Positions 1 through 64,000 of a stretch of DNA of 64,000 nt are shown one piece after another. The stretch covers positions 30,715 to 94,714 of the forward strand of contig CAZKVR010000003.1 of NCBI GenBank assembly GCA_964556395.1. Direction: 5' to 3'. The position numbers and the translations under genes are program-made. This DNA is from an uncultured Methanosarcinales archaeon (lineage in GTDB: Archaea; Nanobdellota; Nanobdellia; Woesearchaeales; WJKR01). Position 1 is the first letter of the stretch; the number at the start of each line of letters is the position of its first letter. Under the pieces are notes generated by a model. That model ran no database searches. It was given only the letters and a program-made list of their open reading frames with translations, and was not told where the DNA came from.

Positions 1-558
1 TCCTTCAGACAACACCTGCAAGCCGGTGATCCTGACCGGAAGCCTGACACGGCTGTCCATATCGGTAAGCTTCACACGAGCCTTGAACGAGCCTTCACCG
101 ACGACGAAGGGCTGGTCGAGGGACGACACAACCTCGAAATCCACGTCGCCGCGATGGGTGGAGAACAACCGCTTGGACTCGACCGCGGGTTCAGGGACTC
201 CGACGACGCACTCGTCGTCGCGGCAGAAGTACTCCGCATGCTTCGTCGACACCATACGCCCTTCGATGTGATCGTGCGGCAACTCCACCTTACCATCGCA
301 GGTCCCGTCCTCGGTCGCATCCAACGAGCAGTCCTGGGCGCACGTGCAAGGATTCTCGCCCGCACCCTCTTCACAACGGTTGTTGCCGCAGCAATCATCC
401 TCAGGAGTCGTCTTGCACAACCCGTCGACGCACCGGGCCACCTCGCACTGGCCGACGGACGTGCACTCGTCATCGGACTCGCACTCGGAGCCGCCGCAGC
501 CGGTGAGCGCTAGCGTGACCGCTAACACCGCGACCATGAGAGTTATCGGGACGCGCAT
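1..558 (-). CDS. Secreted Cys-rich lipoprotein, C-terminus outside window. Not in ORF track because it runs off the edge.
   Basis: My translation from ATG 558..556: MRVPITLMVAVLAVTLALTGCGG... gives a signal peptide plus LTGC lipobox. Then come repeated Cys spacings (CESDDEC..C..C, CCGNNRCEEG, CTCAQDC) resembling EGF-like or disulfide-rich modules. The frame stays open to position 1. Confidence 0.6.
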   Translation of the reverse strand, partial: MRVPITLMVAVLAVTLALTGCGGSECESDDECTSVGQCEVARCVDGLCKTTPEDDCCGNNRCEEGAGENPCTCAQDCSLDATEDGTCDGKVELPHDHIEGRMVSTKHAEYFCRDDECVVGVPEPAVESKRLFSTHRGDVDFEVVSSLDQPFVVGEGSFKARVKLTDMDSRVRLPVRITGLQVLSEG

Positions 559-564
559 GGTATC

Positions 565-790
565 TCACTTCATCACGTTGTACTCTCGGATGAGCAGCCA
601 TGTGAACAAGAGCATGATGACCACACCGACGCCCAAGAGGAAGAGGTTCTCCCACACCTTGACCGTGGTGAGCAGGCGGTACACGCCGAACACCATGATG
701 ATGACGCCTATCCAGAGGAACTTGTCCAATACTAGCTTGAGGATGTCGAACTCCTCTTCTCTCGTAAGATGCTTCTTCTGCTTGCGAGCC
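565..790 (-). CDS. Small two-TM membrane protein (75 aa, starting MARKQKKH)
   Basis: Start trimmed to the internal ATG at 790. Two hydrophobic helices. Lies 22 nt downstream of the pilin-like gene and 7 nt upstream of the lipoprotein, so likely one operon. Confidence 0.4.
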
Positions 791-811
791 ATGATACCAC
801 CAACCATTTTC

Positions 812-1375
812 TTAACCGACGACTTCCAGCCGGAACTGCTTTGAAGCGAGCTCCCCATCATCCCCACCTACCATCCGGACGGTGCAGATGTACGTACCTA
901 TAGGGACGTCATCATCAACGGAGACCAGGGCCTCGAAACCTTTCGCCTCGCCAGAGTTGACGGTCGCACTCATAGAGTTTAAGGTAATACCATTAACTTG
1001 ATTATCTGCACCACCGCCAACACAATTCAAATAATCCTCCCCATCATAATTACCCTGACTCCCGGTCGGGCCTACGGTCTGTTGAGAGTCCTTGTTGTAG
1101 AACCCTATCTCCAAAGGCACGGTCTTGCCTTTGGACGTCGTGACGACGCGGTCTATAGTCATGACATCCTCCGCGTTGGCAGGGTTCTCGAGACGCGTAT
1201 TATCCAACACGCTACCGAGGTTTTCAGTCCCCTTGCTGAACAACCCCCTGATGAACGTCAATCCCAACCCGAGGACGACCATCGCCATCACGAGGATGAC
1301 GATTGCGTTGATCGACAATTGCAAGCTACCGCTCTTACGCCTTCTTGAACGCTTGAAGATATCCATGATACACAC
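812..1375 (-). CDS. Putative pilin-like or secreted protein with a class III-like signal peptide
   Basis: Basic N-terminus (KRSRRRKSG), then a hydrophobic stretch SLQLSINAIVILVMAMVVLGLGL. A Gly/Thr/Asn-rich extracellular domain follows. Confidence 0.4.
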   Translation of the reverse strand: MCIMDIFKRSRRRKSGSLQLSINAIVILVMAMVVLGLGLTFIRGLFSKGTENLGSVLDNTRLENPANAEDVMTIDRVVTTSKGKTVPLEIGFYNKDSQQTVGPTGSQGNYDGEDYLNCVGGGADNQVNGITLNSMSATVNSGEAKGFEALVSVDDDVPIGTYICTVRMVGGDDGELASKQFRLEVVG

Positions 1376-1407
1376 CTCTGACCTTTCCGCACAACAATCA
1401 TATATAA

Positions 1408-1419
1408 AGGTTTCTCTCG
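1408..1419. promoter_or_regulatory. Near-palindromic TATA box (CATATATAAAGG) between divergent genes
   Basis: AT-rich box 33-57 nt from both divergent start codons, at 1375 (minus) and 1465 (plus). Confidence 0.45.
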
Positions 1420-1464
1420 GTCGAGGAGAAAGAGATAAAAAGAGCGCTCCCGCAAGGAAGATTC

Positions 1465-2598
1465 ATGACACGGCCAAGCCTCACGACCGATGAGCGGAGA
1501 GCGGACACGTTCTTCGACCTCGTCGCGGACAGGCTCACCTTCTCTGACATCAACCCTACGAACGAGAAGGGCGCCAAGCAACGCTTCCTCAAGCACGGCA
1601 AGGAACCCCAGTTCCGGTACGGCCAGCCGGCCGAGGAGCTCAGCCAGTTCAAGGCAGGCCTCGAACTCCTCCCAAAGCTCGAGGACGGCGTCGCAGCAAG
1701 CATCCTCAACGCCAAGCAACAAGAACTCATCAAGAAGATCCGATTGTTGGAACGCCTCGGCACGCCGGGGTTCGCCACCACCAGCGCGCAGCTCTACCCA
1801 TTGCCGGACAAGAAGCTGCTCGAACAAGCCCGCACACTCCTACAACTGCCGCCGTCAGGCAAGGCGAAACGCATCACCCGCATAGAAGGCATCAAGCTGA
1901 TACGGAAAGTGCTCGACCACCTAGGCCTCAAGTACGCGATCAGGAGCAGCCCCATACTCACGTCAGCCCGGATGCAAGCAAGCAACAGGCTGCTCGAGCT
2001 CAAGAAACGCGAACGGTTCTCGGAAGACTACCTGAAACGGCTCGTCGTCCACGAGATCGGCACACACGCTCTCCGAGGCGAGAACGGAGCCCTACAACCA
2101 TTGAGAGTGTTCAAGAATGGGTTCCCAGGATACCTCGACGCGGAGGAAGGACTGGCAGCCTACAACGAGTACCAGGCAGGACTCCTCACCAACTCAATCC
2201 TACGCAACTACGCCGGACGCGTCATCGCCATCGACACCGCCTCCAAAGCAGGCTTCAAGGAGACCTACAAGGAGTTGAGGAAGCACTTCACGCAGAAGAC
2301 GGCGTGGAAACTCGCGGTCAGGGCGAAGAGAGGACTGAAAGACACGAGCAAGCCAGGCGCGTACAGCAAGGACGCCGTCTACCTCAGAGGACTCATCACC
2401 ATACTAAAGTTCGCGGAAGGCCACGACCCGAACGAGCTCTACCACGGCAAGGTAGCGCCGAAAGACCTAGCAGCCATGAAAGGCATCCCAAGCCTGAAGA
2501 AACCAAGATTCCTCCTCCAACGCGTGCTCGACAAGGACCTCATCACACCCACTGAACGACGGGTTGAAGAAGAGACCATACGACAACTCACGAAGTGA
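1465..2598 (+). CDS. DUF1704 / QEGLA-motif zinc metalloprotease (MATCAP-like carboxypeptidase family)
   Basis: HExxH-like HEIGTHAL motif and EEGLAAYNEYQAGL (QEGLA-type) motif. Length 377 aa is typical for TIGR02421/DUF1704. Confidence 0.6.
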   Translation: MTRPSLTTDERRADTFFDLVADRLTFSDINPTNEKGAKQRFLKHGKEPQFRYGQPAEELSQFKAGLELLPKLEDGVAASILNAKQQELIKKIRLLERLGTPGFATTSAQLYPLPDKKLLEQARTLLQLPPSGKAKRITRIEGIKLIRKVLDHLGLKYAIRSSPILTSARMQASNRLLELKKRERFSEDYLKRLVVHEIGTHALRGENGALQPLRVFKNGFPGYLDAEEGLAAYNEYQAGLLTNSILRNYAGRVIAIDTASKAGFKETYKELRKHFTQKTAWKLAVRAKRGLKDTSKPGAYSKDAVYLRGLITILKFAEGHDPNELYHGKVAPKDLAAMKGIPSLKKPRFLLQRVLDKDLITPTERRVEEETIRQLTK

Positions 2599-2604
2599 CG
2601 ATCC

Positions 2605-3198
2605 ATGGAAGCGTACCGCCAGACGACAGAGTACACCGGAGCGGCCGCGACGCTCCTCACCCTGCTCCACCACTACGACCCAGAGATACCGCTGAACCGG
2701 GAGGAAGAGTTCCGCATCTGGCACCGGACCGCAAACCTGCCGGTGAGGGCGCCGTCCATCTACGGCCTCGCGCTCGTGGCGCAGGAGCACGGCCTCAGAC
2801 CACGCATCGTGCTGGAAGAGAAGGAGTACGACTACCCGGACTACCGGTTCAAAGGATACACGAAGAAAGAAGTGGACGAGGCGAAGTTCTCATCAAAACT
2901 CTACGCCAAGCGGGCGGAGGCGGCAGGCATCCCGGTCGAACAACGCGAAGTCACGCTGAAAGAAGTCCTCAAGACCCTGAATGCAAGCAAGAAGCTCCTG
3001 CTACGCGTCAACGCCGGCGTGTTCCGCAAGACAGGCAGCACGAGCAAGTACGTCGCAGTCCACCAAAAACAAGGAGTCATCAAGGCCGTCGACCCGAGGT
3101 ACGGAGAGCTCGACGTCAAGGAAGAGGAACTGGAAGAAGCCATGGCGACGCTGCAGACGAAGAAGAAACGCGACGTCCGGATGATAGTCCTGGACTAG
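2605..3198 (+). CDS. Papain-fold peptidase C39-like domain protein (DUF3335-like), catalytic Cys apparently replaced by Thr
   Basis: YRQTTEYTGAAATLLTLLHHY matches the C39 Q-x5-C-G-x-A-x-L pattern with T at the Cys position. A downstream H....G.I.AVDP resembles the C39 His/Asp region. 197 aa. Starts 6 nt after the DUF1704 stop. Confidence 0.45.
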   Translation: MEAYRQTTEYTGAAATLLTLLHHYDPEIPLNREEEFRIWHRTANLPVRAPSIYGLALVAQEHGLRPRIVLEEKEYDYPDYRFKGYTKKEVDEAKFSSKLYAKRAEAAGIPVEQREVTLKEVLKTLNASKKLLLRVNAGVFRKTGSTSKYVAVHQKQGVIKAVDPRYGELDVKEEELEEAMATLQTKKKRDVRMIVLD

Positions 3199-4439
3199 AA
3201 CGAACGGGCGGCAGCCCTATAATAGTCCTCGAGCAGCAAGACGTCGAGGTCCTCATAGTTCTTGAGGAGGTACAACGACCCGCCGCCGACCTCGACGAGC
3301 CGCTTGGACAACGCCTCGCCCTCCTCATCCAAGGAGAGGCCGACGACGCTCACCGTGACGCCCTGTTGGGCGGCCTCGCTCGCCGCCTCGAGCACCCTGG
3401 CGGTGGGGTCCTGGCCGACGGTCTGCAAGCCGTCCGTCAAAAGGAGTACGTGCTTGACGCCCTGTTCTTCCTCCAACAACCATGCGGCGTGCCTCAACGT
3501 GGCGGCGAGGTCCGTCTCCTTGCTCGCACGGGCCCGCGTGATGAGCCTCGCAAGAGAGAGGAAGTCGCTCGTCGGAGACAACGAAGCCTCAATCTCACGT
3601 CCGAACACGACGAGGCCGACGCGGTCACGCTTCCGCGTCGCCTTGAACGACAACGCGACGCCGGCCCGCTTGGCGGCGGCGAGCTTGTCACCCTTCATGC
3701 TACCGCTCGCATCCACGGCGTAGACGATGGACGCGCGCTGCCGGGACTCGCGGTCGAGGGCGACGAAGTCATCCTTGCTCAACGAATCGTGGCCGCGGCG
3801 GAGGGACTTCTTGATAGAGGCCTTCAGGGCGAGGTCTCGGAAGCGGTGGTGCTGTCGGAACGGCGCGTAGGAGGACGCCTCGCCGTCATCGGCCCGGGCG
3901 CGGCTGTCGCGCTCGCCCAAGGCACCGTGGCGGTCGAGCTTGTCAAGCTCGTCGGCGGTGAGGGCGAGGGCGGCGACGGTGAACCCTTCCTCGGTCAGGG
4001 CCTCGTCATCGTCGAGCAAGCCTTCGTCCTTGAGGGACTTGATGGACTGCTGGACGCGGTCGCGGAGCTCGCGCTGGAACTCAGGGATGCGGACGTTCTT
4101 CTCCACGTAGGACGGGTCGTAACCTGTCAATTCGCGTATGAAACGCTCGCCGTAGAGCTCTTTCGCCTGGCGGTACTGGTTGACGAGCTGGTCGGCGAGC
4201 ATGTCGGGCGAGAAGGAACGGAGGCCGTGGTTGACGCCTTCCGAGAGCATCATGCCTTCGGGTATGAAGTCCTTGTCGTTCTCCAGGACTGAGCGCATGA
4301 GCTTGTCGAGCTCCTCGCTGTGCGCGAGGGAGCCGTCGGCCTCCTCGGCCTCGCCGACGTCCCCTATGCGGGAGGACTCCTGGTCCGGCGCGTCATCCAG
4401 CCCCTCATCGTAGGAGGGGGAGGTGCTACCGGCCACCAC
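3195..4439 (-). CDS. von Willebrand factor A (VWA) domain protein with acidic N-terminal region (ChlD/CobT-like partner of an AAA+ ATPase)
   Basis: MIDAS motif DASGSM. VWA-like beta-alpha pattern in the C-terminal half. Acidic N-terminus. Confidence 0.7.
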   Translation of the reverse strand: MVAGSTSPSYDEGLDDAPDQESSRIGDVGEAEEADGSLAHSEELDKLMRSVLENDKDFIPEGMMLSEGVNHGLRSFSPDMLADQLVNQYRQAKELYGERFIRELTGYDPSYVEKNVRIPEFQRELRDRVQQSIKSLKDEGLLDDDEALTEEGFTVAALALTADELDKLDRHGALGERDSRARADDGEASSYAPFRQHHRFRDLALKASIKKSLRRGHDSLSKDDFVALDRESRQRASIVYAVDASGSMKGDKLAAAKRAGVALSFKATRKRDRVGLVVFGREIEASLSPTSDFLSLARLITRARASKETDLAATLRHAAWLLEEEQGVKHVLLLTDGLQTVGQDPTARVLEAASEAAQQGVTVSVVGLSLDEEGEALSKRLVEVGGGSLYLLKNYEDLDVLLLEDYYRAAARSF

Positions 4440-5454
4440 CCGTTTCCTTGTCGACCCGCTCCATGAGCTTGTCGTAGGAGGCGCGGACGTACGCCTCGGG
4501 GGTTGAGAGGAATTGCGCGCTCGGCTTGAGCCGTATGCGGTGCGCGATGACGGACTCGACCGCCTTGCCGAGGTCCTCGAACGACACTTCTTCGCGGCCG
4601 GCGAGGTAGGCGTTGGCCTGGGCGCGCTCGTACAGTCCGAGGGTTGCGCGGACGCTAGGGTGCTTCTCGAGCTTGTCGTCCTCGCGGAGCTCTCGCACGT
4701 AGCGTACGAGCGCTTCCTTGACTGGTTGCGGGACGGTGACGAGCCGGTGCCCTTTGGTGTCGACGATGCGCTCCTCGACCTGCTGGCTTTCAGGGTAGCG
4801 CATGCGGGCGATGTCGAACCGGTCGAGGAAGACGTCTGACAATGGTTCGGTGCTGTTGTCGTCAGGGTTCATCGTCCCTATGAATATGAAGTTGGCGTCG
4901 AAGTCGACGTCGTAGCTGCCGATGGTGAGCTTGCCCTCCTCGAGAACTTGGAGGAGGGCGTTCTGCAGTTTTTCAGAACAACGGTTCACCTCGTCGAAGA
5001 AGAGGATGCCATTATTGGCTTTGAAGATCTTGCCGGGCGTGAACGCCTCGAGGGATAGGGGGCCGTACTTCATCGCCTTGAGCGGGTCGATGTCGCCGAG
5101 GAGGTCCTCTGCGGTGAGGTCGGGGGATCCTTGCACCCTGATGAAGCGCTCCTCGCCTTTGACTTTTTTTGTGGGTGCTTCCTCGCCTTTCCGGGCGCGT
5201 GCGATGCAGTCCGGACAGAGCGGGTGGCCTGGCTTGCAGTGGAAGCCGCAATCCACCACTTCCATGGATGGGAGCAGTTTCGAGAGGTTCTTGACGAGCG
5301 TGGTCTTGCCGATGCCGGGCGGGCCTATGAGTATGAGGTGTCGGTCCATGAGGATGGCGCTCTTCAGCTCGTCCTTGACGTGGCCCTGTCCGATGATGTC
5401 CTGGAACTCCGCGTCGCGGAGGTTCTTCCCGAGGAGTGGCTGGTGCGGGGTCAT
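4426..5454 (-). CDS. AAA+ ATPase, MoxR / Mg-chelatase ChlI-like, with a Cys-rich insert
   Basis: Walker A GPPGIGKTT, Walker B ILFFDEVN, sensor FIFIGTMNP. Insert CGFHCKPGHPLCPDC. Overlaps the VWA gene by 14 nt (operon). TATA-like TTTTTTAAACC sits 25-36 nt upstream. Confidence 0.75.
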   Translation of the reverse strand: MTPHQPLLGKNLRDAEFQDIIGQGHVKDELKSAILMDRHLILIGPPGIGKTTLVKNLSKLLPSMEVVDCGFHCKPGHPLCPDCIARARKGEEAPTKKVKGEERFIRVQGSPDLTAEDLLGDIDPLKAMKYGPLSLEAFTPGKIFKANNGILFFDEVNRCSEKLQNALLQVLEEGKLTIGSYDVDFDANFIFIGTMNPDDNSTEPLSDVFLDRFDIARMRYPESQQVEERIVDTKGHRLVTVPQPVKEALVRYVRELREDDKLEKHPSVRATLGLYERAQANAYLAGREEVSFEDLGKAVESVIAHRIRLKPSAQFLSTPEAYVRASYDKLMERVDKETGGGR

Positions 5455-5496
5455 AACCGGAGCATGAAGCAGGCGCGGTTTAAAAAAGTGTGGTTT

Positions 5497-5967
5497 CTAC
5501 AGGGCGAGGAGGACGAGGCCCGCAGCCAAAGGGATAGCGAGGTTGTCGTCGAGCAACGGCTGCGGTCGTGGGAATGATTCGACGAGCATGCCGGCGAGGC
5601 TTGCGAGGAACGCTGATAGGGGTGTGAGGAGCAGCGTGAGGACGAGGAAGGACGCGGCGGTGCCTCCGAGGAGTCCCGCCCAGGTCTTCTTGCGATGCCA
5701 AGGGAGCTTTGCGGATGAGAGGTCGCGTCCGACGAGTGTCGCGAAGGCGTCGCCGTAGACGAGGACTGCGAGAGCGGGGACAGCTACGTCTTTTGGGAAG
5801 AGGGCTGTGGCCACCAAGAACCCTTTGAGGAGCGCGAGGAGTCCCCAGAGCGGGAGGTAGGCGTCCCTACGGCCATAATGCTTTTGCGCCCACGCCACGA
5901 GCCGGTGGAGGCCGAAGAGAGTTGTTATCTGGCTGAGGAGTATGAGGCCGTAGGCGGCGACGAGCAT
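5497..5967 (-). CDS. Polytopic membrane protein (possible CTP-transferase / dolichol-kinase-like DUF92 family)
   Basis: 4-5 hydrophobic helices. KTWAG...GG motif region. Weak family assignment. Confidence 0.3.
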   Translation of the reverse strand: MLVAAYGLILLSQITTLFGLHRLVAWAQKHYGRRDAYLPLWGLLALLKGFLVATALFPKDVAVPALAVLVYGDAFATLVGRDLSSAKLPWHRKKTWAGLLGGTAASFLVLTLLLTPLSAFLASLAGMLVESFPRPQPLLDDNLAIPLAAGLVLLAL

Positions 5968-6088
5968 GCCGAGATACCACCACCACTGCGCGATGCCGGT
6001 GGCCGCGAGTAAGAGGAGGAACGAACCTGTAAGGAGGTGTAGGATTTGCCGCCGGTGCTCCTTCCGCCTGATGATGTCCGCTATGGTC

Positions 6089-6571
6089 TCACGCTCCGAT
6101 GCCGAACAGGCCTCCGCCTACGAGTGTTATGAGGGTGACGAGAGATCCTGCGACGAGGACTCCTATGATGCTGGCGAGGTAGAAGTCCCGTCGCTTGACA
6201 CCGAGGAGGTATGCTCCGAGGGCGCCGGTGTACACGCCTGAACCGGGGAGGGGGATGGCGATGAAGGCTGCGACGCCGAACTCGCCGTAACGGTCGATGG
6301 ATCGCTGGATGCGGCGCTGCGCCCGCAGGACGACCTTCGAGAACCACCGGTCGAACCACGGCCAGCGCCTGGCGAGTCCTATGAGGAGGTCTACGAGCTC
6401 GTAGAGGACGAACCCGAGGAGGATGTTGGCGATGACGATGGCGAGGAGGAACGGGATGGCGGGCAGGTCCGTGGCGAGGAGGAGGAAGGGGATGCTGGCC
6501 CTGAGCTCGAGTGTGGGGAGGAGTGTGAAGAGGAGTACTAGGATGGCGTCGTGCATGGGTATTGAACGCAT
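6089..6571 (-). CDS. Small membrane protein, putative small multidrug export family (PF06695-like)
   Basis: Start trimmed to ATG 6571 (MRSIPMHD...). IPLPGSGVYTG motif. TATA TTTATAAA at 6582-6589. Confidence 0.4.
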   Translation of the reverse strand: MRSIPMHDAILVLLFTLLPTLELRASIPFLLLATDLPAIPFLLAIVIANILLGFVLYELVDLLIGLARRWPWFDRWFSKVVLRAQRRIQRSIDRYGEFGVAAFIAIPLPGSGVYTGALGAYLLGVKRRDFYLASIIGVLVAGSLVTLITLVGGGLFGIGA

Positions 6572-6717
6572 GAAAGGATGTTTATAAAACCTTGGTTCTG
6601 GAACCGCATTGCTGAGACCTCGCAAGTTATCGCTCGGAAGCGAAACATTTAAATAATGCATCTGGAAGAAGAAGGTTTCGAGAAACTCATCAGTTCGAGT
6701 GCGAGGTGAATACCACA

Positions 6718-7281
6718 ATGGCAAAGAGAGGTCAAGCAGCATTAGAATTCCTGACGACGTATGGCTGGGCATTCCTCATCATCCTCGTGATGATTGGAGC
6801 GTTCGCGTACTTCGACATACTGAACCCACAACGATTGTTCCCGGGCAAGTGCCAGTTCCAGGTGGGCATCACGTGCGACCAGTACAAGATAGCCAACCCC
6901 GGCGGTGTCGGAGCAGGTGATGACCCGTACGTCCAGTTCGAGTTGAAGAACCAGAAAGGCAGCAGCATCTATGTAAGTAACCTCGAGTATTATAATCCCA
7001 ACTCCGGCGAATATGAGGCGTGCAGCCAAGAAGATGGAGGGTCTGGTATAGGTACATACGGAGATATAGATCAGGTGTTGGATGAAACCACCGGTACTGA
7101 CATCTCAGCTGAGCGACGGTTCGACATGACGTGCGTCTTCGATGACGAACATGTCGACGCCGTCGTCGGTGACAAGGCCACCGTCAAGGTACGGTTCTGG
7201 TACAACGAAGGCGCCACCGCTGACGATGAGTACGAGAAGCCAATGGAAGGCAGCATCGTATCCGACGTGACGGATAGTTAA
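6718..7281 (+). CDS. Archaeal type IV pilin with class III signal peptide
   Basis: MAKRGQAALEFLTTYGWAFLIILVMIGAFAY is a canonical [KR]GQ-A/S-x-EFL class III signal. Cys-containing secreted domain. Oligo-T terminator follows. Confidence 0.75.
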   Translation: MAKRGQAALEFLTTYGWAFLIILVMIGAFAYFDILNPQRLFPGKCQFQVGITCDQYKIANPGGVGAGDDPYVQFELKNQKGSSIYVSNLEYYNPNSGEYEACSQEDGGSGIGTYGDIDQVLDETTGTDISAERRFDMTCVFDDEHVDAVVGDKATVKVRFWYNEGATADDEYEKPMEGSIVSDVTDS

Positions 7282-7287
7282 AGACCC

Positions 7288-7312
7288 TTTTTTCTTTCTC
7301 TTTTTTTCTTCT
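7288..7312 (+). terminator. Oligo-T archaeal terminator
   Basis: TTTTTTCTTTCTCTTTTTTTCTTCTC immediately after the pilin stop codon. Confidence 0.5.
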
Positions 7313-7340
7313 CTCCACACCGACCCACAGGCGATACCAT

Positions 7341-7805
7341 ATGAATCCGAAAGCCCAGCAGTCCTTGGAGTTCATGGTCACCTACGGGTGGATGATCCTC
7401 ATGGCAGGCGCTGTAGCAGGCTCCCTCGCCTACTTCGGCGTGTTTGACTCCGACCAGAACCTCCCGTCCCAGTGCAACCTCGGCTTCGACTTCTCCTGCG
7501 AACAGTTCGTCCTGTTCGACAACGGCACGGTGCGCGTGGAAGCGGGGAACAAGGCCGGCGAACCCTTGGAAGTGGAGTCGTTCAGGTGCACCTACCCTGA
7601 CGAGAGCGTGGACTCCACCACGTATGGCGGCGCCGAGTGGCTGCCGGGCGACACGTTCAACCTCGCCTGCAACCCCTCAGGGGGAATCCTCACAAATGGT
7701 GAGCGTGAGAAAGTGAAGGTGAAGCTGGAGTACCGCAAGAAAAGCGGAGGCTTCACCAAGCACGTCGAAGGAGACGTCGCCGCCATCGTGGCGGAGAGCT
7801 CTTAA
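7341..7805 (+). CDS. Archaeal type IV pilin with class III signal peptide (tandem second pilin)
   Basis: MNPKAQQSLEFMVTYGWMILMAGAVAGSLAY. Similar architecture to the upstream pilin. Confidence 0.75.
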   Translation: MNPKAQQSLEFMVTYGWMILMAGAVAGSLAYFGVFDSDQNLPSQCNLGFDFSCEQFVLFDNGTVRVEAGNKAGEPLEVESFRCTYPDESVDSTTYGGAEWLPGDTFNLACNPSGGILTNGEREKVKVKLEYRKKSGGFTKHVEGDVAAIVAESS

Positions 7806-7884
7806 AATAAGGGACGCGAAAGTTTATATATGACAGTGGCGCCCCGTACACCCCACGTATAAACGTCAGGCAGGGGAATGCACG

Positions 7885-10800
7885 ATGGGCAATCACGAGA
7901 CCACCGCGGAGAAGGAATCCACGCTCAGGGAGTTCTGGAAGGACCAGGACCTATTGAGGAAGCTGCAGGAACGACGCAAAGGAGGAGAGAAATACTTCCT
8001 CCTCGACGGGCCGCCGTACGCGAACGCGGTGCCGCACGTCGGCCACATCCGCAACACGGTGTACAAGGACCTCTACATCCGCTGGAATTTCATGAAGGGC
8101 AAGGACGTCCTGTTCCAGCCAGGGTTCGACACCCACGGCCTGCCCATCGAGAACATGGTGGAGAAGCAGCTGGGACTGAAGAGCAAGAAGGACATCCAGA
8201 AGCTCGGCATCGCGGAGTTCATGAGGAAGTGCAAGGACTCGGCGGCGCTGAACAAGGACCTATGGATGGAGGTCTACGACCTGTTAGGGTCGTGGTACTC
8301 GTGGAAGAAGCCCTACCTGACGTACGAGAACTCATACATCCAGTCGGTATGGTGGAGCTTCAAACAGCTCTGGGAGAAAGGCATGGCGTACGAGGGACAA
8401 CGACCAGTGTTCTGGTGCCCTAAGTGCGAGACCGCCCTCGCCGGCTACGAGGCGACGGACTCATACAAGAACGTCACCGACCCGTCCATCTACGTCAAGT
8501 TCCCGCTCAAAGACTCTGAAGAATACCTGTTAGTGTACACGACGACGCCGTGGACGCTGCCGTCCAACACGTCACTATTCGTCGCACCCGACAAGGACTA
8601 CGTCAAGGCGAAGACGGAGAAGCACGGCACGCTCATCCTCGCGAAGAACCTCGTCAAGGTGTTGGACGAGTTCGACGTGCGGTACGAAGTCATCAAAACG
8701 TTCAAAGGGAAAGAACTCGTAGGCAAGGAGTACGAGCCACTACTCGACCTCCCCACACAGCAAAAACTCCGAGAACACCCGAAAGCGCTGAAGGTGTACG
8801 AGTCCAAACCCATCCTGAAAGAGCGCATCAGCCCGAAAGTGGCTGCGAAGAAAGGCATCGCCGCCGGCGACGTGTACGAGGACTTCGTCACGGTCGAAGA
8901 AGGCACCGGCATCGTCCACTGCGCCCCAGGCCACGGCAAGACAGACAACGAGATCGGAAAGCAGCTCGGACTGCCAGAGGTGAGCCCACTCGACGACCAA
9001 TGCAAGTTCACCGCAGAAGCGGGCGAGTTCAAAGGAGAGTTCGTCAAGGACGCCGACCACGCGATCGCCGACGTCATCCACAAGAACGGATTGTTGCTGC
9101 ACTACGGGACGCTGGAACACTCATACCCGTTGTGCTGGCGGTGCAAGTCACCCCTCATCTTCAGGATGAGCAACCAATGGTTCCTCAAGATAAGCCCTAT
9201 CAAGGACGAGATGCTGGAGGCCAACGACAAGGTGGAATGGCAGCCAGGCTACGCGAAGGAACGGTTCGGCACATGGGTGGCGAACGCGGACGACTGGAAC
9301 TTCTCCAGGCAGCGGTACTGGGGCGTCCCCATCCCCATCTGGAAATCGGAGTCCGGAAAGACGCTCGTCATCGGCAGCGTCGAGGAACTTCGGAAACACG
9401 CCACCACCGAGGTACCGGATGACTTCGACCTCCACACCGTCAACGACCTCACCCTGAAACACCCGGAGACGGACGAGGAGATGACCAGGATAAACGACAT
9501 CTTCGACGTGTGGTACGACAGCGGCTCGGCACCCTACGCCTCGCTCGGATACCCGTTCGAGAACAAGGAACTCTTCGAAGGACACTACCCCATCGACCGC
9601 ATCAACGAGTCGCAAGACCAGATACGCGGATGGTTCTACAGCCTCATGTTCTGCAACACCGCGGTCTTCGGAAAAACCCCCTACCACAAGGTGTCCATGC
9701 CCGGCTGGGTGTTGGACAAGCACGGCGAGAAGATGTCCAAGTCGCAAGGGAACGTCGTCTCGGCCAAAGAAGCCCTGGAAGAGGTCGGGGCGGACGCTAT
9801 CAGGTTCTACTACTGCTGGGACATCGCTCCGGAAGCGACGGAGAAGTTCGACATGGACACCCTCCGCAACGACGTCAGGCGGTACTTCACCATCTGGCAG
9901 AACCTCGTCAAGCTCGCCAAGGAGCGACAGGTATCGTTCTCGGCCAAAAAGGTCGGCGCCGCCTCTGTGGAGGACCAATGGCTCCTCTCAAGGCTGCACA
10001 CGACCATCAAGGAGGTCCGCGAAGCCGTGGAAGGGTTCCACCTCCACCTCGCGGGCCGGAGCCTGCAACGGTTCGTCATGGAAGACCTGTCGCGGACGTA
10101 CGTCCAGCTCGTCAGGGACCGCATGGAAGATGACACGACCCCGGCTGCCATCATCAGCCACGCATTGTGGAAGGTCGGCATCGTCTCAGCAGCCATCACG
10201 CCGTACCAGAGCGAGTACGCATATCAGGCGCTGAAGGAACTCTTGAAAGAAGACATGGAGACGTCGGTCCACCTCGAGACGTTGCCAGTCCCTGACTTGG
10301 ACCTCATGGACGAGCACCTCGAAGAAGCCATGACATTGGCGGGCGAGGCGATCGCCGGCATCCTCGCGGCGCGCGACAAGGCGCAGACCGGCGTGCGCTG
10401 GCCGTTGCAGGAAGTCATCATCGACACGGACGACGCGGAGACCGCCAAGGCGGTCGAGGAGTTGGACGAGCTCGTCAAGCGCCAGGCCAACGTCCGCGCC
10501 GTCAAGGTCGAGCACTTCCCGGTCGAGTATAAAGGCAAACCCAACTACAAAACGTTAGGACGGGCGTACGGCGAGCAGACCGGCGACGCCATCAACGCCA
10601 TGCAGGCGCACATGGACGAGGTCATCAAGGGCGTGACGGGGAAGGAAGGCAAGGCTTCCGTGGAAGGCTTCGAGTTCCTGCGGGAGCACGTCCAGCTTGA
10701 CAAGGTGGTTCCGGAGACGCACGCGTCGGGCGAGTTCAAGCATGGGACCGCATACCTGCTGAAAGAGGTTCCGCGAGAGCTCGAGATGGAAGGCTACGCC

Positions 10801-11046
10801 CGTGAAGTGACGAGGAGGCTGCAACAGCTACGCAAGGAAGCAGGCCTGTCAAAGCGAGACCGCGTCGACGCCGTCGTGGCTTGCGAGTTGGCAGACGACC
10901 TCCAGCCCTACTGGGGGGACATCGCCAAGAAGGTCGGGGCGGACGAGCTCGTACTAGCAGAGCAGGCGGAGAAAGAGCTGTCCTATAAGAAGGAAGCGAC
11001 CATCAAGGGCGTCAAGGTCGCCGTCATGCTCGAGAAACGCGCGTGA
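7885..11046 (+). CDS. ileS: Isoleucyl-tRNA synthetase
   Basis: HIGH-type motif PYANAVPHVGH. KMSKSQGN. 1053 aa. CP1 editing region and zinc-binding C-terminus are typical of archaeal IleRS. Confidence 0.95.
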   Translation: MGNHETTAEKESTLREFWKDQDLLRKLQERRKGGEKYFLLDGPPYANAVPHVGHIRNTVYKDLYIRWNFMKGKDVLFQPGFDTHGLPIENMVEKQLGLKSKKDIQKLGIAEFMRKCKDSAALNKDLWMEVYDLLGSWYSWKKPYLTYENSYIQSVWWSFKQLWEKGMAYEGQRPVFWCPKCETALAGYEATDSYKNVTDPSIYVKFPLKDSEEYLLVYTTTPWTLPSNTSLFVAPDKDYVKAKTEKHGTLILAKNLVKVLDEFDVRYEVIKTFKGKELVGKEYEPLLDLPTQQKLREHPKALKVYESKPILKERISPKVAAKKGIAAGDVYEDFVTVEEGTGIVHCAPGHGKTDNEIGKQLGLPEVSPLDDQCKFTAEAGEFKGEFVKDADHAIADVIHKNGLLLHYGTLEHSYPLCWRCKSPLIFRMSNQWFLKISPIKDEMLEANDKVEWQPGYAKERFGTWVANADDWNFSRQRYWGVPIPIWKSESGKTLVIGSVEELRKHATTEVPDDFDLHTVNDLTLKHPETDEEMTRINDIFDVWYDSGSAPYASLGYPFENKELFEGHYPIDRINESQDQIRGWFYSLMFCNTAVFGKTPYHKVSMPGWVLDKHGEKMSKSQGNVVSAKEALEEVGADAIRFYYCWDIAPEATEKFDMDTLRNDVRRYFTIWQNLVKLAKERQVSFSAKKVGAASVEDQWLLSRLHTTIKEVREAVEGFHLHLAGRSLQRFVMEDLSRTYVQLVRDRMEDDTTPAAIISHALWKVGIVSAAITPYQSEYAYQALKELLKEDMETSVHLETLPVPDLDLMDEHLEEAMTLAGEAIAGILAARDKAQTGVRWPLQEVIIDTDDAETAKAVEELDELVKRQANVRAVKVEHFPVEYKGKPNYKTLGRAYGEQTGDAINAMQAHMDEVIKGVTGKEGKASVEGFEFLREHVQLDKVVPETHASGEFKHGTAYLLKEVPRELEMEGYAREVTRRLQQLRKEAGLSKRDRVDAVVACELADDLQPYWGDIAKKVGADELVLAEQAEKELSYKKEATIKGVKVAVMLEKRA

Positions 11047-11071
11047 GAACAGGGCAAAAACAGAAAGTTTT

Positions 11072-11080
11072 ATAAGCCCG
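11072..11080 (+). promoter_or_regulatory. TATA box (GTTTTATAAG) for the leaderless downstream gene
   Basis: 20-27 nt upstream of ATG 11100. Confidence 0.45.
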
Positions 11081-11099
11081 CGTCGGGAGCTTGACATCC

Positions 11100-11573
11100 A
11101 TGGCTCAGGGGAGGAGGATTTCTCGGGACACGCCGCTGGCAGAGCTCACGCTCCGCAAGTACGAGAAGCCGTCCGTCGATGGGCGAGAGCTCGTGCGCAA
11201 GACGTGCCTCAGCCTCGGGCTGCTGCAGCCTGGCGACTCCAGGGATGTCGTGGTGGACGTGTTCCAGACCTTGCTGAAAAGCCATGAGGCGTTGACGAGC
11301 GTCGAGGTGGAACGCAAGGTCATCAAGGCACGCGAAGAAGCGGGGCTGGAACTACTCGGCATCGCACCGTCCAACATCCGGCGACAACTCCTGCGTCTGA
11401 GGGACCTGTTCCTCGTGGAGAAGAAAGGCAACTACTACCGGATAGCAGAAGACGCCTCGCTGACGGAACTCTTCCAGGAGAAGCTCGAATCCTACTTGTT
11501 GGACGCGACGGTGAAGCGTGTCAAGGAGTACCTGAAAGCCGTGGACAAGGCGTACCCCCGAAGCGAGGAGTAA
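11100..11573 (+). CDS. Hypothetical protein, probable winged-helix DNA-binding fold
   Basis: Start trimmed to ATG 11100. RRQLLRLRDLFLVEKKGNYYRIAED resembles a recognition helix plus wing. Confidence 0.3.
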   Translation: MAQGRRISRDTPLAELTLRKYEKPSVDGRELVRKTCLSLGLLQPGDSRDVVVDVFQTLLKSHEALTSVEVERKVIKAREEAGLELLGIAPSNIRRQLLRLRDLFLVEKKGNYYRIAEDASLTELFQEKLESYLLDATVKRVKEYLKAVDKAYPRSEE

Positions 11574-11589
11574 GTTCTTAAAGGAGTTC

Positions 11590-12159
11590 TTGTTCTCAAA
11601 GCAGATGGTCTACGAGCCCCGAGAGGACACCTACCTGTTACGCGACTCCCTGCCGAAAGACCTATCAGGCCTGAAGGTGTTGGAGGTCGGCAGCGGGTCA
11701 GGACTGGTGAGCGTTGAAGCCGCCAGGCGCGGCGCGGACGTCGTGGCGGTGGACGTCGACCCGGCAGCCGTGGCTGCGACGAGGAAGGCGGCGTACGACG
11801 CGCACGTCACGGTCGTGGCGTGCGAAGGCGACCTGTACGAACCGGTCGAGGGAGAGCGGTTCGACCTCATCATCTGCAACCCGCCGTACCTGCCTGACGA
11901 GCCGAAGGACCCGGACGTCGCGCTGGACGGCGGCCCCGAGGGTTGGGAGTTCATCGACCGCCTACTGGCCGGTGCGAAGGGACACCTCGCGGAGGAGGGG
12001 AAGGTGTTGTTGGTGTTCTCATCCCACTCGAAGCCTGACAAGGTGGCGTTGTCGTTGCACAAGCACGGGTTCTCCTCAAAGCTGTTAGCAAAAAGGGAGA
12101 TGGGGTTCTTCGAGGAATTATTCATAGTCGAGCTGAAACAGGATGGAAGTCAAGGATAA
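11590..12159 (+). CDS. HemK/Mtq2-like protein N5-glutamine methyltransferase (release-factor methyltransferase family)
   Basis: SAM motif LEVGSGSG and substrate motif NPPY. 189 aa. Confidence 0.7.
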   Translation: MFSKQMVYEPREDTYLLRDSLPKDLSGLKVLEVGSGSGLVSVEAARRGADVVAVDVDPAAVAATRKAAYDAHVTVVACEGDLYEPVEGERFDLIICNPPYLPDEPKDPDVALDGGPEGWEFIDRLLAGAKGHLAEEGKVLLVFSSHSKPDKVALSLHKHGFSSKLLAKREMGFFEELFIVELKQDGSQG

Positions 12160-12736
12160 GGAGTACTTGGCGCGCGGCAAGCGCGGCGTGGCGTACACGG
12201 GTTACGTGGACGGCCAGAAGGTCTTGGTGAAGGAGCACAACCCCAACTCGGATGCGGACACTATCGCGAACGAGGCGCGCATGCTGCGGGAGCTGAACAG
12301 GCACGGCGTGGGGCCGCGGTTCATAGCCTACGAGCACGGCCGGCTGGTGCGGGAGTTCGTCGACGGCGAGCGCATCGAGGAATACCTGGTGGAGTGCTCG
12401 CCGGAGGAGGCGAAGGGTGTCATGCGGCAAGTCCTCGACCAGTGCAAGACCATGGACGAGTTGGGCATCAATAAGTATGAGATGACGCATCCGTACAAGC
12501 ACATCCTCGTCACACCCAAGGGAGAGGCGTTGATGATAGATTTCGAACGGTGCAGGCACACGGAGAAGCCGAAGAACGTCACCCAGTTCTGCCAGTACAT
12601 CGCACGGCTGGAGGAGAAGCTCGGCTGGAACGGCGTCTTCGTGGACGGTGAGAAGGCGAAAGAGTTGGGGAAACAGTACAAGCGTGACGGGTATGACGAG
12701 AAGGCTTTCCGTGAGCTGAAATCATTGTTTGAGTAG
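12143..12736 (+). CDS. Small Bud32/RIO-like atypical protein-kinase-fold protein, catalytic motifs apparently diverged
   Basis: Gly-rich loop-like LARGKRGVAYTG. VLVK lysine. Hinge and catalytic-loop regions align loosely to Bud32, but the HGD-like and DFG-like positions read KYEM and DFE. Overlaps the upstream methyltransferase by 17 nt. Confidence 0.4.
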   Translation: MEVKDKEYLARGKRGVAYTGYVDGQKVLVKEHNPNSDADTIANEARMLRELNRHGVGPRFIAYEHGRLVREFVDGERIEEYLVECSPEEAKGVMRQVLDQCKTMDELGINKYEMTHPYKHILVTPKGEALMIDFERCRHTEKPKNVTQFCQYIARLEEKLGWNGVFVDGEKAKELGKQYKRDGYDEKAFRELKSLFE

Positions 12737-12773
12737 GACAAGGTTTTTATGAGCGCGGTTCTTTCTCGAGACC

Positions 12774-13091
12774 ATGCCTTCGAGTTTCGCGGAGCGGGTG
12801 TACGAGAAGTTGCGCGAGGTTCCTCGCGGCAGCGTGACTACTTATCAAGAGCTCGCAAAAGCGTTAGGTATCAAGTCATCCCAGGCGGTGGGCCAGGCGT
12901 TGCGGCGGAACCCGTACGCGCCGGAGGTGCCTTGCCACCGTGTCGTCCGGAGTGACGGCGGCATCGGCGGGTTCCAAGGATGCTTCGAGGGGAGTCCTGT
13001 GGACAGGAAGATACGATTGTTGCGGGAAGAAGGGGTAGAGATAGAAGACGGAAAAGTGAAAGGGTTCGAAAAAAAGAGATACGTGTTCTAG
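12774..13091 (+). CDS. Methylated-DNA-protein-cysteine methyltransferase, DNA-binding/active-site domain only (Ogt C-domain-like)
   Basis: PCHRVV active-site motif. 105 aa single-domain form. Confidence 0.75.
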   Translation: MPSSFAERVYEKLREVPRGSVTTYQELAKALGIKSSQAVGQALRRNPYAPEVPCHRVVRSDGGIGGFQGCFEGSPVDRKIRLLREEGVEIEDGKVKGFEKKRYVF

Positions 13092-14017
13092 GGCCGCTTC
13101 TTCTTCGCCTTGCGGATCTCCTTCTCGAGGTCGAGCTCGTCCAACAACTCCTTGTACCGGTTGCGGATGGTGACTTCCGTCACGCCGGCGACGTCGGCGA
13201 CCTCGCGTTGGGTCCTTTTCTCGCCGTTGATCAGGGCCGCCACGTACAAGGCAGCAGAGGCGATGCCGGTCGGGCCGCGTCCGGAGGTGAGCTCGACGCT
13301 CTGCGCCTCCTCGATTATCTCGACGCTCTTGCTCTGCGTCTCGGCCGAGAGCTTCAACGCGGATGCGAACCGGGCGATGTAGTCGGCAGGGTTGGACGGG
13401 AGTATCTTGATGCCGAGTTCTCTCGTTATGAAGCGGTAGGTGCGTCCGATCTCCTTCTTCTCGATTGACGACGCTTCCGACAACTCATCGAGTGTCCGGG
13501 GGACGTCGTGGCGCCTGCAGGCGGCGTACAACGCTCCTGAGACGACGCTCTCCATGCTCCTGCCGCGGACGAGGCCTTTCTGGACGGCAAGAGTATATAT
13601 CCTGCTCGCCTCCTCTTCCACTGAGGATGGCAGGCGTAAATAGGATGATACTCGTTTGAGCTCTCCCAACGCGAGCTTGAGGTTTCGCTCGATGGCGGTG
13701 CTGATACGCTGCTGCCACTTGCGCAACCTGAAGAACTTGTTCTTGCTCTTGCCTTCGAGCCTGTAGAAGTCCGACTTGGTGCCCACATCGGTGCCGAGCC
13801 CTTGGTCGAACTGGGTGTAGGACATGGGCGCACCGGTGCGTCGCTTGCGCTCCGCCGCTTCGGAGTCGAACTCGCGCCACTCCTGGTCGAAGTCGACCAT
13901 CTTCTCCTCGACGACGAGTCCGCAGTCCTTGCAGATAATCTCTCCCTTGTCATGGTTCCAGAGCAGGTTGAGCGACCCGCACTCCGGACACTTCTTGACG
14001 AATCCCGTCATGCTCAT
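13088..14017 (-). CDS. tfb: Transcription initiation factor IIB (TFB)
   Basis: Start trimmed to MSMTGFVKKCPECGS.. (N-terminal Zn ribbon CPECG...CKDCG). Cyclin-fold repeats. 310 aa. Confidence 0.9.
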   Translation of the reverse strand: MSMTGFVKKCPECGSLNLLWNHDKGEIICKDCGLVVEEKMVDFDQEWREFDSEAAERKRRTGAPMSYTQFDQGLGTDVGTKSDFYRLEGKSKNKFFRLRKWQQRISTAIERNLKLALGELKRVSSYLRLPSSVEEEASRIYTLAVQKGLVRGRSMESVVSGALYAACRRHDVPRTLDELSEASSIEKKEIGRTYRFITRELGIKILPSNPADYIARFASALKLSAETQSKSVEIIEEAQSVELTSGRGPTGIASAALYVAALINGEKRTQREVADVAGVTEVTIRNRYKELLDELDLEKEIRKAKKKRP

Positions 14018-14057
14018 AAACCCCCGGTGTTCATCACAATATGGAGTGATGACAATA

Positions 14058-14093
14058 AATTTATAAAAGAACATACAGGCTAGTATATAAATG
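14058..14093. promoter_or_regulatory. AT-rich divergent promoter region with two TATA-like boxes (TTTATAAAAG, TAGTATATAAATG)
   Basis: Lies between tfb (minus) and the pilin-like gene (plus). Confidence 0.35.
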
Positions 14094-14215
14094 TTTCGTT
14101 TTTTACTGCTTAACTTTTTATTGATTGCGGAAACCTTAAAAACCAACAGGATGTGTCTTCACTCTTAAAGAAAGAGGAAGTTTTTTATAACAGCAACACG
14201 GAAGCCATCAACGGA

Positions 14216-14707
14216 ATGGGGACACGCAAGACAACACCGAAAAAAGCCCACAAGACGACCGGGAAGGCACAAGAGAAAAAGAGGGATAAAGACATGAAAT
14301 GGGTCAAGAACGCGCAGACATGGTCCATCGATCTCATCATGGGCGTCATCATCTTCATGCTCGTCATCGCCATCTTCTACGCATTCCTCAGCTCGAAAGG
14401 ATCCGAACCTATCAAGGACCTCGAAGCGGACGCGAGAGCAACAGACACCAAGGTGACCGGCAAGCAACTGGCCTCCCTCGGCGTCATCACGGAAGAAGGC
14501 GCCATCGACAAGTCCGAGTTCGATCAGCTCTGCCAAGAGAACTACGAAGACGTCAAGAAGTCGCTCGGCATCGAGAACGACGTGTGCATCTACCTCGAGG
14601 ACGAGGACGGCAACATCATCCCATGCGGGCCGGACAAGGCGGGAATCGGCAACGGCGAGGACATCAGGGTGACCGAAGACACGCCGTGCGGCGGCGCCTT
14701 CAGCTGA
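14216..14707 (+). CDS. Pilin-like protein with class III-type signal (third paralogue). Alternative start at ATG 14294.
   Basis: MKWVKNAQTWSIDLIMGVIIFMLVIAIFYAF parallels the KRGQAALEFL and KAQQSLEF signals. TATA TTTTATAA at 14183-14190 would make the ATG 14216 transcript leaderless. Confidence 0.5.
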   Translation: MGTRKTTPKKAHKTTGKAQEKKRDKDMKWVKNAQTWSIDLIMGVIIFMLVIAIFYAFLSSKGSEPIKDLEADARATDTKVTGKQLASLGVITEEGAIDKSEFDQLCQENYEDVKKSLGIENDVCIYLEDEDGNIIPCGPDKAGIGNGEDIRVTEDTPCGGAFS

Positions 14708-14716
14708 CGTGAGATC

Positions 14717-15193
14717 ATGACGTCCCAGATACTGCTTGGCTGGTCAGGCCTCCTCGGCGTGATCGCAGGCCTCATCGTCAGCGCCGCGGCGACGGAAGAG
14801 CTATGGCCGGCGAGACGCATCCTCAGGATGACGCACGACATCGGATTCCTCCTCACAGCAGGACTCTTCCTCCACGCCGCAGGCTACCTCGCCACGACAG
14901 TCGGACTGCTCATACTCACTGCCGCGCTCGCCACGATGCCATCACGACAGGCACACCAACTCACCACGTTGCTCTTCACCGTCATCCTCATCCTGGCATG
15001 GGAGATGCCGTTGTTCACGTCTATCGCCGGACTCTTCCTCATCAGCCACATGGCGGCGGCAGGCGAGTGGCTGGCAAGGAACCCGAAGCTGGTGAAGAAG
15101 GGCTGCCTGTCCAGGACCACGCTATCCGCGGCGGCGAGGGAGTTCGCCCTCACCATCACACCACCCTTGGCGTTGCTGCCGCTCGTCATCTGA
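14717..15193 (+). CDS. Hypothetical polytopic membrane protein
   Basis: Four hydrophobic helices. No recognisable motif. Confidence 0.4.
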   Translation: MTSQILLGWSGLLGVIAGLIVSAAATEELWPARRILRMTHDIGFLLTAGLFLHAAGYLATTVGLLILTAALATMPSRQAHQLTTLLFTVILILAWEMPLFTSIAGLFLISHMAAAGEWLARNPKLVKKGCLSRTTLSAAAREFALTITPPLALLPLVI

Positions 15194-15201
15194 GATGCCT
15201 T

Positions 15202-15888
15202 ATGGCCAAGCTCACCGAGAAGGAATGCGCGGACGGCTCGCACACTTTCCACAACGAGGAGGTCGGCGAGTCGTACCACACGCCGCTCGGGGCGGCGATG
15301 GAAGCCCGGGAGAAATACGTCCCGCCGTGCGAGGTCAAGAAACGCTGCAAGGGTGGACCGATCAACGTCCTCGACGTCTGCTACGGGCTCGGGTACAACA
15401 CCGCGGCGCTGATAGAGGCCGCGAAGAAAAATTCTCCTGATTGCGACCTCACCGTCTACGGTCTGGAGCTCGACAAGGATATTGTGGAGAGGAGTCTCGA
15501 CCTGCCATTCCCGTTCGCGCACGAGGACCTCTTCAAGAGACTCAACAGGAACTATGATGAAAGGAAGCGAGCATTCACGATGAAGGGAGGCCGCACCACC
15601 ATCACTGTGCTGATAGGAGACGCGAAGGAACGCCTCAACGAGGTGCCGTTCCTGGCGGACGTCGTGCTGTTCGACCCGTTCTCGCCGCGCAAGGCGCCGG
15701 AGATGTGGACGGAAGAATTCTTCAAGGATATTTATGAGAAGTGCGCTGAAGGCGCGGTGCTCGTCACCTACTCGTGCGCCCGCGCCGCACGGGAGGTGAT
15801 GGCGGCTGCCGGCTTCAAGGTCGAGGACGGTCCGGTCGTGGGACGGCGTGGGCCGGCCACCGTCGGACGAGTATCAAAAGATACTTAA
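15202..15888 (+). CDS. SAM-dependent methyltransferase, MnmC N-terminal-like (DUF752/Methyltransf_30)
   Basis: Start trimmed to ATG 15202 (MAKLTEKE). LFDPFSPRKAPEMWTEEFF matches the DGFSPxKNPElW signature of the MnmC-like methyltransferase domain. Confidence 0.55.
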   Translation: MAKLTEKECADGSHTFHNEEVGESYHTPLGAAMEAREKYVPPCEVKKRCKGGPINVLDVCYGLGYNTAALIEAAKKNSPDCDLTVYGLELDKDIVERSLDLPFPFAHEDLFKRLNRNYDERKRAFTMKGGRTTITVLIGDAKERLNEVPFLADVVLFDPFSPRKAPEMWTEEFFKDIYEKCAEGAVLVTYSCARAAREVMAAAGFKVEDGPVVGRRGPATVGRVSKDT

Positions 15889-15914
15889 AGGGAGTCCGTT
15901 TCGTCACTCTAGCC

Positions 15915-15988
15915 GTCCCCGTGGTGTAGCCTGGATAGCATTGTGGCTTGCGGAGCCATAGACCCGGGTTCGAATCCCGGCGGGGACA
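15915..15988 (+). tRNA. tRNA-Arg (anticodon GCG)
   Basis: Manual fold: acceptor stem GTCCCCG/CGGGGAC, D arm, anticodon stem GTGGC/GCCAT, loop TTGCGGA (U33, GCG, purine 37), T arm CCGGG-TTCGAAT-CCCGG, discriminator A. No encoded CCA. Confidence 0.85.
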
Positions 15989-16145
15989 TCCGAAAAAACA
16001 CAATCTTTAAATAGAACCTGCGGACTATATATCGATTGTTGGGGTAATACAACATATAGTAAGCGAAAATATTGATATGAAATAAATTTTACAATATCTA
16101 AACGCTTATATGCCCAACACACCACAACAGACAAGGGGAGACGTG

Positions 16146-16418
16146 ATGGCCAGGAACAAGAAAATCTTCAACACATTCTTCAGGGAGAAGCCAGCGATGA
16201 TGCTTATCACCCTGCTCAACAAGAACAACGACATCTACGCCTCATCACTCGCCAAGACGGTCGACTGCACGTACAGCCACGTCGTCAAGATACTGCAAGA
16301 GATGCACAAGGCAGACCTCATAGCCTTCGAGAAGCAAGGACGCCTCAAGGTCCTCACACTCACCAAGAAAGGGCAAGGAATCGCAGAGAAAATCGACGCA
16401 ATCAGGAACGCGCTCTAA
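16146..16418 (+). CDS. Small winged-helix transcriptional regulator (MarR/PadR/ArsR-like)
   Basis: Start trimmed to MARNKKIF. HTH SLAKTVDCTYSHVVKILQEM followed by a wing. TATA CTTATATG sits about 33 nt upstream. Confidence 0.55.
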   Translation: MARNKKIFNTFFREKPAMMLITLLNKNNDIYASSLAKTVDCTYSHVVKILQEMHKADLIAFEKQGRLKVLTLTKKGQGIAEKIDAIRNAL

Positions 16419-16422
16419 AAAC

Positions 16423-16599
16423 TCATTCTTCGAACTCCTCATCAGAAAGGTCGAACTCACGGCAGCCGAAGCACGGCGTAGCGAGGAAGCCATCGACCAT
16501 CTTCTTAGGATCGAAACAACAACCCTTGATATGGAACTCGCAACCGCTGCACTCAGGAGCGGACTGCTCCTGAGGTCCGAACAGAGAACGCCGAGCCAT
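16423..16599 (-). CDS. 58-aa zinc-ribbon protein with acidic C-terminal tail (MARRSLFGPQEQSAPECSGCEFHIKGCCFDPKKMVDGFLATPCFGCREFDLSDEEFEE). LysW-like candidate carrier or RimK substrate. Missing from ORF track (<60 aa).
   Basis: My own translation of the minus strand. CxxC ... CC ... CxxC. The C-terminus ...DLSDEEFEE ends in Glu. TATA CTTTTTATACC at 16621-16631 is 22-31 nt upstream. Located 40 nt downstream of the RimK-like stop. Confidence 0.55.
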   Translation of the reverse strand: MARRSLFGPQEQSAPECSGCEFHIKGCCFDPKKMVDGFLATPCFGCREFDLSDEEFEE

Positions 16600-16620
16600 G
16601 AAAAAGCAAACATACGAAGA

Positions 16621-16631
16621 GGTATAAAAAG
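16621..16631 (-). promoter_or_regulatory. TATA box (CTTTTTATACC on the minus strand) for the small zinc-ribbon gene
   Basis: Positioned for a leaderless transcript starting near 16599. Confidence 0.45.
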
Positions 16632-16638
16632 GTTGCGG

Positions 16639-17736
16639 TCACATGAACCGCTTGACCGACAACGAACCCTTGGAAGCGACGAGCTTGACAGAGTCAGAAT
16701 CATTGAACCCAGTCAACTTGGACACCAACTCCGGAAGGAGGATGCGAGCACCCCGGAAATCAAGCTGGGTGATGAGCTCCTGCTCCCGACCACCATCGCC
16801 ATTCTCGCTGTTGAGATCAGCCATGATCTCCTTCGTCTGACGATCCTTACGCGAATCGGACAACTCCCTAGTCTTATCATACAAGTACTGCGCGATCAAG
16901 TCAGCCACGTCGACCTTCGTCGCCTCCGTGATGCCCTGCAAGCCAGGGCTGATGTTGATCTCGATGATAAGAGGACCGGTAGGACCCTCAAGGATGTCGA
17001 CGCCGCAGATGTCAGCGCCGAGCGCCTTGGCGGCGTCCACCGCAATCTTCTCAGTATACGCGTCAGGGACGAACGGCTCGCCAGCGCCGCCAGCGTGGAT
17101 GTTGGCGCGCTTGTCGACACCCTTACCCTTGCGCTTCATAGCCGCAGCAACCTTGTCACCGACCACGATGAGCCGGATGTCAGTAGACTCCGTCTCGACG
17201 TACTCCTGGATGAGGAACGGCTGGTTCAAGGCATCCAACGCATCCAAGATAGTGGAAGCGCTGGCAAACGAGTCGGCGAACATGACACCCTTGCCCTGGG
17301 TGCCCTGCGGGAACTTCATGATGATAGGATAGTTCATCTTGGAAAGGACATCCTTCGCCGCCTGGATGGTCGCGGAAAGATAGGTCCGCGGCATGGGGAG
17401 GTTGCGCTGCTGCAGCACCAGCTGAGTGAGCAGCTTGTCGTGCGCGATGGTGTACGCGCTCGGAGCCAACGGCAGGAAGACCGCCTCGTTCGTCGAGAAC
17501 AAGTCGGCCAGCGCCCGGAGCAACTGGGCGTACCGGAAGGAACCCTTGATGAGCAAGCAATCATAATGCGGGACCGGCTTGCCCTCATAGAGCACCTCAG
17601 CCTTCTTGCCCGAAAAGTTGATGTCAAGGAACTTGACGTCGAGGTGGTCCACCTCGTCGAAATAATTCCTCATGGCATCGAGCGTCCACTGGGAACTCTT
17701 GCTCTTGCCTGAGATAAGCGCTGCTTTCATGATCAT
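16639..17736 (-). CDS. RimK-like ATP-grasp alpha-L-glutamate ligase family protein with a C-terminal extension of about 80 aa
   Basis: ATP-grasp motifs: KFPQGTQGKGV, IQEYVE, RANIHAGG, IIEINISPG. 365 aa, versus about 290-300 for RimK, LysX or CofF. Confidence 0.75.
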   Translation of the reverse strand: MIMKAALISGKSKSSQWTLDAMRNYFDEVDHLDVKFLDINFSGKKAEVLYEGKPVPHYDCLLIKGSFRYAQLLRALADLFSTNEAVFLPLAPSAYTIAHDKLLTQLVLQQRNLPMPRTYLSATIQAAKDVLSKMNYPIIMKFPQGTQGKGVMFADSFASASTILDALDALNQPFLIQEYVETESTDIRLIVVGDKVAAAMKRKGKGVDKRANIHAGGAGEPFVPDAYTEKIAVDAAKALGADICGVDILEGPTGPLIIEINISPGLQGITEATKVDVADLIAQYLYDKTRELSDSRKDRQTKEIMADLNSENGDGGREQELITQLDFRGARILLPELVSKLTGFNDSDSVKLVASKGSLSVKRFM

Positions 17737-17737
17737 A

Positions 17738-18094
17738 TCACCTGTTGGGATCGATGAGGAACCCTCTCTTGAGGACGTTCTGGCCGACGAGAACCTTGTA
17801 CTTCATGTGCTCACGATCGGCGAGGGTGAACTTCTCAGTCACCTCCTTGCCACGGATGCAGATGGTCGCCTCGATGACCGGCCGGAGCTTGCTGCCGTGA
17901 GCGCTCTTCACCAACCTTGATTCGACGACGGGGCCGAGCTTGAGCTGGCTCGCCAGCTTGTAATCAATGCTGCTCTTCGTAGCACCGGTATCGATGCGCG
18001 CCTTGAGCGCCTCGCTCACGCCGCCATGACGGAGCTCGACGTCCTCGACCATACCAATCAGTATCCTCTCCCTACCTTCGTCGTCCTTGATCAT
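17738..18094 (-). CDS. Retropepsin-like aspartic protease (PF05618 'putative ATP-dependent zinc protease' family), RimK-associated
   Basis: Active-site ARIDTGATKS (D-T-G-A). 118 aa. Its stop lies 1 nt before the RimK-like start. Its start overlaps the lysS stop (ATGA). Confidence 0.65.
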   Translation of the reverse strand: MIKDDEGRERILIGMVEDVELRHGGVSEALKARIDTGATKSSIDYKLASQLKLGPVVESRLVKSAHGSKLRPVIEATICIRGKEVTEKFTLADREHMKYKVLVGQNVLKRGFLIDPNR

Positions 18095-19584
18095 AATCCC
18101 TCATCCTTCTGCGGCCTCATGGTCGGGAACAATATCACATCACGGATGGAGTCGTTCCCGGTGAATAACATGACGAAACGGTCGATACCCAACCCGACGC
18201 CGCTCGTCGGCGGCATACCATGCTCCAGGGACGCGAGGAAATCCTCATCCATAGGATGGGCCTCCTCGTCGCCGCCGCGTCCGCGCTCGGCCTGCTCTTC
18301 CAGCAGCCTTCGCTGCACGACGGGGTCATTGAGCTCAGAATAGGCGTTGCCCATCTCCCAACCGTTGATGTAGACCTCGAACTGCTCGACATAGCGATCA
18401 TCACCATCTCGCCGGGCTTTGGCGAGCGGGGTGTTCTCGACAGGGTAGTCCCTGACGAACGTTGGTTGTATGAGCTTGTCCTCGCACTTCCCCTCAAAGA
18501 TAGCGACGACGAGCATGCCCCAGCTGCTGGCGTCGTACTCGATACCTTCCTTGTCGCAGTAGTCGAGGAGGTCTTCCCGCGACATGCTGTCGATGTCGAG
18601 GCCAGTGTGCTCGTTGACAACCGCGGCGACCGTCATCCGCCTCCAAGGGGGTTTGAGATCTATCTCCTTGCCGTCGAACGTAATCTTCGTCGTGCCGAGG
18701 ACGTCCTGGGCGGCCTTGCTCACCGCATCCTCCACGAGGCGCATGCCATCGTTGTAGTCACCGTAGGCCTGATACCATTCCACTTGGGTGAACTCAGGGT
18801 TGTGGGTGCGGTCGATGCCTTCGTTGCGGAAATCCTTGACGAACTCGTAGACGCGCTCGAAGCCACCCACCAAGAGCCGTTTGAGGTAGAGCTCGTTGCT
18901 GATCCGGAGGTAGAGCCTCATGTCGAGGGCGTTGTGATGGGTGACGAACGGCCGGGCGTTGGCGCCGCCGTACACGGGCTGGAGGGTCGGCGTCTCGACC
19001 TCGAGGAAGCCGTTGCCGTCCAGCGTCTGTCGGATGCTCTTGATGATCTTCGAACGCTTGATGAACGTCTCACGCACCTCGGGATTCATGATGAGGTCGA
19101 GGTATCGCTGGCGGTAGCGGAGCTCGGTGTCCTGGAGGCCGTGGTACTTCTCAGGGAGGGGCCGGAGGGACTTGGCGAGGAGCTCGAGGCTCTTGGCGCG
19201 GACGGTGACCTCGCCTGTCTTGGTGGCGAATACCGTGCCGTCGGCACCGATGATGTCGCCGATGTCGAGCTTCTTGAAACGCTTGTACTGCTCGTCTCCG
19301 AGCTCGTCCTTGCGGACGTAGAGCTGGATCCTTCCGGTGGCGTCCTGGATGGTGCAGAATGAGGCCTTGCCCATCACGCGCAACGCCATGATGCGGCCGG
19401 CCACGACGACTTCCTGCTCGGTCGTCGCTTCAGGCTCGAGGCCCTTATGGGCTTCCTGGACCTGGGCGGCGTCGTGGGTCTTGCCGTACCGGTATGGGTA
19501 CGGGTTGACACCATTTTCGAGGAGCGCCTCGCGCTTCCTCATACGTTCCTGTACGAGCCGGTGCTCGTTCTGTTCCTCCACCAT
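18091..19584 (-). CDS. lysS: Lysyl-tRNA synthetase, class II
   Basis: N-terminal OB anticodon-binding domain. Class II motifs FRNEG, GLGIDR. 497 aa. Confidence 0.95.
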   Translation of the reverse strand: MVEEQNEHRLVQERMRKREALLENGVNPYPYRYGKTHDAAQVQEAHKGLEPEATTEQEVVVAGRIMALRVMGKASFCTIQDATGRIQLYVRKDELGDEQYKRFKKLDIGDIIGADGTVFATKTGEVTVRAKSLELLAKSLRPLPEKYHGLQDTELRYRQRYLDLIMNPEVRETFIKRSKIIKSIRQTLDGNGFLEVETPTLQPVYGGANARPFVTHHNALDMRLYLRISNELYLKRLLVGGFERVYEFVKDFRNEGIDRTHNPEFTQVEWYQAYGDYNDGMRLVEDAVSKAAQDVLGTTKITFDGKEIDLKPPWRRMTVAAVVNEHTGLDIDSMSREDLLDYCDKEGIEYDASSWGMLVVAIFEGKCEDKLIQPTFVRDYPVENTPLAKARRDGDDRYVEQFEVYINGWEMGNAYSELNDPVVQRRLLEEQAERGRGGDEEAHPMDEDFLASLEHGMPPTSGVGLGIDRFVMLFTGNDSIRDVILFPTMRPQKDEGL

Positions 19585-19602
19585 AAGAGTAGGAGTAGCT
19601 CG

Positions 19603-19612
19603 TGCTGCTTAT
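19603..19612 (-). promoter_or_regulatory. TATA box (TATTTATAAG) for lysS
   Basis: 20-28 nt upstream of ATG 19584. Confidence 0.45.
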
Positions 19613-19631
19613 AAATACTTATCGGTCGTCT

Positions 19632-19979
19632 TCAGAGAAGGGAGAGGTCTCCGACGACGGTGTCGACGTCCTGTTCAGAGGCTGGGCCGATGGCGAGGGC
19701 GGTCCTGGTGCCTGGGGCGACGACTGTCTTGCCCGCGTCGGTGATGATGCTGGCGACGAGGCCTTTCCGCTTGGCATCCTGCTGTATGCTGAGGAGCGAT
19801 TGCTCGTCAGGCACTTTGAGGACGACCTTCTTCATGCCGGCGGCGTGCCAGTCGCTCACGATGTCCTTGGAGCTGCGAAGCGTGGCTTCCACGCTGGCGT
19901 GGGCCGCTTGGGCGGCGGCTTTCCCTTTCGGGAGCTTGAGGTCCGCCCTGATGACGATGGCTTGCTTGAGGTCTGCCAT
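19632..19979 (-). CDS. pth2: Peptidyl-tRNA hydrolase, PTH2 (archaeal/eukaryotic type)
   Basis: IVIRADLKLPKGKAAAQAAHAS signature. 115 aa. TATA GTTATAAAGC at 19999-20008. Confidence 0.9.
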   Translation of the reverse strand: MADLKQAIVIRADLKLPKGKAAAQAAHASVEATLRSSKDIVSDWHAAGMKKVVLKVPDEQSLLSIQQDAKRKGLVASIITDAGKTVVAPGTRTALAIGPASEQDVDTVVGDLSLL

Positions 19980-20002
19980 GGTCGTCGGACGTGCAGCGGG
20001 CT

Positions 20003-20995
20003 TTATAACCGTTGCCCTTTGTCTGCGGCCGATGGCGTGTCGAAGAGCGTTGAAAGCTCGTCCACCCTGTAGAAGAGCGACTTCGCCTTCTCTACTGCCT
20101 TGGCGACCTTGATGGTAGACTCGTGGCGTTCCTGATATGCGTCGAAGGCCTTGGTGAATGAGTCCCGCTCCAGGGCGAGGGTGTGGAATGACGGGACGTC
20201 CTTGCGGTAGTAGGCCGACATGAGGGCGTCGTAGTGCTTCGACAGTTTCTTCAGGAGTGCGGTGAGGTTCTGGGTCTGGTCGTCATCGAGTGGGAGGAGG
20301 AGCCTGGCGAGGCGTTTGAGCTCGTCGCCAATCTTCTCCATTGTCTGGACGAGGTCCCATACGTGGAGGAGGTCGCCGTTGGTCTGATAGGGGTCTCTCG
20401 CTCGGGGGTGGTCGAGGAGGTATTTGACTGCGCGCATGACGAGGTATGCGAGGCGGTTGACGTCCCAGTCGCGTTCGGTGATGTTGATGGGGATGTCGAT
20501 GCCCGAGAACTTGTTCGGGTCCTCGACGCGCGAGATGACGTCCATGAAGGATGACTTGAGGATGGCGTCTATCTTGCGGACGAGGTTTCCCACCTGGATG
20601 TCCCTCATGTTGAGGTAGCACCGGGCTTGGATGCGTTGGGCCGACTCCTCGATGATCTCGAGCGAGACGAGCTGGTGCATGAATTCCCGGACATCCTTGT
20701 TCTTCTTCGGGATTTCACGGCCGGTGAGGAGGACGACGTCGGCGTTGTTGAGGTATGCGCTGATGACATTGCGCTTGATGGTGTCGAGCGGTACGTTGTC
20801 GACGGAGAAACGGTAGGTGCGCTCTTCTTGGCGGCGTTCGGTCGCCCTGCCCGGGGAGAGGATTATGCCGTTCTCAGAGGTTTCGAGCCTGAGGCTGTCT
20901 CCCGGTTCCAGATTGTTCCTGGAGGCCCATGATTTCGGGAGCGAGACGATGAGCGAGTTCTTTCCGAACCTGATTATCTTGCGGTATTCTGCCAT
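20003..20995 (-). CDS. AbrB/SpoVT-like N-terminal domain fused to PhoU-like domain (phosphate uptake regulator-like)
   Basis: N-terminal swapped-hairpin region KIIRFGKNSLIVSLPKSW. Helical PhoU-like remainder. Paralogue of 56007..56870. Confidence 0.55.
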   Translation of the reverse strand: MAEYRKIIRFGKNSLIVSLPKSWASRNNLEPGDSLRLETSENGIILSPGRATERRQEERTYRFSVDNVPLDTIKRNVISAYLNNADVVLLTGREIPKKNKDVREFMHQLVSLEIIEESAQRIQARCYLNMRDIQVGNLVRKIDAILKSSFMDVISRVEDPNKFSGIDIPINITERDWDVNRLAYLVMRAVKYLLDHPRARDPYQTNGDLLHVWDLVQTMEKIGDELKRLARLLLPLDDDQTQNLTALLKKLSKHYDALMSAYYRKDVPSFHTLALERDSFTKAFDAYQERHESTIKVAKAVEKAKSLFYRVDELSTLFDTPSAADKGQRL

Positions 20996-21113
20996 GGAAC
21001 ATCACCTACGGAAAATATTCGGGAAATACATATAGTGAATATATGGCATATATAACATAGGGGAAAAGCATATATTTATACTTTTGCTCTCACAAAGACA
21101 GGGGGTGGTGACA

Positions 21114-21233
21114 ATGCTCTACGCCACGAAAACAGGACGCATCCTCAGCGAGGATGACATAAACCTTTTGACACCACAAGAGATAGAAACCGAAGGCATC
21201 CACGTCATCGGCGACTGGGACGAATGGAACTAG
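21114..21233 (+). CDS. Small ORF, 39 aa (MLYATKTGRILSEDDINLLTPQEIETEGIHVIGDWDEWN), unannotated in ORF track
   Basis: TATA CATATATTTATAC at 21069-21082. SD-like GGGGGTGGTGA 4-12 nt upstream of ATG. Followed by hairpin CCGGCC-GAGA-GGCCGG (21263-21279). Confidence 0.35.
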   Translation: MLYATKTGRILSEDDINLLTPQEIETEGIHVIGDWDEWN

Positions 21234-23327
<2,094 letters not shown>

Positions 23328-23366
23328 ACCGCACGATTTATAAATAACGGCTGACTCTTCTGACAC

Positions 23367-24725
23367 ATGGTACTGGACAAGCTCTCCAGCTCGCTGAAAA
23401 GCACACTCCAGAAAGTCACGAAAGCCCTCTTCGTGGACGACAAGCTAATCAACGAGCTCGTCAAAGACATCCAACGCAGCCTCCTCCAAGCGGACGTCTC
23501 CGTCAAGCTGGTGATGGACATCACCAAACGCATCAAGGAACGGGCCTTGAAAGAGAAGGAAACCAAAGGGCTGGACAAGAAGGAACAACTCATCACCATC
23601 GTCTACGAGGAATTGTCAGCGTTCCTCGGCGGAGAGCACGAGCCGTTCGCCATCCCAAAAGGGAAGAAACCCTTCACCATCATGCTCGTCGGCCTGTTCG
23701 GCAACGGCAAGACGACGACGGCGGGCAAGCTCGCCAACTACTACAAGAAGCGCGGCTCGAAAGTCGCCGTGGTCCAGACGGACACGTGGCGGCCCGCAGC
23801 GTACGACCAGCTGGAAACATTGGCGAAGCAGGTCGACGTCGACTTCTACGGCGAGAAAAAGGCCAAGAACCCGGAAGACATCTACACCAAATACCAGCAG
23901 AAACTCTCAGGGTACGACCTCGTCATCGTCGACACCGCAGGCCGTGACGCGTTGTCGCAAGACCTCGTAGAAGAACTGGAAGGCCTGAACAAGAAGGTGC
24001 AAGCGGACGAGCGATGGCTCGTCATGGCCGCTGACGTCGGACAGTCAGCGCAGCAGCAAGCACAGCAGTTCCACGACACGGCGGGCGTGACAGGCGTCGT
24101 CATCACCAAGATGGACGGTACGGCGAAAGGAGGCGGCGCGCTGACGGCGTGCTCCGTGACAAGGGCACCGGTACGATTCATAGGTGTCGGCGAGAAGACC
24201 GACGACATAGAACTGTTCAACCCGAAAGGCTTCGTCGGACGCCTGTTGGGGATGGGAGACCTGGAAGCATTGTTGGACAAGGCCAAAGCTGCCATCTCCG
24301 ACGAGGAAGCCGAGGACCTCGGCAAGCGTTTCTTGAAAGGAGAGTTCAACCTCATAGACCTGTACGAGCAGATGCAAGCGATGAAGAAGATGGGACCATT
24401 GTCCAAGGTGATGGAGATGGTCCCAGGCATGTCGCAGATCAAGATGCCGAAAGAGGCGTTGCAGGTCCAGCAGGAAAAGCTGGAGCTGTGGCGACACCTC
24501 ATGGACAGCATGACGAAAGAAGAGCTGGAAGACCCCGACATCATCAGAGGCGACCGGTTGGAACGCATCGCGACCGGCGCAGGACTGCCCGTGTCCGAAC
24601 TGCGAGGACTGCTCAAGCAATACAAGCAGTCCAAGAAGATGATGAAGATGATGAAAGGCGGCGGGTCGCAGAAGGACATGCAGAAGATGATGCAACGCAT
24701 GGGCGGCAAGGGGATGAAGTTCTAG
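23367..24725 (+). CDS. srp54: Signal recognition particle protein SRP54
   Basis: N-domain. G-domain GLFGNGKTTTAGKLA, DTAGR. Met-rich M-domain. TATA GATTTATAAATAAC 20-28 nt upstream (leaderless). Confidence 0.95.
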   Translation: MVLDKLSSSLKSTLQKVTKALFVDDKLINELVKDIQRSLLQADVSVKLVMDITKRIKERALKEKETKGLDKKEQLITIVYEELSAFLGGEHEPFAIPKGKKPFTIMLVGLFGNGKTTTAGKLANYYKKRGSKVAVVQTDTWRPAAYDQLETLAKQVDVDFYGEKKAKNPEDIYTKYQQKLSGYDLVIVDTAGRDALSQDLVEELEGLNKKVQADERWLVMAADVGQSAQQQAQQFHDTAGVTGVVITKMDGTAKGGGALTACSVTRAPVRFIGVGEKTDDIELFNPKGFVGRLLGMGDLEALLDKAKAAISDEEAEDLGKRFLKGEFNLIDLYEQMQAMKKMGPLSKVMEMVPGMSQIKMPKEALQVQQEKLELWRHLMDSMTKEELEDPDIIRGDRLERIATGAGLPVSELRGLLKQYKQSKKMMKMMKGGGSQKDMQKMMQRMGGKGMKF

Positions 24726-24726
24726 G

Positions 24727-25560
24727 ATGAGAGCCGACCTCCACACGCACACCCACTATTCTGACGGGGAGCACTCCCCCACCGACGTCATAAGACACGC
24801 CAAGGAGGCGGGGCTGGACGTGGTGGCGGTGACGGACCACAACACCATATCAGGAGTCGAGGAAGCCATCAAGGCAGGCAAGCGATACGGCGTCCGCGTC
24901 ATACCGGCAGTAGAGATCATGACACGGGAAGGCGAAGTGAACGGCTACTTCGTCGACCACAAGAGCAAGGAGTTCCAGAAAGAACTCAAGAGGTTCCAGG
25001 CCCGCATGCACGAGAAGACGCGGAGGCTTGCGAAAGCCCTGCGCGAACAAGGACACGACATCTCATTGAGACAGCTCGACGAAGAGTTCCCATACAGCAA
25101 GAACAACAGACACATAGCACACCTCATACTCCACCTCCACCGGCAAGGGTACGAGAGCCGGGAAGACGTCATCGACAACATCCGAGGAGCAAGCATAAGG
25201 AACCCGCCGGTGAAAGACGTCAGCATGGTGACCGCCATCAGGACCATCAGGCGCTACGGCGGCGTCGCCGTGCTCAACCACCCCTGGCTCAGCCCCGAGG
25301 CGTTGAAGGAGAAGAACATCAAGCGCTACGTGAAAGCGGGGCTGCAAGGAGTCGAGCTTGAAAACGGGGACGAGGACCGGTTCGGACGGACGAAGAAGAT
25401 CATAAAAAGAATCCTGCGCGTCTCGAAGAAATACGGCCTGGTATTGACGCAAGGGAGCGACTACCACGGCGCGTCCATCACGGAGCTGAGCGGCGGGCAC
25501 CAAATAGGCAGGTTCTACTGCAGCGGGGACGTCGTGGCAGAGCTGGAACGGCGCCGCTAA
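24727..25560 (+). CDS. PHP-domain metal-dependent phosphoesterase
   Basis: N-terminal DLHTHTHYSDG motif and later His clusters. Starts 1 nt after the srp54 stop. Confidence 0.7.
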   Translation: MRADLHTHTHYSDGEHSPTDVIRHAKEAGLDVVAVTDHNTISGVEEAIKAGKRYGVRVIPAVEIMTREGEVNGYFVDHKSKEFQKELKRFQARMHEKTRRLAKALREQGHDISLRQLDEEFPYSKNNRHIAHLILHLHRQGYESREDVIDNIRGASIRNPPVKDVSMVTAIRTIRRYGGVAVLNHPWLSPEALKEKNIKRYVKAGLQGVELENGDEDRFGRTKKIIKRILRVSKKYGLVLTQGSDYHGASITELSGGHQIGRFYCSGDVVAELERRR

Positions 25561-25916
25561 TCATACTTGCCGTCCACGCCGCCGGCGAGCCGGTTGGCAG
25601 ACTTGCCCTTCACCTTCTCGACCGGGAAGCGCTCGTCGTACTCATCCAAGACGTCGGTGATGGCCTTCTTCGCATCGACGTCGCAGAGGTGGGCGACCTT
25701 CAAGGTGATGAAGAGCATGTCGCCGACGAAGTCCTCGACCTCGCCCTTGTGCTCACGTATGAGGCGTTGCTGGGTCTCGGCGTCCACCCACTTGATCACG
25801 TTCCAGAACTCGCCGATCTCCTCGTTCATGTTAAGGAGCAAGTCCTTGATGCTGTGAGGCGTGTCCCAACCCCTCGCCACGTCGAACTCTTTTATACGTT
25901 GTTGCGACTCTCTCAT
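25557..25916 (-). CDS. MazG-like nucleoside triphosphate pyrophosphohydrolase (small all-alpha NTP-PPase)
   Basis: Start trimmed to MRESQQ. EEIGEFWNVIKW...E..EDFVGDMLF matches the EExxE...D metal-binding helices. TATA at 25938-25947. Confidence 0.6.
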   Translation of the reverse strand: MRESQQRIKEFDVARGWDTPHSIKDLLLNMNEEIGEFWNVIKWVDAETQQRLIREHKGEVEDFVGDMLFITLKVAHLCDVDAKKAITDVLDEYDERFPVEKVKGKSANRLAGGVDGKYD

Positions 25917-25995
25917 ACCTATTGAGAGTAAGACGATACTATATGAAGGTTTCCCCACAACAAACCTTTTAAAACAACCTTCAAGCATTGGCGTG

Positions 25996-26247
25996 ATGGC
26001 GATGCGGAAGAAGGTGTACGGCCAGAACCGGATGGAGAAATGCCCGTTATGCGGCGACAACGCGCTGCACAAGAACAAGCAAGGCATCCCGGTGTGCAAG
26101 GACCACGTCGACTTCGAGATAGAATTGAAGTGCGCGTGCGGCGACTACCTCGACCCGAAAGAAGGGAAGTGGGGGACGTTCTTCGTCTGCATGCACTGCG
26201 GCGCCATCTCCTGGCACAAGGCGATGGTGATGAACGGGCTGGACTAG
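25996..26247 (+). CDS. Small zinc-ribbon protein (83 aa)
   Basis: CPLCG...CKDH...CACG...CMHCG. TATA CTTTTAAAAC 25-34 nt upstream. Confidence 0.45.
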   Translation: MAMRKKVYGQNRMEKCPLCGDNALHKNKQGIPVCKDHVDFEIELKCACGDYLDPKEGKWGTFFVCMHCGAISWHKAMVMNGLD

Positions 26248-26946
26248 AAGTCAAACTGCCTACGGTACGCGTCAAGGTTCTCATCGATGAAGTACGCCAA
26301 CGCCCACGGCTTGGCACCCTCCCAGCCGCGGTGGCACGCCCACTTCCGCTTCCCCTGTATCTTCCTCGACACGTCCGCACCCCATTCGCGATAATTGATG
26401 CCCATGGTCACCTTCTCCAAAAGCCCTTGCGAGGAGAGGTTGTGAGGGTCCAAGGTGTTGACGCCGAGATCCGCCAACTTCACCACCCTGACACGCGGGT
26501 CGTACGCCTGCGCAAGCCTCGCGATATACTCTCCGGCGTCAGGCTCGACCTGGTTCCACTTGAGGCCGACGTTCTTCGACAGCAACGCCACCGCCCCGGC
26601 GACGCCCGAGCTGAAATCCCTCTCTACGAGGTCCAACAAGTCTTCAGGACTATGCTTGTGCTCCTTAGAGTCCTCCGCCGTGTCGTGCAGCAAGGCGGCG
26701 CACAGCGTCGGAGGATCCCTGAAGCCGTAGCCATGGAGGACTCGAGCGACGCCGAGGGGGTGGAGGTAATAGGGCTCGCCGTTGCCACGCCTCACCTGGC
26801 CGGCGTGGAGCTCCTTCGCCAAGCCCAACGCCTTATAGACTTCATCAACACCCACTCCTTCCAAGGGCGAAGGGTAGACCTCGGACAGGAAATCCTCGTC
26901 GCGAGACCAGACGAACCCCCCATCAGGAACCCAGAGACCCCCCATA
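26244..26946 (-). CDS. HD-domain phosphohydrolase (SpoT/RelA-type HD_4-like). Alternative longer start at 27044.
   Basis: YYLHPLGVARVLHGYG ... AALLHDTAED. TATA-like TTTTTAAATAAG at about 26999-27010 favours the internal start MGGLWVPDGG. Confidence 0.55.
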
Positions 26947-27073
26947 CGGTCGGGAGCGAGCGCTCCTATAAAAGCCTCACGCCTGCCAGACCACAACTTA
27001 TTTAAAAACGCCTTCTTTTTCGAAGCGTATAGGGGTTGTTGCACGACATCTCAATTTGTGATGATCCTGAAAG

Positions 27074-27619
27074 GTGAAACACATGGCAGACAAAGCGCAA
27101 GAAGGCATGAAGGTCAAGATCCACTACACCGGAAAGCTCGACGACGGAGAGGTCTTCGACAGCAGCGAGGGCAAGGACCCGCTGGAATTCGTCATCGGCG
27201 AAGGCAAAATCATCCAGGGCTTCGAGGAAGGCGTCGTCGGCATGGCCGTCGGCGAAGAGAAGGACCTCACCATCCCGCCCGAGAAGGCGTACGGCCACCC
27301 GCGCGACGAACTCGTCCAGCAAGTCCCGAAGGAGAAGCTAGGAGACCTCAAGCCGGAAGAAGGCATGATGATCGGCATGCAAGTCCCGGGCGTCGAGCAG
27401 GTCTTCCCCGCGAAGATCACCGAGGTCAAGGAAGACGGCAGCGTCACGGTCGACCTCAACCCACCCCTCGCCGGCAAGACACTCCACTTCCACATCAAAC
27501 TGGAAGGTGCCGAAGAGGCGCCCGCGCAGGAAGGCTCCGAGGCAGAGCAAGCGCAGGCCCCTCAAGAGTCCGAGTCCCCGGAGAGCTCCGGCGACGAGCA
27601 GAAGGACAAGGCCCAATAA
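27074..27619 (+). CDS. FKBP-type peptidyl-prolyl cis-trans isomerase (SlyD-like with IF domain) and acidic C-terminal tail
   Basis: KVKIHYTGKLDDGEVFDSS, FVIGEGKIIQGFEEGVVGM. SD GGTGA upstream. Oligo-T terminator at 27621-27640. Confidence 0.85.
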   Translation: MKHMADKAQEGMKVKIHYTGKLDDGEVFDSSEGKDPLEFVIGEGKIIQGFEEGVVGMAVGEEKDLTIPPEKAYGHPRDELVQQVPKEKLGDLKPEEGMMIGMQVPGVEQVFPAKITEVKEDGSVTVDLNPPLAGKTLHFHIKLEGAEEAPAQEGSEAEQAQAPQESESPESSGDEQKDKAQ

Positions 27620-27707
27620 ACCGTTTTTCTTCTTTTCCCATTCTTCGTACCGGCTCCGCGTGAGCAGGGAGAAGATTTATTAACCACACCCCTCCCGCCA
27701 CAAGCAT

Positions 27708-28070
27708 ATGACTACGCTCATCACATGCCTAAGTACAGGCAAAGGAAGCTGGGGCCACGTGTCAAGGCTCATCGCACAGCAGGAGTGGGAGAAGATCATC
27801 ATCGTGACGAACGAGTTCGGACACGAGCGGTTCTCGAACGAGAAGGAGTTCACGCCCATCGTGATAGACGCGAAGAAGCCGATGGGAGAGCTCGTCAGCG
27901 ACATCAAGCAAGCGTTGTCGGAACAGGACATCCAAGAGACGGAAGTCGCGCTGAACATGTACTCCGGCAGCGGCAAGGAGCACATGGCACTGTTGGCAGC
28001 GGTGCTGAAGTCAGGCCTCGGGCCCAGGCTCATCATCCCGACTGACGAGGGCGGCACCGAAGAGCTCTAA
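27708..28070 (+). CDS. Hypothetical conserved protein (120 aa)
   Basis: Protein-like composition. TATA AGATTTATTAACC 25-33 nt upstream. Confidence 0.35.
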   Translation: MTTLITCLSTGKGSWGHVSRLIAQQEWEKIIIVTNEFGHERFSNEKEFTPIVIDAKKPMGELVSDIKQALSEQDIQETEVALNMYSGSGKEHMALLAAVLKSGLGPRLIIPTDEGGTEEL

Positions 28071-28657
28071 ACCTTCCTGGAGCGGTAGACGCGGAACCCA
28101 CCACCCTTACCGAGGACGTCGACGTTCCCGAAAACCTCTTTCATCTCCTTCTCGAACGTGGCTCCACCCTTCTTATGACGGGCGACGAGCTGCAACGAGC
28201 CACCCTCTTCGAGGCGCTCGTACGACTCCCTGATGAGCCTGAAGCACACGTCGCGGCCAGCGGCGTACGGCGGGTTCAACAAGACCGCGTCGAACGAGCC
28301 AGAAAGGTTTGAGAACCCGTCAGACAATACCACCTCTGCCTCCACGCCGACCCGCTCGAGGTTCTTCCGTGCCAAGGTAACGGCGCGGCGGTTGACGTCA
28401 CTCATGACGACCTCCAACGAAGGATGGAGGGACTTGACGACGAGGCCGACCGGCCCCCAGCCGCAGCCGAGGTCGAGCACCCTGCCTGACCCGGGAAGGG
28501 AAGCGTTCTCTATCAGCAAGGACGTGCCGTTGTCCAGGGAGTCCTTGGAGAACACGCCGTTCGCCGTGACGGCTGAGAACGACCGGCCACGGGCGTTGAA
28601 GGAGACCGCCTGCTCGCGGACCGGGCCGCGCTGCTCCTGGTCGTAGTAGTGCGCCAC
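28067..28657 (-). CDS. Class I SAM-dependent methyltransferase, 'methyltransferase small domain' type (RsmC/RlmG-like, NPPY)
   Basis: VLDLGCGWGPVG and LLNPPYAAG motifs. Confidence 0.65.
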   Translation of the reverse strand: MAHYYDQEQRGPVREQAVSFNARGRSFSAVTANGVFSKDSLDNGTSLLIENASLPGSGRVLDLGCGWGPVGLVVKSLHPSLEVVMSDVNRRAVTLARKNLERVGVEAEVVLSDGFSNLSGSFDAVLLNPPYAAGRDVCFRLIRESYERLEEGGSLQLVARHKKGGATFEKEMKEVFGNVDVLGKGGGFRVYRSRKV

Positions 28658-28666
28658 AGGCCCACC

Positions 28667-29416
28667 TCACATGACGCCGAAGAGGGCGTAGAGGAAGCGG
28701 TCGGCGGACTTGACGACCTCGTCAGCGTCGGTGCCTTGGATGACGAGGCACTGCGGGTACTGTTCGGGGACGCCGACGTAGTTCCGGTCGTGCTCGCGGA
28801 GGTAGATGACGAACGTGTCCTCACCTGAAGAGGAGCAGTCGACGATCGGCGTGTCCTCCGACACGCTCTCAGGCCTCTTTGTCAGGCCGACCCTGGTAGG
28901 GATGTTGTAGATGTCGTACCGTTCCCCGGTGATCTTGGCGATCTCGACGCCGGCGATGACGACGCCGGAGGGGGCTTCAGGGTTCATCGTGATGAACAAC
29001 CGGCCGTCGCCGGTCTGGTTGACCATGGTGGAGAGGGCCTGGACTGTCTCGACCGCCTTGGGGTCGATGGGGATGTCCTCGAGCTCTTCAGGGAGGTGGT
29101 GGACCGCGACGCGGTAGGGCTGGCCGTTCACCATGACGCGGACGGACCACATGTCATCTTGCTCTATGAAGCAGAAGTTGTTGTACTCCTCATCGCAATC
29201 CTCGGATGCCGGGTCCATGCTGCTCCACGCGCCGATGACGAGGATGGCGGCGATGACGACGAGGGCTCCGACGAGGTACCAGACGGCTTTCGTACTTTCC
29301 TTCTTGCCTTCAGGCTCGACGGATGCCTTCTTCGTAGAGGTTTTCTTCGCGGACTTCTTGGGAGCGGCTTTCTTCGCCGCCTTCTTCGCGGACTTCTCAG
29401 GTTGCTTGTCGGTCAT
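28667..29416 (-). CDS. Membrane-anchored protein with Lys/Ala-rich N-terminal tail (hypothetical)
   Basis: KKAAKKAAPKKSAKK tail, single TM, extracytoplasmic domain. Confidence 0.4.
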   Translation of the reverse strand: MTDKQPEKSAKKAAKKAAPKKSAKKTSTKKASVEPEGKKESTKAVWYLVGALVVIAAILVIGAWSSMDPASEDCDEEYNNFCFIEQDDMWSVRVMVNGQPYRVAVHHLPEELEDIPIDPKAVETVQALSTMVNQTGDGRLFITMNPEAPSGVVIAGVEIAKITGERYDIYNIPTRVGLTKRPESVSEDTPIVDCSSSGEDTFVIYLREHDRNYVGVPEQYPQCLVIQGTDADEVVKSADRFLYALFGVM

Positions 29417-29431
29417 GAGTATTCACCAGTC

Positions 29432-30037
29432 TTAAGAGGATTCGTACACGCCATAATAGGAGTAGACGAGAGCGTCGCGGAGCTCGTAGAACGCGGTACC
29501 GTTGCCTTTCATGCGGAGACAAGAGTCGTCCTTGACGAGAGCTGTCTCATCGCTGAGCTCGAAGGAGACGACAGGAACCTCAGCCGTGGCGTTGGCACAC
29601 GTCGCGACAGGGAGGTCGTAAGCGCTCGAATTCGTCGTCACCGCGTTGATGGCGGGCTTCTGCAACAACGAGGAGAGGTCGAGCCGGACTTCCGAGAGGG
29701 CTCCGAGCTGCTCCTGCGGGGCTTCGGGGTCGAAGGTGAGGACGAGAGCCTGCGAGCCGCGGAGGAGCGACTTGGCATCCGCGGAGAGGGCGTATTGCTC
29801 GATGCTGCTCGGCAGACGGTAGTACGACACGTCCTGGCCGGTGAGGTCGGCCGTGTACATCCGCGTGTCCTGGTCGATGGCGAACGTGATGCCGTAATCC
29901 TTGACGGTCTGGTCCTGCGCCCCCCGTCCTGAGAGGTAGACGCCGAAGCCGCTCATCACCATGAGGAACGCCACGACGACGGCCATGATTATCCTGTTGC
30001 GCCGTTCCTTCCGGCGCTCGATGCGTCGCAATGCCAT
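29432..30037 (-). CDS. Membrane-anchored hypothetical protein
   Basis: Basic N-terminus, single TM helix. TATA GATATTTTAAAAGC 17-26 nt upstream. Confidence 0.4.
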   Translation of the reverse strand: MALRRIERRKERRNRIIMAVVVAFLMVMSGFGVYLSGRGAQDQTVKDYGITFAIDQDTRMYTADLTGQDVSYYRLPSSIEQYALSADAKSLLRGSQALVLTFDPEAPQEQLGALSEVRLDLSSLLQKPAINAVTTNSSAYDLPVATCANATAEVPVVSFELSDETALVKDDSCLRMKGNGTAFYELRDALVYSYYGVYESS

Positions 30038-30270
30038 ACGGTTGGAGTGATGAGGATATTTTAAAAGCTTCCGGTGCTCGGCTGGCGTGTAGAAAAAACC
30101 AAGCGAACAACGAGGATAACTCTTGCGTCCGGTAAGAACAAGTCTGATTTATAAAAAAGCACTTCTTGCAAGAGCCATTCAGGCGCCGCGACCACTACAA
30201 GAGCAAGATAGTCTGCAAATCCATACTTGAGGAAACTTATTTAAACCGCGGTCCGTCTACAAAGAACAAC

Positions 30271-32814
30271 ATGGTCATGCCTGACAAGGAGGTCAAGCGC
30301 TGGTTCAAGGCCGAGGCGAGCAAGGACCCCGACAAGTACTACGCGACCGAGGTGTTGCGTGCCGAGGGTTTCAAACGGAGCCAGTGCGCCGAGTGCGGCA
30401 CCTATTATTGGAGCACTGACGAGGGCCGCACGACGTGCGACGACCCGGCCTGCTCTGGCGGCTTCCGCTTCTTCGAGGACAACCCTGCCAAGGAGCCGAT
30501 GGACTACGTCCGGACGTGGAAGGCTTTCAAGAATCTCATGGAGGGTCGCGGCTACACTGCTATCGAGCGCTACCCGGTCATCGCGCGGTGGCGGGCCGAC
30601 ACGGAGTTCGTCCAGGCGAGCATCTACGACTTCCAACCCTACGTCGTGACGGGCGAGGTGGACCCGCCGGCCAACCCGCTGGTCGTGCCGCAGTTCTCAT
30701 TACGTTTCAATGATGTGGACAACGTCGGCGTGACGATGAGCCACATGACCGGGTTCGTCATGATAGGCCAGCACGCGTTCATGCCCAAGGATGAGTGGGA
30801 TCAGGACAAGGTGTTCAGGGACATCTACGCCTGGCTCCGTGAAGGCCTCGGGCTCCCTAAGGATGAGATCACGTTCCACGAGGACTCGTGGGCGGGCGGC
30901 GGCAACTTCGGGCCTTGTATGGAGTTCTTCAGCCGTGGCTGCGAGCTGGGCAACCAGGTGTACATGCTGTACGAGCAGACCGCGGACGGCCATAAGGAGT
31001 TGCCGCTGAAGGTGCTCGACATGGGGATGGGCCATGAGCGCGTCGCCTGGTTCACCCAGGGGAAAGGCACGATCTACGACGCGGCGTTCCCGACGGTGAT
31101 GGAGAAGCTGCGTTCACGGACGGATGTGGCGTACGACGAGGAGCTCGTGAGGAAGTACCTGCCTTACGCGTCCTACCTCAACGCCGACGAGACGGACGAC
31201 GTCGAGGCCGAGTGGCAGCGCGTCGCGGACGCGGTGGGGAGGAGCGTCGATGACGTTAAGGCGTTCGTCAAGCCGCTCGCCGCGTTGTACAGCGTGGCCG
31301 AGCACGCCCGGTCGTTGCTCGTGGCGTTGAGCGACGGCGGCCTGCCGAGCAACGTCGGCGGCGGCTACAACCTCAGGGTCATCCTGCGACGCGCGTTGCG
31401 GTTCCTCGACGAGTATGGCTGGGACGTGAAGCTGTACGAGGTGTGCGAGTGGCACGCCGACTACCTCAAGGGATTGTTCCCGGAGCTGTCTGAGAACCTC
31501 GACGAGGTGAAGGAGATACTCGCGTACGAGGAGCGGCGCTACGAGGAGTCGAAGGAGCGCAATGCCAAGCTCGTCAAGCGATTGGTGGAGAAGGGCGAGG
31601 ATTTCTCGACTGGGAAGCTCATCGAATTGTACGACAGCAAGGGTGTCGCGCCCGAAGAGGTCGCCAAGGCTGCGGCCGAGGCGGGCCAGGAGGTCGAGGT
31701 GCCTGAGAACTTCTACGCGTTGGTGGCTGAGAAGCACGCGGATGAGGGAGCGGGCGCGACGAGAACCGGCAAGGAGGAGTCCTTGCCGTTGGACGAGTTG
31801 CCGCCGACCGACGCGTTGTACTTCGACCATTATGATTACGTGGATTTCACAGGACGTGTCATCAGGATCATCGACAACAACGTGGTGTTGGACCGTACGG
31901 CGTTCTACCCCACGAGCGGCGGGCAGGTCCATGACAAGGGCACGCTGGGAGGTGTCGAGGTCGTCGAGGTGTTCTCGCAGGCCACGCCGGAAGGCAAGGT
32001 TATAGTCCATGTATTGGCTGATGAGCCCGGCTTCAAGGAAGGCGACAAGGTGGAAGGGAGGATAGACCTGGAGCGGCGCGCGCAACTGGCGCAACACCAC
32101 ACGGCGACGCACATCCTCACGGGTTCCGCCCGGCGGGTGTTGGGGGATCACGTGTGGCAGGCTGGCGCGGCCAAGACTCCTGAGAAGAGCCGGTTGGACA
32201 TCACGCATTATGAGCAGCTCTCGGACGAAGAGTTGGAGAGTATTGAACGGTTGGCCAACGAGGTCGTGGACGAGAACCGTCCGGTGTACAAGTCTTTCAT
32301 GGCGCGCGACCTGGCGGAGGCGGAGTATGGCTTCAGGCTCTACCAGGGCGGCGCGGTGCCTGGCAAGAGGTTGCGTATCGTCAACATCGAGGGTTTCGAC
32401 GTCGAGGCTTGCGGTGGCACCCACCTGGACGTGACGGGTGACGTCGGGCACGTCAAGATCCTCAAGACGAGCAAGATCCAGGACGGTGTCGTCAGGCTCG
32501 AGTTCGTCGCAGGGGCTGCGGCCGAGGCGGCGCTCGCGCATGAGCGGCAGTTGTTGGAAGAGTCTTTGGCGGTCGTGGGCGGTGTTGAGAGGCAGTTGCC
32601 GGCTAGGGCTGAGGAGTTGTTCCGGCTGTGGAAGAAGGCTAAGAAGGGCAAGCTGGACGAGTTCGGATTATCGGCGACTGAGGAGACGGACGGCGACCCG
32701 TTGGTGGAAGCTTCGAAGGTGTTGAAGACCCAGCCCGAGCACGTGCCGAAGACGCTGAAGCGGTTCTCGCAGGACATCGAGAAGCGGTTGTCGAAGAAGA
32801 ATTCTGAAAAATAA
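30271..32814 (+). CDS. alaS: Alanyl-tRNA synthetase (archaeal type)
   Basis: Start trimmed to MVMPDKEV, in frame with track ORF 30166. N-terminal CAECG..C zinc element like archaeal AlaRS. Editing-domain HxxxH motif HHTATHIL and CGGTH. TATA CTTATTTAAACC at 30234-30243. Confidence 0.9.
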   Translation: MVMPDKEVKRWFKAEASKDPDKYYATEVLRAEGFKRSQCAECGTYYWSTDEGRTTCDDPACSGGFRFFEDNPAKEPMDYVRTWKAFKNLMEGRGYTAIERYPVIARWRADTEFVQASIYDFQPYVVTGEVDPPANPLVVPQFSLRFNDVDNVGVTMSHMTGFVMIGQHAFMPKDEWDQDKVFRDIYAWLREGLGLPKDEITFHEDSWAGGGNFGPCMEFFSRGCELGNQVYMLYEQTADGHKELPLKVLDMGMGHERVAWFTQGKGTIYDAAFPTVMEKLRSRTDVAYDEELVRKYLPYASYLNADETDDVEAEWQRVADAVGRSVDDVKAFVKPLAALYSVAEHARSLLVALSDGGLPSNVGGGYNLRVILRRALRFLDEYGWDVKLYEVCEWHADYLKGLFPELSENLDEVKEILAYEERRYEESKERNAKLVKRLVEKGEDFSTGKLIELYDSKGVAPEEVAKAAAEAGQEVEVPENFYALVAEKHADEGAGATRTGKEESLPLDELPPTDALYFDHYDYVDFTGRVIRIIDNNVVLDRTAFYPTSGGQVHDKGTLGGVEVVEVFSQATPEGKVIVHVLADEPGFKEGDKVEGRIDLERRAQLAQHHTATHILTGSARRVLGDHVWQAGAAKTPEKSRLDITHYEQLSDEELESIERLANEVVDENRPVYKSFMARDLAEAEYGFRLYQGGAVPGKRLRIVNIEGFDVEACGGTHLDVTGDVGHVKILKTSKIQDGVVRLEFVAGAAAEAALAHERQLLEESLAVVGGVERQLPARAEELFRLWKKAKKGKLDEFGLSATEETDGDPLVEASKVLKTQPEHVPKTLKRFSQDIEKRLSKKNSEK

Positions 32815-32820
32815 GAAGAT

Positions 32821-33135
32821 TTATCGTTTCTGCTCGCGGCCGCTGTGCCTTGCTATCAGGGCTATGAGGAGCAGTACCAATCCGAGGATGAGGTAGCCCG
32901 CCCCTTGTCCGAGCTGCGGCAGGGCGTCGTTGAGCAGTTTGGCGATGCCGACGAGTCCGAAGACGAGTCCTAGGATGACGAACGCCAAGAGTATGAGCTG
33001 TCGCACGACGTTCTCGGCGGCCTGCTCGACCGCCAGCTTGACCTCGTCGATGGTGGTGTCGACTCGTTCTTGGACCTCGTCGAGGACGGTCTCTCCTAGA
33101 AGGGACGCGAGACCTTTAAAGAGTCCTTTGAGCAT
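32821..33135 (-). CDS. Small membrane protein, YqjE / phage holin-X (PF07332)-like
   Basis: Amphipathic N-terminus followed by two TM helices. Adjacent to the DUF883 gene, as in the bacterial yqjD-yqjE pairing. Confidence 0.35.
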   Translation of the reverse strand: MLKGLFKGLASLLGETVLDEVQERVDTTIDEVKLAVEQAAENVVRQLILLAFVILGLVFGLVGIAKLLNDALPQLGQGAGYLILGLVLLLIALIARHSGREQKR

Positions 33136-33137
33136 GG

Positions 33138-33374
33138 TCAGCGCCTCCGCCTCTTGAACAGTCGTCCGAGGAAGTATCCGGCCACGAGGGCTCCGCCGAC
33201 GCTGATGAAGGGGTGTTTCCTGATGAACTCCTCAGCGGTCTCCTTGCGCTCGACGGCGCTCTCCCAGGAGTCCTTGTTGTCGTCCTGGAACTTCTCCAGC
33301 TCTTCCTGTGCTTTCTTCAAGAATGATCGCAATTCCTTGGCTGTGTCGTCTTTCCGGCGTGCCATACCACTCAC
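33138..33374 (-). CDS. DUF883 (ElaB/YqjD/YgaM-like) C-terminally membrane-anchored protein
   Basis: C-terminal HPFISVGGALVAGYFLGRLFKRRRR matches the DUF883 anchor signature. TATA 20-27 nt upstream. Confidence 0.6.
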   Translation of the reverse strand: MSGMARRKDDTAKELRSFLKKAQEELEKFQDDNKDSWESAVERKETAEEFIRKHPFISVGGALVAGYFLGRLFKRRRR

Positions 33375-33478
33375 CTCTTTATAAGGATAAGACGGGGTTG
33401 TTTTTATAGTTTTGGATACATTCCATGAGAAACGAAAGGTTTAAAAGAAGCATGGCTGCATCCCGTGGCTGAAGCTAC

Positions 33479-33688
33479 GTGATACGCAGCGAGGGTGAGA
33501 GACCCATACACACAGGATTGGAAGATCACGTGCAAAACGCGGTGTGTCCGCGTTGCAAGGAGAAGGTGCGGGAGCCTTGGATGTCGGAGTTCTGGGAGCA
33601 GTTCCACTACGTCACGACAAGGTGTGCGTCGTGCAGTTACAAGCTCTTCTACAAGGCTGATTTCATCAGCGCTGGTGTCGAGAAGTAG
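33479..33688 (+). CDS. Small hypothetical Cys-containing protein (start uncertain, GTG)
   Basis: CPRC...CASC. Weak. Confidence 0.2.
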   Translation: MIRSEGERPIHTGLEDHVQNAVCPRCKEKVREPWMSEFWEQFHYVTTRCASCSYKLFYKADFISAGVEK

Positions 33689-33690
33689 TC

Positions 33691-34584
33691 TCAGTCTTCA
33701 GGCCAGGTGTAGATGACGGGTTTGTCTTTGACGATGACGCTGTGCTCGTGCTGGCTGACCAGGCCACCCCGTCGTTCCGGCAGGGGAGGGTGTGCGGTGA
33801 CGCTCCCGTTGCGCTGGAGCTCGCGGAGGGCGAGGCGCGTCTTGCCTGCTCCGAATTCTTTCTCGAGCCACCTCGTCGTGAACGGGAGGCCGTGGTATCC
33901 TCGCAGCTTGCCGGCGACCTGGCGCGCGTAGGGACTTCTCGTCGGTTTCATCGCCGCCGGGCTGAAGACGGTCGGGTTACCGCCTTCCTGGATGGCGCCT
34001 TCACCGTCGGTGGCGAAGGGTTCTATGGCGATGGTCATGTCCTCTCTCAAGACGGTCTTGTCGCCCGTGGGGGTGTTGGGGATGCTCGGCGGCGTGTGGA
34101 CCTGGTAGTGTCCGAGGCCGTGTCCTGAGAGGTTGCGGACGGGTTTGAAGCCGTGGCTCGTTATCGTCTCTTGGATGGTGCGTCCGAGCTCGTCGAGCGT
34201 CGTGCCTGGCACCGCTATCTTGAGGGCTGCGTGGAGGGCTTCCTTGCTCGCCTTGAGGAGGTCTTCGTGGCTTCCGAGGTCTACGGTGAGGGCGTTGTCC
34301 GCTATGCGTCCGTCGACGTGGGCGCCGACGTCGAGCTTGACGACGTCTCCTTCCTGGAAGGCGGTGTCGTCCTCTTGCGAGGGGCAGTAGTGGGCGGCCA
34401 CTTCGTTGAGGGAGAGCTGTGCTGGGAAGGCGATGCCGCCACCCATGGCTTCGATGCGGGCTTCCACCTTGTCGAGGACGTCTCTCAGGAGGATTCCTGG
34501 CTTGATCATGGCGGCTCCTTCTCTTAATGCGGTGCTGGCTATGCGTCCGGCTTTCCGGTAGCGTTCGAGCTCTTCCTGTTCCAT
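33691..34584 (-). CDS. map: Methionine aminopeptidase, type 2 (archaeal)
   Basis: Pita-bread metal ligands context (DVGAHVDG, HG, E). 297 aa is typical of archaeal MetAP. Confidence 0.9.
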   Translation of the reverse strand: MEQEELERYRKAGRIASTALREGAAMIKPGILLRDVLDKVEARIEAMGGGIAFPAQLSLNEVAAHYCPSQEDDTAFQEGDVVKLDVGAHVDGRIADNALTVDLGSHEDLLKASKEALHAALKIAVPGTTLDELGRTIQETITSHGFKPVRNLSGHGLGHYQVHTPPSIPNTPTGDKTVLREDMTIAIEPFATDGEGAIQEGGNPTVFSPAAMKPTRSPYARQVAGKLRGYHGLPFTTRWLEKEFGAGKTRLALRELQRNGSVTAHPPLPERRGGLVSQHEHSVIVKDKPVIYTWPED

Positions 34585-34684
34585 AGGGGTTGGTTGCTTG
34601 GGGCTTGTTATTTAAATGTTTGGCGTTCTTTTAAGAAATGTTTATATATGAATGCAGCTTCATCATCTGAGGGTGATGCGGGTA

Positions 34685-34884
34685 TGGTTGAGAAGACCTC
34701 TCTGGATTGGATAGCATTGGTGTTGGCGATCGTGGGCGGCCTGAACTGGGGCCTTGTCGGCGCGTTCAGGTTTGACCTCGTCGCATGGATCTTCGGTGAG
34801 ATGAGCGTGGTGTCCCGCGTGGTGTACGTCCTCGTGGGCTTGGCGGCGATCTACCTGATCGCGTTCGCGTCGAAGAAGGACTGA
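34685..34884 (+). CDS. DUF378 family small membrane protein
   Basis: Start trimmed to MVEKTSLD. GGLNWGLVG...FDLV..IFG signature. TATA TTTATATA at 34641-34648. Oligo-T terminator at 34886-34900. Confidence 0.55.
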
Positions 34885-34899
34885 ATTTTTTTCTTTTTC

Positions 34900-35481
34900 T
34901 CAGTAGAGGATGGCGACGACTTTTCCGAGGATCTGGTCGGGCCGGACCTTGCCCGGGTCGTTGGCAGGGTTGTTGTCGCCCTTGAGGACGAAGTAGAGCC
35001 CTTGCTCGTCGGTGTCCTTGTGGACTATGCGGTGGATGATGATGGTGTCTCCGCGGCGGTAGCTGATGATGTCGCCTTCCTGGAGCTCTTCGGGCGGGAC
35101 TTTTACGCGGACGGTGTTGGCGCCCTGGTCTAAGACAGGGTCCATGCTGTTCGTGTCGGTGAACGTGCTCCATGTCGGGTCGTCAATGTCGATGTAGAAT
35201 TCCCACTCGCTCTCGAGGCCTTCGAGACCTACCTCGACGCCGTCGCGGTAAACCCTGATCTGGTCTTCTTTCAGGGTGTCGCTCGGTGATGAGCGTTCCT
35301 TCGGTTGGCCTGACCACAACGGTTGTTCCGGGACCGGTACGTCGAGGGCTGCGCTGGCGACAACCATAGTGGCTGCTCCTAGGCCGAAGGTGAGCGCCAG
35401 GACCACCACAGCAACGAATGTGTCATTCATAAGTGGCAAAAGAATACGAGCTAATTTAAAAAACTTTCTATAATTTGTCAC
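34900..35481 (-). CDS. Signal peptidase I (archaeal Sec11/SipW type, S26 family)
   Basis: NSMDPVL (Ser box), GDIISYRRGDTIIIHRIV (His box), VLKGDNNPANDP. Confidence 0.8.
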   Translation of the reverse strand: MTNYRKFFKLARILLPLMNDTFVAVVVLALTFGLGAATMVVASAALDVPVPEQPLWSGQPKERSSPSDTLKEDQIRVYRDGVEVGLEGLESEWEFYIDIDDPTWSTFTDTNSMDPVLDQGANTVRVKVPPEELQEGDIISYRRGDTIIIHRIVHKDTDEQGLYFVLKGDNNPANDPGKVRPDQILGKVVAILY

Positions 35482-35505
35482 TAGAAAGTAAAAAAAATAA
35501 GAGGT

Positions 35506-35961
35506 TTATTCTATGGTCAGCCTGACCTTCTCAGGATCATACTTCCAACCCTGCGGCAAACGACCGGAACGCTTGTAATACTTAGCCAGACGACCGATCT
35601 TCGACTCCGTCAAACGGAGGCCGCGCTTCCCAGACTGATCCTGACGATTATCCTCGAGGTGCTTACGAAGCAAGACCGCCTTACGGATGAGCGCCATCAT
35701 ATCCTCAGGAACTTCAGGCGCCAAGCCCTTGTCAACCAAGATACGAGCGATGCTCTTCTGCGTCACGAGCTTGACATCAGGGATACCATACTCGTCACGC
35801 AAATACATGCCGATCTGCGAAGGCGACTTGCCCTCCTTAGCATACTTGACGATGAGAAGCTCAACCTCCTTCGGCTTGTACTGCAACCAGCTCGGCGCAG
35901 CGAGCTTGGAAGGCTTGGTACTGCCACTCACGCCCTTATCACGACTATGCATACGTGCCAT
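35506..35961 (-). CDS. rps15: 30S ribosomal protein S15 (uS15, archaeal S13e-type)
   Basis: Start trimmed to MARMHSRDKG. 151 aa. A-run at 35490-35497 (a T-run on the coding strand) forms a terminator. Confidence 0.85.
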   Translation of the reverse strand: MARMHSRDKGVSGSTKPSKLAAPSWLQYKPKEVELLIVKYAKEGKSPSQIGMYLRDEYGIPDVKLVTQKSIARILVDKGLAPEVPEDMMALIRKAVLLRKHLEDNRQDQSGKRGLRLTESKIGRLAKYYKRSGRLPQGWKYDPEKVRLTIE

Positions 35962-36057
35962 TCTTACACTACTCCCTCGGCAGAAACTGACGTTCGACCG
36001 AGCAAAGGCCAGCCGGAACCAGCCCCTCTCTAGCACGAGAGGAAGCCACAACAGTTT

Positions 36058-36789
36058 TTAAAGGTTACGGGACTTCGCACGCCTGGCAGGAACCCAATCA
36101 GGCAAACCCTCATCACGATAGAACAACCCATCACCCGAAGGCACGGCAACACCCTGACGCTCACCGAAGAGCCGGAGATACTCACACACCAAGCTCCGGC
36201 GCAGGAAGGCAGCCCCACCACCATCCCCAACCCTGAAGTAACGCCCAGCCCCATCCGACTTCACGACCCGACCCAGCAACGAAGGCTCACCCCCAGGATC
36301 GAAAGGATCCTCAGGGCTGCGAGGGAACACCTCCTCATGGAAATCAATCATGTGCTCGCGCACCGCACGCTTGTACGAATTCACCACCAACCCAGGATTG
36401 GCGAGAGGTTTGAAAGACCCATCCAAAGCCCCAGAATCCACGGAACGACGCACATTCTGAGCCAGGTTGACGAACGACATGTACGCGCAGGCAAGAGTCC
36501 CAGGCACGCCGACCTCGGAACCGTAGGACGCGAAGGCAGGCGGCACCGCAAGCACCGTATAATCACCGGTCACGACGAACAACCCACCCTCATGACTATG
36601 ACGGTCGTAACGCACGCCATACCCCAACCCCCTGAACGACTCGAAGAAGGAAGACTTAGAGATGAGACGACGCAAAGGATAACCCTGTCGCTCGAACAAC
36701 GAGAACAACTCATCCACCACGGAATCCTCTAAGGACGCCAACCGCCGCCGCGCCTGAAGATCGCTCAAGGAGAGGCCATGCCGCACCAT
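36058..36789 (-). CDS. Hypothetical protein (243 aa)
   Basis: Protein-like composition. TATA CATTAATATAGTGG upstream. No confident family. Confidence 0.35.
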   Translation of the reverse strand: MVRHGLSLSDLQARRRLASLEDSVVDELFSLFERQGYPLRRLISKSSFFESFRGLGYGVRYDRHSHEGGLFVVTGDYTVLAVPPAFASYGSEVGVPGTLACAYMSFVNLAQNVRRSVDSGALDGSFKPLANPGLVVNSYKRAVREHMIDFHEEVFPRSPEDPFDPGGEPSLLGRVVKSDGAGRYFRVGDGGGAAFLRRSLVCEYLRLFGERQGVAVPSGDGLFYRDEGLPDWVPARRAKSRNL

Positions 36790-36883
36790 ACGCCCGAGAA
36801 GAAAACAACCACTATATTAATGTTACCTTCAAGGCGTGAAGACAACCACACATTTATAACATGGAAGGCATCACGAGAACCAC

Positions 36884-37495
36884 ATGAGCAAGTCACGCCT
36901 GGCAATCATCCTCTCAAAGCTCAAGCGCATCCCAGACCCGGACGTCGACATGGAACAATACCCGACACCCTCTGAAGCGGCGGCCGCCATCCTCTGGGAC
37001 GCGCACATGCGAGGGCTCATCGAAGGCAAACGGATACTCGACCTCGGCGCAGGGACAGGGATACTCGGCATCGGAGCCCTACTCCTAGGAGCGAGCCACG
37101 TCACGTTCGTGGAGAAGGACGAACGGCTCAAGAAGCTCATCCGGGAGAACCTGAAGATAGCAGACGCGGAAGAAGGAAGCTACGACATCGTGATAGGAGA
37201 CGCGACCAAGTACGAAGGGTCGGCAGACCTCGTCCTCACCAACCCGCCGTTCGGCACGAAAGAACCAGGCGCAGACCTACGATTCCTCGAAACAGCCTAC
37301 GAAGCGGCACCGGAGTGCTACTCGTTCCACAAGACGAGCACGGACAACCACCTCCGGGAATGGCTAGTGAAGCGCAAACTACACCCGCTCCAAGGCATCA
37401 GGTTCACGTTCAACCTGCCGAACACGATGCGATTCCACGGCAAGAAAGCCCACCACGTCCAAGTCACGTGCTGGCACGCACGGAAAGATTTATAA
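36884..37495 (+). CDS. METTL5-like RNA N6-adenine methyltransferase
   Basis: LDLGAGTGILG SAM motif and NPPFGT motif. About 200 aa archaeal METTL5 ortholog architecture. Confidence 0.6.
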   Translation: MSKSRLAIILSKLKRIPDPDVDMEQYPTPSEAAAAILWDAHMRGLIEGKRILDLGAGTGILGIGALLLGASHVTFVEKDERLKKLIRENLKIADAEEGSYDIVIGDATKYEGSADLVLTNPPFGTKEPGADLRFLETAYEAAPECYSFHKTSTDNHLREWLVKRKLHPLQGIRFTFNLPNTMRFHGKKAHHVQVTCWHARKDL

Positions 37496-37500
37496 ATAAC
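37489..37500 (+). promoter_or_regulatory. TATA box (TTTATAAATAAC) overlapping the upstream stop codon, for leaderless rpoL
   Basis: 20-28 nt upstream of ATG 37520. Confidence 0.5.
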
Positions 37501-37519
37501 ACACCGGTTCTGCACCACT

Positions 37520-37798
37520 ATGGAGATAGACGTCCTCGAACAGACCAAGAAACGGCTCGTGTTCAAGCTCGACGGCGGAGACCACACCCTGTGCAACGCC
37601 CTCAAAGACGAGCTATGGAACGACAAGGACGTCGAAGCGGCGTCGTACAACATCGACCACCCGCTCATCGGCACGCCGAAATTCATCATCCAGACCAACA
37701 GCAACCAGGAACCCGCCAAGGCGCTCACCAACGCGGCCAACCGCCTCAAACGGAAGAACAAGACATTCTCAGAAGCCGCAGCCAAGCTCAAACTATAA
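37520..37798 (+). CDS. rpoL: DNA-directed RNA polymerase subunit L (Rpb11 homolog)
   Basis: LVFKLDGGDHTLCNALKDELW matches the RpoL signature. 92 aa. Confidence 0.85.
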   Translation: MEIDVLEQTKKRLVFKLDGGDHTLCNALKDELWNDKDVEAASYNIDHPLIGTPKFIIQTNSNQEPAKALTNAANRLKRKNKTFSEAAAKLKL

Positions 37799-37842
37799 AA
37801 AGAGCAAAAAGGCTTTAAACCACCACACCACGAGAGAGGGAT

Positions 37843-38187
37843 ATGACCTCGACCGGGACGTTCAAAGACCCGACAGGCACCACCAGACGGTTCCTCCTCT
37901 ACGAAGGGAGCGACGACAGCCTCGAAGAGAAGCTACGGATAATCAAGAGCCACGTCTCGAGACCGACGGAGAAAGCCTACAACCTCTACCTCCCCAACGG
38001 CACGGCGAAGATACGGAAAGACAAACGCCAAGGACTACTCCTCCGGGACAGAGGCGGTTGCGCGAAGAACAACCACGGCTTCGGACTCATCGAAGGGACC
38101 TTCTACACCGCCACCTACGACGGCACCGGCGAAGAAGAAACCATACGATACATCATCGACCCAACCCACCTCTACCACCCGAACTGA
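37843..38187 (+). CDS. Hypothetical protein (114 aa)
   Basis: TATA GGCTTTAAACC 22-30 nt upstream. No family recognised. Confidence 0.3.
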   Translation: MTSTGTFKDPTGTTRRFLLYEGSDDSLEEKLRIIKSHVSRPTEKAYNLYLPNGTAKIRKDKRQGLLLRDRGGCAKNNHGFGLIEGTFYTATYDGTGEEETIRYIIDPTHLYHPN

Positions 38188-38193
38188 ACCACC

Positions 38194-38730
38194 ATGCACC
38201 CGCTCGTACGACTAGCCAAGGACACGCTCAAGAACCTCTTCACGGACGAGGAGCCGGAGATGCCACAAGGCCACGAGGACGAGCAAGGATGCTTCGTCAC
38301 CCTCACGAAAGACGGAGAGCTACGAGGCTGCATCGGCTACGTGACGAGCGACAAACCACTCAAAGAAAGCGTGAAGGACGCGGCGGAAGCAGCCGCGAAG
38401 AACGACCCGCGGTTCCCACCCGTACGCGAGGAAGAACTGGAAGACATCACAGTCGAGGTGAGCGTGCTGAGCAAGCCGCGACGAGTCCAGACAGACGAAC
38501 CAACCAAGAAACTACAAGCCTACAACCCGGGCGAGACCGGACTCATCATCCAACGAGGATGGAAGTCAGGGCTATTGTTGCCGCAGGTCTTCGACGAAGA
38601 CACGCCAGCAGAAGAAGCGATGAGGATGACATGCCAGAAAGCAGGCCTGCCGCCCGACGCGTGGAAACAGCCGGAGACGAGCGTGTACACCTTCACAGCC
38701 ACCGTACACGAGGAGAACGCAAAAGCTTAA
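38194..38730 (+). CDS. AMMECR1 domain protein
   Basis: GCFVTL ... LRGCIGY signature. Confidence 0.85.
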   Translation: MHPLVRLAKDTLKNLFTDEEPEMPQGHEDEQGCFVTLTKDGELRGCIGYVTSDKPLKESVKDAAEAAAKNDPRFPPVREEELEDITVEVSVLSKPRRVQTDEPTKKLQAYNPGETGLIIQRGWKSGLLLPQVFDEDTPAEEAMRMTCQKAGLPPDAWKQPETSVYTFTATVHEENAKA

Positions 38731-38755
38731 AGGGAAGCGGCACCGAGGAAAGAAG

Positions 38756-39427
38756 ATGAACAAGCAGGCACAGGAAGAAGAGCACCGCAGGATCCGCGAA
38801 GAAGTCCTGCAAGAACCGCCGAAACCGCCGATGAGGCCCCGGACCAAGACGGCGATACTCTACCTCATCGGAGCAGCAATCCTCGTAAGCCTCACCCTCT
38901 GGGCCCTCCCGCCGGACGCGCTCCCGGTACGGGCGCAACAAGGCAAGATCCCCCCACTGGAGGAATTCCAAAGCGGCATCGACCAAGGACCAGACATCCA
39001 AAGCGACAACATGGAAGCCTACGTCCTCCCCAACACCAGAGCCGTCAAGCACGTCGCAGCCACGGTCGTCACGCAAGCGTGCAGCCGGACCGACCAGGCA
39101 TGCTACGCCGACGCACTCTTCTACTTCGTCAGGGACAACATCAAGTACGTCACAGACCCGGTGGACGAGTACTACGAGACGCCCCACGAGACCCTCAGGA
39201 CCGGAGCCGCGGACTGCGACGGCCACGCCATCCTGCTCTCAAGCCTGATGCGGAGCGTAGGCATCCTGACGAGGTTCCACCACGAACCAAGACACGTCAC
39301 GGTAGAAGCATGGCTGCCCCAAGACCACCTGTTCCGAAGCGAGTACGCGTACGAGTGGGTGCACTACGACCCGACGTGCACGAGTTGCGAGCCCGGAGAG
39401 CGCATGCCTAACGCAAGACGCAGTTAG
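38756..39427 (+). CDS. Membrane-anchored transglutaminase-like (papain-fold) cysteine protease domain protein
   Basis: N-terminal TM helix. YADALFYFVRDNIKYVTDP and GAADCDGHAILLSSLMRS (Cys), then downstream His and Asp. Confidence 0.65.
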   Translation: MNKQAQEEEHRRIREEVLQEPPKPPMRPRTKTAILYLIGAAILVSLTLWALPPDALPVRAQQGKIPPLEEFQSGIDQGPDIQSDNMEAYVLPNTRAVKHVAATVVTQACSRTDQACYADALFYFVRDNIKYVTDPVDEYYETPHETLRTGAADCDGHAILLSSLMRSVGILTRFHHEPRHVTVEAWLPQDHLFRSEYAYEWVHYDPTCTSCEPGERMPNARRS

Positions 39428-39974
39428 GACACACCATACGACCCTCGTTCTCGACAAGCCTGGTAGAATAATTGCCGCACGACTCGCAACGGCCGGACTC
39501 GCCGATCTCCGGGACCTCCGCCAAGAGCGGGCTGTCAGGCCTGATACCACGGAGCTCGATCCTATCAGTGAGGAGTTCGAGGAGCTGGGGCTCTATCTTG
39601 AGGACGGTCGTCATGGTCAGGTAGCCGACGAGCGTGCCGTCCTCGAGGACGGGGAGGTGCCTGATGTCATGCTTGTTCATCAGCTTGACCGCATCCACGA
39701 CGTCAGCGCCGGGCGACACGGTAGTGAGGGAAGACGTCATTATATCGCTCACCGGACGGTCCAACGGCAAGCCGCCGGCCGTCGCCTTGAACAAGAAATC
39801 CTTCGCCGTCACGATACCAGCCAGGTCGCCATCGTCCTTGACAAGAAGACTTCCGACCTCATACTGCCTCATCAACTCAGCGCACGCACGTAGAGAATCA
39901 GAAGGGCCGCACGTGACGGGCTTCGTCGTCATGATGTCCGCAACAACATAGCCCGTCTTCATACCTGAAACCAC
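39408..39974 (-). CDS. CBS-domain pair protein with C-terminal zinc ribbon
   Basis: Two CBS repeats. C-terminal CESCG...CPNC. Confidence 0.7.
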   Translation of the reverse strand: MVSGMKTGYVVADIMTTKPVTCGPSDSLRACAELMRQYEVGSLLVKDDGDLAGIVTAKDFLFKATAGGLPLDRPVSDIMTSSLTTVSPGADVVDAVKLMNKHDIRHLPVLEDGTLVGYLTMTTVLKIEPQLLELLTDRIELRGIRPDSPLLAEVPEIGESGRCESCGNYSTRLVENEGRMVCPNCVLR

Positions 39975-40092
39975 CTGTAATGGGCGAGCACGGCGGACTA
40001 TTTAATGGTTTCGAAACAGGGAAAAGAACGGATAAAAAGAACTATTCTATCCTTTGCCAGAGACCAGCGACGGCCGGAGAAAAAAAAGGTTT

Positions 40093-42039
40093 TCAGTAGT
40101 TCACCGAAATCTCGACGTCCTTGCCGAACACCTGGACGAGGTCGTCGAAGATGGGCTGCTTGATGAACGCCCGCGACGGGATCTCCACCTTGGCGAGGGC
40201 GTGCTCCAACTCCTCCAAGGAAGACTGCCGGACCTTGCCGAGCGAGCCGTCAGCCTGGACCTCGGCCTTGCTGACATCCTTGTCCTCACGGTCGATGTCA
40301 TGGATGATGAACGCTTGCTTGCCGAGCAGGACGACCTCACCGTACGTGTTGCCATGCTTGACCCGGATCTTGGTCCGCTCAAGCTCTCGGCCGCGGCGTC
40401 GCTGGAGGTGCTCGACGAGCGCCTTGACGAGCTCGCGAGACTTCTTCTTAGCCTTCTGCGCCTCAGCCTTGGTGAGCTTACCCTTCTGATACTCGTCCTT
40501 AGCCGCGATGACCTCTTCCAAGAGACGCGCGGTCTTGGCAGGGAGGGATCCCTTGTCAGTCAAGAACTCCTTGAAGGACTTGAGCAGGTCGGCGTCCTTC
40601 ACCTTGTCGACGCCCTCGAAACGGAGGATGTCGCGCACCACGGTGGCGACGCTGTCGTACGACTCGAGGACAGTCTCCTTCTCCTTGAGCTCATCAATCT
40701 TCTCGAACAACGACTTGAGACGCTTGAGATACTTCTCAGAACCCTCTAACAAGTCGTCGATCTCCTTGCCGGAGACACCCTTCTTCGACCCGTGCTCGAT
40801 CGTCTTACGAGTCTTGAGGACCTGCTCGAGGGTCTTGACGTACTCCTCCTCCAATATCTTCTCCTTCTTGACGAACAACTCGCGGAGGAGTTCCGGCGTC
40901 TCCTTCGGCGTCGGCGGAGGCACGCCATACAGCATGAGAGCCGCCTGGGACGGCGTGATCGTCGCCCAGAAGAAGTCGTCCACCCCGATATCCCTCAGTT
41001 TCCCCTTGATACGGTCGACCATCTGCTCGCCAGTGCTCATGAACATCTCGATGGCCTCGGGGGACGGCTTGATACGACCCATCTTGAGGAGTTGCTTCCA
41101 AGGCATGAAGATACCCCGGTCGTAGAGAGGGATGCCATCCCGGAGGAAGGTGAAGATGATAGGGTTGGCCTCCTTGATGTTCTCCCAGAAGTCAGTGAGG
41201 ATGTACACCTGGATGTTAAGCTTGTTCTCGATACCAGTCATCTTGCCGGCCTCGAAGCCCATGCTGACGATGATAGCACGGAGCTTGTCCTTGAGCTCGG
41301 CACGAGTCATCTTCTTGACGTCGGTGTCATCCACGACTATGAACACGTCGATGTCGGACTGGGGCGTCGCCCGTCCCTGGACGAGGGAGCCCGCGAGGAC
41401 GTAGGAGACGATGTACTTCTCGAACTTCTTGATAACCATGGACTTGTGGAGCTCGGAGATCTTCAAGGCGGCGAGCATGCCCTTGTCATAGACAGGAGCG
41501 GCGTTGGCCACGAGTTGCAAGAGGTCGTACTTGGCATCATAACAGGACTGCCACAGCTCTGATAATAGGATGGTCTGCGGGACGAGGTGCTTGTCGACCT
41601 CAGACGCCATCTTCTGGAAGACGCCGGAGAGCTTCTCCTTCAACTCCTCCTTCGACATCTTCGTGCTGTCCGTGTCATCCACGAGGACAAGAGCGTTGAC
41701 TTGTTGCTCCAGGTCGTCCCGCTCCTGCTTGGAGAGCTTGCGCTCCTCATCCTGCTCGACCTGCTCCGGCTTGGACGGCGGGAGCAAGGCGATACCCATG
41801 ACGTAATCCTCGAACTTGCCGAGCGCCTTCTTCTGGAACTTGTCCAGCATGACCTTGATATCCTCGAGGCGGTCCTTAGAAGCCGCAGGGAGGTCCTGCG
41901 GGAGGTTATCCAAGAGGTCGACGTGCTTCGGCGCGTCCTCCGTCTCAGGCTGCTTCTTAGGAGCAGGCTTCTTCTTGGCCGGAGCATTCTTGGAATCCTT
42001 CTTTGAACGAGAACTTTTCTTCACCATGAGAGAGAACAC
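40093..42039 (-). CDS. Large protein with Lys-rich N-terminal tail and two tandem minimal nucleotidyltransferase (pol-beta superfamily)-like domains
   Basis: GSLVQGRATPQSDIDVFIVVDDTD (GS...DxD) and an upstream degenerate repeat NALVLVDDTDSTKMSKEELKEKL // DVFIVVDDTDVKKMTRAELKDKL. A-run at 40080-40087 is a T-run terminator on the coding strand. Confidence 0.45.
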   Translation of the reverse strand: MFSLMVKKSSRSKKDSKNAPAKKKPAPKKQPETEDAPKHVDLLDNLPQDLPAASKDRLEDIKVMLDKFQKKALGKFEDYVMGIALLPPSKPEQVEQDEERKLSKQERDDLEQQVNALVLVDDTDSTKMSKEELKEKLSGVFQKMASEVDKHLVPQTILLSELWQSCYDAKYDLLQLVANAAPVYDKGMLAALKISELHKSMVIKKFEKYIVSYVLAGSLVQGRATPQSDIDVFIVVDDTDVKKMTRAELKDKLRAIIVSMGFEAGKMTGIENKLNIQVYILTDFWENIKEANPIIFTFLRDGIPLYDRGIFMPWKQLLKMGRIKPSPEAIEMFMSTGEQMVDRIKGKLRDIGVDDFFWATITPSQAALMLYGVPPPTPKETPELLRELFVKKEKILEEEYVKTLEQVLKTRKTIEHGSKKGVSGKEIDDLLEGSEKYLKRLKSLFEKIDELKEKETVLESYDSVATVVRDILRFEGVDKVKDADLLKSFKEFLTDKGSLPAKTARLLEEVIAAKDEYQKGKLTKAEAQKAKKKSRELVKALVEHLQRRRGRELERTKIRVKHGNTYGEVVLLGKQAFIIHDIDREDKDVSKAEVQADGSLGKVRQSSLEELEHALAKVEIPSRAFIKQPIFDDLVQVFGKDVEISVNY

Positions 42040-42193
42040 CTCGCGTGCGGGTCCAGAGGACGCGTCATGACAAGACAGAAAGAACGATTATTTATAAAGG
42101 TTATGGGGTCTGAGACGGAAAAAACCGTCACCACCGAGAAAAGAAAAAATATATAAAACACAAGATACAGACAGATACCATCAATATCAACAG

Positions 42194-43018
42194 ATGATAC
42201 CCATGGCCGACAAGAAAAAAGAATCAAACGACGTCCCAGACGCCTTCGACAACAAGGAACTTGAAGGCATCATCAAAGGGTTTGGAGAGTACAAGAAAAT
42301 AGAAGACAAGAAAGAATTCCCAAACCTAGAACTCAACCTCGCGAAAAGTTGGGAAGACAGCTACCAGAACAACCTGAAAGAAAAGCTTGAGAAGAAGTTC
42401 AAAGATAAAGGGGGACTCGCTAAGAAGCTAGAGCAGCAAGACGAATCGGACCTCAAAGAAGTCGCCCATGACTTCTTCATGGAATACCTCGAGAACGCCC
42501 ACAAGCATACCAACCACGACATAGAAAAAGGCTATCTCAACCGACTCAAAAATCTTATCAAAGAACAAAAAACCAAAGGGAAAGACGCCTACAGCCTTTC
42601 ATCAAGCATCTACCACAACCTCTTAGGCCTGAGAGAAAATGACAAAGAACACATGGACAACATCATCAACTCGGCAATCGCCCAGCACATGACAGGGGCG
42701 GAGTTCCTCAACTACCTCCAAAACGAGATTAAAGGCGAGCACGTAGGGAGACACCGCCAAAGAGTGGAACGTGCCGAATTCGAGAAAAAAGTCGGCAACC
42801 ACGACCCCATCAAATACCAAGCGGCAGTCGAGAAATTCATGAAGAACTACGACGCAAAAGTCGATAACCACGGACTCTTCATGAGAGTAAACCCACAGAA
42901 AGCGTACCAAATATGGAAAAACCTCGAGCACGGATCAGAATTCGGCGAGAAATTCGACTACGAAAGCGTCGGCGTCAAGTACAAACCCATAAAGGCCCCG
43001 AAAGACGACAAGAAGTGA
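42194..43018 (+). CDS. Lys/Glu-rich hypothetical protein encoded in an AT-rich island
   Basis: 274 aa, no TM. GC content visibly lower than surroundings. TATA AAAAATATATAAAAC upstream. Bidirectional A/T-run terminator at 43219-43242. Confidence 0.45.
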   Translation: MIPMADKKKESNDVPDAFDNKELEGIIKGFGEYKKIEDKKEFPNLELNLAKSWEDSYQNNLKEKLEKKFKDKGGLAKKLEQQDESDLKEVAHDFFMEYLENAHKHTNHDIEKGYLNRLKNLIKEQKTKGKDAYSLSSSIYHNLLGLRENDKEHMDNIINSAIAQHMTGAEFLNYLQNEIKGEHVGRHRQRVERAEFEKKVGNHDPIKYQAAVEKFMKNYDAKVDNHGLFMRVNPQKAYQIWKNLEHGSEFGEKFDYESVGVKYKPIKAPKDDKK

Positions 43019-43270
43019 ACCGGCAATAAAAACCCTTTCTCTAATTCTTCTCCTTATGAGAACACCATTCCCAACCATCACCCAGAAGACTATTGCGCCG
43101 ACGGCCTGGACAAGAAACTTGACCCGAAGAAACACACCGAGAATCTCCACGAGAAGTTCGGCATAGACTACAAGCCATTAGAAGCATCCAAGAAAGAAGA
43201 CAAGAAAGCGGCTTGAGAATAAAAAAATAACTTCTTTTTTTTACAACACTTCTCACAACAAGGAAAGAAA

Positions 43271-45568
43271 TCACTCCGCAGGCTGCGCCGACGGCTCTTC
43301 CTCACCGAAGCGCGGCTCCAGACGATCCCGATACATGTCAGTGTAACCCTCGACCTGGCCGAGGACTCCGAGGTCGGCGTGCTTCTCAAGGTCGTCGAGC
43401 CTTATAGAGACATAGTTCAGCACCAAAGAATCCTCATGGTACTCTTCAACACCCACTTCAAGACTATTACTGCCGGTAAGCCTGATACCGCCTCTGTAGA
43501 TGGAGTCGTTGAACTCAACCGCAGGGATGGTCTCAGACCCCTCAGGCCCGTCGAACCAGCCCTCACCCCACGTCACCTCGTCCTCAGGTATGAGTACCTT
43601 CTCACGTTGGCGTCCCTCGCCCAAACGTGTGACGAGGAAGGCTTCTACATCGTAAGAGCCCTTTGCGAGCGGAACTGAGAAAGTGTCGGCGTTCGTGTAG
43701 TTAGCGACAACCATCTCCACCCGTTCCGGCTCGCCAGGCGCGGTATGGCGTGTGAAAATGATAGTGAGAAGGTCATCAGGCCTCAACGCTTCACGCTGCG
43801 TGCCCACTTCCCAGATACCCGATCGGGGGTCGATGCCATACTCCTCAAGCTCAACCACTTCCTCCTCAAAAGACTTTTTGAGACCATCATCGCCATACAT
43901 CACATCAGCAGGCATCTTCTTGAAGAGCGGCAGGCCGCGTAGTTCCAACTCAAACTCCTTGTGAGGGTAAGCTTCGACGCTCACCTGTTGCGGATCGTCA
44001 TCAAGGACGTCGATATCCTGAGGGTCAATATAATATCCTTCCTTCTCACCAGTCAAGAGGCCGTCGATGCAGAACGGCAAACGGGTCACCGCGATCCCAT
44101 CACTGCCAGTACGGTCGGAGGCGTGAGTCGAGGCCGAACCGCACGAGTAGGTGAAACCGACGTCTTCGACCGGATCCCCTGTAAGCACGTCAGTGACGTT
44201 GATAGTGATGTTCCCATCCATACGTTGACTCTCCATGGAGAACAGGTTCTGGCCGACCGAATCATTCCCGAGGGAAGGATCGCTGTAAAGCATCGGCTCG
44301 TTCTGGACGAGCCCGGCCTCCACTCCGACGAGCATCGAGAGACCTTCACCATCGAACGCGTCCGAGTCCTCGGCCATGAGGAGAAGCGGTACGACGACGT
44401 CGTAGTCGAAGTAATACTCGTAGAACCCGATACTGAACAATAACTCCAAGCCTATAGTCATGCCGCTAGGTTCAAGGACGTAACCATTACCAGGCCCTAT
44501 CTTGAGGTCCACAGGCCACTCAGAGTCATAGTTGAAACTGTAAGCGACGCCAGAAGCGTACGACGGGTTGTCGAAAAGGACGTCAGGCCTGAACACCCCT
44601 GGTGCGTTGTAGACCGCCTGCGAGAACTGGTTGTCGGTCATCACGATGTTCCGGTCAGCAGTGTTGCCGACCTGTATGAGCGGCAGGTTGTCGGCGAGCC
44701 TTCGTTCAAGGAACTCCTTAACATCAGGGTACATCCACCGGTCTTGATTGTTGGTCTCAAACTTCGTACCGCCGTACATGGGAGGAATCTCCGGGTCCTC
44801 TCCCATACTGTATGCCTCGATGACTTGTTTGACGGCATGGTGGATCGTGTCAGACTTGTTCATGAGCACCAGGAATTCCACGACGTCCTTGGTCGACTCG
44901 TAGAGCTCCTTGGCAGGGGCTTCCTGCAATGCAGACACCTCCTTGACAGACGTGTTCGCACCCGTAGAAGTGTATGTGAAACTGACGTTACGGTGGAGTT
45001 CATAGGTGATGCGCCCTTCTCCGATTATAGCCTCTACAGAGAATTCTTCAGCAGGCTCTACAAGGTAGTCGTCACTGAAAGACATACGGTCGAGGCACGG
45101 CCCGACGTTCTCTTCAACCCCCTTTTCCAACTGTGATTCTATGCTAGGAAGTCTACCCCCACTCCCTTTCTTGAGAGGTGGTATCCCTATGGAGAACTCA
45201 CAGTCGTGAAGGCACCCTGCTGGGCTTCGCTGCTCGACCCAGTAGGGTACGAGGAACTCTTCCGTGAGGGGGAGAGAGTTTCCGAGAGTCGGATTCTCCG
45301 GGAAGCCCACCTTCCCTTGCTGCTTAGGCTCGTAGAAACCTCCGTGCGAGTATATCTCCTTGAGAACTCGCTTGCCCTCTTCACGCAGGCAGCTCGCGGC
45401 TTCCCGCTCGTACGAGGCCTTGATCGCGTCGAAGTCGTGCGTTATCGTCTGCCCAGCGGGATCAACCTGCTGTTCCGTCCTTCTCACGAACAGGAATAAG
45501 GCTACTATGAGTATCAGCACTAACCCTATGATGACGAATAACGTGACCTGACCTACGCGCGACCTCAT
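43271..45568 (-). CDS. Large membrane-anchored or secreted surface protein (about 765 aa from MRSRVGQV)
   Basis: N-terminal TM/signal anchor VTLFVIIGLVLILIVALFLFV. Large extracytoplasmic region. Start overlaps the upstream giant gene's stop (ATGA). Confidence 0.5.
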   Translation of the reverse strand: MRSRVGQVTLFVIIGLVLILIVALFLFVRRTEQQVDPAGQTITHDFDAIKASYEREAASCLREEGKRVLKEIYSHGGFYEPKQQGKVGFPENPTLGNSLPLTEEFLVPYWVEQRSPAGCLHDCEFSIGIPPLKKGSGGRLPSIESQLEKGVEENVGPCLDRMSFSDDYLVEPAEEFSVEAIIGEGRITYELHRNVSFTYTSTGANTSVKEVSALQEAPAKELYESTKDVVEFLVLMNKSDTIHHAVKQVIEAYSMGEDPEIPPMYGGTKFETNNQDRWMYPDVKEFLERRLADNLPLIQVGNTADRNIVMTDNQFSQAVYNAPGVFRPDVLFDNPSYASGVAYSFNYDSEWPVDLKIGPGNGYVLEPSGMTIGLELLFSIGFYEYYFDYDVVVPLLLMAEDSDAFDGEGLSMLVGVEAGLVQNEPMLYSDPSLGNDSVGQNLFSMESQRMDGNITINVTDVLTGDPVEDVGFTYSCGSASTHASDRTGSDGIAVTRLPFCIDGLLTGEKEGYYIDPQDIDVLDDDPQQVSVEAYPHKEFELELRGLPLFKKMPADVMYGDDGLKKSFEEEVVELEEYGIDPRSGIWEVGTQREALRPDDLLTIIFTRHTAPGEPERVEMVVANYTNADTFSVPLAKGSYDVEAFLVTRLGEGRQREKVLIPEDEVTWGEGWFDGPEGSETIPAVEFNDSIYRGGIRLTGSNSLEVGVEEYHEDSLVLNYVSIRLDDLEKHADLGVLGQVEGYTDMYRDRLEPRFGEEEPSAQPAE

Positions 45569-48500
45569 CCTACCTCGAGCCTCCTGCAGAACTTTTTCGA
45601 ACTGGTAGTGATATCGAAGAAATCCTTGATGTCTCCGACGTGGAAGTGGAGGCACACCTGGTCGTACCGGTCGGAGGTGGCCTCACCACTGCTAGGATAG
45701 TCTATCATGCTGCCGAGGATGCGCTCCCAGCTGTCGCCTGGCGGCACGTCGATACGGGTCAATGAACGACCCTCCTCATCGACCTCCAACGGCACATCAA
45801 CCGAACCCCTCCCCTCCGTCGACGAGAGTCGGAGGCTGAAGGTGAGGTTCTTGTCGTTGTCATGGCTGTTGCTCACTAGCGCGTTCAGCGTGTAGGAATA
45901 CTGTTCGGTCCCATCACGCAATCCTTCCTCCTTGATAAGGCCTGCTGCGAAGGCGGCAGTACTCGTCTCACCAGACTGTTCTTCGATGTTGGCTTTCACG
46001 CCTTCTGCGCCTCCAAGCTTTTCTTTGCAGATGTTCTCCCCTGTCAACCAGGACTCAACCTCGTCCTTAGCATCCTCGAGTTTCTCATTGCTCCAAGGGT
46101 TGTCAATCCACCCATCATCACCCATAAAGGTGTTCGAGAAACTATTCACCATGTTCAAGGTGGAGAAGTACGTGCCTATGCGTGACAATCCTCGTATGTT
46201 CTTATCGACGAACATCTCGGCCTTAAGAGACCCTTTGATCTTGCGGCGTCCTTTCTTCGCTTCCTTGAGGTCTTCTTCGACCTTCTCGAGCTTGTTACCG
46301 ATATCCTCCGAGTCGTCAGGTTCGAAGTCTTCATCTTTGAATTTTTCTTCGATATCATCGAGGCGTTTTTGTTCCTGATCGGTCAACTCGTCCTTTGCTT
46401 TGAGATCCTTATACTCTTCAGCTTGTTCATGGAGCCGCTCCAGACGATCGGCTTCCGGTTTCAGCGATGCAATCTCATTCTCATACTCGGCAAGATCAGT
46501 GACATAATCCTCGACAAATCCGGAGTCGATATCGTACCCTTGCTCCTCGAGCATGTCTGAAAGGCCCTCCGCATACTTCTTGGTTGTCTCTTCTGACGTG
46601 TAGAGGATGTTACCGACCGTTTCCTTATGCTTGAACTCACTATTAATCTCATTGAGATCCTGGCTCTTCTCTTTGAAGTTATCCAGATTCTTGAGGTGTG
46701 ATGACATCTCATCTTTCGATTTATCCAGTTCCTTTTTCAGTGACTTCAGAGAATCTATTTGTGATTCATAATTAGCCGTCGATACTTCATCCTCTGGATT
46801 CTCAGGATCAGGAGGTGTCTGGAGATCTATCATCGTTTCATAATGGTTTATCTCTTCCTGTGTCTTATCCATAGCCTGGTCCAACTGGTTCAACCCCTGC
46901 TCCAGTTCGCCTTTCAACGGACCATAAGGCCTCAAGTGATCGTTAGTATCCCACGAGCCCTCGAGAGGATTATCATTCGCCCATGGTTCGTCCAGATTCT
47001 GGAAATTGTTGGCATACCGCTGGTAGCCCTGGATGAAGTCATCGGTGAAGAGGGAATCTTCCATGACTCGATCGTAGGACTGCCTCACGTCCTCGTCGTA
47101 AGGCGTATCCTCCAAGTCCTCCTTAAGATTGCTCCAATCATCGGCGGACGACAGCAACTCCGTCCGCGACTCCCTCAATATCGTTGAGTAATCATCACGC
47201 GTCCCCATGAAGTTGCCCGAACCATCATATATGACTGAGGAGTCCCCATCTGGAGAGAACATTATCTTCGTCTCTACATTTCCTTCTTTGAAACTGCATC
47301 CCGTGAAGGGGTTGCAGTGGGTACAATCCTTACAGTTATTGATACGTTCAGTATCCGTTATGACGTCCCCATGAGAGTCGAACGTACGGTACAACGGCTC
47401 GAACCCTTCATCCTGGACGGAGTAATCCCAGTAGCCGCTCTCGCGATCGACGCTCTCCCTGACAGGACCGCAGACCTCCTGCCCGAGCTGGCCGGAGTTC
47501 GATAACTTCCGCAACTGATCATGCAACCGCGACAACTCCTGAACACCATTGTAGAATCCTTTTAAGCCGACGGCAGCAGAACATATCTTCTTCGGAAGCG
47601 TGTAGTCACTACCAGCCCCAATCTCACAGAAAGCTATGATTGCGCTTCCTCCAAAGAGAGCGACCGGGTTGCTCGCAGCCTCCAAGAGGGTGCTCGTATA
47701 GTCCTTGATGAACGAGACGGGAAGAGCGCTCAACCACCCGCCAGTCATGAACAGGCAGGACTCGTATCCGCGCTGCTGCTGGCACATATCGATGGTCGCC
47801 CGACCGTTCCGAACGTCCCTCGAGAGGCACGTAATGTAGTTGCAGTCGACAGAGGCGTAGCGTTCGACATGATATACCATAGCAGGGACGCATGCAGTCA
47901 TCGCAGAAGCCGCGAACCCGCTGTACGGGTCCCACGCACGGTTCGGATCAACACCGACATCCTTGGCGACATCCCCAAATTTTCCCAAGTCCTCACCCAT
48001 GTCAAATCCTAATACGTCTCCGGTCCAGGACATGTCGCACGTAGTAATCTTGCACGCCTTGTTGACAGACTTGAAAGCACCGCTCTCAGAAACCTTCTGG
48101 AGGTTGATGCCAATTGATTGGAGCAAGTTGCTGATAAAAGTCCCTTCGGAGCCCGCAGCTGCACCGTTTAAGCCACCGCCAGCCCCTTTTATAGCAGGGG
48201 CGGCCGCGCACACCAGATTGAGACCTGCTAGGGTTTGCCGTGCTGTTTGCACCCATGAGAGGGATTTTACAGTAGAGTTCATCTCATATAAAACCTCATC
48301 ACGAATCTTCGCACCCATCGTATCGGACTCGTCGAGTTCAAACGACATGGTGAACGTCTCCTCCTCAGTGGTGGAGAGGTAGTCTCCTTTGAGTGTCTGA
48401 AGGTTGAGGGAGCAATTGTATCGGAGGTGGTTCCGCTCGGCATAATGCGAACCCGTGTTGAGAACTCCGCGTAGGAGCACGGTCCCGCTCGTGACGCTTG

Positions 48501-49854
48501 AGACCTTGAATCTCAAGTCACCTTCCTTGCCATAGGTTTCCCCCTCCTGATTAGGATCGGGAAAGGGGTTGCACGTACCAGTCATACGAGCGGAGACGAG
48601 GGTCTGGCTACTGCCTGCGGGATCAAGGGATAGCGGCACGAAGAAGCGTTTCGACGTTTGCTCGAGGAACCCCTTGTTGGCTCTCTGAGGCTCAGGATCG
48701 ACTGCAGTCCAGAGGTCGGCGGGCCCTGTGCGTCGTTCCACAACCTTGACGTCGAGGTCTCGGTGCGTGGCGGTCTGTCCTGAGAGGTCTTGAAGTGTCA
48801 ATGGTATGGTGAACGTGCCTAGTTCGGACGGCGTCGCTTCGACGGATACGGTGCACGTCCACTCGTCATCGGAATCATCCTTCTGGGTGCAGCTACCTTC
48901 CACTTCCTCTCCGCCGAGGCTCTGCGCGTCTGCGGTCATCTTGAGTGTCGGGCTCGTGCTTTCCGTGACGTTGACCTCGATGGTAGCGGTGTCGCCCATG
49001 GCGACGACCGGGTGTTCAGACTCTTCTGAAGGCTGTGGCGCGTCACTCGTGACCACTGGGTCGCCTGAGAATTCCGGCTCCCGGGCGTCGCACACCACTT
49101 CCGACTCCGTGATGCCTGTCAGCGGGTTGCCGGCGTCGTCCTGGCTCGGTCTCGAACCGGTGTAAGTGGTGAGGGTTAGCGACACCTTGCGGCCATCCTG
49201 GCATGACGCGGTCGAGACCCCGTGGCACGTGGTGTCTTCGCAGGTGGAGACGAGCGACCGCGTCCCGTCAAGGGCGAAGGCTATCCGTAGCCGGTGGAAG
49301 GTGGCTTTCGGGTCTTCCATCTTTATCGTGACAGGGGTGTAGCCGCTCTGGGCGTAGCACGTCCCTTCGTGGCACGTGTCGGTTCCGAGGAAGGTTACTT
49401 CCGGTCGGGTGTCGTCGATGGTGAAGGCGAATGTTTGCGTGTGCGTCTCGCTGTGGTCGCCGAAGAGATGGGCGGTGATGTTAATGGAAGGGTTTTCTTT
49501 GCTTGGTTGTATGACGAGGCCTGTGAGGGGGCATGAGAGGTTGTGGCCGTCGTAGAGGCAGTCTCGTTTTTTTATGGTGGCAGTGGTTTCTCCTCGTGGG
49601 TTGAGCTGTTCGTGGTCTATCGTGAGTGATTCGACCTCGCTCGCGTCCGATAGCTTGACGAACAGCGTGACGGGGGTGGGGTGTCGTGGGTTGATGGTGT
49701 CCACGTCGTGGCCGTTCCATCGTAGGGCTGCCTCTTCGAGAGCCGTGGCGGCTGTGAGCGCTGGGAGCGAGAGGGCTAGGAACAGTAGGAGTAGGGTCTT
49801 CTTGGTTGCCGCTCTCAAAAAACACGCCACCTCTTCTCGATGATGAGGAGGCAC
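45565..49854 (-). CDS. Giant secreted surface protein (1429 aa) with signal peptide and central coiled-coil/low-GC segment
   Basis: Signal peptide TLLLLFLALSLPALTAATA. Cys-containing modules. Lys/Glu-rich coiled-coil stretch (about aa 880-1150). Confidence 0.55.
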   Translation of the reverse strand: MPPHHREEVACFLRAATKKTLLLLFLALSLPALTAATALEEAALRWNGHDVDTINPRHPTPVTLFVKLSDASEVESLTIDHEQLNPRGETTATIKKRDCLYDGHNLSCPLTGLVIQPSKENPSINITAHLFGDHSETHTQTFAFTIDDTRPEVTFLGTDTCHEGTCYAQSGYTPVTIKMEDPKATFHRLRIAFALDGTRSLVSTCEDTTCHGVSTASCQDGRKVSLTLTTYTGSRPSQDDAGNPLTGITESEVVCDAREPEFSGDPVVTSDAPQPSEESEHPVVAMGDTATIEVNVTESTSPTLKMTADAQSLGGEEVEGSCTQKDDSDDEWTCTVSVEATPSELGTFTIPLTLQDLSGQTATHRDLDVKVVERRTGPADLWTAVDPEPQRANKGFLEQTSKRFFVPLSLDPAGSSQTLVSARMTGTCNPFPDPNQEGETYGKEGDLRFKVSSVTSGTVLLRGVLNTGSHYAERNHLRYNCSLNLQTLKGDYLSTTEEETFTMSFELDESDTMGAKIRDEVLYEMNSTVKSLSWVQTARQTLAGLNLVCAAAPAIKGAGGGLNGAAAGSEGTFISNLLQSIGINLQKVSESGAFKSVNKACKITTCDMSWTGDVLGFDMGEDLGKFGDVAKDVGVDPNRAWDPYSGFAASAMTACVPAMVYHVERYASVDCNYITCLSRDVRNGRATIDMCQQQRGYESCLFMTGGWLSALPVSFIKDYTSTLLEAASNPVALFGGSAIIAFCEIGAGSDYTLPKKICSAAVGLKGFYNGVQELSRLHDQLRKLSNSGQLGQEVCGPVRESVDRESGYWDYSVQDEGFEPLYRTFDSHGDVITDTERINNCKDCTHCNPFTGCSFKEGNVETKIMFSPDGDSSVIYDGSGNFMGTRDDYSTILRESRTELLSSADDWSNLKEDLEDTPYDEDVRQSYDRVMEDSLFTDDFIQGYQRYANNFQNLDEPWANDNPLEGSWDTNDHLRPYGPLKGELEQGLNQLDQAMDKTQEEINHYETMIDLQTPPDPENPEDEVSTANYESQIDSLKSLKKELDKSKDEMSSHLKNLDNFKEKSQDLNEINSEFKHKETVGNILYTSEETTKKYAEGLSDMLEEQGYDIDSGFVEDYVTDLAEYENEIASLKPEADRLERLHEQAEEYKDLKAKDELTDQEQKRLDDIEEKFKDEDFEPDDSEDIGNKLEKVEEDLKEAKKGRRKIKGSLKAEMFVDKNIRGLSRIGTYFSTLNMVNSFSNTFMGDDGWIDNPWSNEKLEDAKDEVESWLTGENICKEKLGGAEGVKANIEEQSGETSTAAFAAGLIKEEGLRDGTEQYSYTLNALVSNSHDNDKNLTFSLRLSSTEGRGSVDVPLEVDEEGRSLTRIDVPPGDSWERILGSMIDYPSSGEATSDRYDQVCLHFHVGDIKDFFDITTSSKKFCRRLEVG

Positions 49855-49890
49855 TCGCGACGGGCCTTTAAATAATTTTCTATAGTTGGT

Positions 49891-52062
49891 TCAGCGGACG
49901 TCCCCTTCTACGCGGCGGTGGACTTCCAACGGCTTGCCGTTGGCGGTGAGCGGCTTGTCGTCGAGCCAGGCTTGGCCGTCCTTGGTCTTGAGCTTGACGG
50001 CGGAGAACTCTTTTATGTCCACTTTGGATTTGGGGTCTGGTTCGAGTCCTTCGGCGGTGACCTGGTCTCCGGGGTTGGCGTCCGGGGCGAGCAGTAGTCC
50101 TACTTTCTTGCCGTCTTCCCCTGCGAGGAGCATGCCTTGGCTTTCGACGCCGCGGAGCTTGGCGGGCTTGAGGTTGGCGACGATGACGATGCTTTTCCCT
50201 TCGAGTTCTTCGGGTTCGTAGTGGCCTTTGAGGCCTGAGACGATCTGTCGCTTCCCTAGGGGTCCGAGGTCTAGGTGTTCGATGTAGAGCTTGTCAGCGT
50301 CAGGGTGTTGCTCGACCTTGGTTATCTCTGCGACTCTCAAGTCCAGTTTCTGGAAGGTTTTTTCTTCTTCGGAGGGTTCGTCTTGCTGCTCGCCGCTGAA
50401 GCGCGCTCTCAATGACTCTAGCTGGTCGTCGTCCATCTTGGTGAAGAGGTGTTCCGGTTCCCCTATCATGGTGCCGCCGAGGTCTAGCTGTCCGAGGGAG
50501 TCCCACTTCTGTTCCTTGATGCCGAGCTGTTTGAACACGCTGGCCGAGGTGGCGGGGAGGTATGGTTCTAATAGTACTGCGAGGTCTCGGCAGGCGTGCG
50601 CCAAGTAATAAAGGGCGGTCTTCGCCTTTGCCGGGTCTTCCTTGATGGCCTTCCAGGGCTGGGCTTGTTGGAAGTAGGCGTTGGCATCCCTCGCCACATC
50701 CATGGCCGCCTTGAGGGCGTCTCGGAGTCGTATCTGCTCGAGGAGTTCTGTGGCTTGCGATTCTTTGTCTTTGACTCCTTGCCAGAACATCCCATCTTTC
50801 TCGTCAGGGTTGACGTCTTTCGGTATGGCGCCGTCGTTGTACCGCTTGATGAAGACGAGGGTACGGTTGACGAGGTTGCCGAGGGTGGCGACGAGCTCGT
50901 TGTTCAGACGGGCCTGGAAGTCGGGCCAGGAGAAGGTGGTGTCGCTCGTCTCGGGACGGTTGGCGAGGAGGTAGTAGCGCCAGACGTCTGACGGGACGCC
51001 GGTCTCTTTGGCGTCGTCTCCGAAGACTCCTTGCTGTCGGGATTTCGAGAACTTGCCGTCCTCGTAGTTGAGGTAGTCCGTGCTGGAGATGGTGTCGAGC
51101 ATGGTCCACGGCTCCTTGGTGCCCATGAGGCTGGCCGGGAAGAGGATGGTGTGGAATGGGATGTTGTCCTTGCCCATGAACTGTACGAGCCTCGTGTTGT
51201 CGGGGTCGTGCCACCACTCATTGTAGTCTTCTCCGAGGAGTTGTTCGGTGATGCTGACGTATCCTATGGGAGCGTCGAACCAGACGTAGAAGACGCGGTC
51301 CTCCCACCCCTCGAGGGGTACGGGGACGCCCCACTCAAGGTTGCGCGTGATACACCTTTTCTGCAGGCCTTCCTTCAACCAGCCCCGGGTGATGTTGAGG
51401 GCGTTCTGGGACCAGCCGTTCTTCTCAGCCGTCTCGCGTATCCAGGCTTCGAGCTCTGGCTGGAGCTTTTCCAGGTCTAGGAAGAGGTGTTTCACCTTCT
51501 TGATGACGGGCTTGGTGCCAGTGACCTTGCTGATCGGGTCTACGAGCTCTTTCGGGTCTAGCATGCGGCCGCAGTTGTCGCACTGGTCTCCACGGGCGCC
51601 GTCGTAGCCGCAGCTCGGACAGGTGCCTTCGACGTAGCGGTCGGCGAGGAATCGTTGGGCTTGCTCGTCGTAGGTCTGCTCGAGCTCGTCCTCGACGATG
51701 TATCCGTTGTCGTACAGCTTCTTGAAGACTGCCTGGGTCTGTTTGACTTGGGTTTCGTGGGCGGTTCGTCCGAAGATGTCGAACCCGATGCCGAACCAGT
51801 CGTAGATGTCCTTGTGGATGTCATAGTACTTGTCGCAGAGTTCTTGAGGCGTGAGACCCTCCTGCTTGGCCTTGATCTCCGTCGTGGTGCCGTGCTCGTC
51901 GGATCCGCAGATGTAGAGGACGTTGTCGTCGCCGTAGCGGGACTTGGCGTAGCGGGCGTAGACGTCGGCTGACAGGACGGCGCCGATGAGGTTCCCCAGG
52001 TGGGGGACGTTGTTGACGTACGGCAAGGCCGAGGTTATGAGGAGCTTCCTGATAGTGACCAC
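49891..52062 (-). CDS. metG: Methionyl-tRNA synthetase with C-terminal tRNA-binding (Trbp111/EMAP-like) domain
   Basis: PYVNNVPHLGNLIG and KFSKS motifs. Zn knuckle CPSCG..CDNCG. C-terminal LDLRVAEITKVEQHPDADKLY. TATA CCTTTAAATAAG at 52086-52095. Confidence 0.95.
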   Translation of the reverse strand: MVTIRKLLITSALPYVNNVPHLGNLIGAVLSADVYARYAKSRYGDDNVLYICGSDEHGTTTEIKAKQEGLTPQELCDKYYDIHKDIYDWFGIGFDIFGRTAHETQVKQTQAVFKKLYDNGYIVEDELEQTYDEQAQRFLADRYVEGTCPSCGYDGARGDQCDNCGRMLDPKELVDPISKVTGTKPVIKKVKHLFLDLEKLQPELEAWIRETAEKNGWSQNALNITRGWLKEGLQKRCITRNLEWGVPVPLEGWEDRVFYVWFDAPIGYVSITEQLLGEDYNEWWHDPDNTRLVQFMGKDNIPFHTILFPASLMGTKEPWTMLDTISSTDYLNYEDGKFSKSRQQGVFGDDAKETGVPSDVWRYYLLANRPETSDTTFSWPDFQARLNNELVATLGNLVNRTLVFIKRYNDGAIPKDVNPDEKDGMFWQGVKDKESQATELLEQIRLRDALKAAMDVARDANAYFQQAQPWKAIKEDPAKAKTALYYLAHACRDLAVLLEPYLPATSASVFKQLGIKEQKWDSLGQLDLGGTMIGEPEHLFTKMDDDQLESLRARFSGEQQDEPSEEEKTFQKLDLRVAEITKVEQHPDADKLYIEHLDLGPLGKRQIVSGLKGHYEPEELEGKSIVIVANLKPAKLRGVESQGMLLAGEDGKKVGLLLAPDANPGDQVTAEGLEPDPKSKVDIKEFSAVKLKTKDGQAWLDDKPLTANGKPLEVHRRVEGDVR

Positions 52063-52116
52063 CAGGTCGTGTGGATGAGAACGTCTTATTTAAAGGTTTA
52101 GGGTGCGGTGGGAATC

Positions 52117-52512
52117 CTACGAATCCTCCGACGCGTCCCGAAGGTATGAGCGGAACTCTTCGAGGCGGCGGTTGTACTCGGCCGTAGAGCACTCGTCCGC
52201 AGAGTCGCGCAACGCTTCGCTCTCCCTGATGATCCGCTCGAGAGCCCCGTACCGCCGCTCGAACCGGAGGTCACGGCGCTCAGCCCATTCGACCATAGAG
52301 TTCTCTTCCAACTCTTCCCTGACGGACTCCTCCTCACCTTCAGGGACCTGGACGACGTACACCAACGAGGAGTAGAAGTCGTGGGCTTCACCGTCACGCC
52401 GGCCCAAATCATAACTAAGTTGTCTGAACACGTAGGCAGCCGCCTCCTCAACCGGTTCTCCTTTCAGCTTGACGAGAAGTTCTCCATCCGTGTACCGAGG
52501 TTCATAAGACAT
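52117..52512 (-). CDS. Hypothetical acidic protein (about 131 aa from MSYEPRY)
   Basis: Palindromic TATA GTTTTATAAC at 52557-52566 upstream. Confidence 0.3.
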   Translation of the reverse strand: MSYEPRYTDGELLVKLKGEPVEEAAAYVFRQLSYDLGRRDGEAHDFYSSLVYVVQVPEGEEESVREELEENSMVEWAERRDLRFERRYGALERIIRESEALRDSADECSTAEYNRRLEEFRSYLRDASEDS

Positions 52513-52517
52513 CGTTG

Positions 52518-55500
52518 CTAGGTCCACTTGGGCATCTGGACCGTACGCATCTGCCTGTTATAAAACTTTTGCGTCGGCTGCTTCTTCGGCTCGGGGTCCG
52601 ATGGGTCCATCCCTTTGAGGGAGTGGACGTCGACCCCGAACGCGTCTACGATATGATTCTCCAAACCCCCTTTTGCGTGCACCTCTTGGTTCCGGACCTT
52701 ATAGCCGTCGAGGAACCGGTCGGTCACGGCTTCTACGAACATGGAGCCGTCGCTGGGGAAATCCAGGATGACGCCCGTGGGTCCGAGCCCGTCGTGGAAT
52801 TGGCGGTCGAACTCGTAGCCTGACATGCCGGCTTGCCCTCCGGCTACGATGTTGAGGGTGTTGTCCTTCTGGGAGACGTCGAAGAGGTGGTAGTGCCCTT
52901 GTGCGAGCCATGCGAACGGCTTGGCCAAACCCCCCATCTGCCGTTTGAAGGATTCCATGAGCGAGCTGGGACGGCTGCTGCTACCCTTGCCGGCTCCTCG
53001 TATGGAGAAGGTGTGCTTGAACAGCCCAGGCATGTTGTTGATGTCCAGACCCCCAGTGTAAGTGAAGGCGACGTCGCCGTTGGGTAACTCGATATAGTTG
53101 GGGAAGTCCATCGTCATATCCAGTCCTTTAGCGCGCTTGTAGCCTTCGAGCTGTCCTTGGAGGTATTCCATATACTTGGTGCCTTGGGCGAGCTTGTCGG
53201 TGTTCCACTCATGGTTGCCAGGCACCATCTTGAGGGCGAAGATTCTGGGGTCGACGAGCCACGGGAAGAAGGCGTCTGTGAAGCCTTTCTGCATGTTGAA
53301 CGTCGCGACCGCGCCGAGGGATGCGTTCTCGACGGGCATCATCGAATAGTTGCGGAACTGTCCGAAGTCTCCGATGCCGCAGATGACGTACCGTGTGCCT
53401 TCGGGAACGTCACGGCTGTTGAGCCAGTAATCCATGGCTTTCAATCCTGACTCGGGCCTTTCGGTTATTGATCCGAACTGGGTGTCGTTGAGGAAGAACA
53501 CGCTGTAGTAGTTGTACCCATCCCCGGATTTCTGGACGCGCTCCATATTTTCGATGACTTTCGGGAAGACGGGCTTGTAGAGGAATCGTCCTTCCTTTAG
53601 CGAGCCTGCGAGTATGTCGGAGCCTGGCTTGTTATGGTTGTGCCAACTGCCGACAGTGTTGCGCTTGTGAGACGGATCTGCGAGGACTTCTTTTGAAGTG
53701 GCTCTCATGCCCGGTTCGAACTCCCTCGCGTCGTCTACTAGGTGCGGCGTCCATTTGACGAGCTTGTTCTCGATGATGCGCAAACCTTGATGGGCTGAGT
53801 AGCCATCGAGCATGAGTTCTTCCTTGTTGACGTGGTCGAGAGAGCCGTTCTGGGACGCGCGAGCGAGGTCTTCGAGGGAGACGGTCGGGTTGAGGTATTG
53901 CGTGATGGATGAGAAGTTAGGGTTGGAGAATATCTTGGCGTCCGACTTTTCGAGGGAGTGCTTGTCGAAGAGGACTTTCAGTTGGTCTGTGTCTTCAAGG
54001 TATTGTTCATCGAAGAGCGCTCGCTGGGTTTCTGTGAGGGTGCGCCCGTTGCGGTGGTCGTTGAACGCGTCTACGAGGCTTATGATGCCTTCATAGTCGG
54101 TGTCTGAGAACCCTATCGGGTCGTGGCCTGATCGTAACATGTAAGGTATGAGTGCTTGTTCTATCGTCTCGTAGGCGGGGTCGAACTCGCTGCGGTCGTA
54201 GTAGAGCGTGTTGTACGCTCCGGAGTTGATGCTGGAGTGTCGTTGTCCGGTCTCGCGGTCTCGGGCGGCTACCGCGTCTGCGTAGACGCGCTTGAGGCTC
54301 TCAGCCATCTGGTTGAGCTTCTCACCCATGACGAGGGTGACTGGCTTGTCGATACGGTCGAGGAATTCGTTGTGTAGGTGTTGTAGCTGTTCGTCGAGGC
54401 TTTCCAGGCCTTTCTTGAGGAGTTTTCGACGGTCGGTCCCGAGCCTGAGATGTGGTGTCTCTATCGGGTCGAAGAGTACTACTTCGTCGACGTCTTGGGC
54501 GTTTGCGATCTCGATGTTCTGCTTGAATGCTTTCTCATCGGTGTAGATGTGGCCTATGTTTGAGTGTGAGAAAGTGGCTAGACGCCTGCCCGGCACGTCG
54601 GGTAGCTTGTGGATGTTGTTGAAGCTCTTCACGTCTTGTTTTTCAAGGTCGTATTTCTCCTGATCCGGGGCTTTGTCCGAGTGTTGGAGTAATGTTTTAG
54701 TTGATGAGAATTCGGTCTTTCTCATGCCGTCTTTGCGCTTCGCGCCGGAGTAGATGACGAACTCCGCGTTCTCTTTGAAGAAGCTCGGGTCGGCTATTCG
54801 TTTGAGGTGTGGTATGAAGGCTGCATCGAAGGGTTTGCTGCCTCGTTCCGGGGAGAGGCCGTAGATGTCGAGAAGTTTCCGTATCTGGCCTGCGCCTTCC
54901 TTGGTGGTGAGGTCTGCGTTGATGAAGTGGGCGTTGGTCTTGCCTTTCTTAACGTTGAAGAATTTTCTGGCGCGCTGATATAGCTTGTCGTTGGCCATGT
55001 AGTGTGTGTGCTTGCTCTCACGGATGTTCTTGAAGAATTGTATCGTGAAGTCCTGATAGTCTCGGGGGTCTGCGAGTTTCGTACTGACCGGCCCGAGCTT
55101 GTTCTTCATGTTGAGAGGTCCTATGGAGTGTCTGAGGAGTTCTTGCAGGGGCACGTCGTCAGTGCGGAACACTCTTCGGGCATGGTTGTACGTGTCTTTC
55201 ACGTGTGCGAGAGGGTCGTACTCGTTCTTCTTCTTGGCTCCGAAGTTAAGGAGGAAGTCTTCGTAGTTGTCGAGTAGTTGAGATAATTTCTCCCATGATT
55301 GGTTCTGGAGGAATTCTTTTGGGATGCTGTTTTGTGGTACTCCGAAGAGACTTGCTATGAAGCCTGCCCGATGATTGTTGGCGGCGGCGTTTATCATGTG
55401 GTAGTAGAGGTTTCCGAGGTTGTTGATGTTGGTGTCGACTGCGAGGAGGCTTGGTTGAAAGTATGATTCTTCGGCGATGTTGGCGTAGAGCGAGAGCAAC

Positions 55501-55712
55501 GCGTCCGAACCGCCTGCCTGCCCTAATATGAATGGCTTAGTAGGTAGTGGTTGTGATTGGTTGAAGTTGAGGAGTATGTCTTTTATTGTGGGTTCTATTA
55601 GGTCTGTGGATGTGAGTTTCACCTTGAAGAGTTCTGCAGGGTCTTGGTCTTCGGTGGTGTGTTCTCGGTAGATGTCGTCTAGTCTTGTTTCCACGAGTTT
55701 TTGCAGTGTCAT
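52518..55712 (-). CDS. Large (1064 aa) cytoplasmic protein with C-terminal calcineurin-like metallophosphoesterase domain
   Basis: Metallophosphoesterase motifs VICGIGDFG, VPGNHEW, AQGHYHLFD. No signal peptide. Strong SD GAGGGAGGG 5-10 nt upstream of ATG. The 5' region is about 190 nt long. Confidence 0.5.
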   Translation of the reverse strand: MTLQKLVETRLDDIYREHTTEDQDPAELFKVKLTSTDLIEPTIKDILLNFNQSQPLPTKPFILGQAGGSDALLSLYANIAEESYFQPSLLAVDTNINNLGNLYYHMINAAANNHRAGFIASLFGVPQNSIPKEFLQNQSWEKLSQLLDNYEDFLLNFGAKKKNEYDPLAHVKDTYNHARRVFRTDDVPLQELLRHSIGPLNMKNKLGPVSTKLADPRDYQDFTIQFFKNIRESKHTHYMANDKLYQRARKFFNVKKGKTNAHFINADLTTKEGAGQIRKLLDIYGLSPERGSKPFDAAFIPHLKRIADPSFFKENAEFVIYSGAKRKDGMRKTEFSSTKTLLQHSDKAPDQEKYDLEKQDVKSFNNIHKLPDVPGRRLATFSHSNIGHIYTDEKAFKQNIEIANAQDVDEVVLFDPIETPHLRLGTDRRKLLKKGLESLDEQLQHLHNEFLDRIDKPVTLVMGEKLNQMAESLKRVYADAVAARDRETGQRHSSINSGAYNTLYYDRSEFDPAYETIEQALIPYMLRSGHDPIGFSDTDYEGIISLVDAFNDHRNGRTLTETQRALFDEQYLEDTDQLKVLFDKHSLEKSDAKIFSNPNFSSITQYLNPTVSLEDLARASQNGSLDHVNKEELMLDGYSAHQGLRIIENKLVKWTPHLVDDAREFEPGMRATSKEVLADPSHKRNTVGSWHNHNKPGSDILAGSLKEGRFLYKPVFPKVIENMERVQKSGDGYNYYSVFFLNDTQFGSITERPESGLKAMDYWLNSRDVPEGTRYVICGIGDFGQFRNYSMMPVENASLGAVATFNMQKGFTDAFFPWLVDPRIFALKMVPGNHEWNTDKLAQGTKYMEYLQGQLEGYKRAKGLDMTMDFPNYIELPNGDVAFTYTGGLDINNMPGLFKHTFSIRGAGKGSSSRPSSLMESFKRQMGGLAKPFAWLAQGHYHLFDVSQKDNTLNIVAGGQAGMSGYEFDRQFHDGLGPTGVILDFPSDGSMFVEAVTDRFLDGYKVRNQEVHAKGGLENHIVDAFGVDVHSLKGMDPSDPEPKKQPTQKFYNRQMRTVQMPKWT

Positions 55713-55967
55713 AGCTTTTACCCTCCCTCAGTATGTCGTATCTGGTTTCCTCGTGTTGATTACAACCGGTGGTTGTGATAACTTTTTGCTGTGTAGAGAG
55801 AGTAGTGGCAGCTATCAGGAAGTATTGCTCTCTCGCAGTGTAGAGCATAGGATGTGGTGGTGTCCTTTTTGTATTTGGTAGTTGTTTTTTTGGTGTTAAT
55901 AACACCTTTATTTATAAATACCAGTTATTTATATTATATAGCATAATGTAAATTTCGCAAATTCTCG

Positions 55968-55982
55968 AGAACAAAACTTATA
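55968..55982 (+). promoter_or_regulatory. TATA box (AAAACTTATATAGCAC) for the AT-rich PhoU-like paralogue
   Basis: 25-35 nt upstream of ATG 56007. Confidence 0.4.
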
Positions 55983-56006
55983 TAGCACAAATGAACGCCC
56001 GCCACA

Positions 56007-56870
56007 ATGGAAATACGAAAACTCCAAATAGTAGGCAACCGCAGCTACTCCATATCTCTCCCCAAAGGATGGGTACTACAAAACAACCTGAAACCCAAAG
56101 ACAACATCTACATCTCAGAAGAAGCCAACAACACCCTATGCATCACCGCAAGCGAAGGCACACAAGAAAACCACAACTACACTTTCAAACTAGACAACAT
56201 CAGCCACGTCAAGGAATTCGTAAGATTCTGTTATGAGAAGAACATCAAGAACATCAGGTTCTTCTGGGACACCCACCAACCCAAGAAGATCAACGCAGTG
56301 AAAGACATCCTAAGATACCTCGACGGATACGACCTCGTCCAAGAAGGCGAAGGGTTCCTCGAGATAGCATTCCTGTTCAACGAGTTCAACATCACTCTGA
56401 ACAAACTCCTCAACAGAACCATATACCTCCTCACAACACAGTTCGAATCCATCATGAACGGGAGCGAAGAAGACATCCGAGAGAACGAAATATCCATCGA
56501 CAAAATCTACCTCCTCGCCAAACGCATAATCTTCGCCAGCATCCGCAACCAAAAGCTTCGGACGGAGAACAAAATCACCTACGACGAGGAGATATTCAGC
56601 TACAAAAACATCTTCAAGAAACTAGAGAACATCGCAGACGTCCTGTACGAGATGCGCGACAAGAAATTCAATGAGAAAGACATGGCAAAACTCAAGCAAG
56701 TCGTCGAACACCTCAAAACCACCATCGTGAAGAGAAAGATACCAGAGAGCGAAAGCATCTTCTCAAAAGACCCCCTAACAGACTTCTTTTTCCACCGCAT
56801 CAACAGCCTGAAGGAAGACATCGAACAAGAAATCCGCACGATGGACTTCATCCACACATACTTCACTTGA
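56007..56870 (+). CDS. AbrB/SpoVT-like N-terminal domain + PhoU-like domain protein, low-GC paralogue of 20003..20995
   Basis: MEIRKLQIVGNRSYSISLPKGW aligns to MAEYRKIIRFGKNSLIVSLPKSW. Codon usage is AT-rich (AAA, AAC, ATA), unlike the rest of the window. Confidence 0.55.
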   Translation: MEIRKLQIVGNRSYSISLPKGWVLQNNLKPKDNIYISEEANNTLCITASEGTQENHNYTFKLDNISHVKEFVRFCYEKNIKNIRFFWDTHQPKKINAVKDILRYLDGYDLVQEGEGFLEIAFLFNEFNITLNKLLNRTIYLLTTQFESIMNGSEEDIRENEISIDKIYLLAKRIIFASIRNQKLRTENKITYDEEIFSYKNIFKKLENIADVLYEMRDKKFNEKDMAKLKQVVEHLKTTIVKRKIPESESIFSKDPLTDFFFHRINSLKEDIEQEIRTMDFIHTYFT

Positions 56871-57228
56871 GCCTCTTACCAAAGTCGAGCGGGTCGTCCT
56901 GGTTGAAGTAGAGGCGGTGCTTCATCGCGGTGTAGGCTTTCTGGAGTTCTTTCCCGAGGTAGGCGGCGTGCTCCATCCGCGTCACGAGCCCCATGCTTAT
57001 TATCTTGTAGTAGACCTGGCGCGGGTTGTCGCCGTCGACGAGGTATTTTTTCTCGTGGTCGGGGCTGTAGGCGCGGACCTTGAGCTTGCCCTCGTCAGGG
57101 TAGGGCATGATGGTGAAGTAGGATTTCGGGTCTTGCGTCCACGTCACGTCATCCTCCGAGGCGTGGACTGGCTCGAACTCCTCGTTCTTCCGCCGCTGGC
57201 CCTCGTCGTGCTCGGGGTTGGGGTGCAT
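56863..57228 (-). CDS. Hypothetical protein (121 aa)
   Basis: Protein-like composition, versus the L/V/R/G-rich antisense ORF 56917..57795. TATA ATATTTATAAAC 21-30 nt upstream. Confidence 0.4.
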   Translation of the reverse strand: MHPNPEHDEGQRRKNEEFEPVHASEDDVTWTQDPKSYFTIMPYPDEGKLKVRAYSPDHEKKYLVDGDNPRQVYYKIISMGLVTRMEHAAYLGKELQKAYTAMKHRLYFNQDDPLDFGKRLK

Positions 57229-57267
57229 GTAAGGAGGGAAAGAAATATGGTTTATAAATATTGGGCT

Positions 57268-57666
57268 CTACTTCTTCTTGGGCTCTTTCATCTTCTTGGT
57301 GACGGGGATCTTCTCGCCGCACGCTTCGCACTGGATGACGAAGGCTTTGACGCCTTTGAACGTCTTGCGCTTGTACGGCGTCGTGGCTTCTCCTTGGTGC
57401 TCGCAGGCCGGGCAGGTGTACTGGACGTTGAGCTCGACGGTCTTCTCGTGCTCTTGCTTGTCTTCCGTGTGGCCGCACGCGGGGCAGACGTACTCCTTAG
57501 CCCTGATCTTGACCTTGCCTTTCTCGACGGGCTTGCCCATGAGGGCTTTCCCGCATTCGGGGCAGTCTTTCTTGAACGCCCAGGCCATGACGCGGCCTTT
57601 GGGTTCCAGTGTCCTTCTCGTGAAGTAGAGGAGATCGTCCATGCTTTCGGGTTGCTTGAGCGCCAT
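57268..57666 (-). CDS. Multi-zinc-ribbon protein (four CxxC pairs)
   Basis: CPECG, CPACG, CPACE, CEACG. Basic C-terminus. Confidence 0.5.
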   Translation of the reverse strand: MALKQPESMDDLLYFTRRTLEPKGRVMAWAFKKDCPECGKALMGKPVEKGKVKIRAKEYVCPACGHTEDKQEHEKTVELNVQYTCPACEHQGEATTPYKRKTFKGVKAFVIQCEACGEKIPVTKKMKEPKKK

Positions 57667-57672
57667 TATCGT

Positions 57673-58473
57673 TCACACCTCGTCGTCGAACATTCGTTTG
57701 AGTTCGAAGCACACCGCTTGTTGGTTCACCCTGATGTCGCGTGGGCAGAGGGTGTGCTCCAGACGTGGTTCGAGTGCCTCGGCGTCGTTTATTAAGTTTT
57801 CCTTCTCCTGTTCAGTCGCGTATCGTGCGATGACGTTGTAGCCAGCCTTATCGGGGTGGATGAGGTCGTATCGTCGTAGGTGTTGTTTGAGCTTGTTCGC
57901 GCGGTGCTTCATCGCAGTCGTCCTTCTTTTTATGGTTTCGAGCAGTCTGGTGAGCCGTTCCCAGTCGAGGCTTGGCTCGTCCTCGTCCAGGGGGTGGTCG
58001 GTGGCGATGAAGCCTCCTTGTCTGAGAGGTATGGGTTTCCATTTTCCGAAGCTGCCGATGATGATGTCGCCTTCCTTGGCGGCTGGCGTGCCGATGCTGG
58101 CTGCGGTGTCGTTGATGAGGAGGATGCCTTGTTCCTTGCACTTCTCCGCGATGGCTTTAGCAGGGATGGTGAAGGCGTAGGCTGGGAGGGTGTTGATGAG
58201 GAGGACTGTCTTGTCGTCGCCTGTTGTCATGTCCGGCGTGATGAGGCCTGCGTCGGTCTTCAACGTCCTTATAGTGTAGCTGGCCTTCTCGCCGAGGGGC
58301 TTGTAGGTGAGCCAGCCCGCCTGGTCAGGGATGAGGAGCTCTTCCCTCTTTTTCCTTGCGAGGGATAGCGCTTTCTTGATGGCGTGGTTTCCTTTGGCAG
58401 TGAAGGCTATGTGGGGCTTGCCGGTGAGCTTTCTTAAATGAGCCCGTGCGGCTTCACGTTGTCGTCCGTCCAT
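57673..58473 (-). CDS. Short DegT/DnrJ/EryC1-like PLP-dependent aminotransferase-fold protein
   Basis: GSFGKWKPIPLRQGGFIAT resembles SFHxxK..GEGG with the PLP lysine. N-terminal A..G.HAI..AL. Only 266 aa. Confidence 0.35.
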   Translation of the reverse strand: MDGRQREAARAHLRKLTGKPHIAFTAKGNHAIKKALSLARKKREELLIPDQAGWLTYKPLGEKASYTIRTLKTDAGLITPDMTTGDDKTVLLINTLPAYAFTIPAKAIAEKCKEQGILLINDTAASIGTPAAKEGDIIIGSFGKWKPIPLRQGGFIATDHPLDEDEPSLDWERLTRLLETIKRRTTAMKHRANKLKQHLRRYDLIHPDKAGYNVIARYATEQEKENLINDAEALEPRLEHTLCPRDIRVNQQAVCFELKRMFDDEV

Positions 58474-58667
58474 GGTGACGATTATGGAAGAAAGGTCTTT
58501 TTATAAGCGTTGGGTTGTGATTGTTTCAGGAACATTTTGTCATGGTGCAGACGCCTCGCCGAGCCAGGGAAACCCTTCCATAGTTGAAAATAATTATAGG
58601 ATATATGCGTTGAAAAACGCCACATCAAACACATGATTTTTTCAAGATATAGACCATCACACACAAA

Positions 58668-58680
58668 CATATTTAAACAA
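58668..58680 (+). promoter_or_regulatory. TATA box (CATATTTAAACAAG) for nrdR, about 105-nt leader containing repeats
   Basis: Position relative to ATG 58786. Confidence 0.4.
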
Positions 58681-58713
58681 GCAAGGAGAGCAACGAACAC
58701 TAGATATAGGGTT

Positions 58714-58770
58714 CCGGAACAAGCCGGAACACTACCAATAGTATCACCGGATGACGACAACACATCCGGA
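58714..58770 (+). promoter_or_regulatory. Candidate operator: direct repeat CCGGAACA-AG-CCGGAACA followed by inverted repeat CCGGATG-N9-CATCCGG
   Basis: Seen directly. Located between the TATA box and the nrdR start codon. Confidence 0.35.
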
Positions 58771-58785
58771 CGTGAGGTCTGAAAG

Positions 58786-59259
58786 ATGCGCTGCCCGTAC
58801 TGCAACCACCCGGAAACAAAGGTGCTCGAGACGCGAGAAGCGGAGAGCAACACCCGCAGGCGCAGGGAGTGCCAGAAGTGCAGCAAACGCTTCACCACGT
58901 ACGAAGAGATAGAGCTCACGAACATCTACGTGCTGAAGAAGAACGGGAGCAAACAGGAATTCAACCGGCAGAAACTGCTCCACGGCATGCTACGGGCGTG
59001 CGAGAAGAGACCCATCACAGTCGAAGAACTGGAGACGGTCGCGGACGAGATCGAGACCAAGCTGCGCAACCACAAGAAGAACGAAGTGCGCAGCACACAC
59101 ATCGGAGAGATGATCATGAGACGGCTGAGGAAGCTCGACCACATAGCATACCTCAGGTTCGCCTCGGTCTACCGAGACTTCGAAGACATCGACACGTTCC
59201 ACGACGAGCTCCAGCAACTCCTCGAGAAGGACAAGGCGAAGAAAGCAGTATCAAGATGA
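58786..59259 (+). CDS. nrdR: Transcriptional repressor NrdR (zinc ribbon + ATP-cone)
   Basis: MRCPYCNHPETKVLETR....CQKCSKRFTTYE, then ATP-cone. 157 aa. Confidence 0.9.
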   Translation: MRCPYCNHPETKVLETREAESNTRRRRECQKCSKRFTTYEEIELTNIYVLKKNGSKQEFNRQKLLHGMLRACEKRPITVEELETVADEIETKLRNHKKNEVRSTHIGEMIMRRLRKLDHIAYLRFASVYRDFEDIDTFHDELQQLLEKDKAKKAVSR

Positions 59260-61298
59260 AAGGTGACAACATGAGCGAGGTACGAGACCAGAAAACCATG
59301 ATCGACTACGGCGTGCAAGGACAAGACCTGCACGCGGAAGAAGCGCCCAGCAGCGTGTTCTTCACACTCGACGACGACTTCGTAAGCCAGTACAAAGGCA
59401 AGCAGCCGGAATGGGGCCCGATAGGGTACGTCACGTACAAGCGCACCTACGCCCGGCCACTGCCGGAAGGAGGCACGGAGGAGTTCTGGCAGACCGTCAA
59501 GCGCGTCGTCGAAGGAGTCTTCACCATCCAGAAGAACCACTGCAGGGTCAACCAACTACCATGGATAGAAGAGAAAGCGCAGAAATCCGCCCAGCGCATG
59601 TTCGAGCTCATGTGGCAGTTCAAGTTCACACCACCCGGCAGGGGGTTGTGGATGATGGGCACCGACTACATGTACAAGCGCGGAGGAGCCGCGCTGAACA
59701 ACTGCGCGTTCTGCAGCACCGAGCACATCGACATCAGCTTCGCAGAACCGTTCTGCTTCCTCATGGACATGAGCATGCTCGGCGTCGGCGTCGGCGGCGA
59801 CACCAAAGGGGCAGGGAAGCTCACCATCAAGCAGCCCGAGATCGAAGACCGCGTCTACGTGGTGGACGACTCGCGGGAAGGATGGGGCGAGATCCTCAGG
59901 ACAGTCCTGAAAGCATACTCCGGAGAGGGCAAGATGCCAGCCAAGATCAGCTACGACCAGGTCCGACCGGCAGGAGCCCCCATCAAGACGTTCGGCGGCA
60001 CCGCGTCAGGCCCGGGACCGCTCATCGAGATGGTCGAGAGCATCAAGAAACTCCTCGACCAGCGCGTCGGACAGACCATCACGAGCGGCGACATCGTCGA
60101 CATCTTCAACCTCGTCGGACGATGCGTCGTCTCCGGCGGCGTGAGGCGCACCGCGGAGATCATGTTCGGAGAGCACGACGACACCGGTTTCATGCAGCTC
60201 AAGGACCCGGACAAGCACCGGGAAGAGCTCATGCACCACCGGTGGGCGAGCAACAACAGCATCTTCGCAAAGGTCGGGATGGACTACACCGACGTGGCGG
60301 AGCGGACGGCGAAGAACGGCGAGCCAGGCTACATGTGGCTGGAGAACGCGCAGAAATACTCCCGGATGGGCCGCAAGCCCGACTTCAAGGACATCCGGGC
60401 GATGGGCGGCAACCCTTGCCTGGAACAGACGCTCGAACCCTATGAATTGTGCTGCCTGGTCGAGACCTACCCGTCGAAGCACGAGACCCTCGAGGAGTGG
60501 CAGGAGACGCTCAAGTACGCCTACCTCTACGCCAAGAGCGTGACGCTCGTGCCGACGCACAACAAGCTGACCAACGCCGTCATGCTCAGGAACCGCCGTA
60601 TAGGATGCAGCATGAGCGGCATCACCCAGGCGTTCACCAAGTTCGGACGCCGCCAGATGCTCAACGCGTCGGACAAGGGGTACGACGTGATACAGCACTA
60701 CGACGAGGTCTACTCGGAATGGCTGTGCGTCCCGCGGTCGGTGAAGACGACGAGCGTCAAGCCGTCAGGGACCGTGTCGTTGTTGGCGGGCGTGACGCCG
60801 GGCATCCACTACCCTACGGCACAGTATTATATCAGGAACATCCGGTTCCAGGAAGGCAGCAAGCTCTTGGACGAGCTGCGGGCGGCCGGCTACAAGGTGG
60901 AGAAGGACAAGTACTCGCTCAACACCTACGTCGTCTCGTTCCCGGTCAAGGAGGAGTACTTCGACCGGAGCGTCGAGGACGTGAGCATGTGGGAGCAGCT
61001 CGAAAACGCCGCCCAGATCCAATCGCATTGGGCTGACAACCAGGTCTCGGTGACCATCACGTTCTCGGAAGACGAGGCGAAGGACATCAAGAACGCCCTG
61101 GAACTCTACGAGAGTCGCTTGAAAGGCGTGTCGTTCCTGCCGAAGATGGACCACGGCTACGAGCAGGCGCCGTACATCCCTATCAGCAAGGAGGTCTACG
61201 AGGAGATGAAAGCCAAGGTGCGTCCGCTCCAGTCGCTCTCGGAAGCGGAGCATGAGGTCACCGACAAGTTCTGCACGACCGACAAATGTACGCTCTGA
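59256..61298 (+). CDS. nrdJ: Ribonucleotide reductase, class II (adenosylcobalamin-dependent), NrdJ-like
   Basis: PGRGLWMMG, NNCAF and C-terminal redox Cys pair CTTDKC. ATG overlaps the nrdR stop (ATGA). Confidence 0.8.
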   Translation: MKGDNMSEVRDQKTMIDYGVQGQDLHAEEAPSSVFFTLDDDFVSQYKGKQPEWGPIGYVTYKRTYARPLPEGGTEEFWQTVKRVVEGVFTIQKNHCRVNQLPWIEEKAQKSAQRMFELMWQFKFTPPGRGLWMMGTDYMYKRGGAALNNCAFCSTEHIDISFAEPFCFLMDMSMLGVGVGGDTKGAGKLTIKQPEIEDRVYVVDDSREGWGEILRTVLKAYSGEGKMPAKISYDQVRPAGAPIKTFGGTASGPGPLIEMVESIKKLLDQRVGQTITSGDIVDIFNLVGRCVVSGGVRRTAEIMFGEHDDTGFMQLKDPDKHREELMHHRWASNNSIFAKVGMDYTDVAERTAKNGEPGYMWLENAQKYSRMGRKPDFKDIRAMGGNPCLEQTLEPYELCCLVETYPSKHETLEEWQETLKYAYLYAKSVTLVPTHNKLTNAVMLRNRRIGCSMSGITQAFTKFGRRQMLNASDKGYDVIQHYDEVYSEWLCVPRSVKTTSVKPSGTVSLLAGVTPGIHYPTAQYYIRNIRFQEGSKLLDELRAAGYKVEKDKYSLNTYVVSFPVKEEYFDRSVEDVSMWEQLENAAQIQSHWADNQVSVTITFSEDEAKDIKNALELYESRLKGVSFLPKMDHGYEQAPYIPISKEVYEEMKAKVRPLQSLSEAEHEVTDKFCTTDKCTL

Positions 61299-61300
61299 AC

Positions 61301-61867
61301 ATGGCAACGGAAAGTCCTGACGAGTTGCGCGAGAAGCTCGGCCTGGTGCACGTGTACACGGGCAACGGGAAGGGCAAGACCACGGCAGCCCTCGGGCTGG
61401 CGATGCGGGCGTTGGAGCACGGGCTCAACGTCTCCATGGTCCAGTTCCTCAAAGGAGGGTTGTACGTCGGGGAATTGTTGGCGCCCGCCCGTTTTTCAGG
61501 GCAGTTCTCCATAGACCAGTTCGGGAAAGGGTCTGAGGACGAGCCGCACTACGATGACTTCGAGCCTGACGAGGCTGACCGGGAGCGGGCGTTGCGCGGG
61601 CTGGAGCGGGCGCGGGAGCTGATGCGGCAAGGGCAAGCCGATGTCTTGATACTGGACGAGGTGCACGTGGCGTTGCAGTTGGGACACCTGGATGTGTCCG
61701 AAGTGCTCGACGTGATGAGGGAGAAGCCCGAACGGATGGAGCTGGTGTTGACGGGGAGGCACGCGCCGAAAGAACTGGTCGAGGCTGCTGATTACGTGAC
61801 CGAGATGCGGGCGCACAGGCACCCCTACAACAAGGGGATCCTCGGCCGGAAGGGCGTGGATTACTAG
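61301..61867 (+). CDS. cobO: Cob(I)alamin adenosyltransferase (CobA/CobO/BtuR family)
   Basis: HVYTGNGKGKTTAALGLAMRA P-loop signature. Starts 3 nt after the nrdJ stop. Confidence 0.85.
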   Translation: MATESPDELREKLGLVHVYTGNGKGKTTAALGLAMRALEHGLNVSMVQFLKGGLYVGELLAPARFSGQFSIDQFGKGSEDEPHYDDFEPDEADRERALRGLERARELMRQGQADVLILDEVHVALQLGHLDVSEVLDVMREKPERMELVLTGRHAPKELVEAADYVTEMRAHRHPYNKGILGRKGVDY

Positions 61868-62271
61868 AGCCTCTCGTATTGTTCCTTCTGATAGTCGAAG
61901 TGGACCGCGTCTCCTTCGCGGATGTCGCCGTCGCGGGTGAACGGCCTGCGGGTCGTCAACAGCGAGGCGTACATGCCGGCCACCTTCGGCGGGGCGACGA
62001 GGGCTATGACGTCGGCGTCCTTCTCTTCCACGAGGCTTGAGATGTCGAGGAGCTGCCGCGGCAAGACGCACCCGTCCTCGTTGAGCCGTCCGCGGAACTC
62101 TATCTTTTTCTGGCCGTACGCCTCGGCGACGCGCTTGGCGGCGAGGACTGACTGGTCGTCCTCGGACGAGTAGAACCTGTACGTGGATGCCTGGCCGTCG
62201 ACGGCTTCCTTCATGCGTTTGACGAGGCCGTCGTCGCACGAGCGCGTGGGCACGACGAAGAGGTGCTTCAT
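61864..62271 (-). CDS. Hypothetical protein (135 aa)
   Basis: TATA GTCTTATATAGG 25-35 nt upstream. No family recognised. Confidence 0.3.
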   Translation of the reverse strand: MKHLFVVPTRSCDDGLVKRMKEAVDGQASTYRFYSSEDDQSVLAAKRVAEAYGQKKIEFRGRLNEDGCVLPRQLLDISSLVEEKDADVIALVAPPKVAGMYASLLTTRRPFTRDGDIREGDAVHFDYQKEQYERL

Positions 62272-62316
62272 GTGACGAGGGGTATGAAGAGGAGTCTTAT
62301 ATAGGTTGCGACTGGT

Positions 62317-62622
62317 TCAGAGCCTGAGGAGGGCTATGAGTATGACGACGCTGAAGCCGAGGAAGCCTGCCGAGATGAGGAGGTTGTGCCACCACCGCAT
62401 CCGGAATTTCAGCAGGTGATAGTTGTGCAGGCTGAACAGGCCTGACAGGAGGAGGGCGAGGATGCCGATGATGACCCAGGCGCCGTAGGCGAGGCCTGAC
62501 CAGTCGTTGGCGGCGCGGGCCTTGACGAAGGCTGTTATGGTCACCGCTAGCGGTAGGGTGTAGAGGGAGAGGTGCTCGTCGACCAACCTACCAAGAGTCC
62601 AGGTGGATCCTTGCTGCGTCAT
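62317..62622 (-). CDS. Hypothetical membrane protein
   Basis: Three hydrophobic helices. Confidence 0.35.
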   Translation of the reverse strand: MTQQGSTWTLGRLVDEHLSLYTLPLAVTITAFVKARAANDWSGLAYGAWVIIGILALLLSGLFSLHNYHLLKFRMRWWHNLLISAGFLGFSVVILIALLRL

Positions 62623-63094
62623 GCTTCTGCTTCACCTCCGGCTGGTGCGCCGGTACGCCTACCGGGATGACGTTGAGGGGTGTGACGTGTTCCGGGATGC
62701 CGAGTGTTTCCCTGACGACCCTTATCTTCTCTTCTGCGGGGTGGACGGCGGTCCAGACACCCCCTAATCCTTGGGCGTGGGCTGCGAGGAGGAGGTTCTC
62801 CGTGGCGGCGCAGCAGTCCTCCACCCAGTACTTCTCGCGGTTGTCGCCGCACACGACGACGCCGAGGCCTGCTTGGACGAGCATCTTGGTGTGCGGGAGG
62901 CCTTGCTGGAGCTTTTCGAGTTTCTGCTGGTCCTTGACGATGACGAAGTGCCAGGGTTGGCGGTTGCGGCCGGACGGGGCGGCCATGGCGGCTTCGAGGA
63001 GCTTGTCGAGCTTGTCTTGGGGGACCGGGTCTCCAGTGAAGGACCGGATGCTCGTCCGCGTGAGGATCGCGTCCATCATTGTCATGAGACCCAT
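62588..63094 (-). CDS. Nitroreductase family protein
   Basis: RTSIRSF, AAPSGRNRQPWHFV motifs. Confidence 0.8.
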   Translation of the reverse strand: MGLMTMMDAILTRTSIRSFTGDPVPQDKLDKLLEAAMAAPSGRNRQPWHFVIVKDQQKLEKLQQGLPHTKMLVQAGLGVVVCGDNREKYWVEDCCAATENLLLAAHAQGLGGVWTAVHPAEEKIRVVRETLGIPEHVTPLNVIPVGVPAHQPEVKQKHDAARIHLDSW

Positions 63095-63127
63095 AGGTTG
63101 TGGCTTAAATGTTTTTCCCCAACAATG

Positions 63128-63137
63128 CTTTTATAGG
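63128..63137 (+). promoter_or_regulatory. TATA box (GCTTTTATAGGG) for leaderless tdk
   Basis: 23-32 nt upstream of ATG 63160. Confidence 0.45.
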
Positions 63138-63159
63138 GTTTGCGTGTTCTCTCTCCCTG

Positions 63160-63762
63160 ATGAGCGAGCATCAATCCCTGCCATTCTTTCCGGAACAGTA
63201 CATCCCTGGCTGGCTGGAGGTGTACGCGGGTCCGATGAGGTCTGGCAAGAGTTCCGAGATCAGGAACCGGTTCTCGAAGCTGGAGCCTGCAGGGTTAGGT
63301 TATAAGCGTTTCCAGCCGTCGTTGAACGAGCGCGACTCAGGGAATGGGATTACTACTCGGAACGGCGACACGTTCGAGGCCATCAAGATCGTCCAGCCGT
63401 ACGAGGTGTTCGACTACCTCAAGGAGGGTATTCCTCAGGATGGCGTCCATGTCGTCGGGTTCGACGAGGCCCAGTTCTTCCCGGATTCGATAGAACAGGT
63501 GGTGGAGGGGTTGTTGTTGCAGGACCGCAACGTCGTCGTGGCTGGTTTGGACCTTGATTCTGAGAAGGAGACGTTCGGCAGCATGGGACGCCTCATGGAG
63601 CTGGCTGATTACGTGAAGAAATTGCATGCCGTGTGCGAGGGTTGCGGCGACCGGCCTGCGAGGTACACGTACTTCAAGGGCGGGAAGAAGGATCAGGTCT
63701 TGGTCGGGGATGAGGTGTACGACGTGCTGTGCCGCGGGTGCTACGACTCCCGTTCTGGTTGA
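63160..63762 (+). CDS. tdk: Thymidine kinase
   Basis: Start trimmed to MSEHQS. P-loop GPMRSGKSSEI. VVGFDEAQFF. C-terminal zinc Cys pairs CEGCG...CRGC. Confidence 0.85.
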   Translation: MSEHQSLPFFPEQYIPGWLEVYAGPMRSGKSSEIRNRFSKLEPAGLGYKRFQPSLNERDSGNGITTRNGDTFEAIKIVQPYEVFDYLKEGIPQDGVHVVGFDEAQFFPDSIEQVVEGLLLQDRNVVVAGLDLDSEKETFGSMGRLMELADYVKKLHAVCEGCGDRPARYTYFKGGKKDQVLVGDEVYDVLCRGCYDSRSG

Positions 63763-64000
63763 AGGAGTTTCTGTGCGAGGAGGTAGAGGTTGTACGCGTC
63801 CGCCTCGTTGTATTCTAAGAGGAGGTCGAGGTAGTAGTCGTCGCCGGAGCCGCGCCACATCCGGTAGAGGAGCGCCGGGTCGCCTCCTTTGAGGGTGATG
63901 TCGAGTTTCTCCTCGTAGTCTCTCGTGATGCCTAGTCTTTTTTCTGTTTCCTTGAGGCCTCCTTCGTAGCCTTGTCTCCGGGCGAGGGTTTTCAGGTCTA
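63741..64000 (-). CDS. 3'-5' exonuclease domain protein (DEDDy/RNase D-like), C-terminal fragment. The N-terminus lies beyond the window end.
   Basis: My own translation: ...DLKTLARRQGYEGGLKETEKRLGI...YNEADAYNLYLL gives a Y-x3-D Exo III motif. Convergent 22-nt overlap with the tdk 3' end. Confidence 0.5.
   Translation of the reverse strand, partial: DLKTLARRQGYEGGLKETEKRLGITRDYEEKLDITLKGGDPALLYRMWRGSGDDYYLDLLLEYNEADAYNLYLLAQKLLQPERES

Follow-up and report, generated by a model that had tools for sequence, protein, structure and literature searches.

The analysed window comprises 64,000 nt of contig CAZKVR010000003.1 (positions 30,715-94,714; assembly GCA_964556395.1) and comes from a small DPANN archaeon of the Candidatus Woesearchaeota. 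Close to its start, two genes follow each other on the forward strand. The first (1465..2598) encodes a MATCAP/TMCP-family metallocarboxypeptidase of 377 aa (PF08014, formerly DUF1704), and the second (2605..3198) a stand-alone papain-fold protein of 197 aa, a C39-like pseudo-peptidase of the DUF3335 family (PF11814). Both ORFs are real genes; their coordinates, their lengths and the gap of 6 nt between them (TGA-cgatcc-ATG) were exactly as described in the first-pass annotation of this DNA. Reading of the sequence revealed a TATA-like box (ATATATAAAG; 1402..1411, forward strand) ~55 nt 5′ of the MATCAP start, which hints at a possible archaeal promoter of the two-gene unit. On the reverse strand lie a gene for a VWA-domain protein (3195..4439; PF13519/PF00092), convergent with the DUF3335 gene and overlapping its 3′ end by 4 nt, and the gene of its partner, a MoxR/ChlI-like AAA+ ATPase (4426..5454; PF01078, PF07728, PF07726 and PF20030). 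Also on the reverse strand, a 58-aa Cys-rich orphan ORF (16423..16599), the C-terminus of which reads DLSDEEFEE, is found next to the genes of a RimK-family alpha-L-glutamate ligase of 365 aa (16639..17736; PF08443, TIGR00768) and a RimB/RloA-like retropepsin-type aspartic peptidase of 118 aa (17738..18094; PF05618).

The 377-aa protein matched PF08014 with 159.1 bits (cut-off 27; E 2e-46) over profile positions 5-351 of 365, in agreement with its initial assignment to DUF1704. The catalytic motifs H196-E197-x3-H201 (HEIGTH) and T226-E227-E228-G229-L230-A231 (TEEGLA) are intact, including the EEG motif that holds the third metal ligand of the family. HEIGTH had at first been taken for an HExxH motif; it is in fact the six-residue HExxxH motif of the MATCAP/TMCP family. 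HExxxH and EEG are the catalytic motifs of TMCP1/2, the human MATCAP family, which cleave off C-terminal Tyr and then Glu, and polyglutamate chains as well (PMC10499314). In 41 MATCAP orthologues, H196, E197, H201, E227, E228, G229 and A231 were invariant, and the dN/dS of the gene (compared to locus L111) was 0.13. With the equivalog profile TIGR02421 (QEGLA) the protein scored 172.2 bits, under the cut-off of 338.65, and its motif is EEGLA, not QEGLA. From these motifs, the protein is predicted to be a catalytically competent MATCAP/TMCP-family metallocarboxypeptidase.

The window protein shares PF08014, HEIGTH and TEEGLA with human MATCAP/TMCP1 (KIAA0895L) and TMCP2 (KIAA0895), both motifs being identical to those of human MATCAP, and the structure of KIAA0895L/MATCAP (7z5g) was matched at E 2.8e-17 over ~200 residues. 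Since this match covers only residues 138-339, the N-terminal extension by which the eukaryotic enzymes bind microtubules is missing from the archaeal protein. Human MATCAP acts on tubulin tails, whereas archaea have no tubulin tails of such kind. Moreover, the archaeal gene, unlike its human relatives, has a dead papain-fold protein as genomic partner.

This partner, the 197-aa protein, matched PF11814 (DUF3335, 'Peptidase_C39 like') with 55 bits (cut-off 25; E 9.7e-15) over profile positions 3-168 of 206, and the earlier view of it as a C39-like papain-fold protein was upheld. The profile check found no match to PF03412, the MEROPS C39 bacteriocin-processing family, at E <= 0.1. Neither an ABC-transporter fusion nor an ABC-transporter neighbour was present, and no relative in the PDB was found at the sequence level. 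The AF2 model predicts a papain-like (C39-type) topology, in which a helix (13-24) begins right after residue 12 and two strands (147-155 and 158-163) bear K148 and D163.

In the alignment, the nucleophile column of the protein is occupied by Gly12 (codon GGA), so that the family motif F-T-C-G reads Y-T-G-A, and the catalytic His column by Lys148, with P-H-W-V-V of the family reading S-K-Y-V-A. Of the catalytic-site residues only Gln6 and Asp163 (D163-P164) are still present. The first-pass annotation had proposed an inactive papain-like domain with Thr in place of the catalytic Cys and a His/Asp region downstream. The inactivity and the Asp hold; the His is Lys148, and the Thr that had been read as the replaced nucleophile is T11, the conserved Thr of F-T-C-G. 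The alternative then raised, that proper alignment would bring a true Cys into this position, was likewise not borne out, the column being Gly12. As both Cys and His have been replaced, the protein is predicted to be no longer able to act as a cysteine peptidase.

The loss is not confined to the window protein. None of its 114 Woesearchaeota orthologues has the catalytic His, and the Cys column contains Cys in 43, Thr in 42, Gly in 22, Ser in 5 and Ala in 2 of them. D163, on the other hand, is kept in 113/114. As a reference we used 81 canonical DUF3335 relatives, all of which have Cys and His by selection criterion; the Asp of the D-P motif is present in 84% of these. The DUF3335 gene is under purifying selection (dN/dS 0.17), and the clade has invariant residues of its own (R48, S51, the Y75-K87 loop, R134/N136/G138/R141 and K186-R189), which suggests that the protein is still functional. 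The motifs gained in the Woesearchaeota clade are basic and aromatic (Arg/Lys/Tyr). We therefore regard the 197-aa protein as a conserved pseudo-peptidase, as predicted from its sequence, and hold the identities of both genes and the pseudoenzyme status of the DUF3335 protein with high confidence.

The RimK gene lies 13.4 kb from the pair. Its product scored 176.6 bits with TIGR00768 (cut-off 143.4) and matched PF08443 at E 4.6e-42; it stayed under the equivalog cut-offs of E. coli RimK, LysX, MptN and CofF, and reached only 21 bits with TIGR02291. The RimB-like gene is contiguous with it and directly upstream. The encoded protein contains the sequence DTGA and matched PF05618 at E 3.3e-15, as well as NF052264 (3.8e-15) and NF052261 (RimB; 3.3e-10), both below their cut-offs. 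When the window was searched with phmmer for a second ATP-grasp protein, using the MATCAP-adjoining ligases of loci L036 and L109, all matches fell on the RimK and retropepsin genes already described. To our knowledge, archaea have no ribosomal protein bS6, and the target of the window RimK must therefore differ from S6. In the S6 system of Pseudomonas and E. coli, rimB and rimK are also paired; the window differs from it in a C-terminal extension of RimK of ~80 aa, for which we found no family match, and in the RimB-like gene falling below the NCBIfam cut-offs. RimB is an established eraser of Glu tails in Pseudomonas (PMC11957051). The window RimK is a candidate distant writer, and the RimB-like peptidase a candidate for RimK's own eraser.

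The 58-aa ORF beside RimK had been put forward as the tagged substrate. The vicinity of a RimK-family gene to the pair was confirmed, whereas the substrate found no support. The ORF has no Pfam or NCBIfam match, found only itself among 5.8 billion proteins and has an atypical GC3 (0.61, compared to 0.76-0.81 in the neighbouring genes). In locus L043, no such ORF follows the RimK orthologue. We therefore rejected it as evidence for a RimK substrate, and it is doubtful that it is a gene at all.

At the family level, both MATCAP and DUF3335 show links to ATP-grasp ligases of the RimK type. Fusions of GNAT and papain-like domains are found together with RimK-like ligases (PMC10318531), and in all 4 canonical genes examined, GNAT-DUF3335 adjoins RLAN-RimK. 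This module is found on plasmid p1 of Azospirillum brasilense Sp7, where the neighbours of DUF3335 were identified by phmmer, and in loci L118, L121 and L124. The canonical proteins belong to the same family as the window protein (PF11814) and share with it the scaffold Y-x-Q-T...T-[C]...E35...W39...D-P. They are also alike in their association with metallohydrolases: an AstE/AspA zinc-hydrolase gene neighbours canonical DUF3335 in L121 and L122, and AstE/AspA is fused to DUF3335 in the archaeal protein P0292. However, the canonical proteins have kept Cys and His, carry an N-terminal GNAT fusion and adjoin RLAN-RimK, whereas the window protein stands alone, has lost Cys and His, differs in its C-terminal segment (TKKKRD.RM) and has no adjoining ligase. 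No RimK was found within 10 kb of DUF3335, either in the window or in 30 loci of the archaeal clade.

For the MATCAP side, the bacterial QEGLA family, which belongs to the same Pfam family as the window MATCAP, is co-regulated with RimK and adjoins an ATP-grasp gene; in Photobacterium at low salinity, RimK and the QEGLA protein were co-induced, 52-fold and 27-fold, respectively (PMC10308900). The bacterial QEGLA system consists of TIGR02421, a TIGR02291 ATP-grasp protein, the RloA retropepsin and RloB, an inactive transglutaminase-7TM protein, and has in common with the window the theme of a ligase, a peptidase and an inactive papain-fold domain. The ATP-grasp protein of the window, however, is of the TIGR00768 type and encoded 13 kb off, and its inactive papain-fold protein is a soluble PF11814 member instead of a transglutaminase fused to 7 TM helices. 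The RimK, MATCAP and PF11814 proteins of the window thus do not correspond to the TIGR02291/TIGR02421/transglutaminase-7TM triad. The link between RimK-like ligases, DUF1704 and inactive papain-like domains that had been drawn from this triad is valid at the family level, but the triad itself is a different system from that of DUF3335. A further inactive C39 relative, the C39-like domain (CLD) of HlyB (PDB 3zua), is of the PF03412 lineage, is fused to an ABC exporter and binds unfolded RTX toxins; at the sequence level it is unrelated to the 197-aa protein. Literature searches on DUF3335, DUF1704, RLAN together with RimK, and QEGLA returned little or nothing relevant.

As the best explanation overall, to which we assign a probability of roughly 45%, we propose that a competent MATCAP and a non-catalytic DUF3335 protein handle the products of RimK-type alpha-glutamate ligases. 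This reading is based on the active DUF3335 proteins, which partner RimK-type ligases and are in some cases paired or fused with zinc carboxypeptidase-like hydrolases. The MATCAP homologue would most likely remove C-terminal Glu or aromatic residues one at a time from acidic tails or oligo-alpha-glutamate peptides, and the dead DUF3335 domain would most likely be a non-catalytic binding or adaptor module, so that MATCAP would trim and the dead domain would bind. That trimming and binding of acidic tails is the actual mechanism is a tentative suggestion. We infer such a substrate, as well as co-transcription of the two genes and a physical or functional coupling of their products. A coupling of the pair to the distant RimK/RimB module (13 kb), with eraser and reader roles, may exist in addition; the idea of a writer, an eraser and a reader is plausible, though unproven.

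We also considered that the adjacency is accidental, i.e. that MATCAP was inserted or retained in a conserved block, that the two proteins are independent of each other and that DUF3335 possibly serves together with the VWA and AAA+ proteins. We doubt this, while regarding it as a serious possibility. The MATCAP-DUF3335 pair recurs in L111 and L112 (88% identity) and in L113 (57% and 50% identity). MATCAP and DUF3335 were adjacent in none of 26 species-level DUF3335 loci and in none of 80 archaeal MATCAP loci, which rules out a conserved operon; the pairing is confined to the subclade of the window. The block [pilin-like genes][DUF3335][VWA][AAA]...IleRS is kept both with MATCAP (L111, L113) and without it (L114 and L115, 63% identity). 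MATCAP has thus been inserted or lost variably within a conserved block, and the dead DUF3335 protein evidently works without an adjoining MATCAP. The VWA/AAA pair, on the other hand, follows DUF3335 at a distance of 0-4 kb in 15/26 species-level loci and is a far more frequent companion than MATCAP. VWA is also found downstream of DUF3335 in L001-L004 and L111-L115, and VWA/AAA keeps this position when other genes lie upstream of DUF3335 (TruD in L001, unknown genes in L003). The VWA gene is always accompanied by the MoxR-like AAA+ gene.

Several observations speak against an accidental adjacency. The VWA and AAA+ genes are syntenic neighbours of DUF3335, but since they are convergent with it, they must be on a separate transcript. 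They are also far better conserved than DUF3335 and are found without an adjoining DUF3335 (L036, L041), which looks like regional synteny. In addition, a metallocarboxypeptidase partner of DUF3335 occurs in three independent forms, namely as AstE/AspA neighbour, AstE/AspA fusion and MATCAP neighbour, and the gap of 6 nt makes co-transcription likely in the lineage of the window.

Another explanation is that MATCAP has no relation to ATP-grasp ligases and serves as a general housekeeping carboxypeptidase, in peptide turnover or in the processing of C-termini, and that RimK and RimB form a self-contained writer and eraser. Most archaeal MATCAP genes indeed lie beside housekeeping genes of translation and nucleic-acid metabolism (RsmB/F-type methyltransferase, RNase HII, PTH2 and ThrRS). 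The expected co-occurrence of DUF1704 with ATP-grasp genes, when assessed by neighbourhood, was seen in part: an ATP-grasp or retropepsin gene adjoins MATCAP or lies near it in only 6 of the 80 archaeal loci (4 adjoining, 2 at 4.5-9 kb). The demonstrated activity of RimB-type retropepsins on Glu tails and the contiguity of the RimK and RimB-like genes in the window also fit this explanation. However, the few associations are of diverse kinds. MATCAP adjoins a RimK-like gene in L033 and L036, and in L109 it is directly downstream of a TIGR02291-retropepsin fusion. In L106 it adjoins an ORF that is truncated at the contig edge and has its retropepsin-domain end next to MATCAP; this ORF is probably the same kind of fusion. 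In L043 and L087 an orthologous RimB-RimK pair lies at the distance of 4.5-9 kb. Adjoining or overlapping genes in 4 loci and ligases of three types (RimK-like, TIGR02291-retropepsin fusion and orthologous RimK) are hard to obtain by chance in genomes of ~1,000 genes. Together with the co-regulation of the bacterial family with RimK, this makes a purely housekeeping role of MATCAP unlikely.

The proposal that MATCAP and DUF3335 handle RimK-type products can be extended to a complex of both proteins, in which DUF3335 would be the reader that recognises C-terminal tails, alpha-glutamylated or acidic, after the RimK-family ligase has written them. In such a three-part writer/eraser/reader system of a DPANN archaeon, DUF3335 would have exchanged a metallocarboxypeptidase partner of the AstE/AspA type for one of the MATCAP type. 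We consider this extended version improbable. If it were true, the system would be a prokaryotic counterpart, and possibly a forerunner, of the eukaryotic tubulin-tail code, and a dead DUF3335 protein that binds glutamylated tails would be the first proposed case of a reader of a RimK-type modification. That MATCAP/TMCP enzymes erase the tubulin tail code was recognised only in 2022-2023, and we know of no demonstrated substrate for their prokaryotic relatives. An archaeal MATCAP with motifs identical to the human ones, the relatives of which are repeatedly found beside ATP-grasp ligases and poly-Glu-cleaving retropepsins, offers a testable setting for the ancestral function.

Enzymatic activity of the 197-aa protein through an alternative nucleophile or base, e.g. 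a Thr/Ser/Cys-Lys dyad, is very improbable; this idea comes close to the Thr-dependent domain considered in the first-pass annotation. Both catalytic columns were aligned in 114 orthologues, 76 of which have Lys at residue 148 and 90 Cys, Thr or Ser in the nucleophile column, but Gly in the window protein and 21 others and Ala in 2 provide no nucleophile side chain, and the at least 13 changes of this column on the orthologue tree, together with the variation of residue 148 (K, N, R, Q, S), point to relaxed constraint and not to a conserved catalytic dyad. The members of this Woesearchaeota-wide PF11814 clade are annotated as 'peptidase C39 family protein', an annotation that should be corrected to pseudoenzyme. 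The clade is a clean example of a peptidase family in which the His was lost and the nucleophile was then lost repeatedly.

The window is DPANN archaeal DNA, since its 197-aa ORF product matches, with 100% identity, a protein of a Candidatus Woesearchaeota MAG. Two ORFs of 377 aa (1465..2598) and 197 aa (2605..3198) lie on the plus strand, exactly where the first-pass annotation had placed them, and are separated by a gap of 6 nt (TGA-cgatcc-ATG). By direct reading of the sequence, the element ATATATAAAG was found ~55 nt upstream of the start codon of the first ORF. In profile searches the 377-aa protein matched MATCAP (PF08014, E-value 2e-46) and the 197-aa protein matched DUF3335 (PF11814, 'Peptidase_C39 like', E-value 9.7e-15), values that, on sequence grounds, put both assignments far past chance and agree with the family identities proposed earlier.

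The MATCAP/TMCP family is defined by an HExxxH motif, and an EEG motif supplies its third metal ligand (PMC10499314). The HEIGTH sequence of the 377-aa protein, previously read as HExxH, is present but belongs to this HExxxH class. The protein matched the sequence of the human KIAA0895L/MATCAP crystal structure (7z5g) with an E-value of 2.8e-17, and HEIGTH and EEGLA are the same in both. Residues H196, E197, H201, E227, E228, G229 and A231 are invariant among 41 archaeal orthologues, and comparison with the closest relative gives a dN/dS of 0.13. The 377-aa protein is therefore predicted to be an intact enzyme. From the C-terminus, human enzymes of this family remove first Tyr and then Glu, and they also remove side chains of polyglutamate (PMC10499314). 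The bacterial TIGR02421 (QEGLA) model scored 172 bits, far short of the 338.65 that its equivalog cut-off requires. In alignment A2, the archaeal homologues of MATCAP share T-E-E-G-L-A with the human enzyme and do not have Q-E-G-L-A, the bacterial motif from which TIGR02421 takes its name.

For the second protein, an exhaustive profile search gave 301 matches, and alignment of the distant relatives to the profile brought out the canonical signature of the family. At this signature (Y-x-Q-T-x-[DE]-F-T-C-G-P-A ... P-H-W-V-V ... [HN]-D-P) the 197-aa protein reads Y-R-Q-T-T-E-Y-T-G-A-A-A ... S-K-Y-V-A ... V-D-P. The nucleophile column is occupied by Gly12 (codon GGA) and not by Thr as first assumed; T11 is the conserved Thr preceding the Cys column. 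The general-base His, expected in a downstream His/Asp region, is Lys148, and Gln6 and Asp163 are retained. The secondary structure of the predicted model fits this placement, since residue 12 directly precedes helix 13-24, and two adjacent strands carry K148 and D163. With Gly12 and Lys148 at the Cys and His columns, the inactivity proposed for the papain-fold protein is upheld.

Among 114 orthologues, the nucleophile column holds Cys in 43, Thr in 42, Gly in 22, Ser in 5 and Ala in 2. As a general mechanism, Thr-dependent catalysis is excluded: 24 orthologues, the window protein among them, have Gly or Ala here. The His column holds Lys (76), Asn (22), Arg (7), Gln (6) or Ser (3) and His in none of the 114, and D163 is kept in 113. 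In a neighbour-joining tree the nucleophile column changed at least 13 times, with Cys inferred at the root. The most economical history is that His was lost once, at the base of this clade, and that Cys could be dispensed with from then on. There is no decay of the gene: its dN/dS is 0.17, and residues absent from canonical members have been fixed in the clade, namely L45-P46-x-R48, S51, a Y75-x-Y-P-D-Y-R-F-K-x-Y-x-K87 loop, R134-x-N-x-G-x-x-R141 and a T-K-K-K-R-D segment close to the C-terminus. With a pI of 9.05 the protein is basic. We class it as a conserved pseudo-peptidase.

As the most likely mechanism, held with moderate-to-low confidence, the MATCAP-type enzyme would trim acidic or aromatic C-terminal residues and the dead DUF3335 domain would accompany it, binding instead of cleaving. 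The main rival explanation is that the adjacency of the two genes is incidental. The pair is not a conserved unit: no MATCAP or RimK/retropepsin homologue was found within 10 kb of DUF3335 in 26 species-level loci (one genome per species) and four metagenome loci, and DUF3335 was found at 0/80 MATCAP-anchored metagenome loci (782 kb in total). The pairing noted in the first-pass annotation is lineage-restricted and recurs only in near relatives of the window, at L111/L112, with 88% identity and again 6 nt between the genes, and at L113, with 57% and 50% identity and 26 nt between them. L114 and L115 (63% identity) have the same long synteny block as these loci, running from pilin-like genes through DUF3335, VWA and AAA+ to IleRS, but lack MATCAP; the presence of MATCAP ahead of DUF3335 is therefore variable. 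A commoner companion than MATCAP is a convergent VWA and MoxR/ChlI-like AAA+ gene pair downstream of DUF3335, present at 15 of the 26 species-level loci; in the window (3195..5454, minus strand) its 3' end and that of DUF3335 share 4 nt. This gene pair has a transcript of its own, is much better conserved than DUF3335 and is also found without DUF3335 in L036 and L041; its companionship may be mere regional synteny.

Directly upstream of the two genes lies a cluster (812..1375, minus strand, and small ORFs) of genes for small proteins whose hydrophobic N-terminal segments are of the archaeal class-III (pilin-like) type. These proteins have no Pfam match, and the cluster is kept in the synteny block of L111 (95..2276) and L113 (6534..8720).

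Both families are tied to RimK-type ligases at the family level. Most canonical members of DUF3335 are fused to GNAT (GNAT-DUF3335), in agreement with PMC10318531. An RLAN-RimK gene adjoins the fusion gene in 4/4 examined cases (L118 to L120, L121, L124 and L126, the last from Azospirillum brasilense Sp7), and in L121/L122 the opposite flank is an AstE/AspA-type zinc hydrolase. P0292, a 448-aa protein encoded on an archaeal-looking contig (L116, 6540..7886) beside class-I tRNA synthetase (PF00579) and XPG-family (FEN1-like) nuclease genes, is a fusion of DUF3335, with Cys retained and the His region degenerate, to an AstE/AspA-type zinc hydrolase domain; the papers found make no mention of such a fusion. 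DUF3335 thus partners with a metallohydrolase in three forms: as neighbours, as a fusion and with the MATCAP-type enzyme of the window.

On the MATCAP side, 6 of the 80 loci have ATP-grasp or retropepsin neighbours. In L033 and L036 the MATCAP stop is overlapped by a RimK-like gene of 281 aa, and in L109 MATCAP is directly preceded by an ATP-grasp of the TIGR02291 type that is fused to a retropepsin domain. In L106 it is the start of MATCAP that is overlapped, by a retropepsin-domain ORF truncated where the contig begins. The orthologous retropepsin-RimK pair is found downstream of MATCAP at distances of 4.5 kb (L043) and 9 kb (L087). The other loci have housekeeping neighbours (RsmB/F-type methyltransferase, RNase HII, PTH2, ThrRS). 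In Photobacterium at low salinity, RimK and a QEGLA protein are induced together, 52-fold and 27-fold (PMC10308900). Of the earlier interpretation, the identities, the inactivity and the RimK-ligase neighbourhoods of both families stand; the pairing is confined to one lineage, any tie between the pair and RimK, 13 kb distant, would be hypothetical, and the triad invoked there of TIGR02291 ATP-grasp, QEGLA protein and inactive transglutaminase is a system other than that of the window.

In L124 a gene (6007..7677, minus strand) of Peptidase_M49, the other HExxxH metallopeptidase family, lies ~1 kb from the RLAN-RimK/GNAT-DUF3335 pair, maybe by coincidence. A third genomic context of DUF3335 was seen on Sinorhizobium meliloti AK83 plasmid pSINME02 (L127), where a canonical member that stands alone ('peptidase C39 family protein', 4956..5624) closes a five-gene operon for an ABC transporter (substrate-binding protein, two ATPases and two permeases).

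The RimK module of the window runs on the minus strand in the order PTH2 (19632..19979), LysRS (18091..19584), a 118-aa RimB/RloA-like retropepsin (17738..18094), RimK (16639..17736; TIGR00768, 176.6 bits, above the cut-off of 143.4) and a 58-aa orphan ORF (16423..16599). Since RimB was shown to cleave the Glu tails that RimK adds in Pseudomonas (PMC11957051), the adjoining retropepsin would be a candidate eraser of the window RimK's own. The 58-aa ORF, earlier proposed as a tagged substrate, has a LysW-like layout, in which C17xxC20 and C43xxC46 come ahead of an acidic tail (DLSDEEFEE), and its own TATA-like TTTTTATA ~30 nt upstream. It was discounted as evidence because it has no family match and no homologue among 5.8 billion proteins, its codon composition is atypical (GC3 0.61, lower than its neighbours) and no counterpart follows the RimK orthologue in L043.

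RimK itself carries a C-terminal extension of ~80 aa (…LDFRGARILLPELVSKLTGF…; 16639..16890, minus strand, residues ~285-365) with no Pfam match, which is conserved in the L043 orthologue (7392..8486) and might serve to recruit substrates or to regulate. PTH2, which heads the LysRS-RimB-RimK string in the window, lies directly downstream of MATCAP in 7/80 MATCAP loci, including L087 (PTH2 at 6123..6536), where retropepsin-RimK follows 9 kb on; this arrangement may perhaps be a remnant of an older region that joined MATCAP and RimK.

Follow-up and report, generated by a model that had tools for sequence, protein, structure and literature searches.

A lineage-restricted, probably metal-binding micro-protein encoded next to RimB-RimK in one subclade of Woesearchaeota

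The window analysed here, a stretch of 64,000 nucleotides, contains a coding sequence for a micro-protein of 58 aa at positions 16423..16599 (minus strand, stop codon included), identified from its open reading frame (ORF) and translation, a family alignment and dN/dS. The translation, MARRSLFGPQEQSAPECSGCEFHIKGCCFDPKKMVDGFLATPCFGCREFDLSDEEFEE, agrees exactly with the one made by hand in a preliminary description of this DNA, in which the gene had been called unlisted only because of a 60-aa cut-off on ORFs. An entry in GenBank identical to the 58-aa protein is annotated as a hypothetical protein from a Candidatus Woesearchaeota MAG. The protein consists of a partly conserved N-terminal segment with the motif LFxPQE (residues 1-16), an invariant core of the form C-x6-CC-x14-C-x2-C that includes GCCFDPxK and PCFxC (residues 20-46), and a variable acidic tail (residues 47-58). 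As originally described, the tail of the window copy is acidic and ends in Glu (...DEEFEE), and an end of this kind is unique to the micro-protein among the ~74 other crude genes of the window.

The gene lies at the 3' end of a conserved lysS-rimB-rimK string on the same strand. The first gene of this string encodes a class II lysyl-tRNA synthetase (LysRS; 18091..19584, minus strand; PF00152, 1.1e-91; PF01336), and its end is overlapped by 4 nt by the start of a gene for a RimB/RloA-like, retropepsin-type aspartic peptidase of 118 aa with a DTGA motif (17738..18094, minus strand; PF05618, 3.3e-15). NCBIfam matches of this peptidase to RloA3 (3.8e-15) and RimB (3.3e-10) are both under the equivalog cut-offs. 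Its stop codon is one base upstream of the ATG of a RimK-family alpha-L-glutamate ligase of 365 aa, which carries a C-terminal extension of ~80 aa (16639..17736, minus strand; assigned from PF08443, TIGR00768 and fold). The position of the small gene just downstream of the RimK-like gene, as first reported, was verified, with 39 nt between the ligase stop codon (16639..16641) and the micro-protein ATG. On its other side, 4 nt separate the micro-protein stop from that of a convergent gene for a winged-helix regulator of 90 aa (16146..16418, plus strand), which has weak matches of HVO_A0114, MarR and ArsR type. A T5 run (16417..16421, minus strand) directly 3' of the micro-protein stop shares bases with the stop codon of the convergent gene and may serve as an archaeal oligo-T terminator.

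The genes of the neighbourhood comprise those for LysRS, PTH2, TFB, a methyltransferase and the winged-helix protein; genes of lysine or arginine biosynthesis are absent nearby, in agreement with the preliminary description. Rfam families and tRNAs overlapping 16423..16599 were likewise absent: an Rfam E-value scan of 15700..16900 gave tRNA only, and conservation of the ORF is therefore not owed to a known RNA. The closest RNA gene is a tRNA-Arg(GCG) at 15915..15988.

The short spacer between the ligase and micro-protein genes, read on the minus strand, has the order TGA-CCGCAACC-TTTTTATA-23 nt-ATG. An archaeal promoter of the micro-protein gene was read from this sequence (16623..16638, minus strand), made up of a BRE-like element, CCGCAACC (16631..16638, minus strand), and a TATA box, TTTTTATA (16623..16630, minus strand). 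Between the end of the TATA box and the ATG are 23 nt, a distance that implies a leaderless mRNA, and known archaeal promoter geometry leads us to infer that the pair would function as a working promoter. The T-run of this promoter also sits directly 3' of the RimK stop codon. A TATA box of its own at leaderless distance had been claimed for this gene at the outset; the claim held, and the arrangement recurs in five other loci, giving a BRE/TATA pair 23-24 nt ahead of the ATG in six loci altogether (the window, L001, L002, L043, L024 and L023). The micro-protein gene of L023 keeps its own BRE/TATA although it has no RimK upstream.

The RimK-like nature of the neighbouring ligase was corroborated by matches above cut-off to PF08443 (4.6e-42, 144 bits; cut-off 21) and TIGR00768 (176.6 bits; cut-off 143.4) and by a RimK fold, while the protein falls under the NCBIfam equivalog cut-offs of S6 ligase, LysX, MptN and CofF. 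A sequence search of solved structures gave 144 bits for bacterial RimK, the closest solved relatives, against 66-74 bits for LysX/ArgX. The structural model of the ligase (pLDDT 87.3) found its best PDB folds in the RimK structures 5zct, 5zk6, 4iwx, 7qyr and 7qys, with target-normalised TM values of 0.87-0.91; identities in this fold search were 29-31% to E. coli and Pseudomonas RimK, 21-24% to LysX/ArgX and 17% to the graspetide ligases PsnB and PruB. From its sequence and modelled fold, the enzyme belongs to RimK proper, a protein-modifying type rather than the CofF/MptN type. Clustering with the CofF/MptN cofactor ligases had been named beforehand as an observation that would speak against a protein-modifying role, and the closeness of the ligase to RimK over the cofactor ligases shows that such clustering does not apply. 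The C-terminal 78 aa of the ligase had no match in Pfam at E<=10; their AbrB/SpoVT-like impression comes solely from a predicted beta-beta-alpha-beta-beta topology.

When the 58-aa sequence alone was used as query, a word-indexed search for homologues returned only the query itself, so that exhaustive and profile searches were required to reveal a family. Exhaustive phmmer comparison with 1.84 billion representative proteins yielded four more clusters and limited the family to one Woesearchaeota clade, and a profile search with the family gave 15 proteins. When the family HMM was applied to six-frame translations of all fetched loci, the ORF was located in 13 other distinct loci and in none beyond. 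A 511-aa repeat protein (P0126, E=1.5e-5 in the exhaustive search) was discarded as a low-complexity artefact. Scanning metagenomes with the micro-protein alignment gave 154 stretches that fit the pattern, none of them upheld by tblastn; as family members derived from JGI data exist, the short query probably does not get through this filter, and the result carries no information. The scan of viral contigs retrieved nothing, and neither PHROGs (E<=1) nor PADLOC (E<=0.01) gave a match to the micro-protein; nothing points to an origin in viruses or defence systems.

The family ranges in length from 49 to 76 aa, and invariant columns and tail statistics were derived from an alignment of 17 members. 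Over the 40-codon core, the window copy and that of L001 differ by 9 synonymous and 0 non-synonymous changes, and core dN/dS is 0.11-0.32 wherever dS is unsaturated: the ORF is a real coding gene under strong purifying selection. The view of the preliminary description that this is a genuine small cysteine-rich coding gene, with an acidic tail and a promoter of its own, was supported. Fourteen columns are invariant in the 17 sequences (C20, G26, C27, C28, F29, D30, P31, K33, G37, A40, P42, C43, F44 and C46), giving the signature C-x6-CC-x14-C-x2-C inside [KR]GCCFDPxK...G[FY]xAxPCFxC; H23 is mostly conserved, and the alignment contains no conserved Thr or Ser. The CxxC...CC...CxxC spacing from which a zinc ribbon had been proposed is true of the window copy. 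However, C17 is missing in 7 of the 17 members, while C20, C27, C28, C43 and C46 are invariant, and a two-knuckle zinc ribbon is therefore a trait of the window copy rather than of the family; no zinc-ribbon profile matched.

At E<=1, the micro-protein had no match in Pfam or in NCBIfam, which includes the LysW family TIGR01206. The family profile recovered no LysW chain at E<=10 from the PDB, in which LysW chains are contained; a PDB profile match to Tetrahymena ribosomal protein L3 (MIKGCCVGPKKRV, E=1.4) was a 13-residue coincidence and was dismissed as chance. Alignment of the family with LysW by hhalign gave a probability of 0.08%, the LysW side consisting of three solved chains (a Thermus LysW sequence proved identical to 3wwl_A in the PDB). 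An AlphaFold2 model of the micro-protein, built on a 15-sequence alignment, was of low confidence (pLDDT 53.8) and had 0 Foldseek matches in the PDB, so that the modelled structure speaks neither in favour of a zinc ribbon nor against one. The family is undescribed: Pfam, NCBIfam and the PDB contain nothing that matches it, and the literature searched is silent on it.

These comparisons bear directly on the idea, raised in the preliminary description, that the micro-protein is a LysW-like amino-group carrier onto whose C-terminal Glu the ligase would load an intermediate. A likeness to LysW (TIGR01206; PDB 3wwl, 3vpb, 5k2m) exists in the size of ~55 aa, the cysteines (with the CxxC pairs of the window copy), the acidic, Glu-ended tail of the window copy and the adjoining RimK-family ligase, but it is superficial. 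The cysteines are arranged as C-x6-CC-x14-CxxC, as opposed to the two CPxCG knuckles of LysW, and the tail is not constant in length, charge or final residue (9 of the 17 members lack a terminal Glu), whereas all three solved LysW proteins end in EDWGE. EDWGE is absent from the window tail, as had already been recognised, and is not a feature of the family. In addition, the partner of LysW is LysX/ArgX, whereas the micro-protein gene is beside a RimK-type ligase, far from LysX/ArgX, outside any lysine or arginine pathway context. The profiles for LysW and zinc ribbons that had been put forward as a check found nothing, and the carrier idea is effectively refuted by profile, motif, ligase and gene-context evidence; we consider it to have next to no chance of being correct.

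To place the gene in its genomic context, we compared 41 loci with full-length RimK relatives (48-100% identity), each with flanks of 3-5 kb. A repeat metagenome scan with RimK found only relatives at <=61% identity and one fragment. A RimB-like gene is beside RimK in all 41 loci. The micro-protein ORF is present in 10 of them, in every case with a RimK that shares 65% identity or more with that of the window, and is absent from the 3-5 kb flanks in the other 31, although it may lie elsewhere in those genomes. This absence near most RimB-RimK pairs suggests that RimB-RimK functions without the micro-protein in most hosts. The ORF-bearing loci form one clade when the RimK sequences of the 41 loci are placed in a neighbour-joining tree. 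A sister group (L027, L006, L007, L030, L032 and L012) has the winged-helix gene nearby without the small ORF: in L006 and L030 the genes for RimK and the regulator converge directly, leaving no space for the ORF, and the 124-nt gap between them in L027 is AT-rich and non-coding. A single ORF-bearing clade with an ORF-less sister group indicates that the gene was inserted recently, and only once, into a gene arrangement of greater age.

The ORF-bearing loci number 14 when L023, L045, L046 and L047 are added to the 10 RimK loci. RimK is directly upstream of the micro-protein gene in nine of the 14. One gene intervenes in L024 (127 aa), L044 (277 aa) and L045 (HIT family), and two genes, one of them on the opposite strand, in L042. 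In L023 the ORF, with its BRE/TATA, follows LysRS with no RimB or RimK between, although both may be encoded elsewhere in the genome behind this locus. The conserved synteny in orthologous loci that would be expected of a functional pair with the ligase was half refuted, being kept only in the nearest orthologous loci; the low dN/dS that went with this expectation was observed.

The tail evolves differently from the core. In the closest pair of sequences, there are 3 replacements in 12 tail codons against 0 in 40 core codons. Among the 17 members, the tails after C46 range from 4 to 26 residues and from +1 to -9 in net charge, and their sequences diverge. The last residue is E in eight members (the window, L001, L002, L003 and four others), D in two, F in two, and G, K, L, P and Q in one each. 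Non-Glu ends occur despite a RimK gene directly upstream in L004 (...VVKG), L043 (...NESL) and L048 (...RENF). The Glu content of the tails is 21.5%, against which a terminal Glu in 8 of 17 has a nominal P of 0.017 when kinship is ignored; the Glu-ended tails include very close relatives, and the enrichment fades and is non-significant once these are collapsed. Terminal Glu is found in 6 of 9 RimK-adjacent loci versus 1 of 5 others (one-sided Fisher ~0.13, hand calculation), a trend that favours the preliminary description but is non-significant and confounded by relatedness. We infer that the variable acidic tail behaves as a disordered interaction appendage and not as a fixed ligation site.

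To our knowledge, archaea have no bS6, and we know of no other protein substrate of RimK; RimK in these organisms must therefore act on a different acceptor or synthesise free poly-alpha-glutamate. In the bacterial system of Pseudomonas, RimK adds polyglutamate to the bS6 protein RpsF, and RimB trims it and also stimulates poly-alpha-glutamate synthesis (PMC11957791). It had been suggested for the present locus that the micro-protein could be a dedicated substrate of the ligase. In lineages whose tails end in acidic residues and Glu, RimK would then add alpha-linked glutamates to the C-terminal Glu and the RimB-like protease would trim them, tuning the activity of the micro-protein as for bS6. 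Such a role would be consistent with a ligase of genuine RimK type beside a RimB-like protease in a host without bS6, with the trends in terminal Glu described above, and with the tail itself, since the window copy ends in ...EE as does E. coli RpsF (GDSEE) and close relatives end in ...DE as does Pseudomonas RpsF (DNADE; PMC11957791). The gene pair is also the one of the bacterial RimK-RimB/bS6 system (PMC11957791, PMC7343187, PMC10092738).

The differences from the bacterial system are nevertheless substantial, as the archaeal host is without bS6, the Woesearchaeota ligase has its extra C-terminal region of ~80 aa, and the micro-protein is unrelated to bS6, with a terminal Glu that is not conserved. 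Absence of the ORF from the 3-5 kb flanks at 31 of 41 RimB-RimK loci, together with a family limited to one clade among 1.84 billion representative proteins, implies another role for the RimK ligase. Against a dedicated substrate, furthermore, are tails that end in G, L or F where RimK is directly upstream, a Glu enrichment that takes no account of shared ancestry, the promoter of the small gene and the ease with which it is separated from RimK (L024, L044, L045 and L042), including its persistence after LysRS in L023. The suggestion of a dedicated substrate was thus not supported, and we regard regulation of the micro-protein by RimK and RimB as an improbable explanation, with perhaps a small chance of being right.

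The occurrence of a small ORF beside an ATP-grasp ligase and a protease, together with the invariant D30 and K33 and a weak match of the ligase to ATP-grasp peptide maturases (TIGR04187, 2.6e-5), also recalls a graspetide-like RiPP precursor that is cross-linked by the adjacent enzyme. This match, however, reaches 23.6 bits where the cut-off is 350, with 17 bits for TIGR04185, and RimK, rather than PsnB, is the closer relative of the ligase by the identities given above. The same ligase is conserved at the 31 loci without such an ORF, the micro-protein has no repeated Thr/Ser-Asp/Glu core motifs, and its gene has a promoter of its own and occurs without a ligase upstream in L023. With the ligase outside the graspetide clade and the cross-linking motifs absent, a precursor of this kind was rejected as highly improbable.

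Of all neighbours of the micro-protein gene, the winged-helix regulator is the most constant: it is 81-100% identical and lies tail-to-tail with the ORF in each of the 13 loci whose contig is long enough to include it, even where genes are inserted between the ORF and RimK. The two genes overlap in L043, L045, L046 and L048, in addition to the close spacing of their stop codons in the window. This arrangement would be consistent with the micro-protein acting as a partner of the regulator, either an accessory that senses or buffers metal or a small modulator, and the overlapping 3' ends might give mutual antisense control. The regulator has weak NCBIfam matches to the metal-responsive winged-helix families MntR (9.6e-5) and ArsR/SmtB (6.2e-4), but these reflect generic winged-helix likeness and are far under the family cut-offs. 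Moreover, the regulator is older than the ORF and exists without it in the sister group, and convergent genes are not co-transcribed. We therefore consider a partnership with the regulator unlikely.

The explanation that we favor, with confidence only somewhat better than even, is that the gene encodes a lineage-restricted, independently transcribed and probably metal-binding micro-protein that is not a LysW-type carrier and whose adjacency to RimK reflects inherited gene order. The gene would have been inserted once, in one subclade of Woesearchaeota, between the 3' end of lysS-rimB-rimK and the convergent winged-helix gene. A single insertion into the spacer beside this older gene string makes inherited local gene order, rather than an obligatory enzyme-substrate link, the best explanation for the adjacency to RimK. 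The micro-protein would be made alone from its BRE/TATA promoter as a leaderless mRNA, and would be independent of RimK. Its invariant core cysteines (C20, C27, C28, C43 and C46) would most likely chelate a metal, presumably Zn2+, and thereby fold an otherwise unstable mini-domain, as judged from the cysteine pattern. The LFxPQE segment and the fast-evolving, disordered and mostly acidic tail could then be surfaces offered to a partner, which would be bound through the tail.

A vicinal Cys-Cys pair plus a CxxC can build a four-Cys metal site, as in Rpb10/RpoN and desulforedoxin. A comparable site in the micro-protein might be formed by C27, C28, C43 and C46, with C20 or C17 and H23 as extra or alternative ligands, although the comparison is a fitting analogy only, as order and spacing of the cysteines differ and no homology was detected. 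Counting against the metal-binding micro-protein are the lack of matches to known zinc-binding profiles and the low-confidence model without a fold neighbour. Its gene also directly follows RimK in most loci of the ORF-bearing clade (9/14), and this adjacency and the terminal-Glu trends make it conceivable that some members of the clade have the micro-protein functionally recruited to RimK/RimB. Glutamylation of the micro-protein in some lineages is accordingly given a low probability. In one version, which we likewise consider doubtful, a newly arisen zinc-binding micro-protein would have been captured as an acceptor of RimK/RimB, its tail being reversibly polyglutamylated, and the lineages with non-Glu ends would have lost this control.

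Among known systems, the micro-protein resembles the zinc-finger micro-proteins of other archaea, such as HVO_0758 of Haloferax volcanii and other C(P)XCG proteins (PMC10716476), in its length below 70 aa, its own independently expressed small gene, its four or more cysteines, which probably hold one metal ion, and its lineage restriction. Unlike these, the window copy has the motifs CSGCE and CFGCR, the family has a vicinal CC and only one invariant CxxC, there is no sequence similarity, and zinc binding is putative here. On the favored explanation, the micro-protein represents an undescribed family, marked by an unusual motif that contains CC, in a growing class of cysteine-rich micro-proteins from archaea. 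It also provides a clean case of a very young gene that arose once, is under strong purifying selection and has a leaderless promoter of its own in a spacer of ~200 nt. The RimB-RimK pair with its extra C-terminal domain is conserved across Woesearchaeota, and its role in archaea without bS6 is of wider interest. The micro-protein is a candidate RimK acceptor for one subclade, and the comparative data indicate that the general substrate or product must differ. If its tail were indeed polyglutamylated, the micro-protein would be the first protein to be identified as a RimK target in an organism that lacks ribosomal protein bS6.

In the 41 Woesearchaeota-type loci compared, including our own (16639..18094 on the minus strand), the RimK-family ligase was coupled with a RimB-like retropepsin without exception (41/41), and the pair was usually preceded by the lysyl-tRNA synthetase gene lysS. 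The literature that we found on RimK and RimB concerned bacteria only. No protein substrate of RimK other than bS6 is known, and archaea are without this ribosomal protein.

Beyond the 58-aa cysteine-rich micro-protein gene downstream of RimK lies a winged-helix gene (90 aa; 16146..16418, plus strand), always tail-to-tail with the micro-protein gene and overlapping it in some loci. The winged-helix protein retained 81-100% identity across loci where that of RimK was only 65-97%; its automatically called start (16110) probably lies 12 codons too far upstream. Local rearrangements were observed in two relatives: in locus L002 (4009..7400) the winged-helix gene is followed downstream by a set of unrelated genes, one of them for a resolvase, and in locus L042 (1920..4450) pyrophosphatase and 727-aa hydrolase genes are inserted between the micro-protein gene and RimK.

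The spurious 'PPGFEPGS'-type ORFs listed at about 15.9-16.1 kb are explained by a tRNA-Arg gene (anticodon GCG; 15915..15988, plus strand), detected by ARAGORN and Rfam (58.6 bits). For the automatically called 361-aa ORF at 14803..15888 (plus strand), the Pfam match to Methyltransf_30 (MnmC-like) was confined to residues 243-355 and homologues in L001 and L043 measured 224-228 aa, and the true start is therefore placed, on these sequence comparisons, downstream of the called one; the 5' part of this ORF overlaps a gene for a 158-aa membrane protein (14717..15193). Similarly, the TFB (TFIIB-like) gene (13088..14146, minus strand) is listed at 352 aa versus 306-309 aa in homologues, and probably starts at the internal Met preceding the zinc ribbon (MTGFVKKCPECGS...).

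Another gene (20003..20995, minus strand), whose adjacency to PTH2 is kept in relatives, encodes a 330-aa protein with an N-terminal part (RFGKNSLIVSLPKSWASRNNLEPGDSLRLE) resembling an AbrB/SpoVT-type domain; the counterpart of this gene in L003 gave a weak Pfam match to MazE_antitoxin.

Unlike bacterial RimK, the archaeal RimK of the window carries a C-terminal extension (residues ~285-365; 16639..16881, minus strand), in which D326, R328 and P335 are invariant and for which a Pfam search returned no match. In the predicted model of this region, residues 277-309 form a long helix, which a disordered linker (309-325) connects to a small domain of beta-beta-alpha-beta-beta topology (326-363), modelled with block-mean pLDDT 72-86. 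Judged by eye only, this domain looks AbrB/SpoVT-like.

Follow-up and report, generated by a model that had tools for sequence, protein, structure and literature searches.

In a tiny, uncultured archaeon of symbiotic type from the DPANN group (Woesearchaeota), the gene for a lysyl-tRNA synthetase (LysRS) is followed by genes for a retropepsin-like protease, a RimK-like ligase and a small protein with an acidic tail, raising the question of what such a protease and ligase would act on beside translation genes. To our knowledge, RimK and RimB have been understood solely in bacteria, where they act on the ribosomal protein bS6; since bS6 is bacteria-specific and archaea are without it as far as we know, the analogy to S6 modification drawn in the preliminary description of this locus cannot be literal. 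The window, i.e. the whole stretch of 64,000 nt of contig CAZKVR010000003.1 that was analysed, carries the four ORFs on the minus strand at 16423-19584. The first, lysS (18091..19584), encodes a class II LysRS of 497 aa (NF001756, 704 bits, cutoff 468; TIGR00499, 610 bits, cutoff 427.6), and its stop codon overlaps the start codon of the protease gene as first described, the TGA and the ATG sharing ATGA. The protease stop had been placed 1 nt before the ligase start, which is what the letters read (TGA, 1 nt, ATG), but the probable start is a later ATG. This second ATG, at 17730 (MKAA...), is preceded by the Shine-Dalgarno-like motif GGTGA, is the start in most homologues and is where NCBI calls the gene (363 aa); it is likely the true start, which makes the protease-ligase gap 7 nt. 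The TATA element assigned to 19603-19612 overlaps a TATA-like TTTATAA box at 19609..19615 (minus strand), about 28 nt before the lysS ATG. Going by archaeal promoter geometry, this box is the probable promoter of lysS-protease-ligase. Upstream of the module lies a recurrent neighbour, the gene for the peptidyl-tRNA hydrolase Pth2 (19632..19979, minus strand; PF01981, 130.5 bits). The sole tRNA gene of the window is that of tRNA-Arg(GCG) at 15915-15988, ruling out a tRNA-Lys gene near the module.

The second ORF (17738..18094, minus strand) encodes a compact retropepsin-like aspartic peptidase of 118 aa that resembles RimB and RloA. It matched PF05618 with 56.7 bits (GA 27) and its catalytic motif D35-T-G-A (17981..17992, minus strand) is retained as D[TS]GA in 16/16 aligned orthologues, in agreement with its initial assignment as a DTGA protease of the RimB-like family. 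Its best NCBIfam match was RloA3 with 56 bits, below the cutoff of 210, and the RimB equivalog NF052261 gave 39.9 bits (cutoff 200). The closest solved structures were 9g59 and 9g58, both annotated as "putative ATP-dependent zinc protease" (PF05618-type). In HMMER alignments to these structures, R33, R71 and R94 of the protease align with K46, R114 and R137 of RloA, the residues that coordinate poly-Glu in RloA and RimB (PMC11957051); across the orthologues R71 and R94 are invariant while position 33 is R or K. The protease is reminiscent of the RloABC system of Pseudomonas aeruginosa, where an ATP-grasp protein has as its genetic partner a peptidase that is retropepsin-like and has a positively charged channel (PMC11957051). 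However, RloA proteins are secreted, carrying signal peptides and a disulfide, and the rlo operon includes the transglutaminase-like membrane protein RloB (PMC11957051), whereas a signal peptide is absent from the archaeal protease and no RloB accompanies it.

Comparison across genomes showed the protease gene directly upstream of the ligase gene in 86 of the 88 loci having enough upstream DNA, the two exceptions being artefacts. A 4-nt overlap between the two genes is frequent and in three cases (P0123, P0126 and P0142) they are fused to encode a single protein, in line with the association of a RimK-like ATP-grasp enzyme with a PF05618 protease that had been noted for this locus. The archaeal fusions parallel the bacterial RimBK hybrids, which are active (PMC11957791). 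The pair is near-universal and housekeeping-like in this clade of reduced genomes; the conserved unit is the two-gene protease-ligase pair.

The ligase ORF (16639-17736, minus strand; 365 aa) begins with an ATP-grasp core (aa 1-276; 16909..17736, minus strand) that is defined by PF08443, TIGR00768 and structure matches. The ligase scored 176.6 bits with TIGR00768 (cutoff 143.4) and 144.2 bits with PF08443 (cutoff 21), and all 32 aligned members matched this family. RimK of E. coli and Pseudomonas were the closest solved structures (131-144 bits), E. coli RimK 5zct giving 144 bits over ligase residues 32-284, while Thermus thermophilus LysX (1uc8/1uc9) and the 3vpb/3vpd chains gave 66-74 bits. 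The ATP-grasp motifs of 5zct are kept (K..GTQG.GV, QEY, D.R, R.N.H.GG, GVD and E.N.SPGL), their positions are invariant in the member alignment (A1), and the core was modelled by AF2 with a pLDDT of ~90. The models ranked RimK > LysX > MptN > CofF in 32/32 members tested, all four equivalog scores of the ligase staying below their cutoffs: 146.7 bits for the RimK model NF007764 (bS6--L-glutamate ligase; cutoff 331), 136.5 for LysX (275.6), 125.9 for MptN (350) and 64.7 for CofF (300). With NF007764, the best E-value among the 32 members was 3.5e-54 and none was reported at the cutoff. By model scores the ligase belongs to the RimK family but lies outside MptN, CofF and LysX; grouping with cofactor ligases, held up earlier as the case against the proposed module, was not borne out. 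MptN and CofF are likewise archaeal RimK-family alpha-L-glutamate ligases; unlike the present enzyme they have neither a protease partner nor a C-terminal extension. The ligase alignment has a mean column identity of 62%, and metagenomic copies number in the hundreds.

The fourth ORF (16423..16599, minus strand) encodes a Cys-rich protein of 58 aa with the acidic tail DLSDEEFEE. It starts 39 nt downstream of the ligase gene, behind T-runs, and a TATA-like element, TTTTTATAC, is located ~27 nt 5' of its ATG. The same element is found in L001 and a weaker TATA-like one, CTTATTAA, precedes the ORF in L002; read in this way, the small ORF appears to have its own promoter. Third-codon-position changes indicate that it is coding and a real gene, yet among ~100 loci it was found only in three close genomes, the window, L001 and L002. 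The acidic tail is missing in L001 (...CKDVVKG) and is not conserved, and the L002 copy is without the first CxxC. The ORF had no Pfam or NCBIfam match and matched only itself in a search of 5.8 billion proteins. It is a lineage-specific neighbour outside the conserved unit and not a conserved substrate or carrier, which reduces the tightly coupled four-gene module proposed at first to two genes.

Owing to its CxxC...CxxC cysteines and final Glu, the protein of the window looks superficially like LysW, and LysX and ArgX belong to the same ATP-grasp superfamily branch as the ligase. In a carrier system of the LysW/LysX type, the 58-aa protein would receive an amino acid on its C-terminal Glu from the ligase, and lysine metabolism would account for the link to lysS, in line with the LysX score of the ligase, the conserved LysRS neighbourhood and an amino-acid-kinase gene close to the pair in L007. 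The absence of the small ORF from most pair-bearing genomes argues against a carrier as the general function; moreover, no LysW-like model matched it, the ligase falls far under the LysX cutoff and is nearer to RimK structures than to LysX/ArgX, the window has no LysY, LysZ, LysJ or LysK genes as downstream pathway enzymes, and a protease partner of the poly-Glu type has no part in carrier pathways. We rejected the carrier reading as very improbable, the small ORF being neither conserved nor matched by any family. The adjoining genes for an ATP-grasp enzyme, a protease and a short Cys-rich peptide could also be read as a RiPP/graspetide-like cluster, in which the peptide is the precursor, the ATP-grasp enzyme its modifier and the protease its processing enzyme. 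Maturase models scored ~17-24 bits on the ligase (TIGR04187, 23.6 bits, cutoff 350; MvdC, 17 bits, cutoff 425), nearly all pair-bearing loci lack the peptide, which apparently has a promoter of its own, and a housekeeping-like distribution of the pair speaks against such a cluster as well. The low model scores and the lack of a conserved precursor leave this reading with a negligible chance, and it was discarded.

The ~80-aa C-terminal extension of the ligase, first described as foreign to canonical RimK and LysX, is indeed absent from them: the structures of RimK (E. coli and Pseudomonas), LysX and ArgX and all NCBIfam profiles align only with residues ~20-290. Restricted to this DPANN (Woesearchaeota/Nanoarchaeota) clade and kept across it, the extension is predicted to consist of a long helix (aa 277-310) and a flexible linker (aa 311-319), together encoded at 16780..16908, and of a SpoVT/AbrB-type swapped-hairpin half-barrel with the signature LDFRGxRILLP (aa 320-365; 16642..16779, all on the minus strand). 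This last domain had been missed in the preliminary description. The linker is charged, disordered and variable, its length differs among members of the alignment, and pLDDT drops below 50 at residues 312-316 of the full-length AF2 model. The AbrB-type domain was modelled with a pLDDT of 90, all AF2 predictions being of monomers, and the predicted half-barrel (b-hairpin, helix, b-hairpin) can be superposed on AbrB, SpoVT and MazE. Nearly all of the first 26 Foldseek matches belong to the SpoVT/AbrB superfamily (top five, probability 0.94-0.97, TM ~0.6), hhalign gave the AbrB assignment a probability of 84%, and in a profile search of 177,635 PDB sequences the top three matches were AbrB-N with E about 0.5. 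Pfam PF04014 was silent on the 80 aa even at E<=10. Weak sequence statistics and the predicted fold together point to a SpoVT/AbrB-type domain at the end of the extension. With AbrB-N, MazE, VapB, SpoVT-N and Sso7c4 it would share a b-b-a-b-b half-barrel of ~45 aa, the ...G-R-x-x-x-P... loop of the ligase being in register with G14-R15...P19 of AbrB. In those regulators and antitoxins the domain is the DNA-binding head at the N-terminus; here it is appended to the C-terminus of an enzyme, escapes the Pfam model and has a loop longer by one residue.

A predicted fold in common with the DNA-binding domains of AbrB, SpoVT, MazE and VapB, placed on a flexible tether, would suit a "trigger enzyme", with AbrB-type domains binding as pairs to promoter DNA of lysS/protease/ligase, the Glu/ATP state feeding back on transcription and the LysRS linkage being regulatory. 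The K-rich tails that replace or come after the domain in some members are in keeping with this, as is the presence of either LysRS class in the upstream position. However, AbrB-like and cradle-loop barrels bind peptides too (e.g. the Cdc48 N-domain matches), LysRS is missing upstream in half of the lineages, and a reading of the sequence upstream of lysS in the window, short of a systematic search, revealed no operator-like repeat. We consider regulation of this kind improbable; it is compatible with, and not exclusive of, the explanation that we favour below. In the fusions P0126 and P0142 poly-Lys tails take the place of the AbrB domain, which fits a polyanion-binding role. On the other side, only two of the four positions that contact DNA in AbrB are basic in the extension.

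The gene order is not unique to one genome. Linkage to an aminoacyl-tRNA synthetase is kept over ~100 related loci, with either a class II or a class I LysRS, and is stronger than had been supposed. Among 58 informative lineages obtained after dereplication, a LysRS gene lies within the upstream flank in 27 and is directly adjacent on the same strand in 21, namely 13 of class II and 8 of the unrelated class I. On the ligase tree, class I and class II loci are intermixed. About half of the lineages (27/58) have other, unrelated genes upstream, indicating that the LysRS link is not obligatory, and it could be ancestral synteny rather than function. Inherited synteny without functional meaning would leave translation uninvolved, the pair making and turning over free poly-alpha-glutamate that would serve to store glutamate or as an osmolyte. 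Free poly-alpha-Glu is a product of RimK, and RimB stimulates its synthesis (PMC11957791), pairwise identities of LysRS and ligase correlate positively as co-inheritance predicts (Spearman 0.31 and 0.55), and the closest relatives without the extension, two loci only (an Altiarchaeota ligase, L102, and that of another archaeon, L103), have neither LysRS nor pth2 as neighbours. Pure inertia does not predict, however, that class II is swapped for class I among close relatives (the window and L002 versus L001), or that LysRS of three lineages, unrelated or strongly diverged, share one slot, these being class II and two subfamilies of class I with ~30% identity between them. The co-occurrence of pth2 also points against it: in 16 related loci pth2 precedes LysRS or, directly, the protease gene, and in L104 it lies next to a fused protease-ligase protein. 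We regard meaningless synteny as unlikely, with a modest chance of being right. Replacement of a class II by a class I LysRS in the same slot is a clean non-orthologous displacement in place and suggests that expressing LysRS from this locus is selected for.

Our favoured explanation, to which we give slightly better than an even chance, is an archaeal (DPANN, Woesearchaeota/Nanoarchaeota) RimB-RimK "write/erase" pair for poly-alpha-glutamate with an AbrB-type anchor, tied to translation genes and having a putative target other than bS6. The ATP-grasp ligase would add alpha-linked L-glutamates to a carboxylate acceptor, which may be the C-terminus of a protein or a free chain of poly-alpha-glutamate that is being extended, and the peptidase, presumably as a dimer, would trim poly-Glu. 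The helical stalk and flexible tether of the ligase would carry the AbrB-type half-barrel, which would need a second copy to pair with and may hold an oligomer together and/or anchor the enzyme to a polyanion (nucleic acid, ribosome or acidic tail). The pair would be expressed from or beside the LysRS gene and near pth2, so that the most likely target belongs to the translation apparatus but is not bS6. In the closest known system, RimB-RimK of Pseudomonas (rimABK), a PF05618 retropepsin-like peptidase gene is likewise immediately 5' of the gene for a RimK-family ligase (PMC11957791); fusions, the DTGA motif and the basic residues coordinating poly-Glu recur here, as does a ligase core nearest to solved RimK structures. 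The archaeal host differs in that bS6 (RpsF) is expected to be absent and in having no RimA, the flap region of its peptidase is shortened by ~30 aa, its ligase adds the helix, linker and predicted AbrB-type domain, both proteins are far under the NCBIfam equivalog cutoffs, and the neighbourhood is that of LysRS and Pth2. A pair of the RimB-RimK type is thus already known from bacteria; new are the archaeal form with its AbrB-type domain and the LysRS setting, and a literature search combining RimK with DPANN, Woesearchaeota or AbrB turned up no account of this architecture.

As the pair is highly conserved in a genome-reduced archaeal clade expected to be without bS6, some other acceptor must exist. 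LysRS itself was rejected as glutamylation target, its C-termini being non-acidic and varying between loci, and candidate acceptors among the proteins of the window that end in Glu, e.g. that encoded at 11100-11573 (...RSEE), received no family assignment. A bolder version of the favoured reading, dedicated translation-linked protein poly-glutamylation in Woesearchaeota/Nanoarchaeota with a non-bS6 target, the ligase being tethered to rRNA, tRNA or DNA through its AbrB-type domain, would tie the function to the supply of lysyl-tRNA or the rescue of stalled translation and so account for the retention of Pth2, and of LysRS of either class, alongside. We hold this to be a minority prospect; if true, one option is that C-terminal Glu tags or tunes a translation factor or a ribosomal protein in Lys-rich, AT-rich genomes. 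The AbrB-type appendage and the LysRS/Pth2 neighbourhood provide concrete handles in the search for the acceptor.

Reading the minus strand of the window, which belongs to a MAG contig of Candidatus Woesearchaeota (GCA_046543035.1), we located the four ORFs of the preliminary description: lysS (18091-19584), a retropepsin-like, RimB-like protease (17738-18094; 118 aa), a RimK-like ligase (16639-17736; 365 aa) and a small ORF (16423-16599; 58 aa) with the C-terminus DLSDEEFEE. On the same strand, a TATA-like TTTATAA (19609-19615) was read ~28 nt ahead of the lysS ATG. The lysS-protease junction reads ATGA, in which the protease ATG and the lysS TGA share two bases, confirming the stop-start overlap described for these genes. 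The 1-nt spacing claimed between protease and ligase holds for a TGA, one base and an ATG; most homologues and the NCBI gene call start at a second ATG at 17730 (MKAA...), which is preceded by a Shine-Dalgarno-like GGTGA and makes the gap 7 nt, so that the gap is 1 or 7 nt by choice of the ligase ATG. The lysS product scored 704 bits on NF001756 (cutoff 468) and is by sequence a bona fide class II LysRS. The protease, which carries D35-T-G-A, matched PF05618 at 56.7 bits (GA 27) and stayed under the equivalog cutoffs of RimB (39.9 vs 200 bits) and RloA3 (56 vs 210 bits). The ligase exceeded the RimK-family TIGR00768 cutoff (176.6 vs 143.4 bits) and missed every equivalog cutoff (RimK 146.7/331, LysX 136.5/275.6, MptN 125.9/350 and CofF 64.7/300 bits), the order RimK > LysX > MptN > CofF recurring in 32/32 aligned members of the family. 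Searched against solved structures, it matched E. coli and Pseudomonas RimK at 131-144 bits, and T. thermophilus LysX and the 3vpb/3vpd chains at 66-74 bits. Given that both the model ranking and the structure scores lean towards RimK, the alternative that the ligase groups firmly within the cofactor ligases fails.

Scanning genomes yielded 19 loci from species representatives, and scanning metagenomes yielded 80 further loci from 419 confirmed matches. Of the 88 loci in which upstream DNA extended for 360 nt or more, 86 had the protease gene immediately ahead of the ligase, the two non-adjacent cases being one 154-nt gap and one coordinate artefact. About half of the inspected cases showed a 4-nt overlap between the two genes. 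Orthologous proteases retained D[TS]GA as well as the basic residues R33, R71 and R94; aligned by HMMER to 9g58 and 9g59, these match RloA K46, R114 and R137, which coordinate poly-Glu (PMC11957051). The flap region of the archaeal proteases is ~30 residues shorter than that of the bacterial enzymes. Three natural fusions were found among the representative proteins, P0123 joining retropepsin, RimK and C-terminal domain, and P0126 and P0142 joining retropepsin and RimK; their bacterial counterparts are the RimBK hybrids, which are proteolytically active (PMC11957791). At the locus of the triple fusion P0123 (retropepsin-RimK-AbrB), a second short RimK-domain paralogue of 270 aa (L104:3713-4525) lies upstream of the fusion and overlaps pth2, the peptidyl-tRNA hydrolase gene (L104:4522-4860). 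A Woesearchaeota-type pair with 48-58% identity was present in L004, L010, L011, L013, L014, L016 and L019, in GTDB representatives titled 'uncultured Methanosarcinales archaeon', titles that look like mislabels from automated binning.

The C-terminal extension of ~80 aa described for the ligase proved genuine, as it is conserved in full-length homologues and shorter RimK-family matches end at ~290. Full-length members among the best 120 ligase homologues showed 98-100% query coverage and lengths of 352-385 aa. In the family alignment, the extension consists of a variable charged linker and then a conserved LDFRGxRILLPExVTK..F.E.D.V.I.A.KG...IKKF, with D326, R328 and P335 invariant. The extension had no Pfam match, even at E<=10. 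The profile of its conserved module, searched against all PDB sequences, had AbrB N-domains as its top three matches, in register, at E ~0.5, and hhalign against a small AbrB/SpoVT/MazE/PhoU-AbrB alignment gave 84% probability. The AF2 model of the module is a hairpin-helix-hairpin (pLDDT 90), for which the first 26 Foldseek matches were nearly all MazE, AbrB, SpoVT, VapB, Sso7c4 and C68 (top-5 probability 0.94-0.97, TM ~0.6). The AF2 model of the full-length ligase (pLDDT 87) comprises an ATP-grasp core (aa 1-276), a long helix (aa 277-310), a disordered tether (aa 312-316; pLDDT below 50) and a half-barrel (aa 326-363). In an exhaustive search, ~25 representatives aligned over residues 3-363 (240-408 bits, 353-376 aa), and the remaining ones, of ~270-320 aa, scored at most 190 bits and aligned at residues ~3-290 only; the named extension-bearing members were Woesearchaeota, Nanoarchaeota and archaeon GW2011_AR6. 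This break in score and coverage, together with the named members, indicates that the AbrB-type appendage is, judging from these sequences, an invention specific to the Woesearchaeota/Nanoarchaeota clade. The fusions P0126 and P0142 carry poly-Lys tails in place of the AbrB-type domain, and K-rich C-terminal tails also occur on several ligases bearing it; this replacement and these tails suggest a polyanion-binding role for the domain. A further RimK-family protein, P0168 (397 aa), carries another kind of C-terminal appendage, a TrkA_C domain, and accessory C-terminal domains may be a recurring theme on RimK-like ligases. The window also encodes a paralogous pair, at 20003-20995 (-) and 56007-56870 (+), with an N-terminal AbrB/MazE domain (PF04014), indicating that AbrB-type domains recur in this genome; the 20003-20995 protein has in addition a weak PhoU-like region, and one of the two genes lies two genes upstream of lysS.

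Among 66 informative loci, the gene upstream of the protease was a same-strand class II lysS within 250 nt in 13 loci, plus the window, and a same-strand class I LysRS within 250 nt in 8; LysRS was more distant in the flank in 7, class I LysRS lay on the opposite strand in 1 (L001, a close relative of the window locus), pth2 was directly adjacent without LysRS in 5, and other genes were found in 32. TIGR00467 was the best match for 10/10 class I candidates tested, of which 9 exceeded its cutoff (147.55 bits), a truncated L066 fragment scoring 117.6 bits. No other upstream family came close to LysRS in frequency, the runner-up being a 101-aa protein of one clade. After dereplication at 90% ligase identity, LysRS was found in the flank in 27 of 58 lineages (adjacent and on the same strand in 21). 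Class I-linked and class II-linked loci were interspersed on the ligase NJ tree. The window and L002, another close relative, have class II LysRS, and class I LysRS occupies the same pth2-protease slot of L001 (77% ligase identity), where the gene (L001:580-2232, minus strand; PF01921, 401 bits), in opposite orientation, is flanked by pth2 (238-567) and the protease (2281-2631). This exchange of class II for class I LysRS is a clean in-place non-orthologous displacement. The class I genes form two subfamilies with ~30% identity between them, and pairwise identities of LysRS and ligase were only moderately correlated (Spearman 0.31 and 0.55). The cluster was accompanied by pth2 in 16 loci, and pth2 also stood ahead of the triple fusion; the two nearest non-extended relatives examined had neither LysRS nor pth2 neighbours. 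Chance cannot account for this pattern, and two scenarios remain: selection keeping a LysRS gene at the locus, or an ancestral two-class tandem with differential loss, a tandem that no extant locus carries.

The reading with the most support is a write/erase pair of the RimB/RimK type for poly-alpha-glutamate that would have been adapted to a DPANN clade, its ligase gaining a tethered AbrB-type domain; the genes lie among translation genes, in a pth2-LysRS neighbourhood. Within the literature library searched, neither RimK in Woesearchaeota nor the RimK-AbrB architecture was described. Since bS6 is bacteria-specific, the archaeal pair would act on a different acceptor, perhaps some other part of the translation machinery; alternatively, it may make free poly-alpha-Glu. 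Just downstream of IleRS, a 157-aa protein without family assignment (11100-11573, +) ends in ...PRSEE, which we take to resemble the E. coli S6 C-terminus, and is a possible candidate glutamylation acceptor.

The small ORF begins 39 nt past the ligase stop, beyond T-runs, and a TATA-like TTTTTATAC lies ~27 nt ahead of its ATG. It was detected in the window, L001 and L002 only, and synonymous third-position changes among these loci in its core, KGCCFDPxKxxDG[FY]LAxPCFGC, indicate a real coding gene. The L001 version ends in ...CKDVVKG, the L002 version is without the first CxxC, and a search of 5.8 billion proteins returned only its own sequence, annotated hypothetical. Confined to three loci, devoid of its acidic tail in L001 and separated from the ligase, the small ORF is not a conserved ligase partner and cannot be kept as the fourth member of a tight module. 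Convergent with the module, a small winged-helix protein (16110-16418, +) with a weak PF25212 (HVO_A0114-like) match showed 74-86% identity across loci, above ligase conservation, and was found in 16 loci as the downstream neighbour in convergent orientation. The sole tRNA of the 64-kb window is tRNA-Arg(GCG) (15915-15988, +), and ORFs at 15815-16134 are spurious translations of this gene. In two related loci (L010:6644-7771, L011:5091-6218), the ligase is followed ~0.5 kb downstream by an NFACT_N gene (RqcH/NEMF-like, ribosome quality control), and at one locus an amino-acid-kinase family gene (PF00696; L007:3107-3997) with ArgB/LysZ-like motifs by eye, reminiscent of LysW pathways, lies ~0.6 kb upstream of the protease. 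Adjacent window genes at 6706-7281 and 7341-7805 (+) carry the N-terminal motifs QAALEFLTTYGWAF and SLEFMVTYGWM, typical of archaeal type IV pilin-like proteins (class III signal peptide), and genes resembling these are located downstream of the ligase at L008, L015 and L016.

What the first reader, a model, noticed from the sequence alone, without database searches (positions are those of the whole stretch)
43271..49854. Operon of two giant surface proteins (1429 aa and about 765 aa) with an ATGA start/stop overlap
The upstream ORF has a cleavable signal peptide, multiple Cys-containing modules and a central low-complexity coiled-coil segment. The downstream one starts inside the upstream stop (TCAT on the plus strand at 45565-45568) and has an N-terminal TM anchor followed by a large extracytoplasmic region. 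Neither shows obvious S-layer or known adhesin motifs to me. They are candidates for novel adhesin or attachment-organelle components.
Basis: partly seen in the sequence, partly recalled or inferred. Interest (0 to 1): 0.5.

Follow-up and report, generated by a model that had tools for sequence, protein, structure and literature searches.

The report
Woesearchaeal secreted protein plus pilin-like partner
Two overlapping genes in a tiny symbiotic archaeon (Woesearchaeota) encode a large, cysteine-rich secreted protein and a partner with a type-IV-pilin-type signal peptide; the pair belongs to a widespread uncharacterised family and probably forms a cell-surface complex, but its role in attachment is only inferred.

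Summary
Gene A (45565-49818, minus strand; most likely 1417-1421 aa, not 1429) and gene B (43271-45568; 765 aa) overlap by ATGA. A TATA-like box precedes the pair and oligo-T tracts follow it. The window is a housekeeping region of a Candidatus Woesearchaeota (DPANN) MAG.

No Pfam, NCBIfam, PHROG, PADLOC or PDB match, and no fold search, gives either protein a known adhesin, S-layer or enzyme identity.

A has a Sec-type signal peptide, beta-sandwich modules, a helical domain with invariant cysteines, an acidic coiled-coil stretch of variable length and a conserved C-terminal domain. It has no membrane anchor.

B's "TM anchor" is a textbook class III (prepilin-type) signal peptide: leader MRSRVG, then 21 hydrophobic residues. 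The motif [KR][GA]Q[VI]T is kept in 85 distinct homologues.

The A family has 1166 cluster representatives. In 65 assessable B-like genes, 37 sit next to an A-like gene and 14 more next to another giant Cys-rich secreted protein. The metG-linked locus is syntenic across the lineage. The ATGA overlap is kept in the closest clade.

Best reading: an unanchored secreted protein held at the surface by a pilin-like partner. An attachment or host-interaction function is plausible but unproven. It is an uncharacterised, lineage-specific family of moderate interest.

The parts
49867..49880 (-). Putative archaeal promoter: purine-rich BRE-like GAAAA followed by the TATA-like box TTATTTAAA. It lies between the metG stop (49891) and the start of gene A.
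   Evidence: Read directly from the sequence. Promoter function is inferred, not tested.
45565..49818 (-). Gene A: 1417-aa secreted, cysteine-rich multidomain protein (NCBI ACLFO2_04455). Alternative starts are GTG 49830 (1421 aa) and GTG 49854 (1429 aa, unlikely).
   Evidence: A GAGGTG Shine-Dalgarno-like motif lies at 49833-49828.
49744..49818 (-). A residues 1-25: Sec-type signal peptide (MRAATKK, then the hydrophobic stretch LLLLFLALSLPAL, then TAATA).
   Evidence: Sequence and hydropathy. The region is conserved in the alignment. 112 of 127 full-length family members have an N-terminal hydrophobic region; none has the class III motif.
48325..49743 (-). A residues 26-498: four beta-rich modules with DxTxPxV...DDAGN Ig-like signatures and invariant cysteines.
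47284..48324 (-). A residues 499-845: helical domain with 15 cysteines and moderately hydrophobic Gly/Ala-rich segments. It is the most characteristic part of the family.
46234..47283 (-). A residues 846-1195: acidic (27% D+E), cysteine-free stretch, low-complexity and coiled-coil-like, of variable length.
   Evidence: Composition. Length varies among homologues. Spurious Rad50, tape-measure and JetC matches fall at 949-1213.
45568..46233 (-). A residues 1196-1417: conserved C-terminal domain ending ...FCRRLEVG, with no hydrophobic tail. Some relatives encode it as a separate gene.
   Evidence: Alignments A1 and A7. hhalign against separate 'C-module' ORFs: probability 95.9%, E=6e-9. 0 of 127 family members have a C-terminal TM-like segment.
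45565..45568 (-). ATGA: the start codon of B overlaps the stop codon of A (translational coupling).
   Evidence: The same overlap occurs in L001, L003, L005, L007 and L008.
43271..45568 (-). [quoted passage not shown]
45488..45568 (-). B residues 1-27: class III (prepilin-type) signal peptide. Leader MRSRVG, putative cleavage after Gly6, then 21 hydrophobic residues QVTLFVIIGLVLILIVALFLF.
   Evidence: Sequence. Q7 and T9 are invariant. The motif is kept in 85 distinct homologues. It is the only FlaFind-type hit in the window. Definition taken from PMC4471445.
44279..45430 (-). B residues 47-430: alpha/beta ectodomain with no specific structural neighbour. It contains the conserved PPMYGGTKF motif.
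43319..44209 (-). B residues 454-750: two beta-sandwich domains (transthyretin-like / CarboxypepD_reg / CnaB-like folds).
43221..43270 (-). T-rich stretch directly after the B stop codon, including a T7 run at 43227-43221. It is a likely archaeal terminator.
   Evidence: Sequence. Function is inferred.

Best explanation
A and B are the two subunits of a cell-surface complex specific to Woesearchaeota-type DPANN archaea.

Proposed mechanism:
- A is exported through Sec, loses a class I signal peptide and folds into a disulfide-stabilised, elongated protein. Its parts are beta-sandwich modules, a Cys-rich helical domain, an acidic coiled-coil stalk and a C-terminal domain. It has no membrane anchor of its own.
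[quoted passage not shown] A prepilin peptidase would remove the six-residue leader (MRSRVG) on the cytoplasmic side.
- The remaining 21-residue hydrophobic helix would then hold B in the membrane, or insert it into a type-IV-filament-like stub or pilus. This resembles a modular or minor pilin, or a bindosome protein.
- B's 700-residue ectodomain would bind A and so retain and display it.
- The ATGA overlap couples their translation and would give matched amounts.
- The most likely role is contact with another cell or surface (host attachment), or building an outer envelope layer.

Shown here: the gene structure, the export signals, the lack of an anchor in A, the family-wide linkage of the genes and the absence of known catalytic domains.

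Inferred only: leader cleavage, physical A-B binding, filament incorporation and the adhesive function.
For: 1. Gene unit: ATGA overlap, a TATA-like box upstream and oligo-T downstream.
2. A is secreted and unanchored. It has an N-terminal signal peptide and 30 Cys. Across 127 full-length family representatives, 88% have a signal-peptide-like N-terminus, none has a C-terminal TM segment and the median is 30 Cys. 14 Cys are invariant in residues 369-860 across 26 diverse sequences.
3. B matches the definition of a class III signal peptide in PMC4471445. The leader is 6 hydrophilic residues ending in Gly, followed by 21 hydrophobic residues. [KR][GA]Q[VI]T[LIV][FY] is conserved in 85 distinct homologues and in the 11 proteins found without any use of that motif. 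A plain signal anchor would not need an invariant G-Q-V-T.
4. Linkage: 37 of 65 assessable B-like genes lie directly beside an A-like gene. Another 14 lie beside another giant (1100-2500 aa, 22-59 Cys) secreted protein.
5. Gene order differs (A-B, B-A'-C, A-Mem-B) but the partnership persists at a syntenic metG-linked locus.
6. The overlap is kept in five divergent contigs. Spacers of 2-20 nt occur in more distant A-B loci.
7. No enzyme, transporter or defence model matches. The folds found are beta-sandwiches typical of surface proteins.
8. Literature: Woesearchaeota and Pacearchaeota carry lineage-specific, mostly extracellular families of unknown function (PMC8204110). DPANN archaea encode type IV filament systems (bioRxiv 10.64898/2026.04.22.720090).
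Against: - No type IV filament ATPase, platform protein or prepilin peptidase lies in the 64-kb window or among the conserved neighbours in 79 related loci.
- Pfam pilin N-terminal models do not match B. The only hint is a sub-threshold TadE/G-like hit, E=0.054.
- The AF2 model of B shows a low-confidence break (residues 32-41) between the hydrophobic helix and the next helix. It does not show one continuous pilin alpha-1 helix.
- No direct evidence of A-B binding was obtained; no complex prediction was possible.
- No recognisable ligand-binding or lectin domain was found.
- The A-mid model has only moderate confidence (pLDDT 68; residues 695-777 below 50). The statement that it has no fold neighbour is therefore weak.
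Confidence: 0.55

Rival explanations
1. A and B form a two-component S-layer or envelope lattice, analogous to SlaA/SlaB of Sulfolobales. A would be the large outer canopy protein and B the membrane-anchored stalk. The pair would be structural rather than adhesive.
For: - The layout is similar: a secreted protein of about 1400 aa without an anchor, plus a smaller anchored partner with beta-sandwich domains, encoded in one operon.
- The locus is core, syntenic and linked to housekeeping genes across the lineage.
Against: - The SlaB match is one of many generic beta-sandwich hits.
- B's anchor is N-terminal and of class III type, whereas SlaB has a C-terminal TM segment. The coiled coil is in A, not in the anchored subunit.
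- Many paralogous pairs occur per genome or locus.
- A paper on Woesearchaeota reports separately annotated S-layer genes among the most highly expressed genes (PMC11606122).
- No S-layer Pfam or NCBIfam model matches.
Confidence: 0.15
2. The pair is a bindosome-like or exoenzyme-display system. B would be a substrate-binding or scaffold protein delivered by the class III route. It would present various giant secreted proteins, some of them lytic, for nutrient scavenging or for attacking a bacterial host's cell wall. A would be one such cargo, with an undetected activity.
For: - B paralogues sit next to other giant Cys-rich proteins, including one with a Peptidase_M23 domain (L085) and ones with fn3 and Big_13 domains.
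- Large extracellular murein-degrading proteins are reported as specific to Woesearchaeota and Pacearchaeota (PMC8204110).
- Class III signal peptides on non-pilin binding proteins are known in archaea.
Against: - No ABC transporter lies next to them.
Confidence: 0.12
3. There is no functional partnership. B is an ordinary type II (signal-anchor) membrane protein and A an unrelated secreted protein. The overlap reflects genome compaction in a small DPANN genome.
For: - ATGA overlaps are common (general knowledge).
- DPANN genomes are compact.
- No interaction was shown here.
Against: - Adjacency persists through rearrangements of gene order and through fusion or fission of A, across dozens of species-level genomes and paralogous copies.
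- The invariant G/A-Q-V-T motif at the start of B's helix is not explained by a simple anchor.
Confidence: 0.08

Closest known systems
Modular type IV pilins (Streptococcus sanguinis PilB and PilC) and PilY1/minor-pilin tip complexes
   Same: - Both have a class III signal peptide followed by a bulky extra module.
- A large Sec-exported partner without an anchor (PilY1-like) is encoded beside pilin-like genes.
- The proposed role is adhesion (PMC8179133 and PMC9934059, listed).
   Different: - No sequence or fold similarity to PilB, PilC or PilY1 was found.
- No adjacent pilus machinery genes were found.
- B is far larger than typical pilins.
- The pilin fold is not clearly seen in the model.
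[quoted passage not shown]
   Same: Both are large non-pilin ectodomains carrying a prepilin-type signal peptide, encoded away from the filament machinery.
   Different: - B has no substrate-binding-protein fold or Pfam domain.
- B is not next to an ABC transporter.
- B is paired with a giant Cys-rich secreted protein instead.
SlaA/SlaB two-component S-layer of Sulfolobales
   Same: - An operon encodes a secreted unanchored protein of about 1400 aa plus a smaller membrane-anchored, beta-sandwich-rich partner.
   Different: - No sequence homology was found.
- Anchor type and end differ: N-terminal class III in B, C-terminal TM in SlaB.
- The cysteine richness, the many paralogues and the coiled coil being in the large subunit all differ.
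Woesearchaeota/Pacearchaeota-specific extracellular families ('Module 98', Castelle et al. 2021, PMC8204110)
   Same: Both share the taxonomic restriction, the predicted extracellular or membrane location, the lack of annotation and the presence of very large proteins.
   Different: - That paper catalogues families and highlights a murein-transglycosylase family.
- In the passages I read, it does not describe the pairing of a Cys-rich secreted protein with a class III-signal partner, or its syntenic metG locus.
- I could not map A or B to its family numbers.

Membership tests
Class III signal peptide / type IV pilin-like proteins (for B) | Short hydrophilic leader (6-26 aa), positively charged, ending in Gly (Ala tolerated in archaea) | tested here: met
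   The leader is MRSRVG (6 aa). All 85 distinct homologues have [KR] close before [GA]. Definition from PMC4471445.
Class III signal peptide / type IV pilin-like proteins (for B) | About 21 predominantly hydrophobic residues directly after the cleavage site; Glu5 often absent in archaea | tested here: met
   Residues 7-27 are QVTLFVIIGLVLILIVALFLF, followed by VRR. The 19-residue Kyte-Doolittle mean is 3.55. My FlaFind-type pattern matched only this ORF in the window.
Class III signal peptide / type IV pilin-like proteins (for B) | Match to curated pilin N-terminal models | tested here: not met
   A Pfam scan of B residues 1-80 at E<=10 gave only a sub-threshold TadE/G-like hit (PF13400, E=0.054, 14.3 bits against a cut-off of 22.3). 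No archaeal pilin N-terminal model matched.
Class III signal peptide / type IV pilin-like proteins (for B) | Pilin 'lollipop' fold: a continuous alpha-1 helix whose C-terminal half packs on a beta-sheet | tested here: inconclusive
   AF2 gives helix 4-30, a low-confidence break at 32-41, helix 47-74 and then beta-strands. Model coordinates could not be inspected.
Class III signal peptide / type IV pilin-like proteins (for B) | Genomic association with a type IV filament ATPase, platform protein or prepilin peptidase | tested here: not met
   None was found in the 64-kb window or among the top conserved neighbour families of 79 loci. The rest of the genome was not available.
Class III signal peptide / type IV pilin-like proteins (for B) | Cleavage by a prepilin peptidase and incorporation into a filament | not testable with these tools
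   This needs N-terminal proteomics or an in vitro peptidase assay.
SlaA/SlaB-type S-layer | Sequence or profile similarity to known S-layer families | tested here: not met
   No Pfam or NCBIfam S-layer model matched. PDB profile searches were empty.
SlaA/SlaB-type S-layer | Anchoring subunit with a coiled coil and a C-terminal TM helix | tested here: not met
   B's only hydrophobic segment is N-terminal. The coiled-coil-like segment is in A.
PilY1/PilC-type pilus tip adhesin (for A) | C-terminal beta-propeller (Neisseria_PilC domain) | tested here: not met
   No Pfam hit on full-length A or on its C-terminal 222 aa, even at E<=10. The C-terminal domain was not modelled.
Bacterial/archaeal Ig-like (Big) surface-protein modules (for the A N-terminal region) | Match to Big-family models, or a beta-sandwich fold | tested here: inconclusive

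The most novel reading that the evidence does not exclude
The A/B module, together with the C-module and a polytopic membrane protein in related loci, could be the device by which Woesearchaeota engage or breach a host envelope. B would be a pilin-like membrane or filament anchor. A would be a stalked, disulfide-locked protein whose helical domain, with its Gly/Ala-rich and moderately hydrophobic segments, inserts into or remodels the host membrane. This would be a new kind of pore-forming or fusion-like contact apparatus behind DPANN-host cytoplasmic connections. The evidence does not exclude it. The helical domain has no structural neighbour, carries conserved hydrophobic stretches (family-mean Kyte-Doolittle up to 1.5; 19-residue windows 1.0-1.7), and sits on a long coiled coil. 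Nothing positively supports membrane insertion either.
Probability: 0.08. Interest if true: 0.9.

Novelty: new variant of a known kind. Interest (0 to 1): 0.5.

Why it matters
How DPANN archaea recognise and hold on to their hosts is largely unknown, and for Woesearchaeota neither the hosts nor the attachment molecules have been identified. This pair has several properties that make it a concrete candidate:
- It is core to the lineage and sits at a syntenic locus next to metG.
- It is exported.
- It is expanded into paralogous arrays.
- It recurs next to other giant secreted proteins, some with lytic domains.

If B is indeed processed as a prepilin, the use of the type IV pilin route to display very large non-pilin complexes would extend into DPANN archaea. 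The family has more than 1100 cluster representatives and no Pfam model, so defining it would also annotate many "hypothetical proteins".

Tried and rejected
**Database and structure searches that found nothing specific**
- Pfam, NCBIfam, PHROGs and PADLOC scans of A and B gave only coiled-coil noise at A 949-1213.
- PDB sequence-profile searches with four alignments (A N-region, B, A mid-region, A C-terminus) found nothing significant.
- Foldseek against BFVD for B returned generic tail-fibre and baseplate beta-domains at TM about 0.1. A viral origin was rejected.

- AFDB50 was not available.
- The word-indexed homologue search found only 2-3 A relatives. The exhaustive HMMER search was needed.
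- The first representatives job failed because the profile exceeded 1200 positions.
- A 92-sequence full-length alignment failed.

**Ideas considered and rejected**
- A mobile-element or provirus origin: the locus is housekeeping and syntenic.
- The neighbouring 'Mem' protein as a prepilin peptidase: it has no Peptidase_A24 hit and no GxGD motif.
- The 1064-aa ORF upstream of metG as part of the system: it has no signal peptide, looks cytoplasmic and is absent from related loci.
- The small c12 secreted ORF as a homologue of A's C-terminal domain: hhalign probability 0.9%.

Full report
**1. What is there**

On the minus strand, ORF A runs from 49854 (first GTG) or 49818 (TTG) to 45565. ORF B runs from 45568 to 43271.

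Upstream, metG (methionyl-tRNA synthetase) ends at 49891. The 36-72 nt before A contain GAAAA followed by TTATTTAAA (49880-49867). This looks like an archaeal BRE/TATA element. A GAGGTG motif lies 9 nt before the TTG at 49818.

The GTG at 49854 lies too close to the TATA-like box to be inside the transcript. NCBI's start gives 1417 aa. A GTG at 49830 aligns with the ATG start of a homologue. The 1429-aa figure is therefore probably 8-12 codons too long.

After B's stop there are T-rich runs, and a convergent ORF follows. A and B thus look like a two-gene unit with its own signals. That is an inference from sequence.

The rest of the window is housekeeping: IleRS, AlaRS, AspRS, GyrB, SRP54, TFB, RNR and methionine aminopeptidase. 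The exact proteins are recorded from a Candidatus Woesearchaeota MAG, which belongs to the DPANN kingdom Nanobdellati.

**2. Anatomy of A** (numbering from the TTG start)

- Residues 1-25 form a Sec-type signal peptide.
- Residues 26-498 hold four beta-rich modules. They carry DxTxPxV...DDAGN signatures typical of Ig-like surface modules, plus invariant cysteines.
- Residues 499-845 form a helical domain; 15 cysteines lie in residues 521-845.
- Residues 846-1195 are acidic (27% D+E), cysteine-free and coiled-coil-like. Their length varies among homologues.
- Residues 1196-1417 form a conserved C-terminal domain ending FCRRLEVG, with no hydrophobic tail.

The only database hits are coiled-coil noise at 949-1213 (Rad50, tape measure, JetC, LmuB) and a sub-threshold Big_13 match.

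**3. Anatomy of B**

The N-terminus is MRSRVG, then QVTLFVIIGLVLILIVALFLF, then VRR. This is a six-residue basic leader ending in Gly, followed by exactly 21 hydrophobic residues. It fits the published definition of a class III (type IV prepilin) signal peptide, including the frequent lack of Glu5 in archaea (PMC4471445).

Q7 and T9 are invariant in the 11 homologues found without any use of the motif. The pattern [KR][GA]Q[VI]T[LIV][FY][IV]II[GA] recurs in 85 distinct homologues. It is the only FlaFind-type ORF in the window.

**4. The family and its genomic behaviour**

The word-indexed search found almost no A relatives. An exhaustive HMMER search with the N-region profile found 1166 cluster representatives at E<=1e-3, of which 169 reach E<=1e-30. 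Most are 1000-1700 aa long. The named members are all "hypothetical protein [Candidatus Woesearchaeota]".

Among 127 full-length representatives:
- 88% have a signal-peptide-like N-terminus.
- None has the class III motif.
- None has a C-terminal TM segment.
- The median is 30 cysteines.

A scan of GTDB species genomes with the B alignment confirmed 149 relatives. Their records are titled Woesearchaeota, Nanoarchaeota/Nanoarchaeia or Pacearchaeota. Some TPA bins are labelled "uncultured Methanosarcinales", which I regard as placeholder names.

HMM annotation of all ORFs in the fetched loci gave these counts:
- Of 65 assessable B-like genes, 37 have an A-like gene directly adjacent on the same strand. 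It is upstream only in 7, downstream only in 28 and on both sides in 2.
- 14 more are followed by another giant (1100-2500 aa, 22-59 Cys) secreted protein. These belong to families carrying fn3/Big_13 domains or a Peptidase_M23 domain.

A core locus is recognisable across the lineage: MJ1341_C, a Zn-ribbon gene, metG, then [A B], [B A' C-module] or [A Mem B], then a nucleotidyltransferase.

The window's A is a fusion of what elsewhere are two genes. A' carries the sandwiches and the Cys-rich helical domain. A separate C-module carries the coiled coil and the C-terminal domain. hhalign of A's C-terminal domain against those separate ORFs gives probability 95.9% (E=6e-9) and 89%.

A polytopic membrane protein of 254-297 aa with no Pfam match often sits just upstream of B. 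It is absent from the window.

The ATGA overlap is identical in five independent contigs in which B is 35-62% identical. More distant A-B loci have 2-20 nt spacers. The overlap is thus conserved in the clade, and the tight linkage is conserved more widely.

**5. Mechanism**

The facts to explain are:
- a secreted, disulfide-rich, elongated protein with no anchor;
- an obligate neighbour with a prepilin-type N-terminus and a large ectodomain;
- translational coupling;
- persistence of the partnership through gene-order changes, gene fusion and paralogous expansion;
- no catalytic signature.

The simplest account is a heteromeric surface complex. In it, B is processed like a pilin and retained by its hydrophobic helix in the membrane or in a type IV filament-like stub. 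B then holds and displays A.

This works like modular or minor pilins with PilY1-type partners, or like the Sulfolobus bindosome. Membership in those families is not supported, because neither shares sequence or fold with A or B.

Attachment to a host or surface is the most natural function for an episymbiotic lineage. It also fits B paralogues being paired with giant proteins that carry lytic domains. It remains an inference.

I give 0.55 to the surface-complex model as a whole. The adhesive role alone deserves less.

**6. Rivals**

- **SlaA/SlaB-like two-component S-layer (0.15).** It shares the layout. It is weakened by the many paralogues, the different type and end of the anchor, the cysteine richness, and separately annotated S-layer genes in Woesearchaeota.
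- **Bindosome-like or exoenzyme-display role (0.12).** It is suggested by the neighbouring families, but A and B show no such domain.
- **Mere adjacency (0.08).** It is hard to reconcile with the family-wide linkage and the invariant G-Q-V-T motif.
- **Membrane-inserting or fusion-like apparatus.** This is the most novel reading not excluded. It rests on the fold-orphan helical domain with its Gly/Ala-rich, moderately hydrophobic segments. I rate it at about 0.08.

**7. Novelty and verdict**

The proteins are unannotated, have no Pfam family and have no structural neighbour for their characteristic domains. A 2021 survey noted that Woesearchaeota and Pacearchaeota share lineage-specific, mostly extracellular families of unknown function (PMC8204110). 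I found no description of this pairing, of the class III signal on B, or of the syntenic metG locus. The literature search was limited to the held library.

The general kind is known: an exported protein displayed by a pilin-like or anchored partner. I therefore class this as a new variant of a known kind.

Interest is moderate (0.5).

Noticed in passing
window 52518-55712 (-): A 1064-aa ORF with no Pfam, NCBIfam or PHROG match and no signal peptide. It contains a GNHE metallophosphoesterase-like motif. It lies upstream of metG, where related genomes have MJ1341_C, a Zn-ribbon gene and PterinBD genes, so it looks like a lineage-specific insertion.
   Followed up: partly
L009, L012, L016-L018, L029, L030, L040, L041, L049, L059, L073, L074, L077, L088 (for example L077:14375-15244): A polytopic membrane protein of 254-297 aa (no Pfam hit, no GxGD motif) sits immediately upstream of B-like genes in many related loci. 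It is absent from this window and may be a further component of the system.
   Followed up: partly
L085:5726-13225; L034:5128-10020; also L036, L057, L058, L066, L071, L078, L079, L087: B paralogues are followed by other giant secreted proteins (1600-2500 aa, 34-59 Cys). One family has a Peptidase_M23 domain and another has fn3/Big_13 domains. Part of the latter shows weak profile similarity to A's Cys-rich domain (hhalign 82.7%).
   Followed up: partly
L016-L018, L020, L038, L043, L054, L059, L060, L073, L077, L083: In many relatives the coiled coil plus C-terminal domain of A is a separate gene downstream of a shorter A' (about 1050-1190 aa). The window's A is therefore a gene fusion, or the others are fissions.
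   Followed up: yes
window 40093-42039 (-) and 42194-43018 (+): A 648-aa protein with a nucleotidyltransferase (NTP_transf_2 / Pol-beta) domain, and a Lys/Glu-rich 274-aa cytoplasmic ORF convergent with B. Both are conserved downstream of the pair in related contigs. Their function is unknown.
   Followed up: partly
window 1465-2598 (+), 3195-5454 (-), 16639-17736 (-): A MATCAP-family (microtubule-associated tyrosine carboxypeptidase) homologue (E=2e-46) lies next to a VWA protein and a MoxR-type AAA ATPase. A RimK-like ATP-grasp ligase lies elsewhere in the window. This is an unusual combination for an archaeon.
   Followed up: no
window 20003-20995 (-) and 56007-56870 (+): Two proteins of about 290-330 aa with an N-terminal AbrB/MazE-type domain. 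They are much longer than ordinary antitoxins.
   Followed up: no
L018, L020, L021, L024, L025 and other loci: Many TPA metagenome bins titled 'uncultured Methanosarcinales archaeon' carry typical Woesearchaeota-type A/B loci. The record titles are probably placeholder or wrong taxonomy.
   Followed up: no
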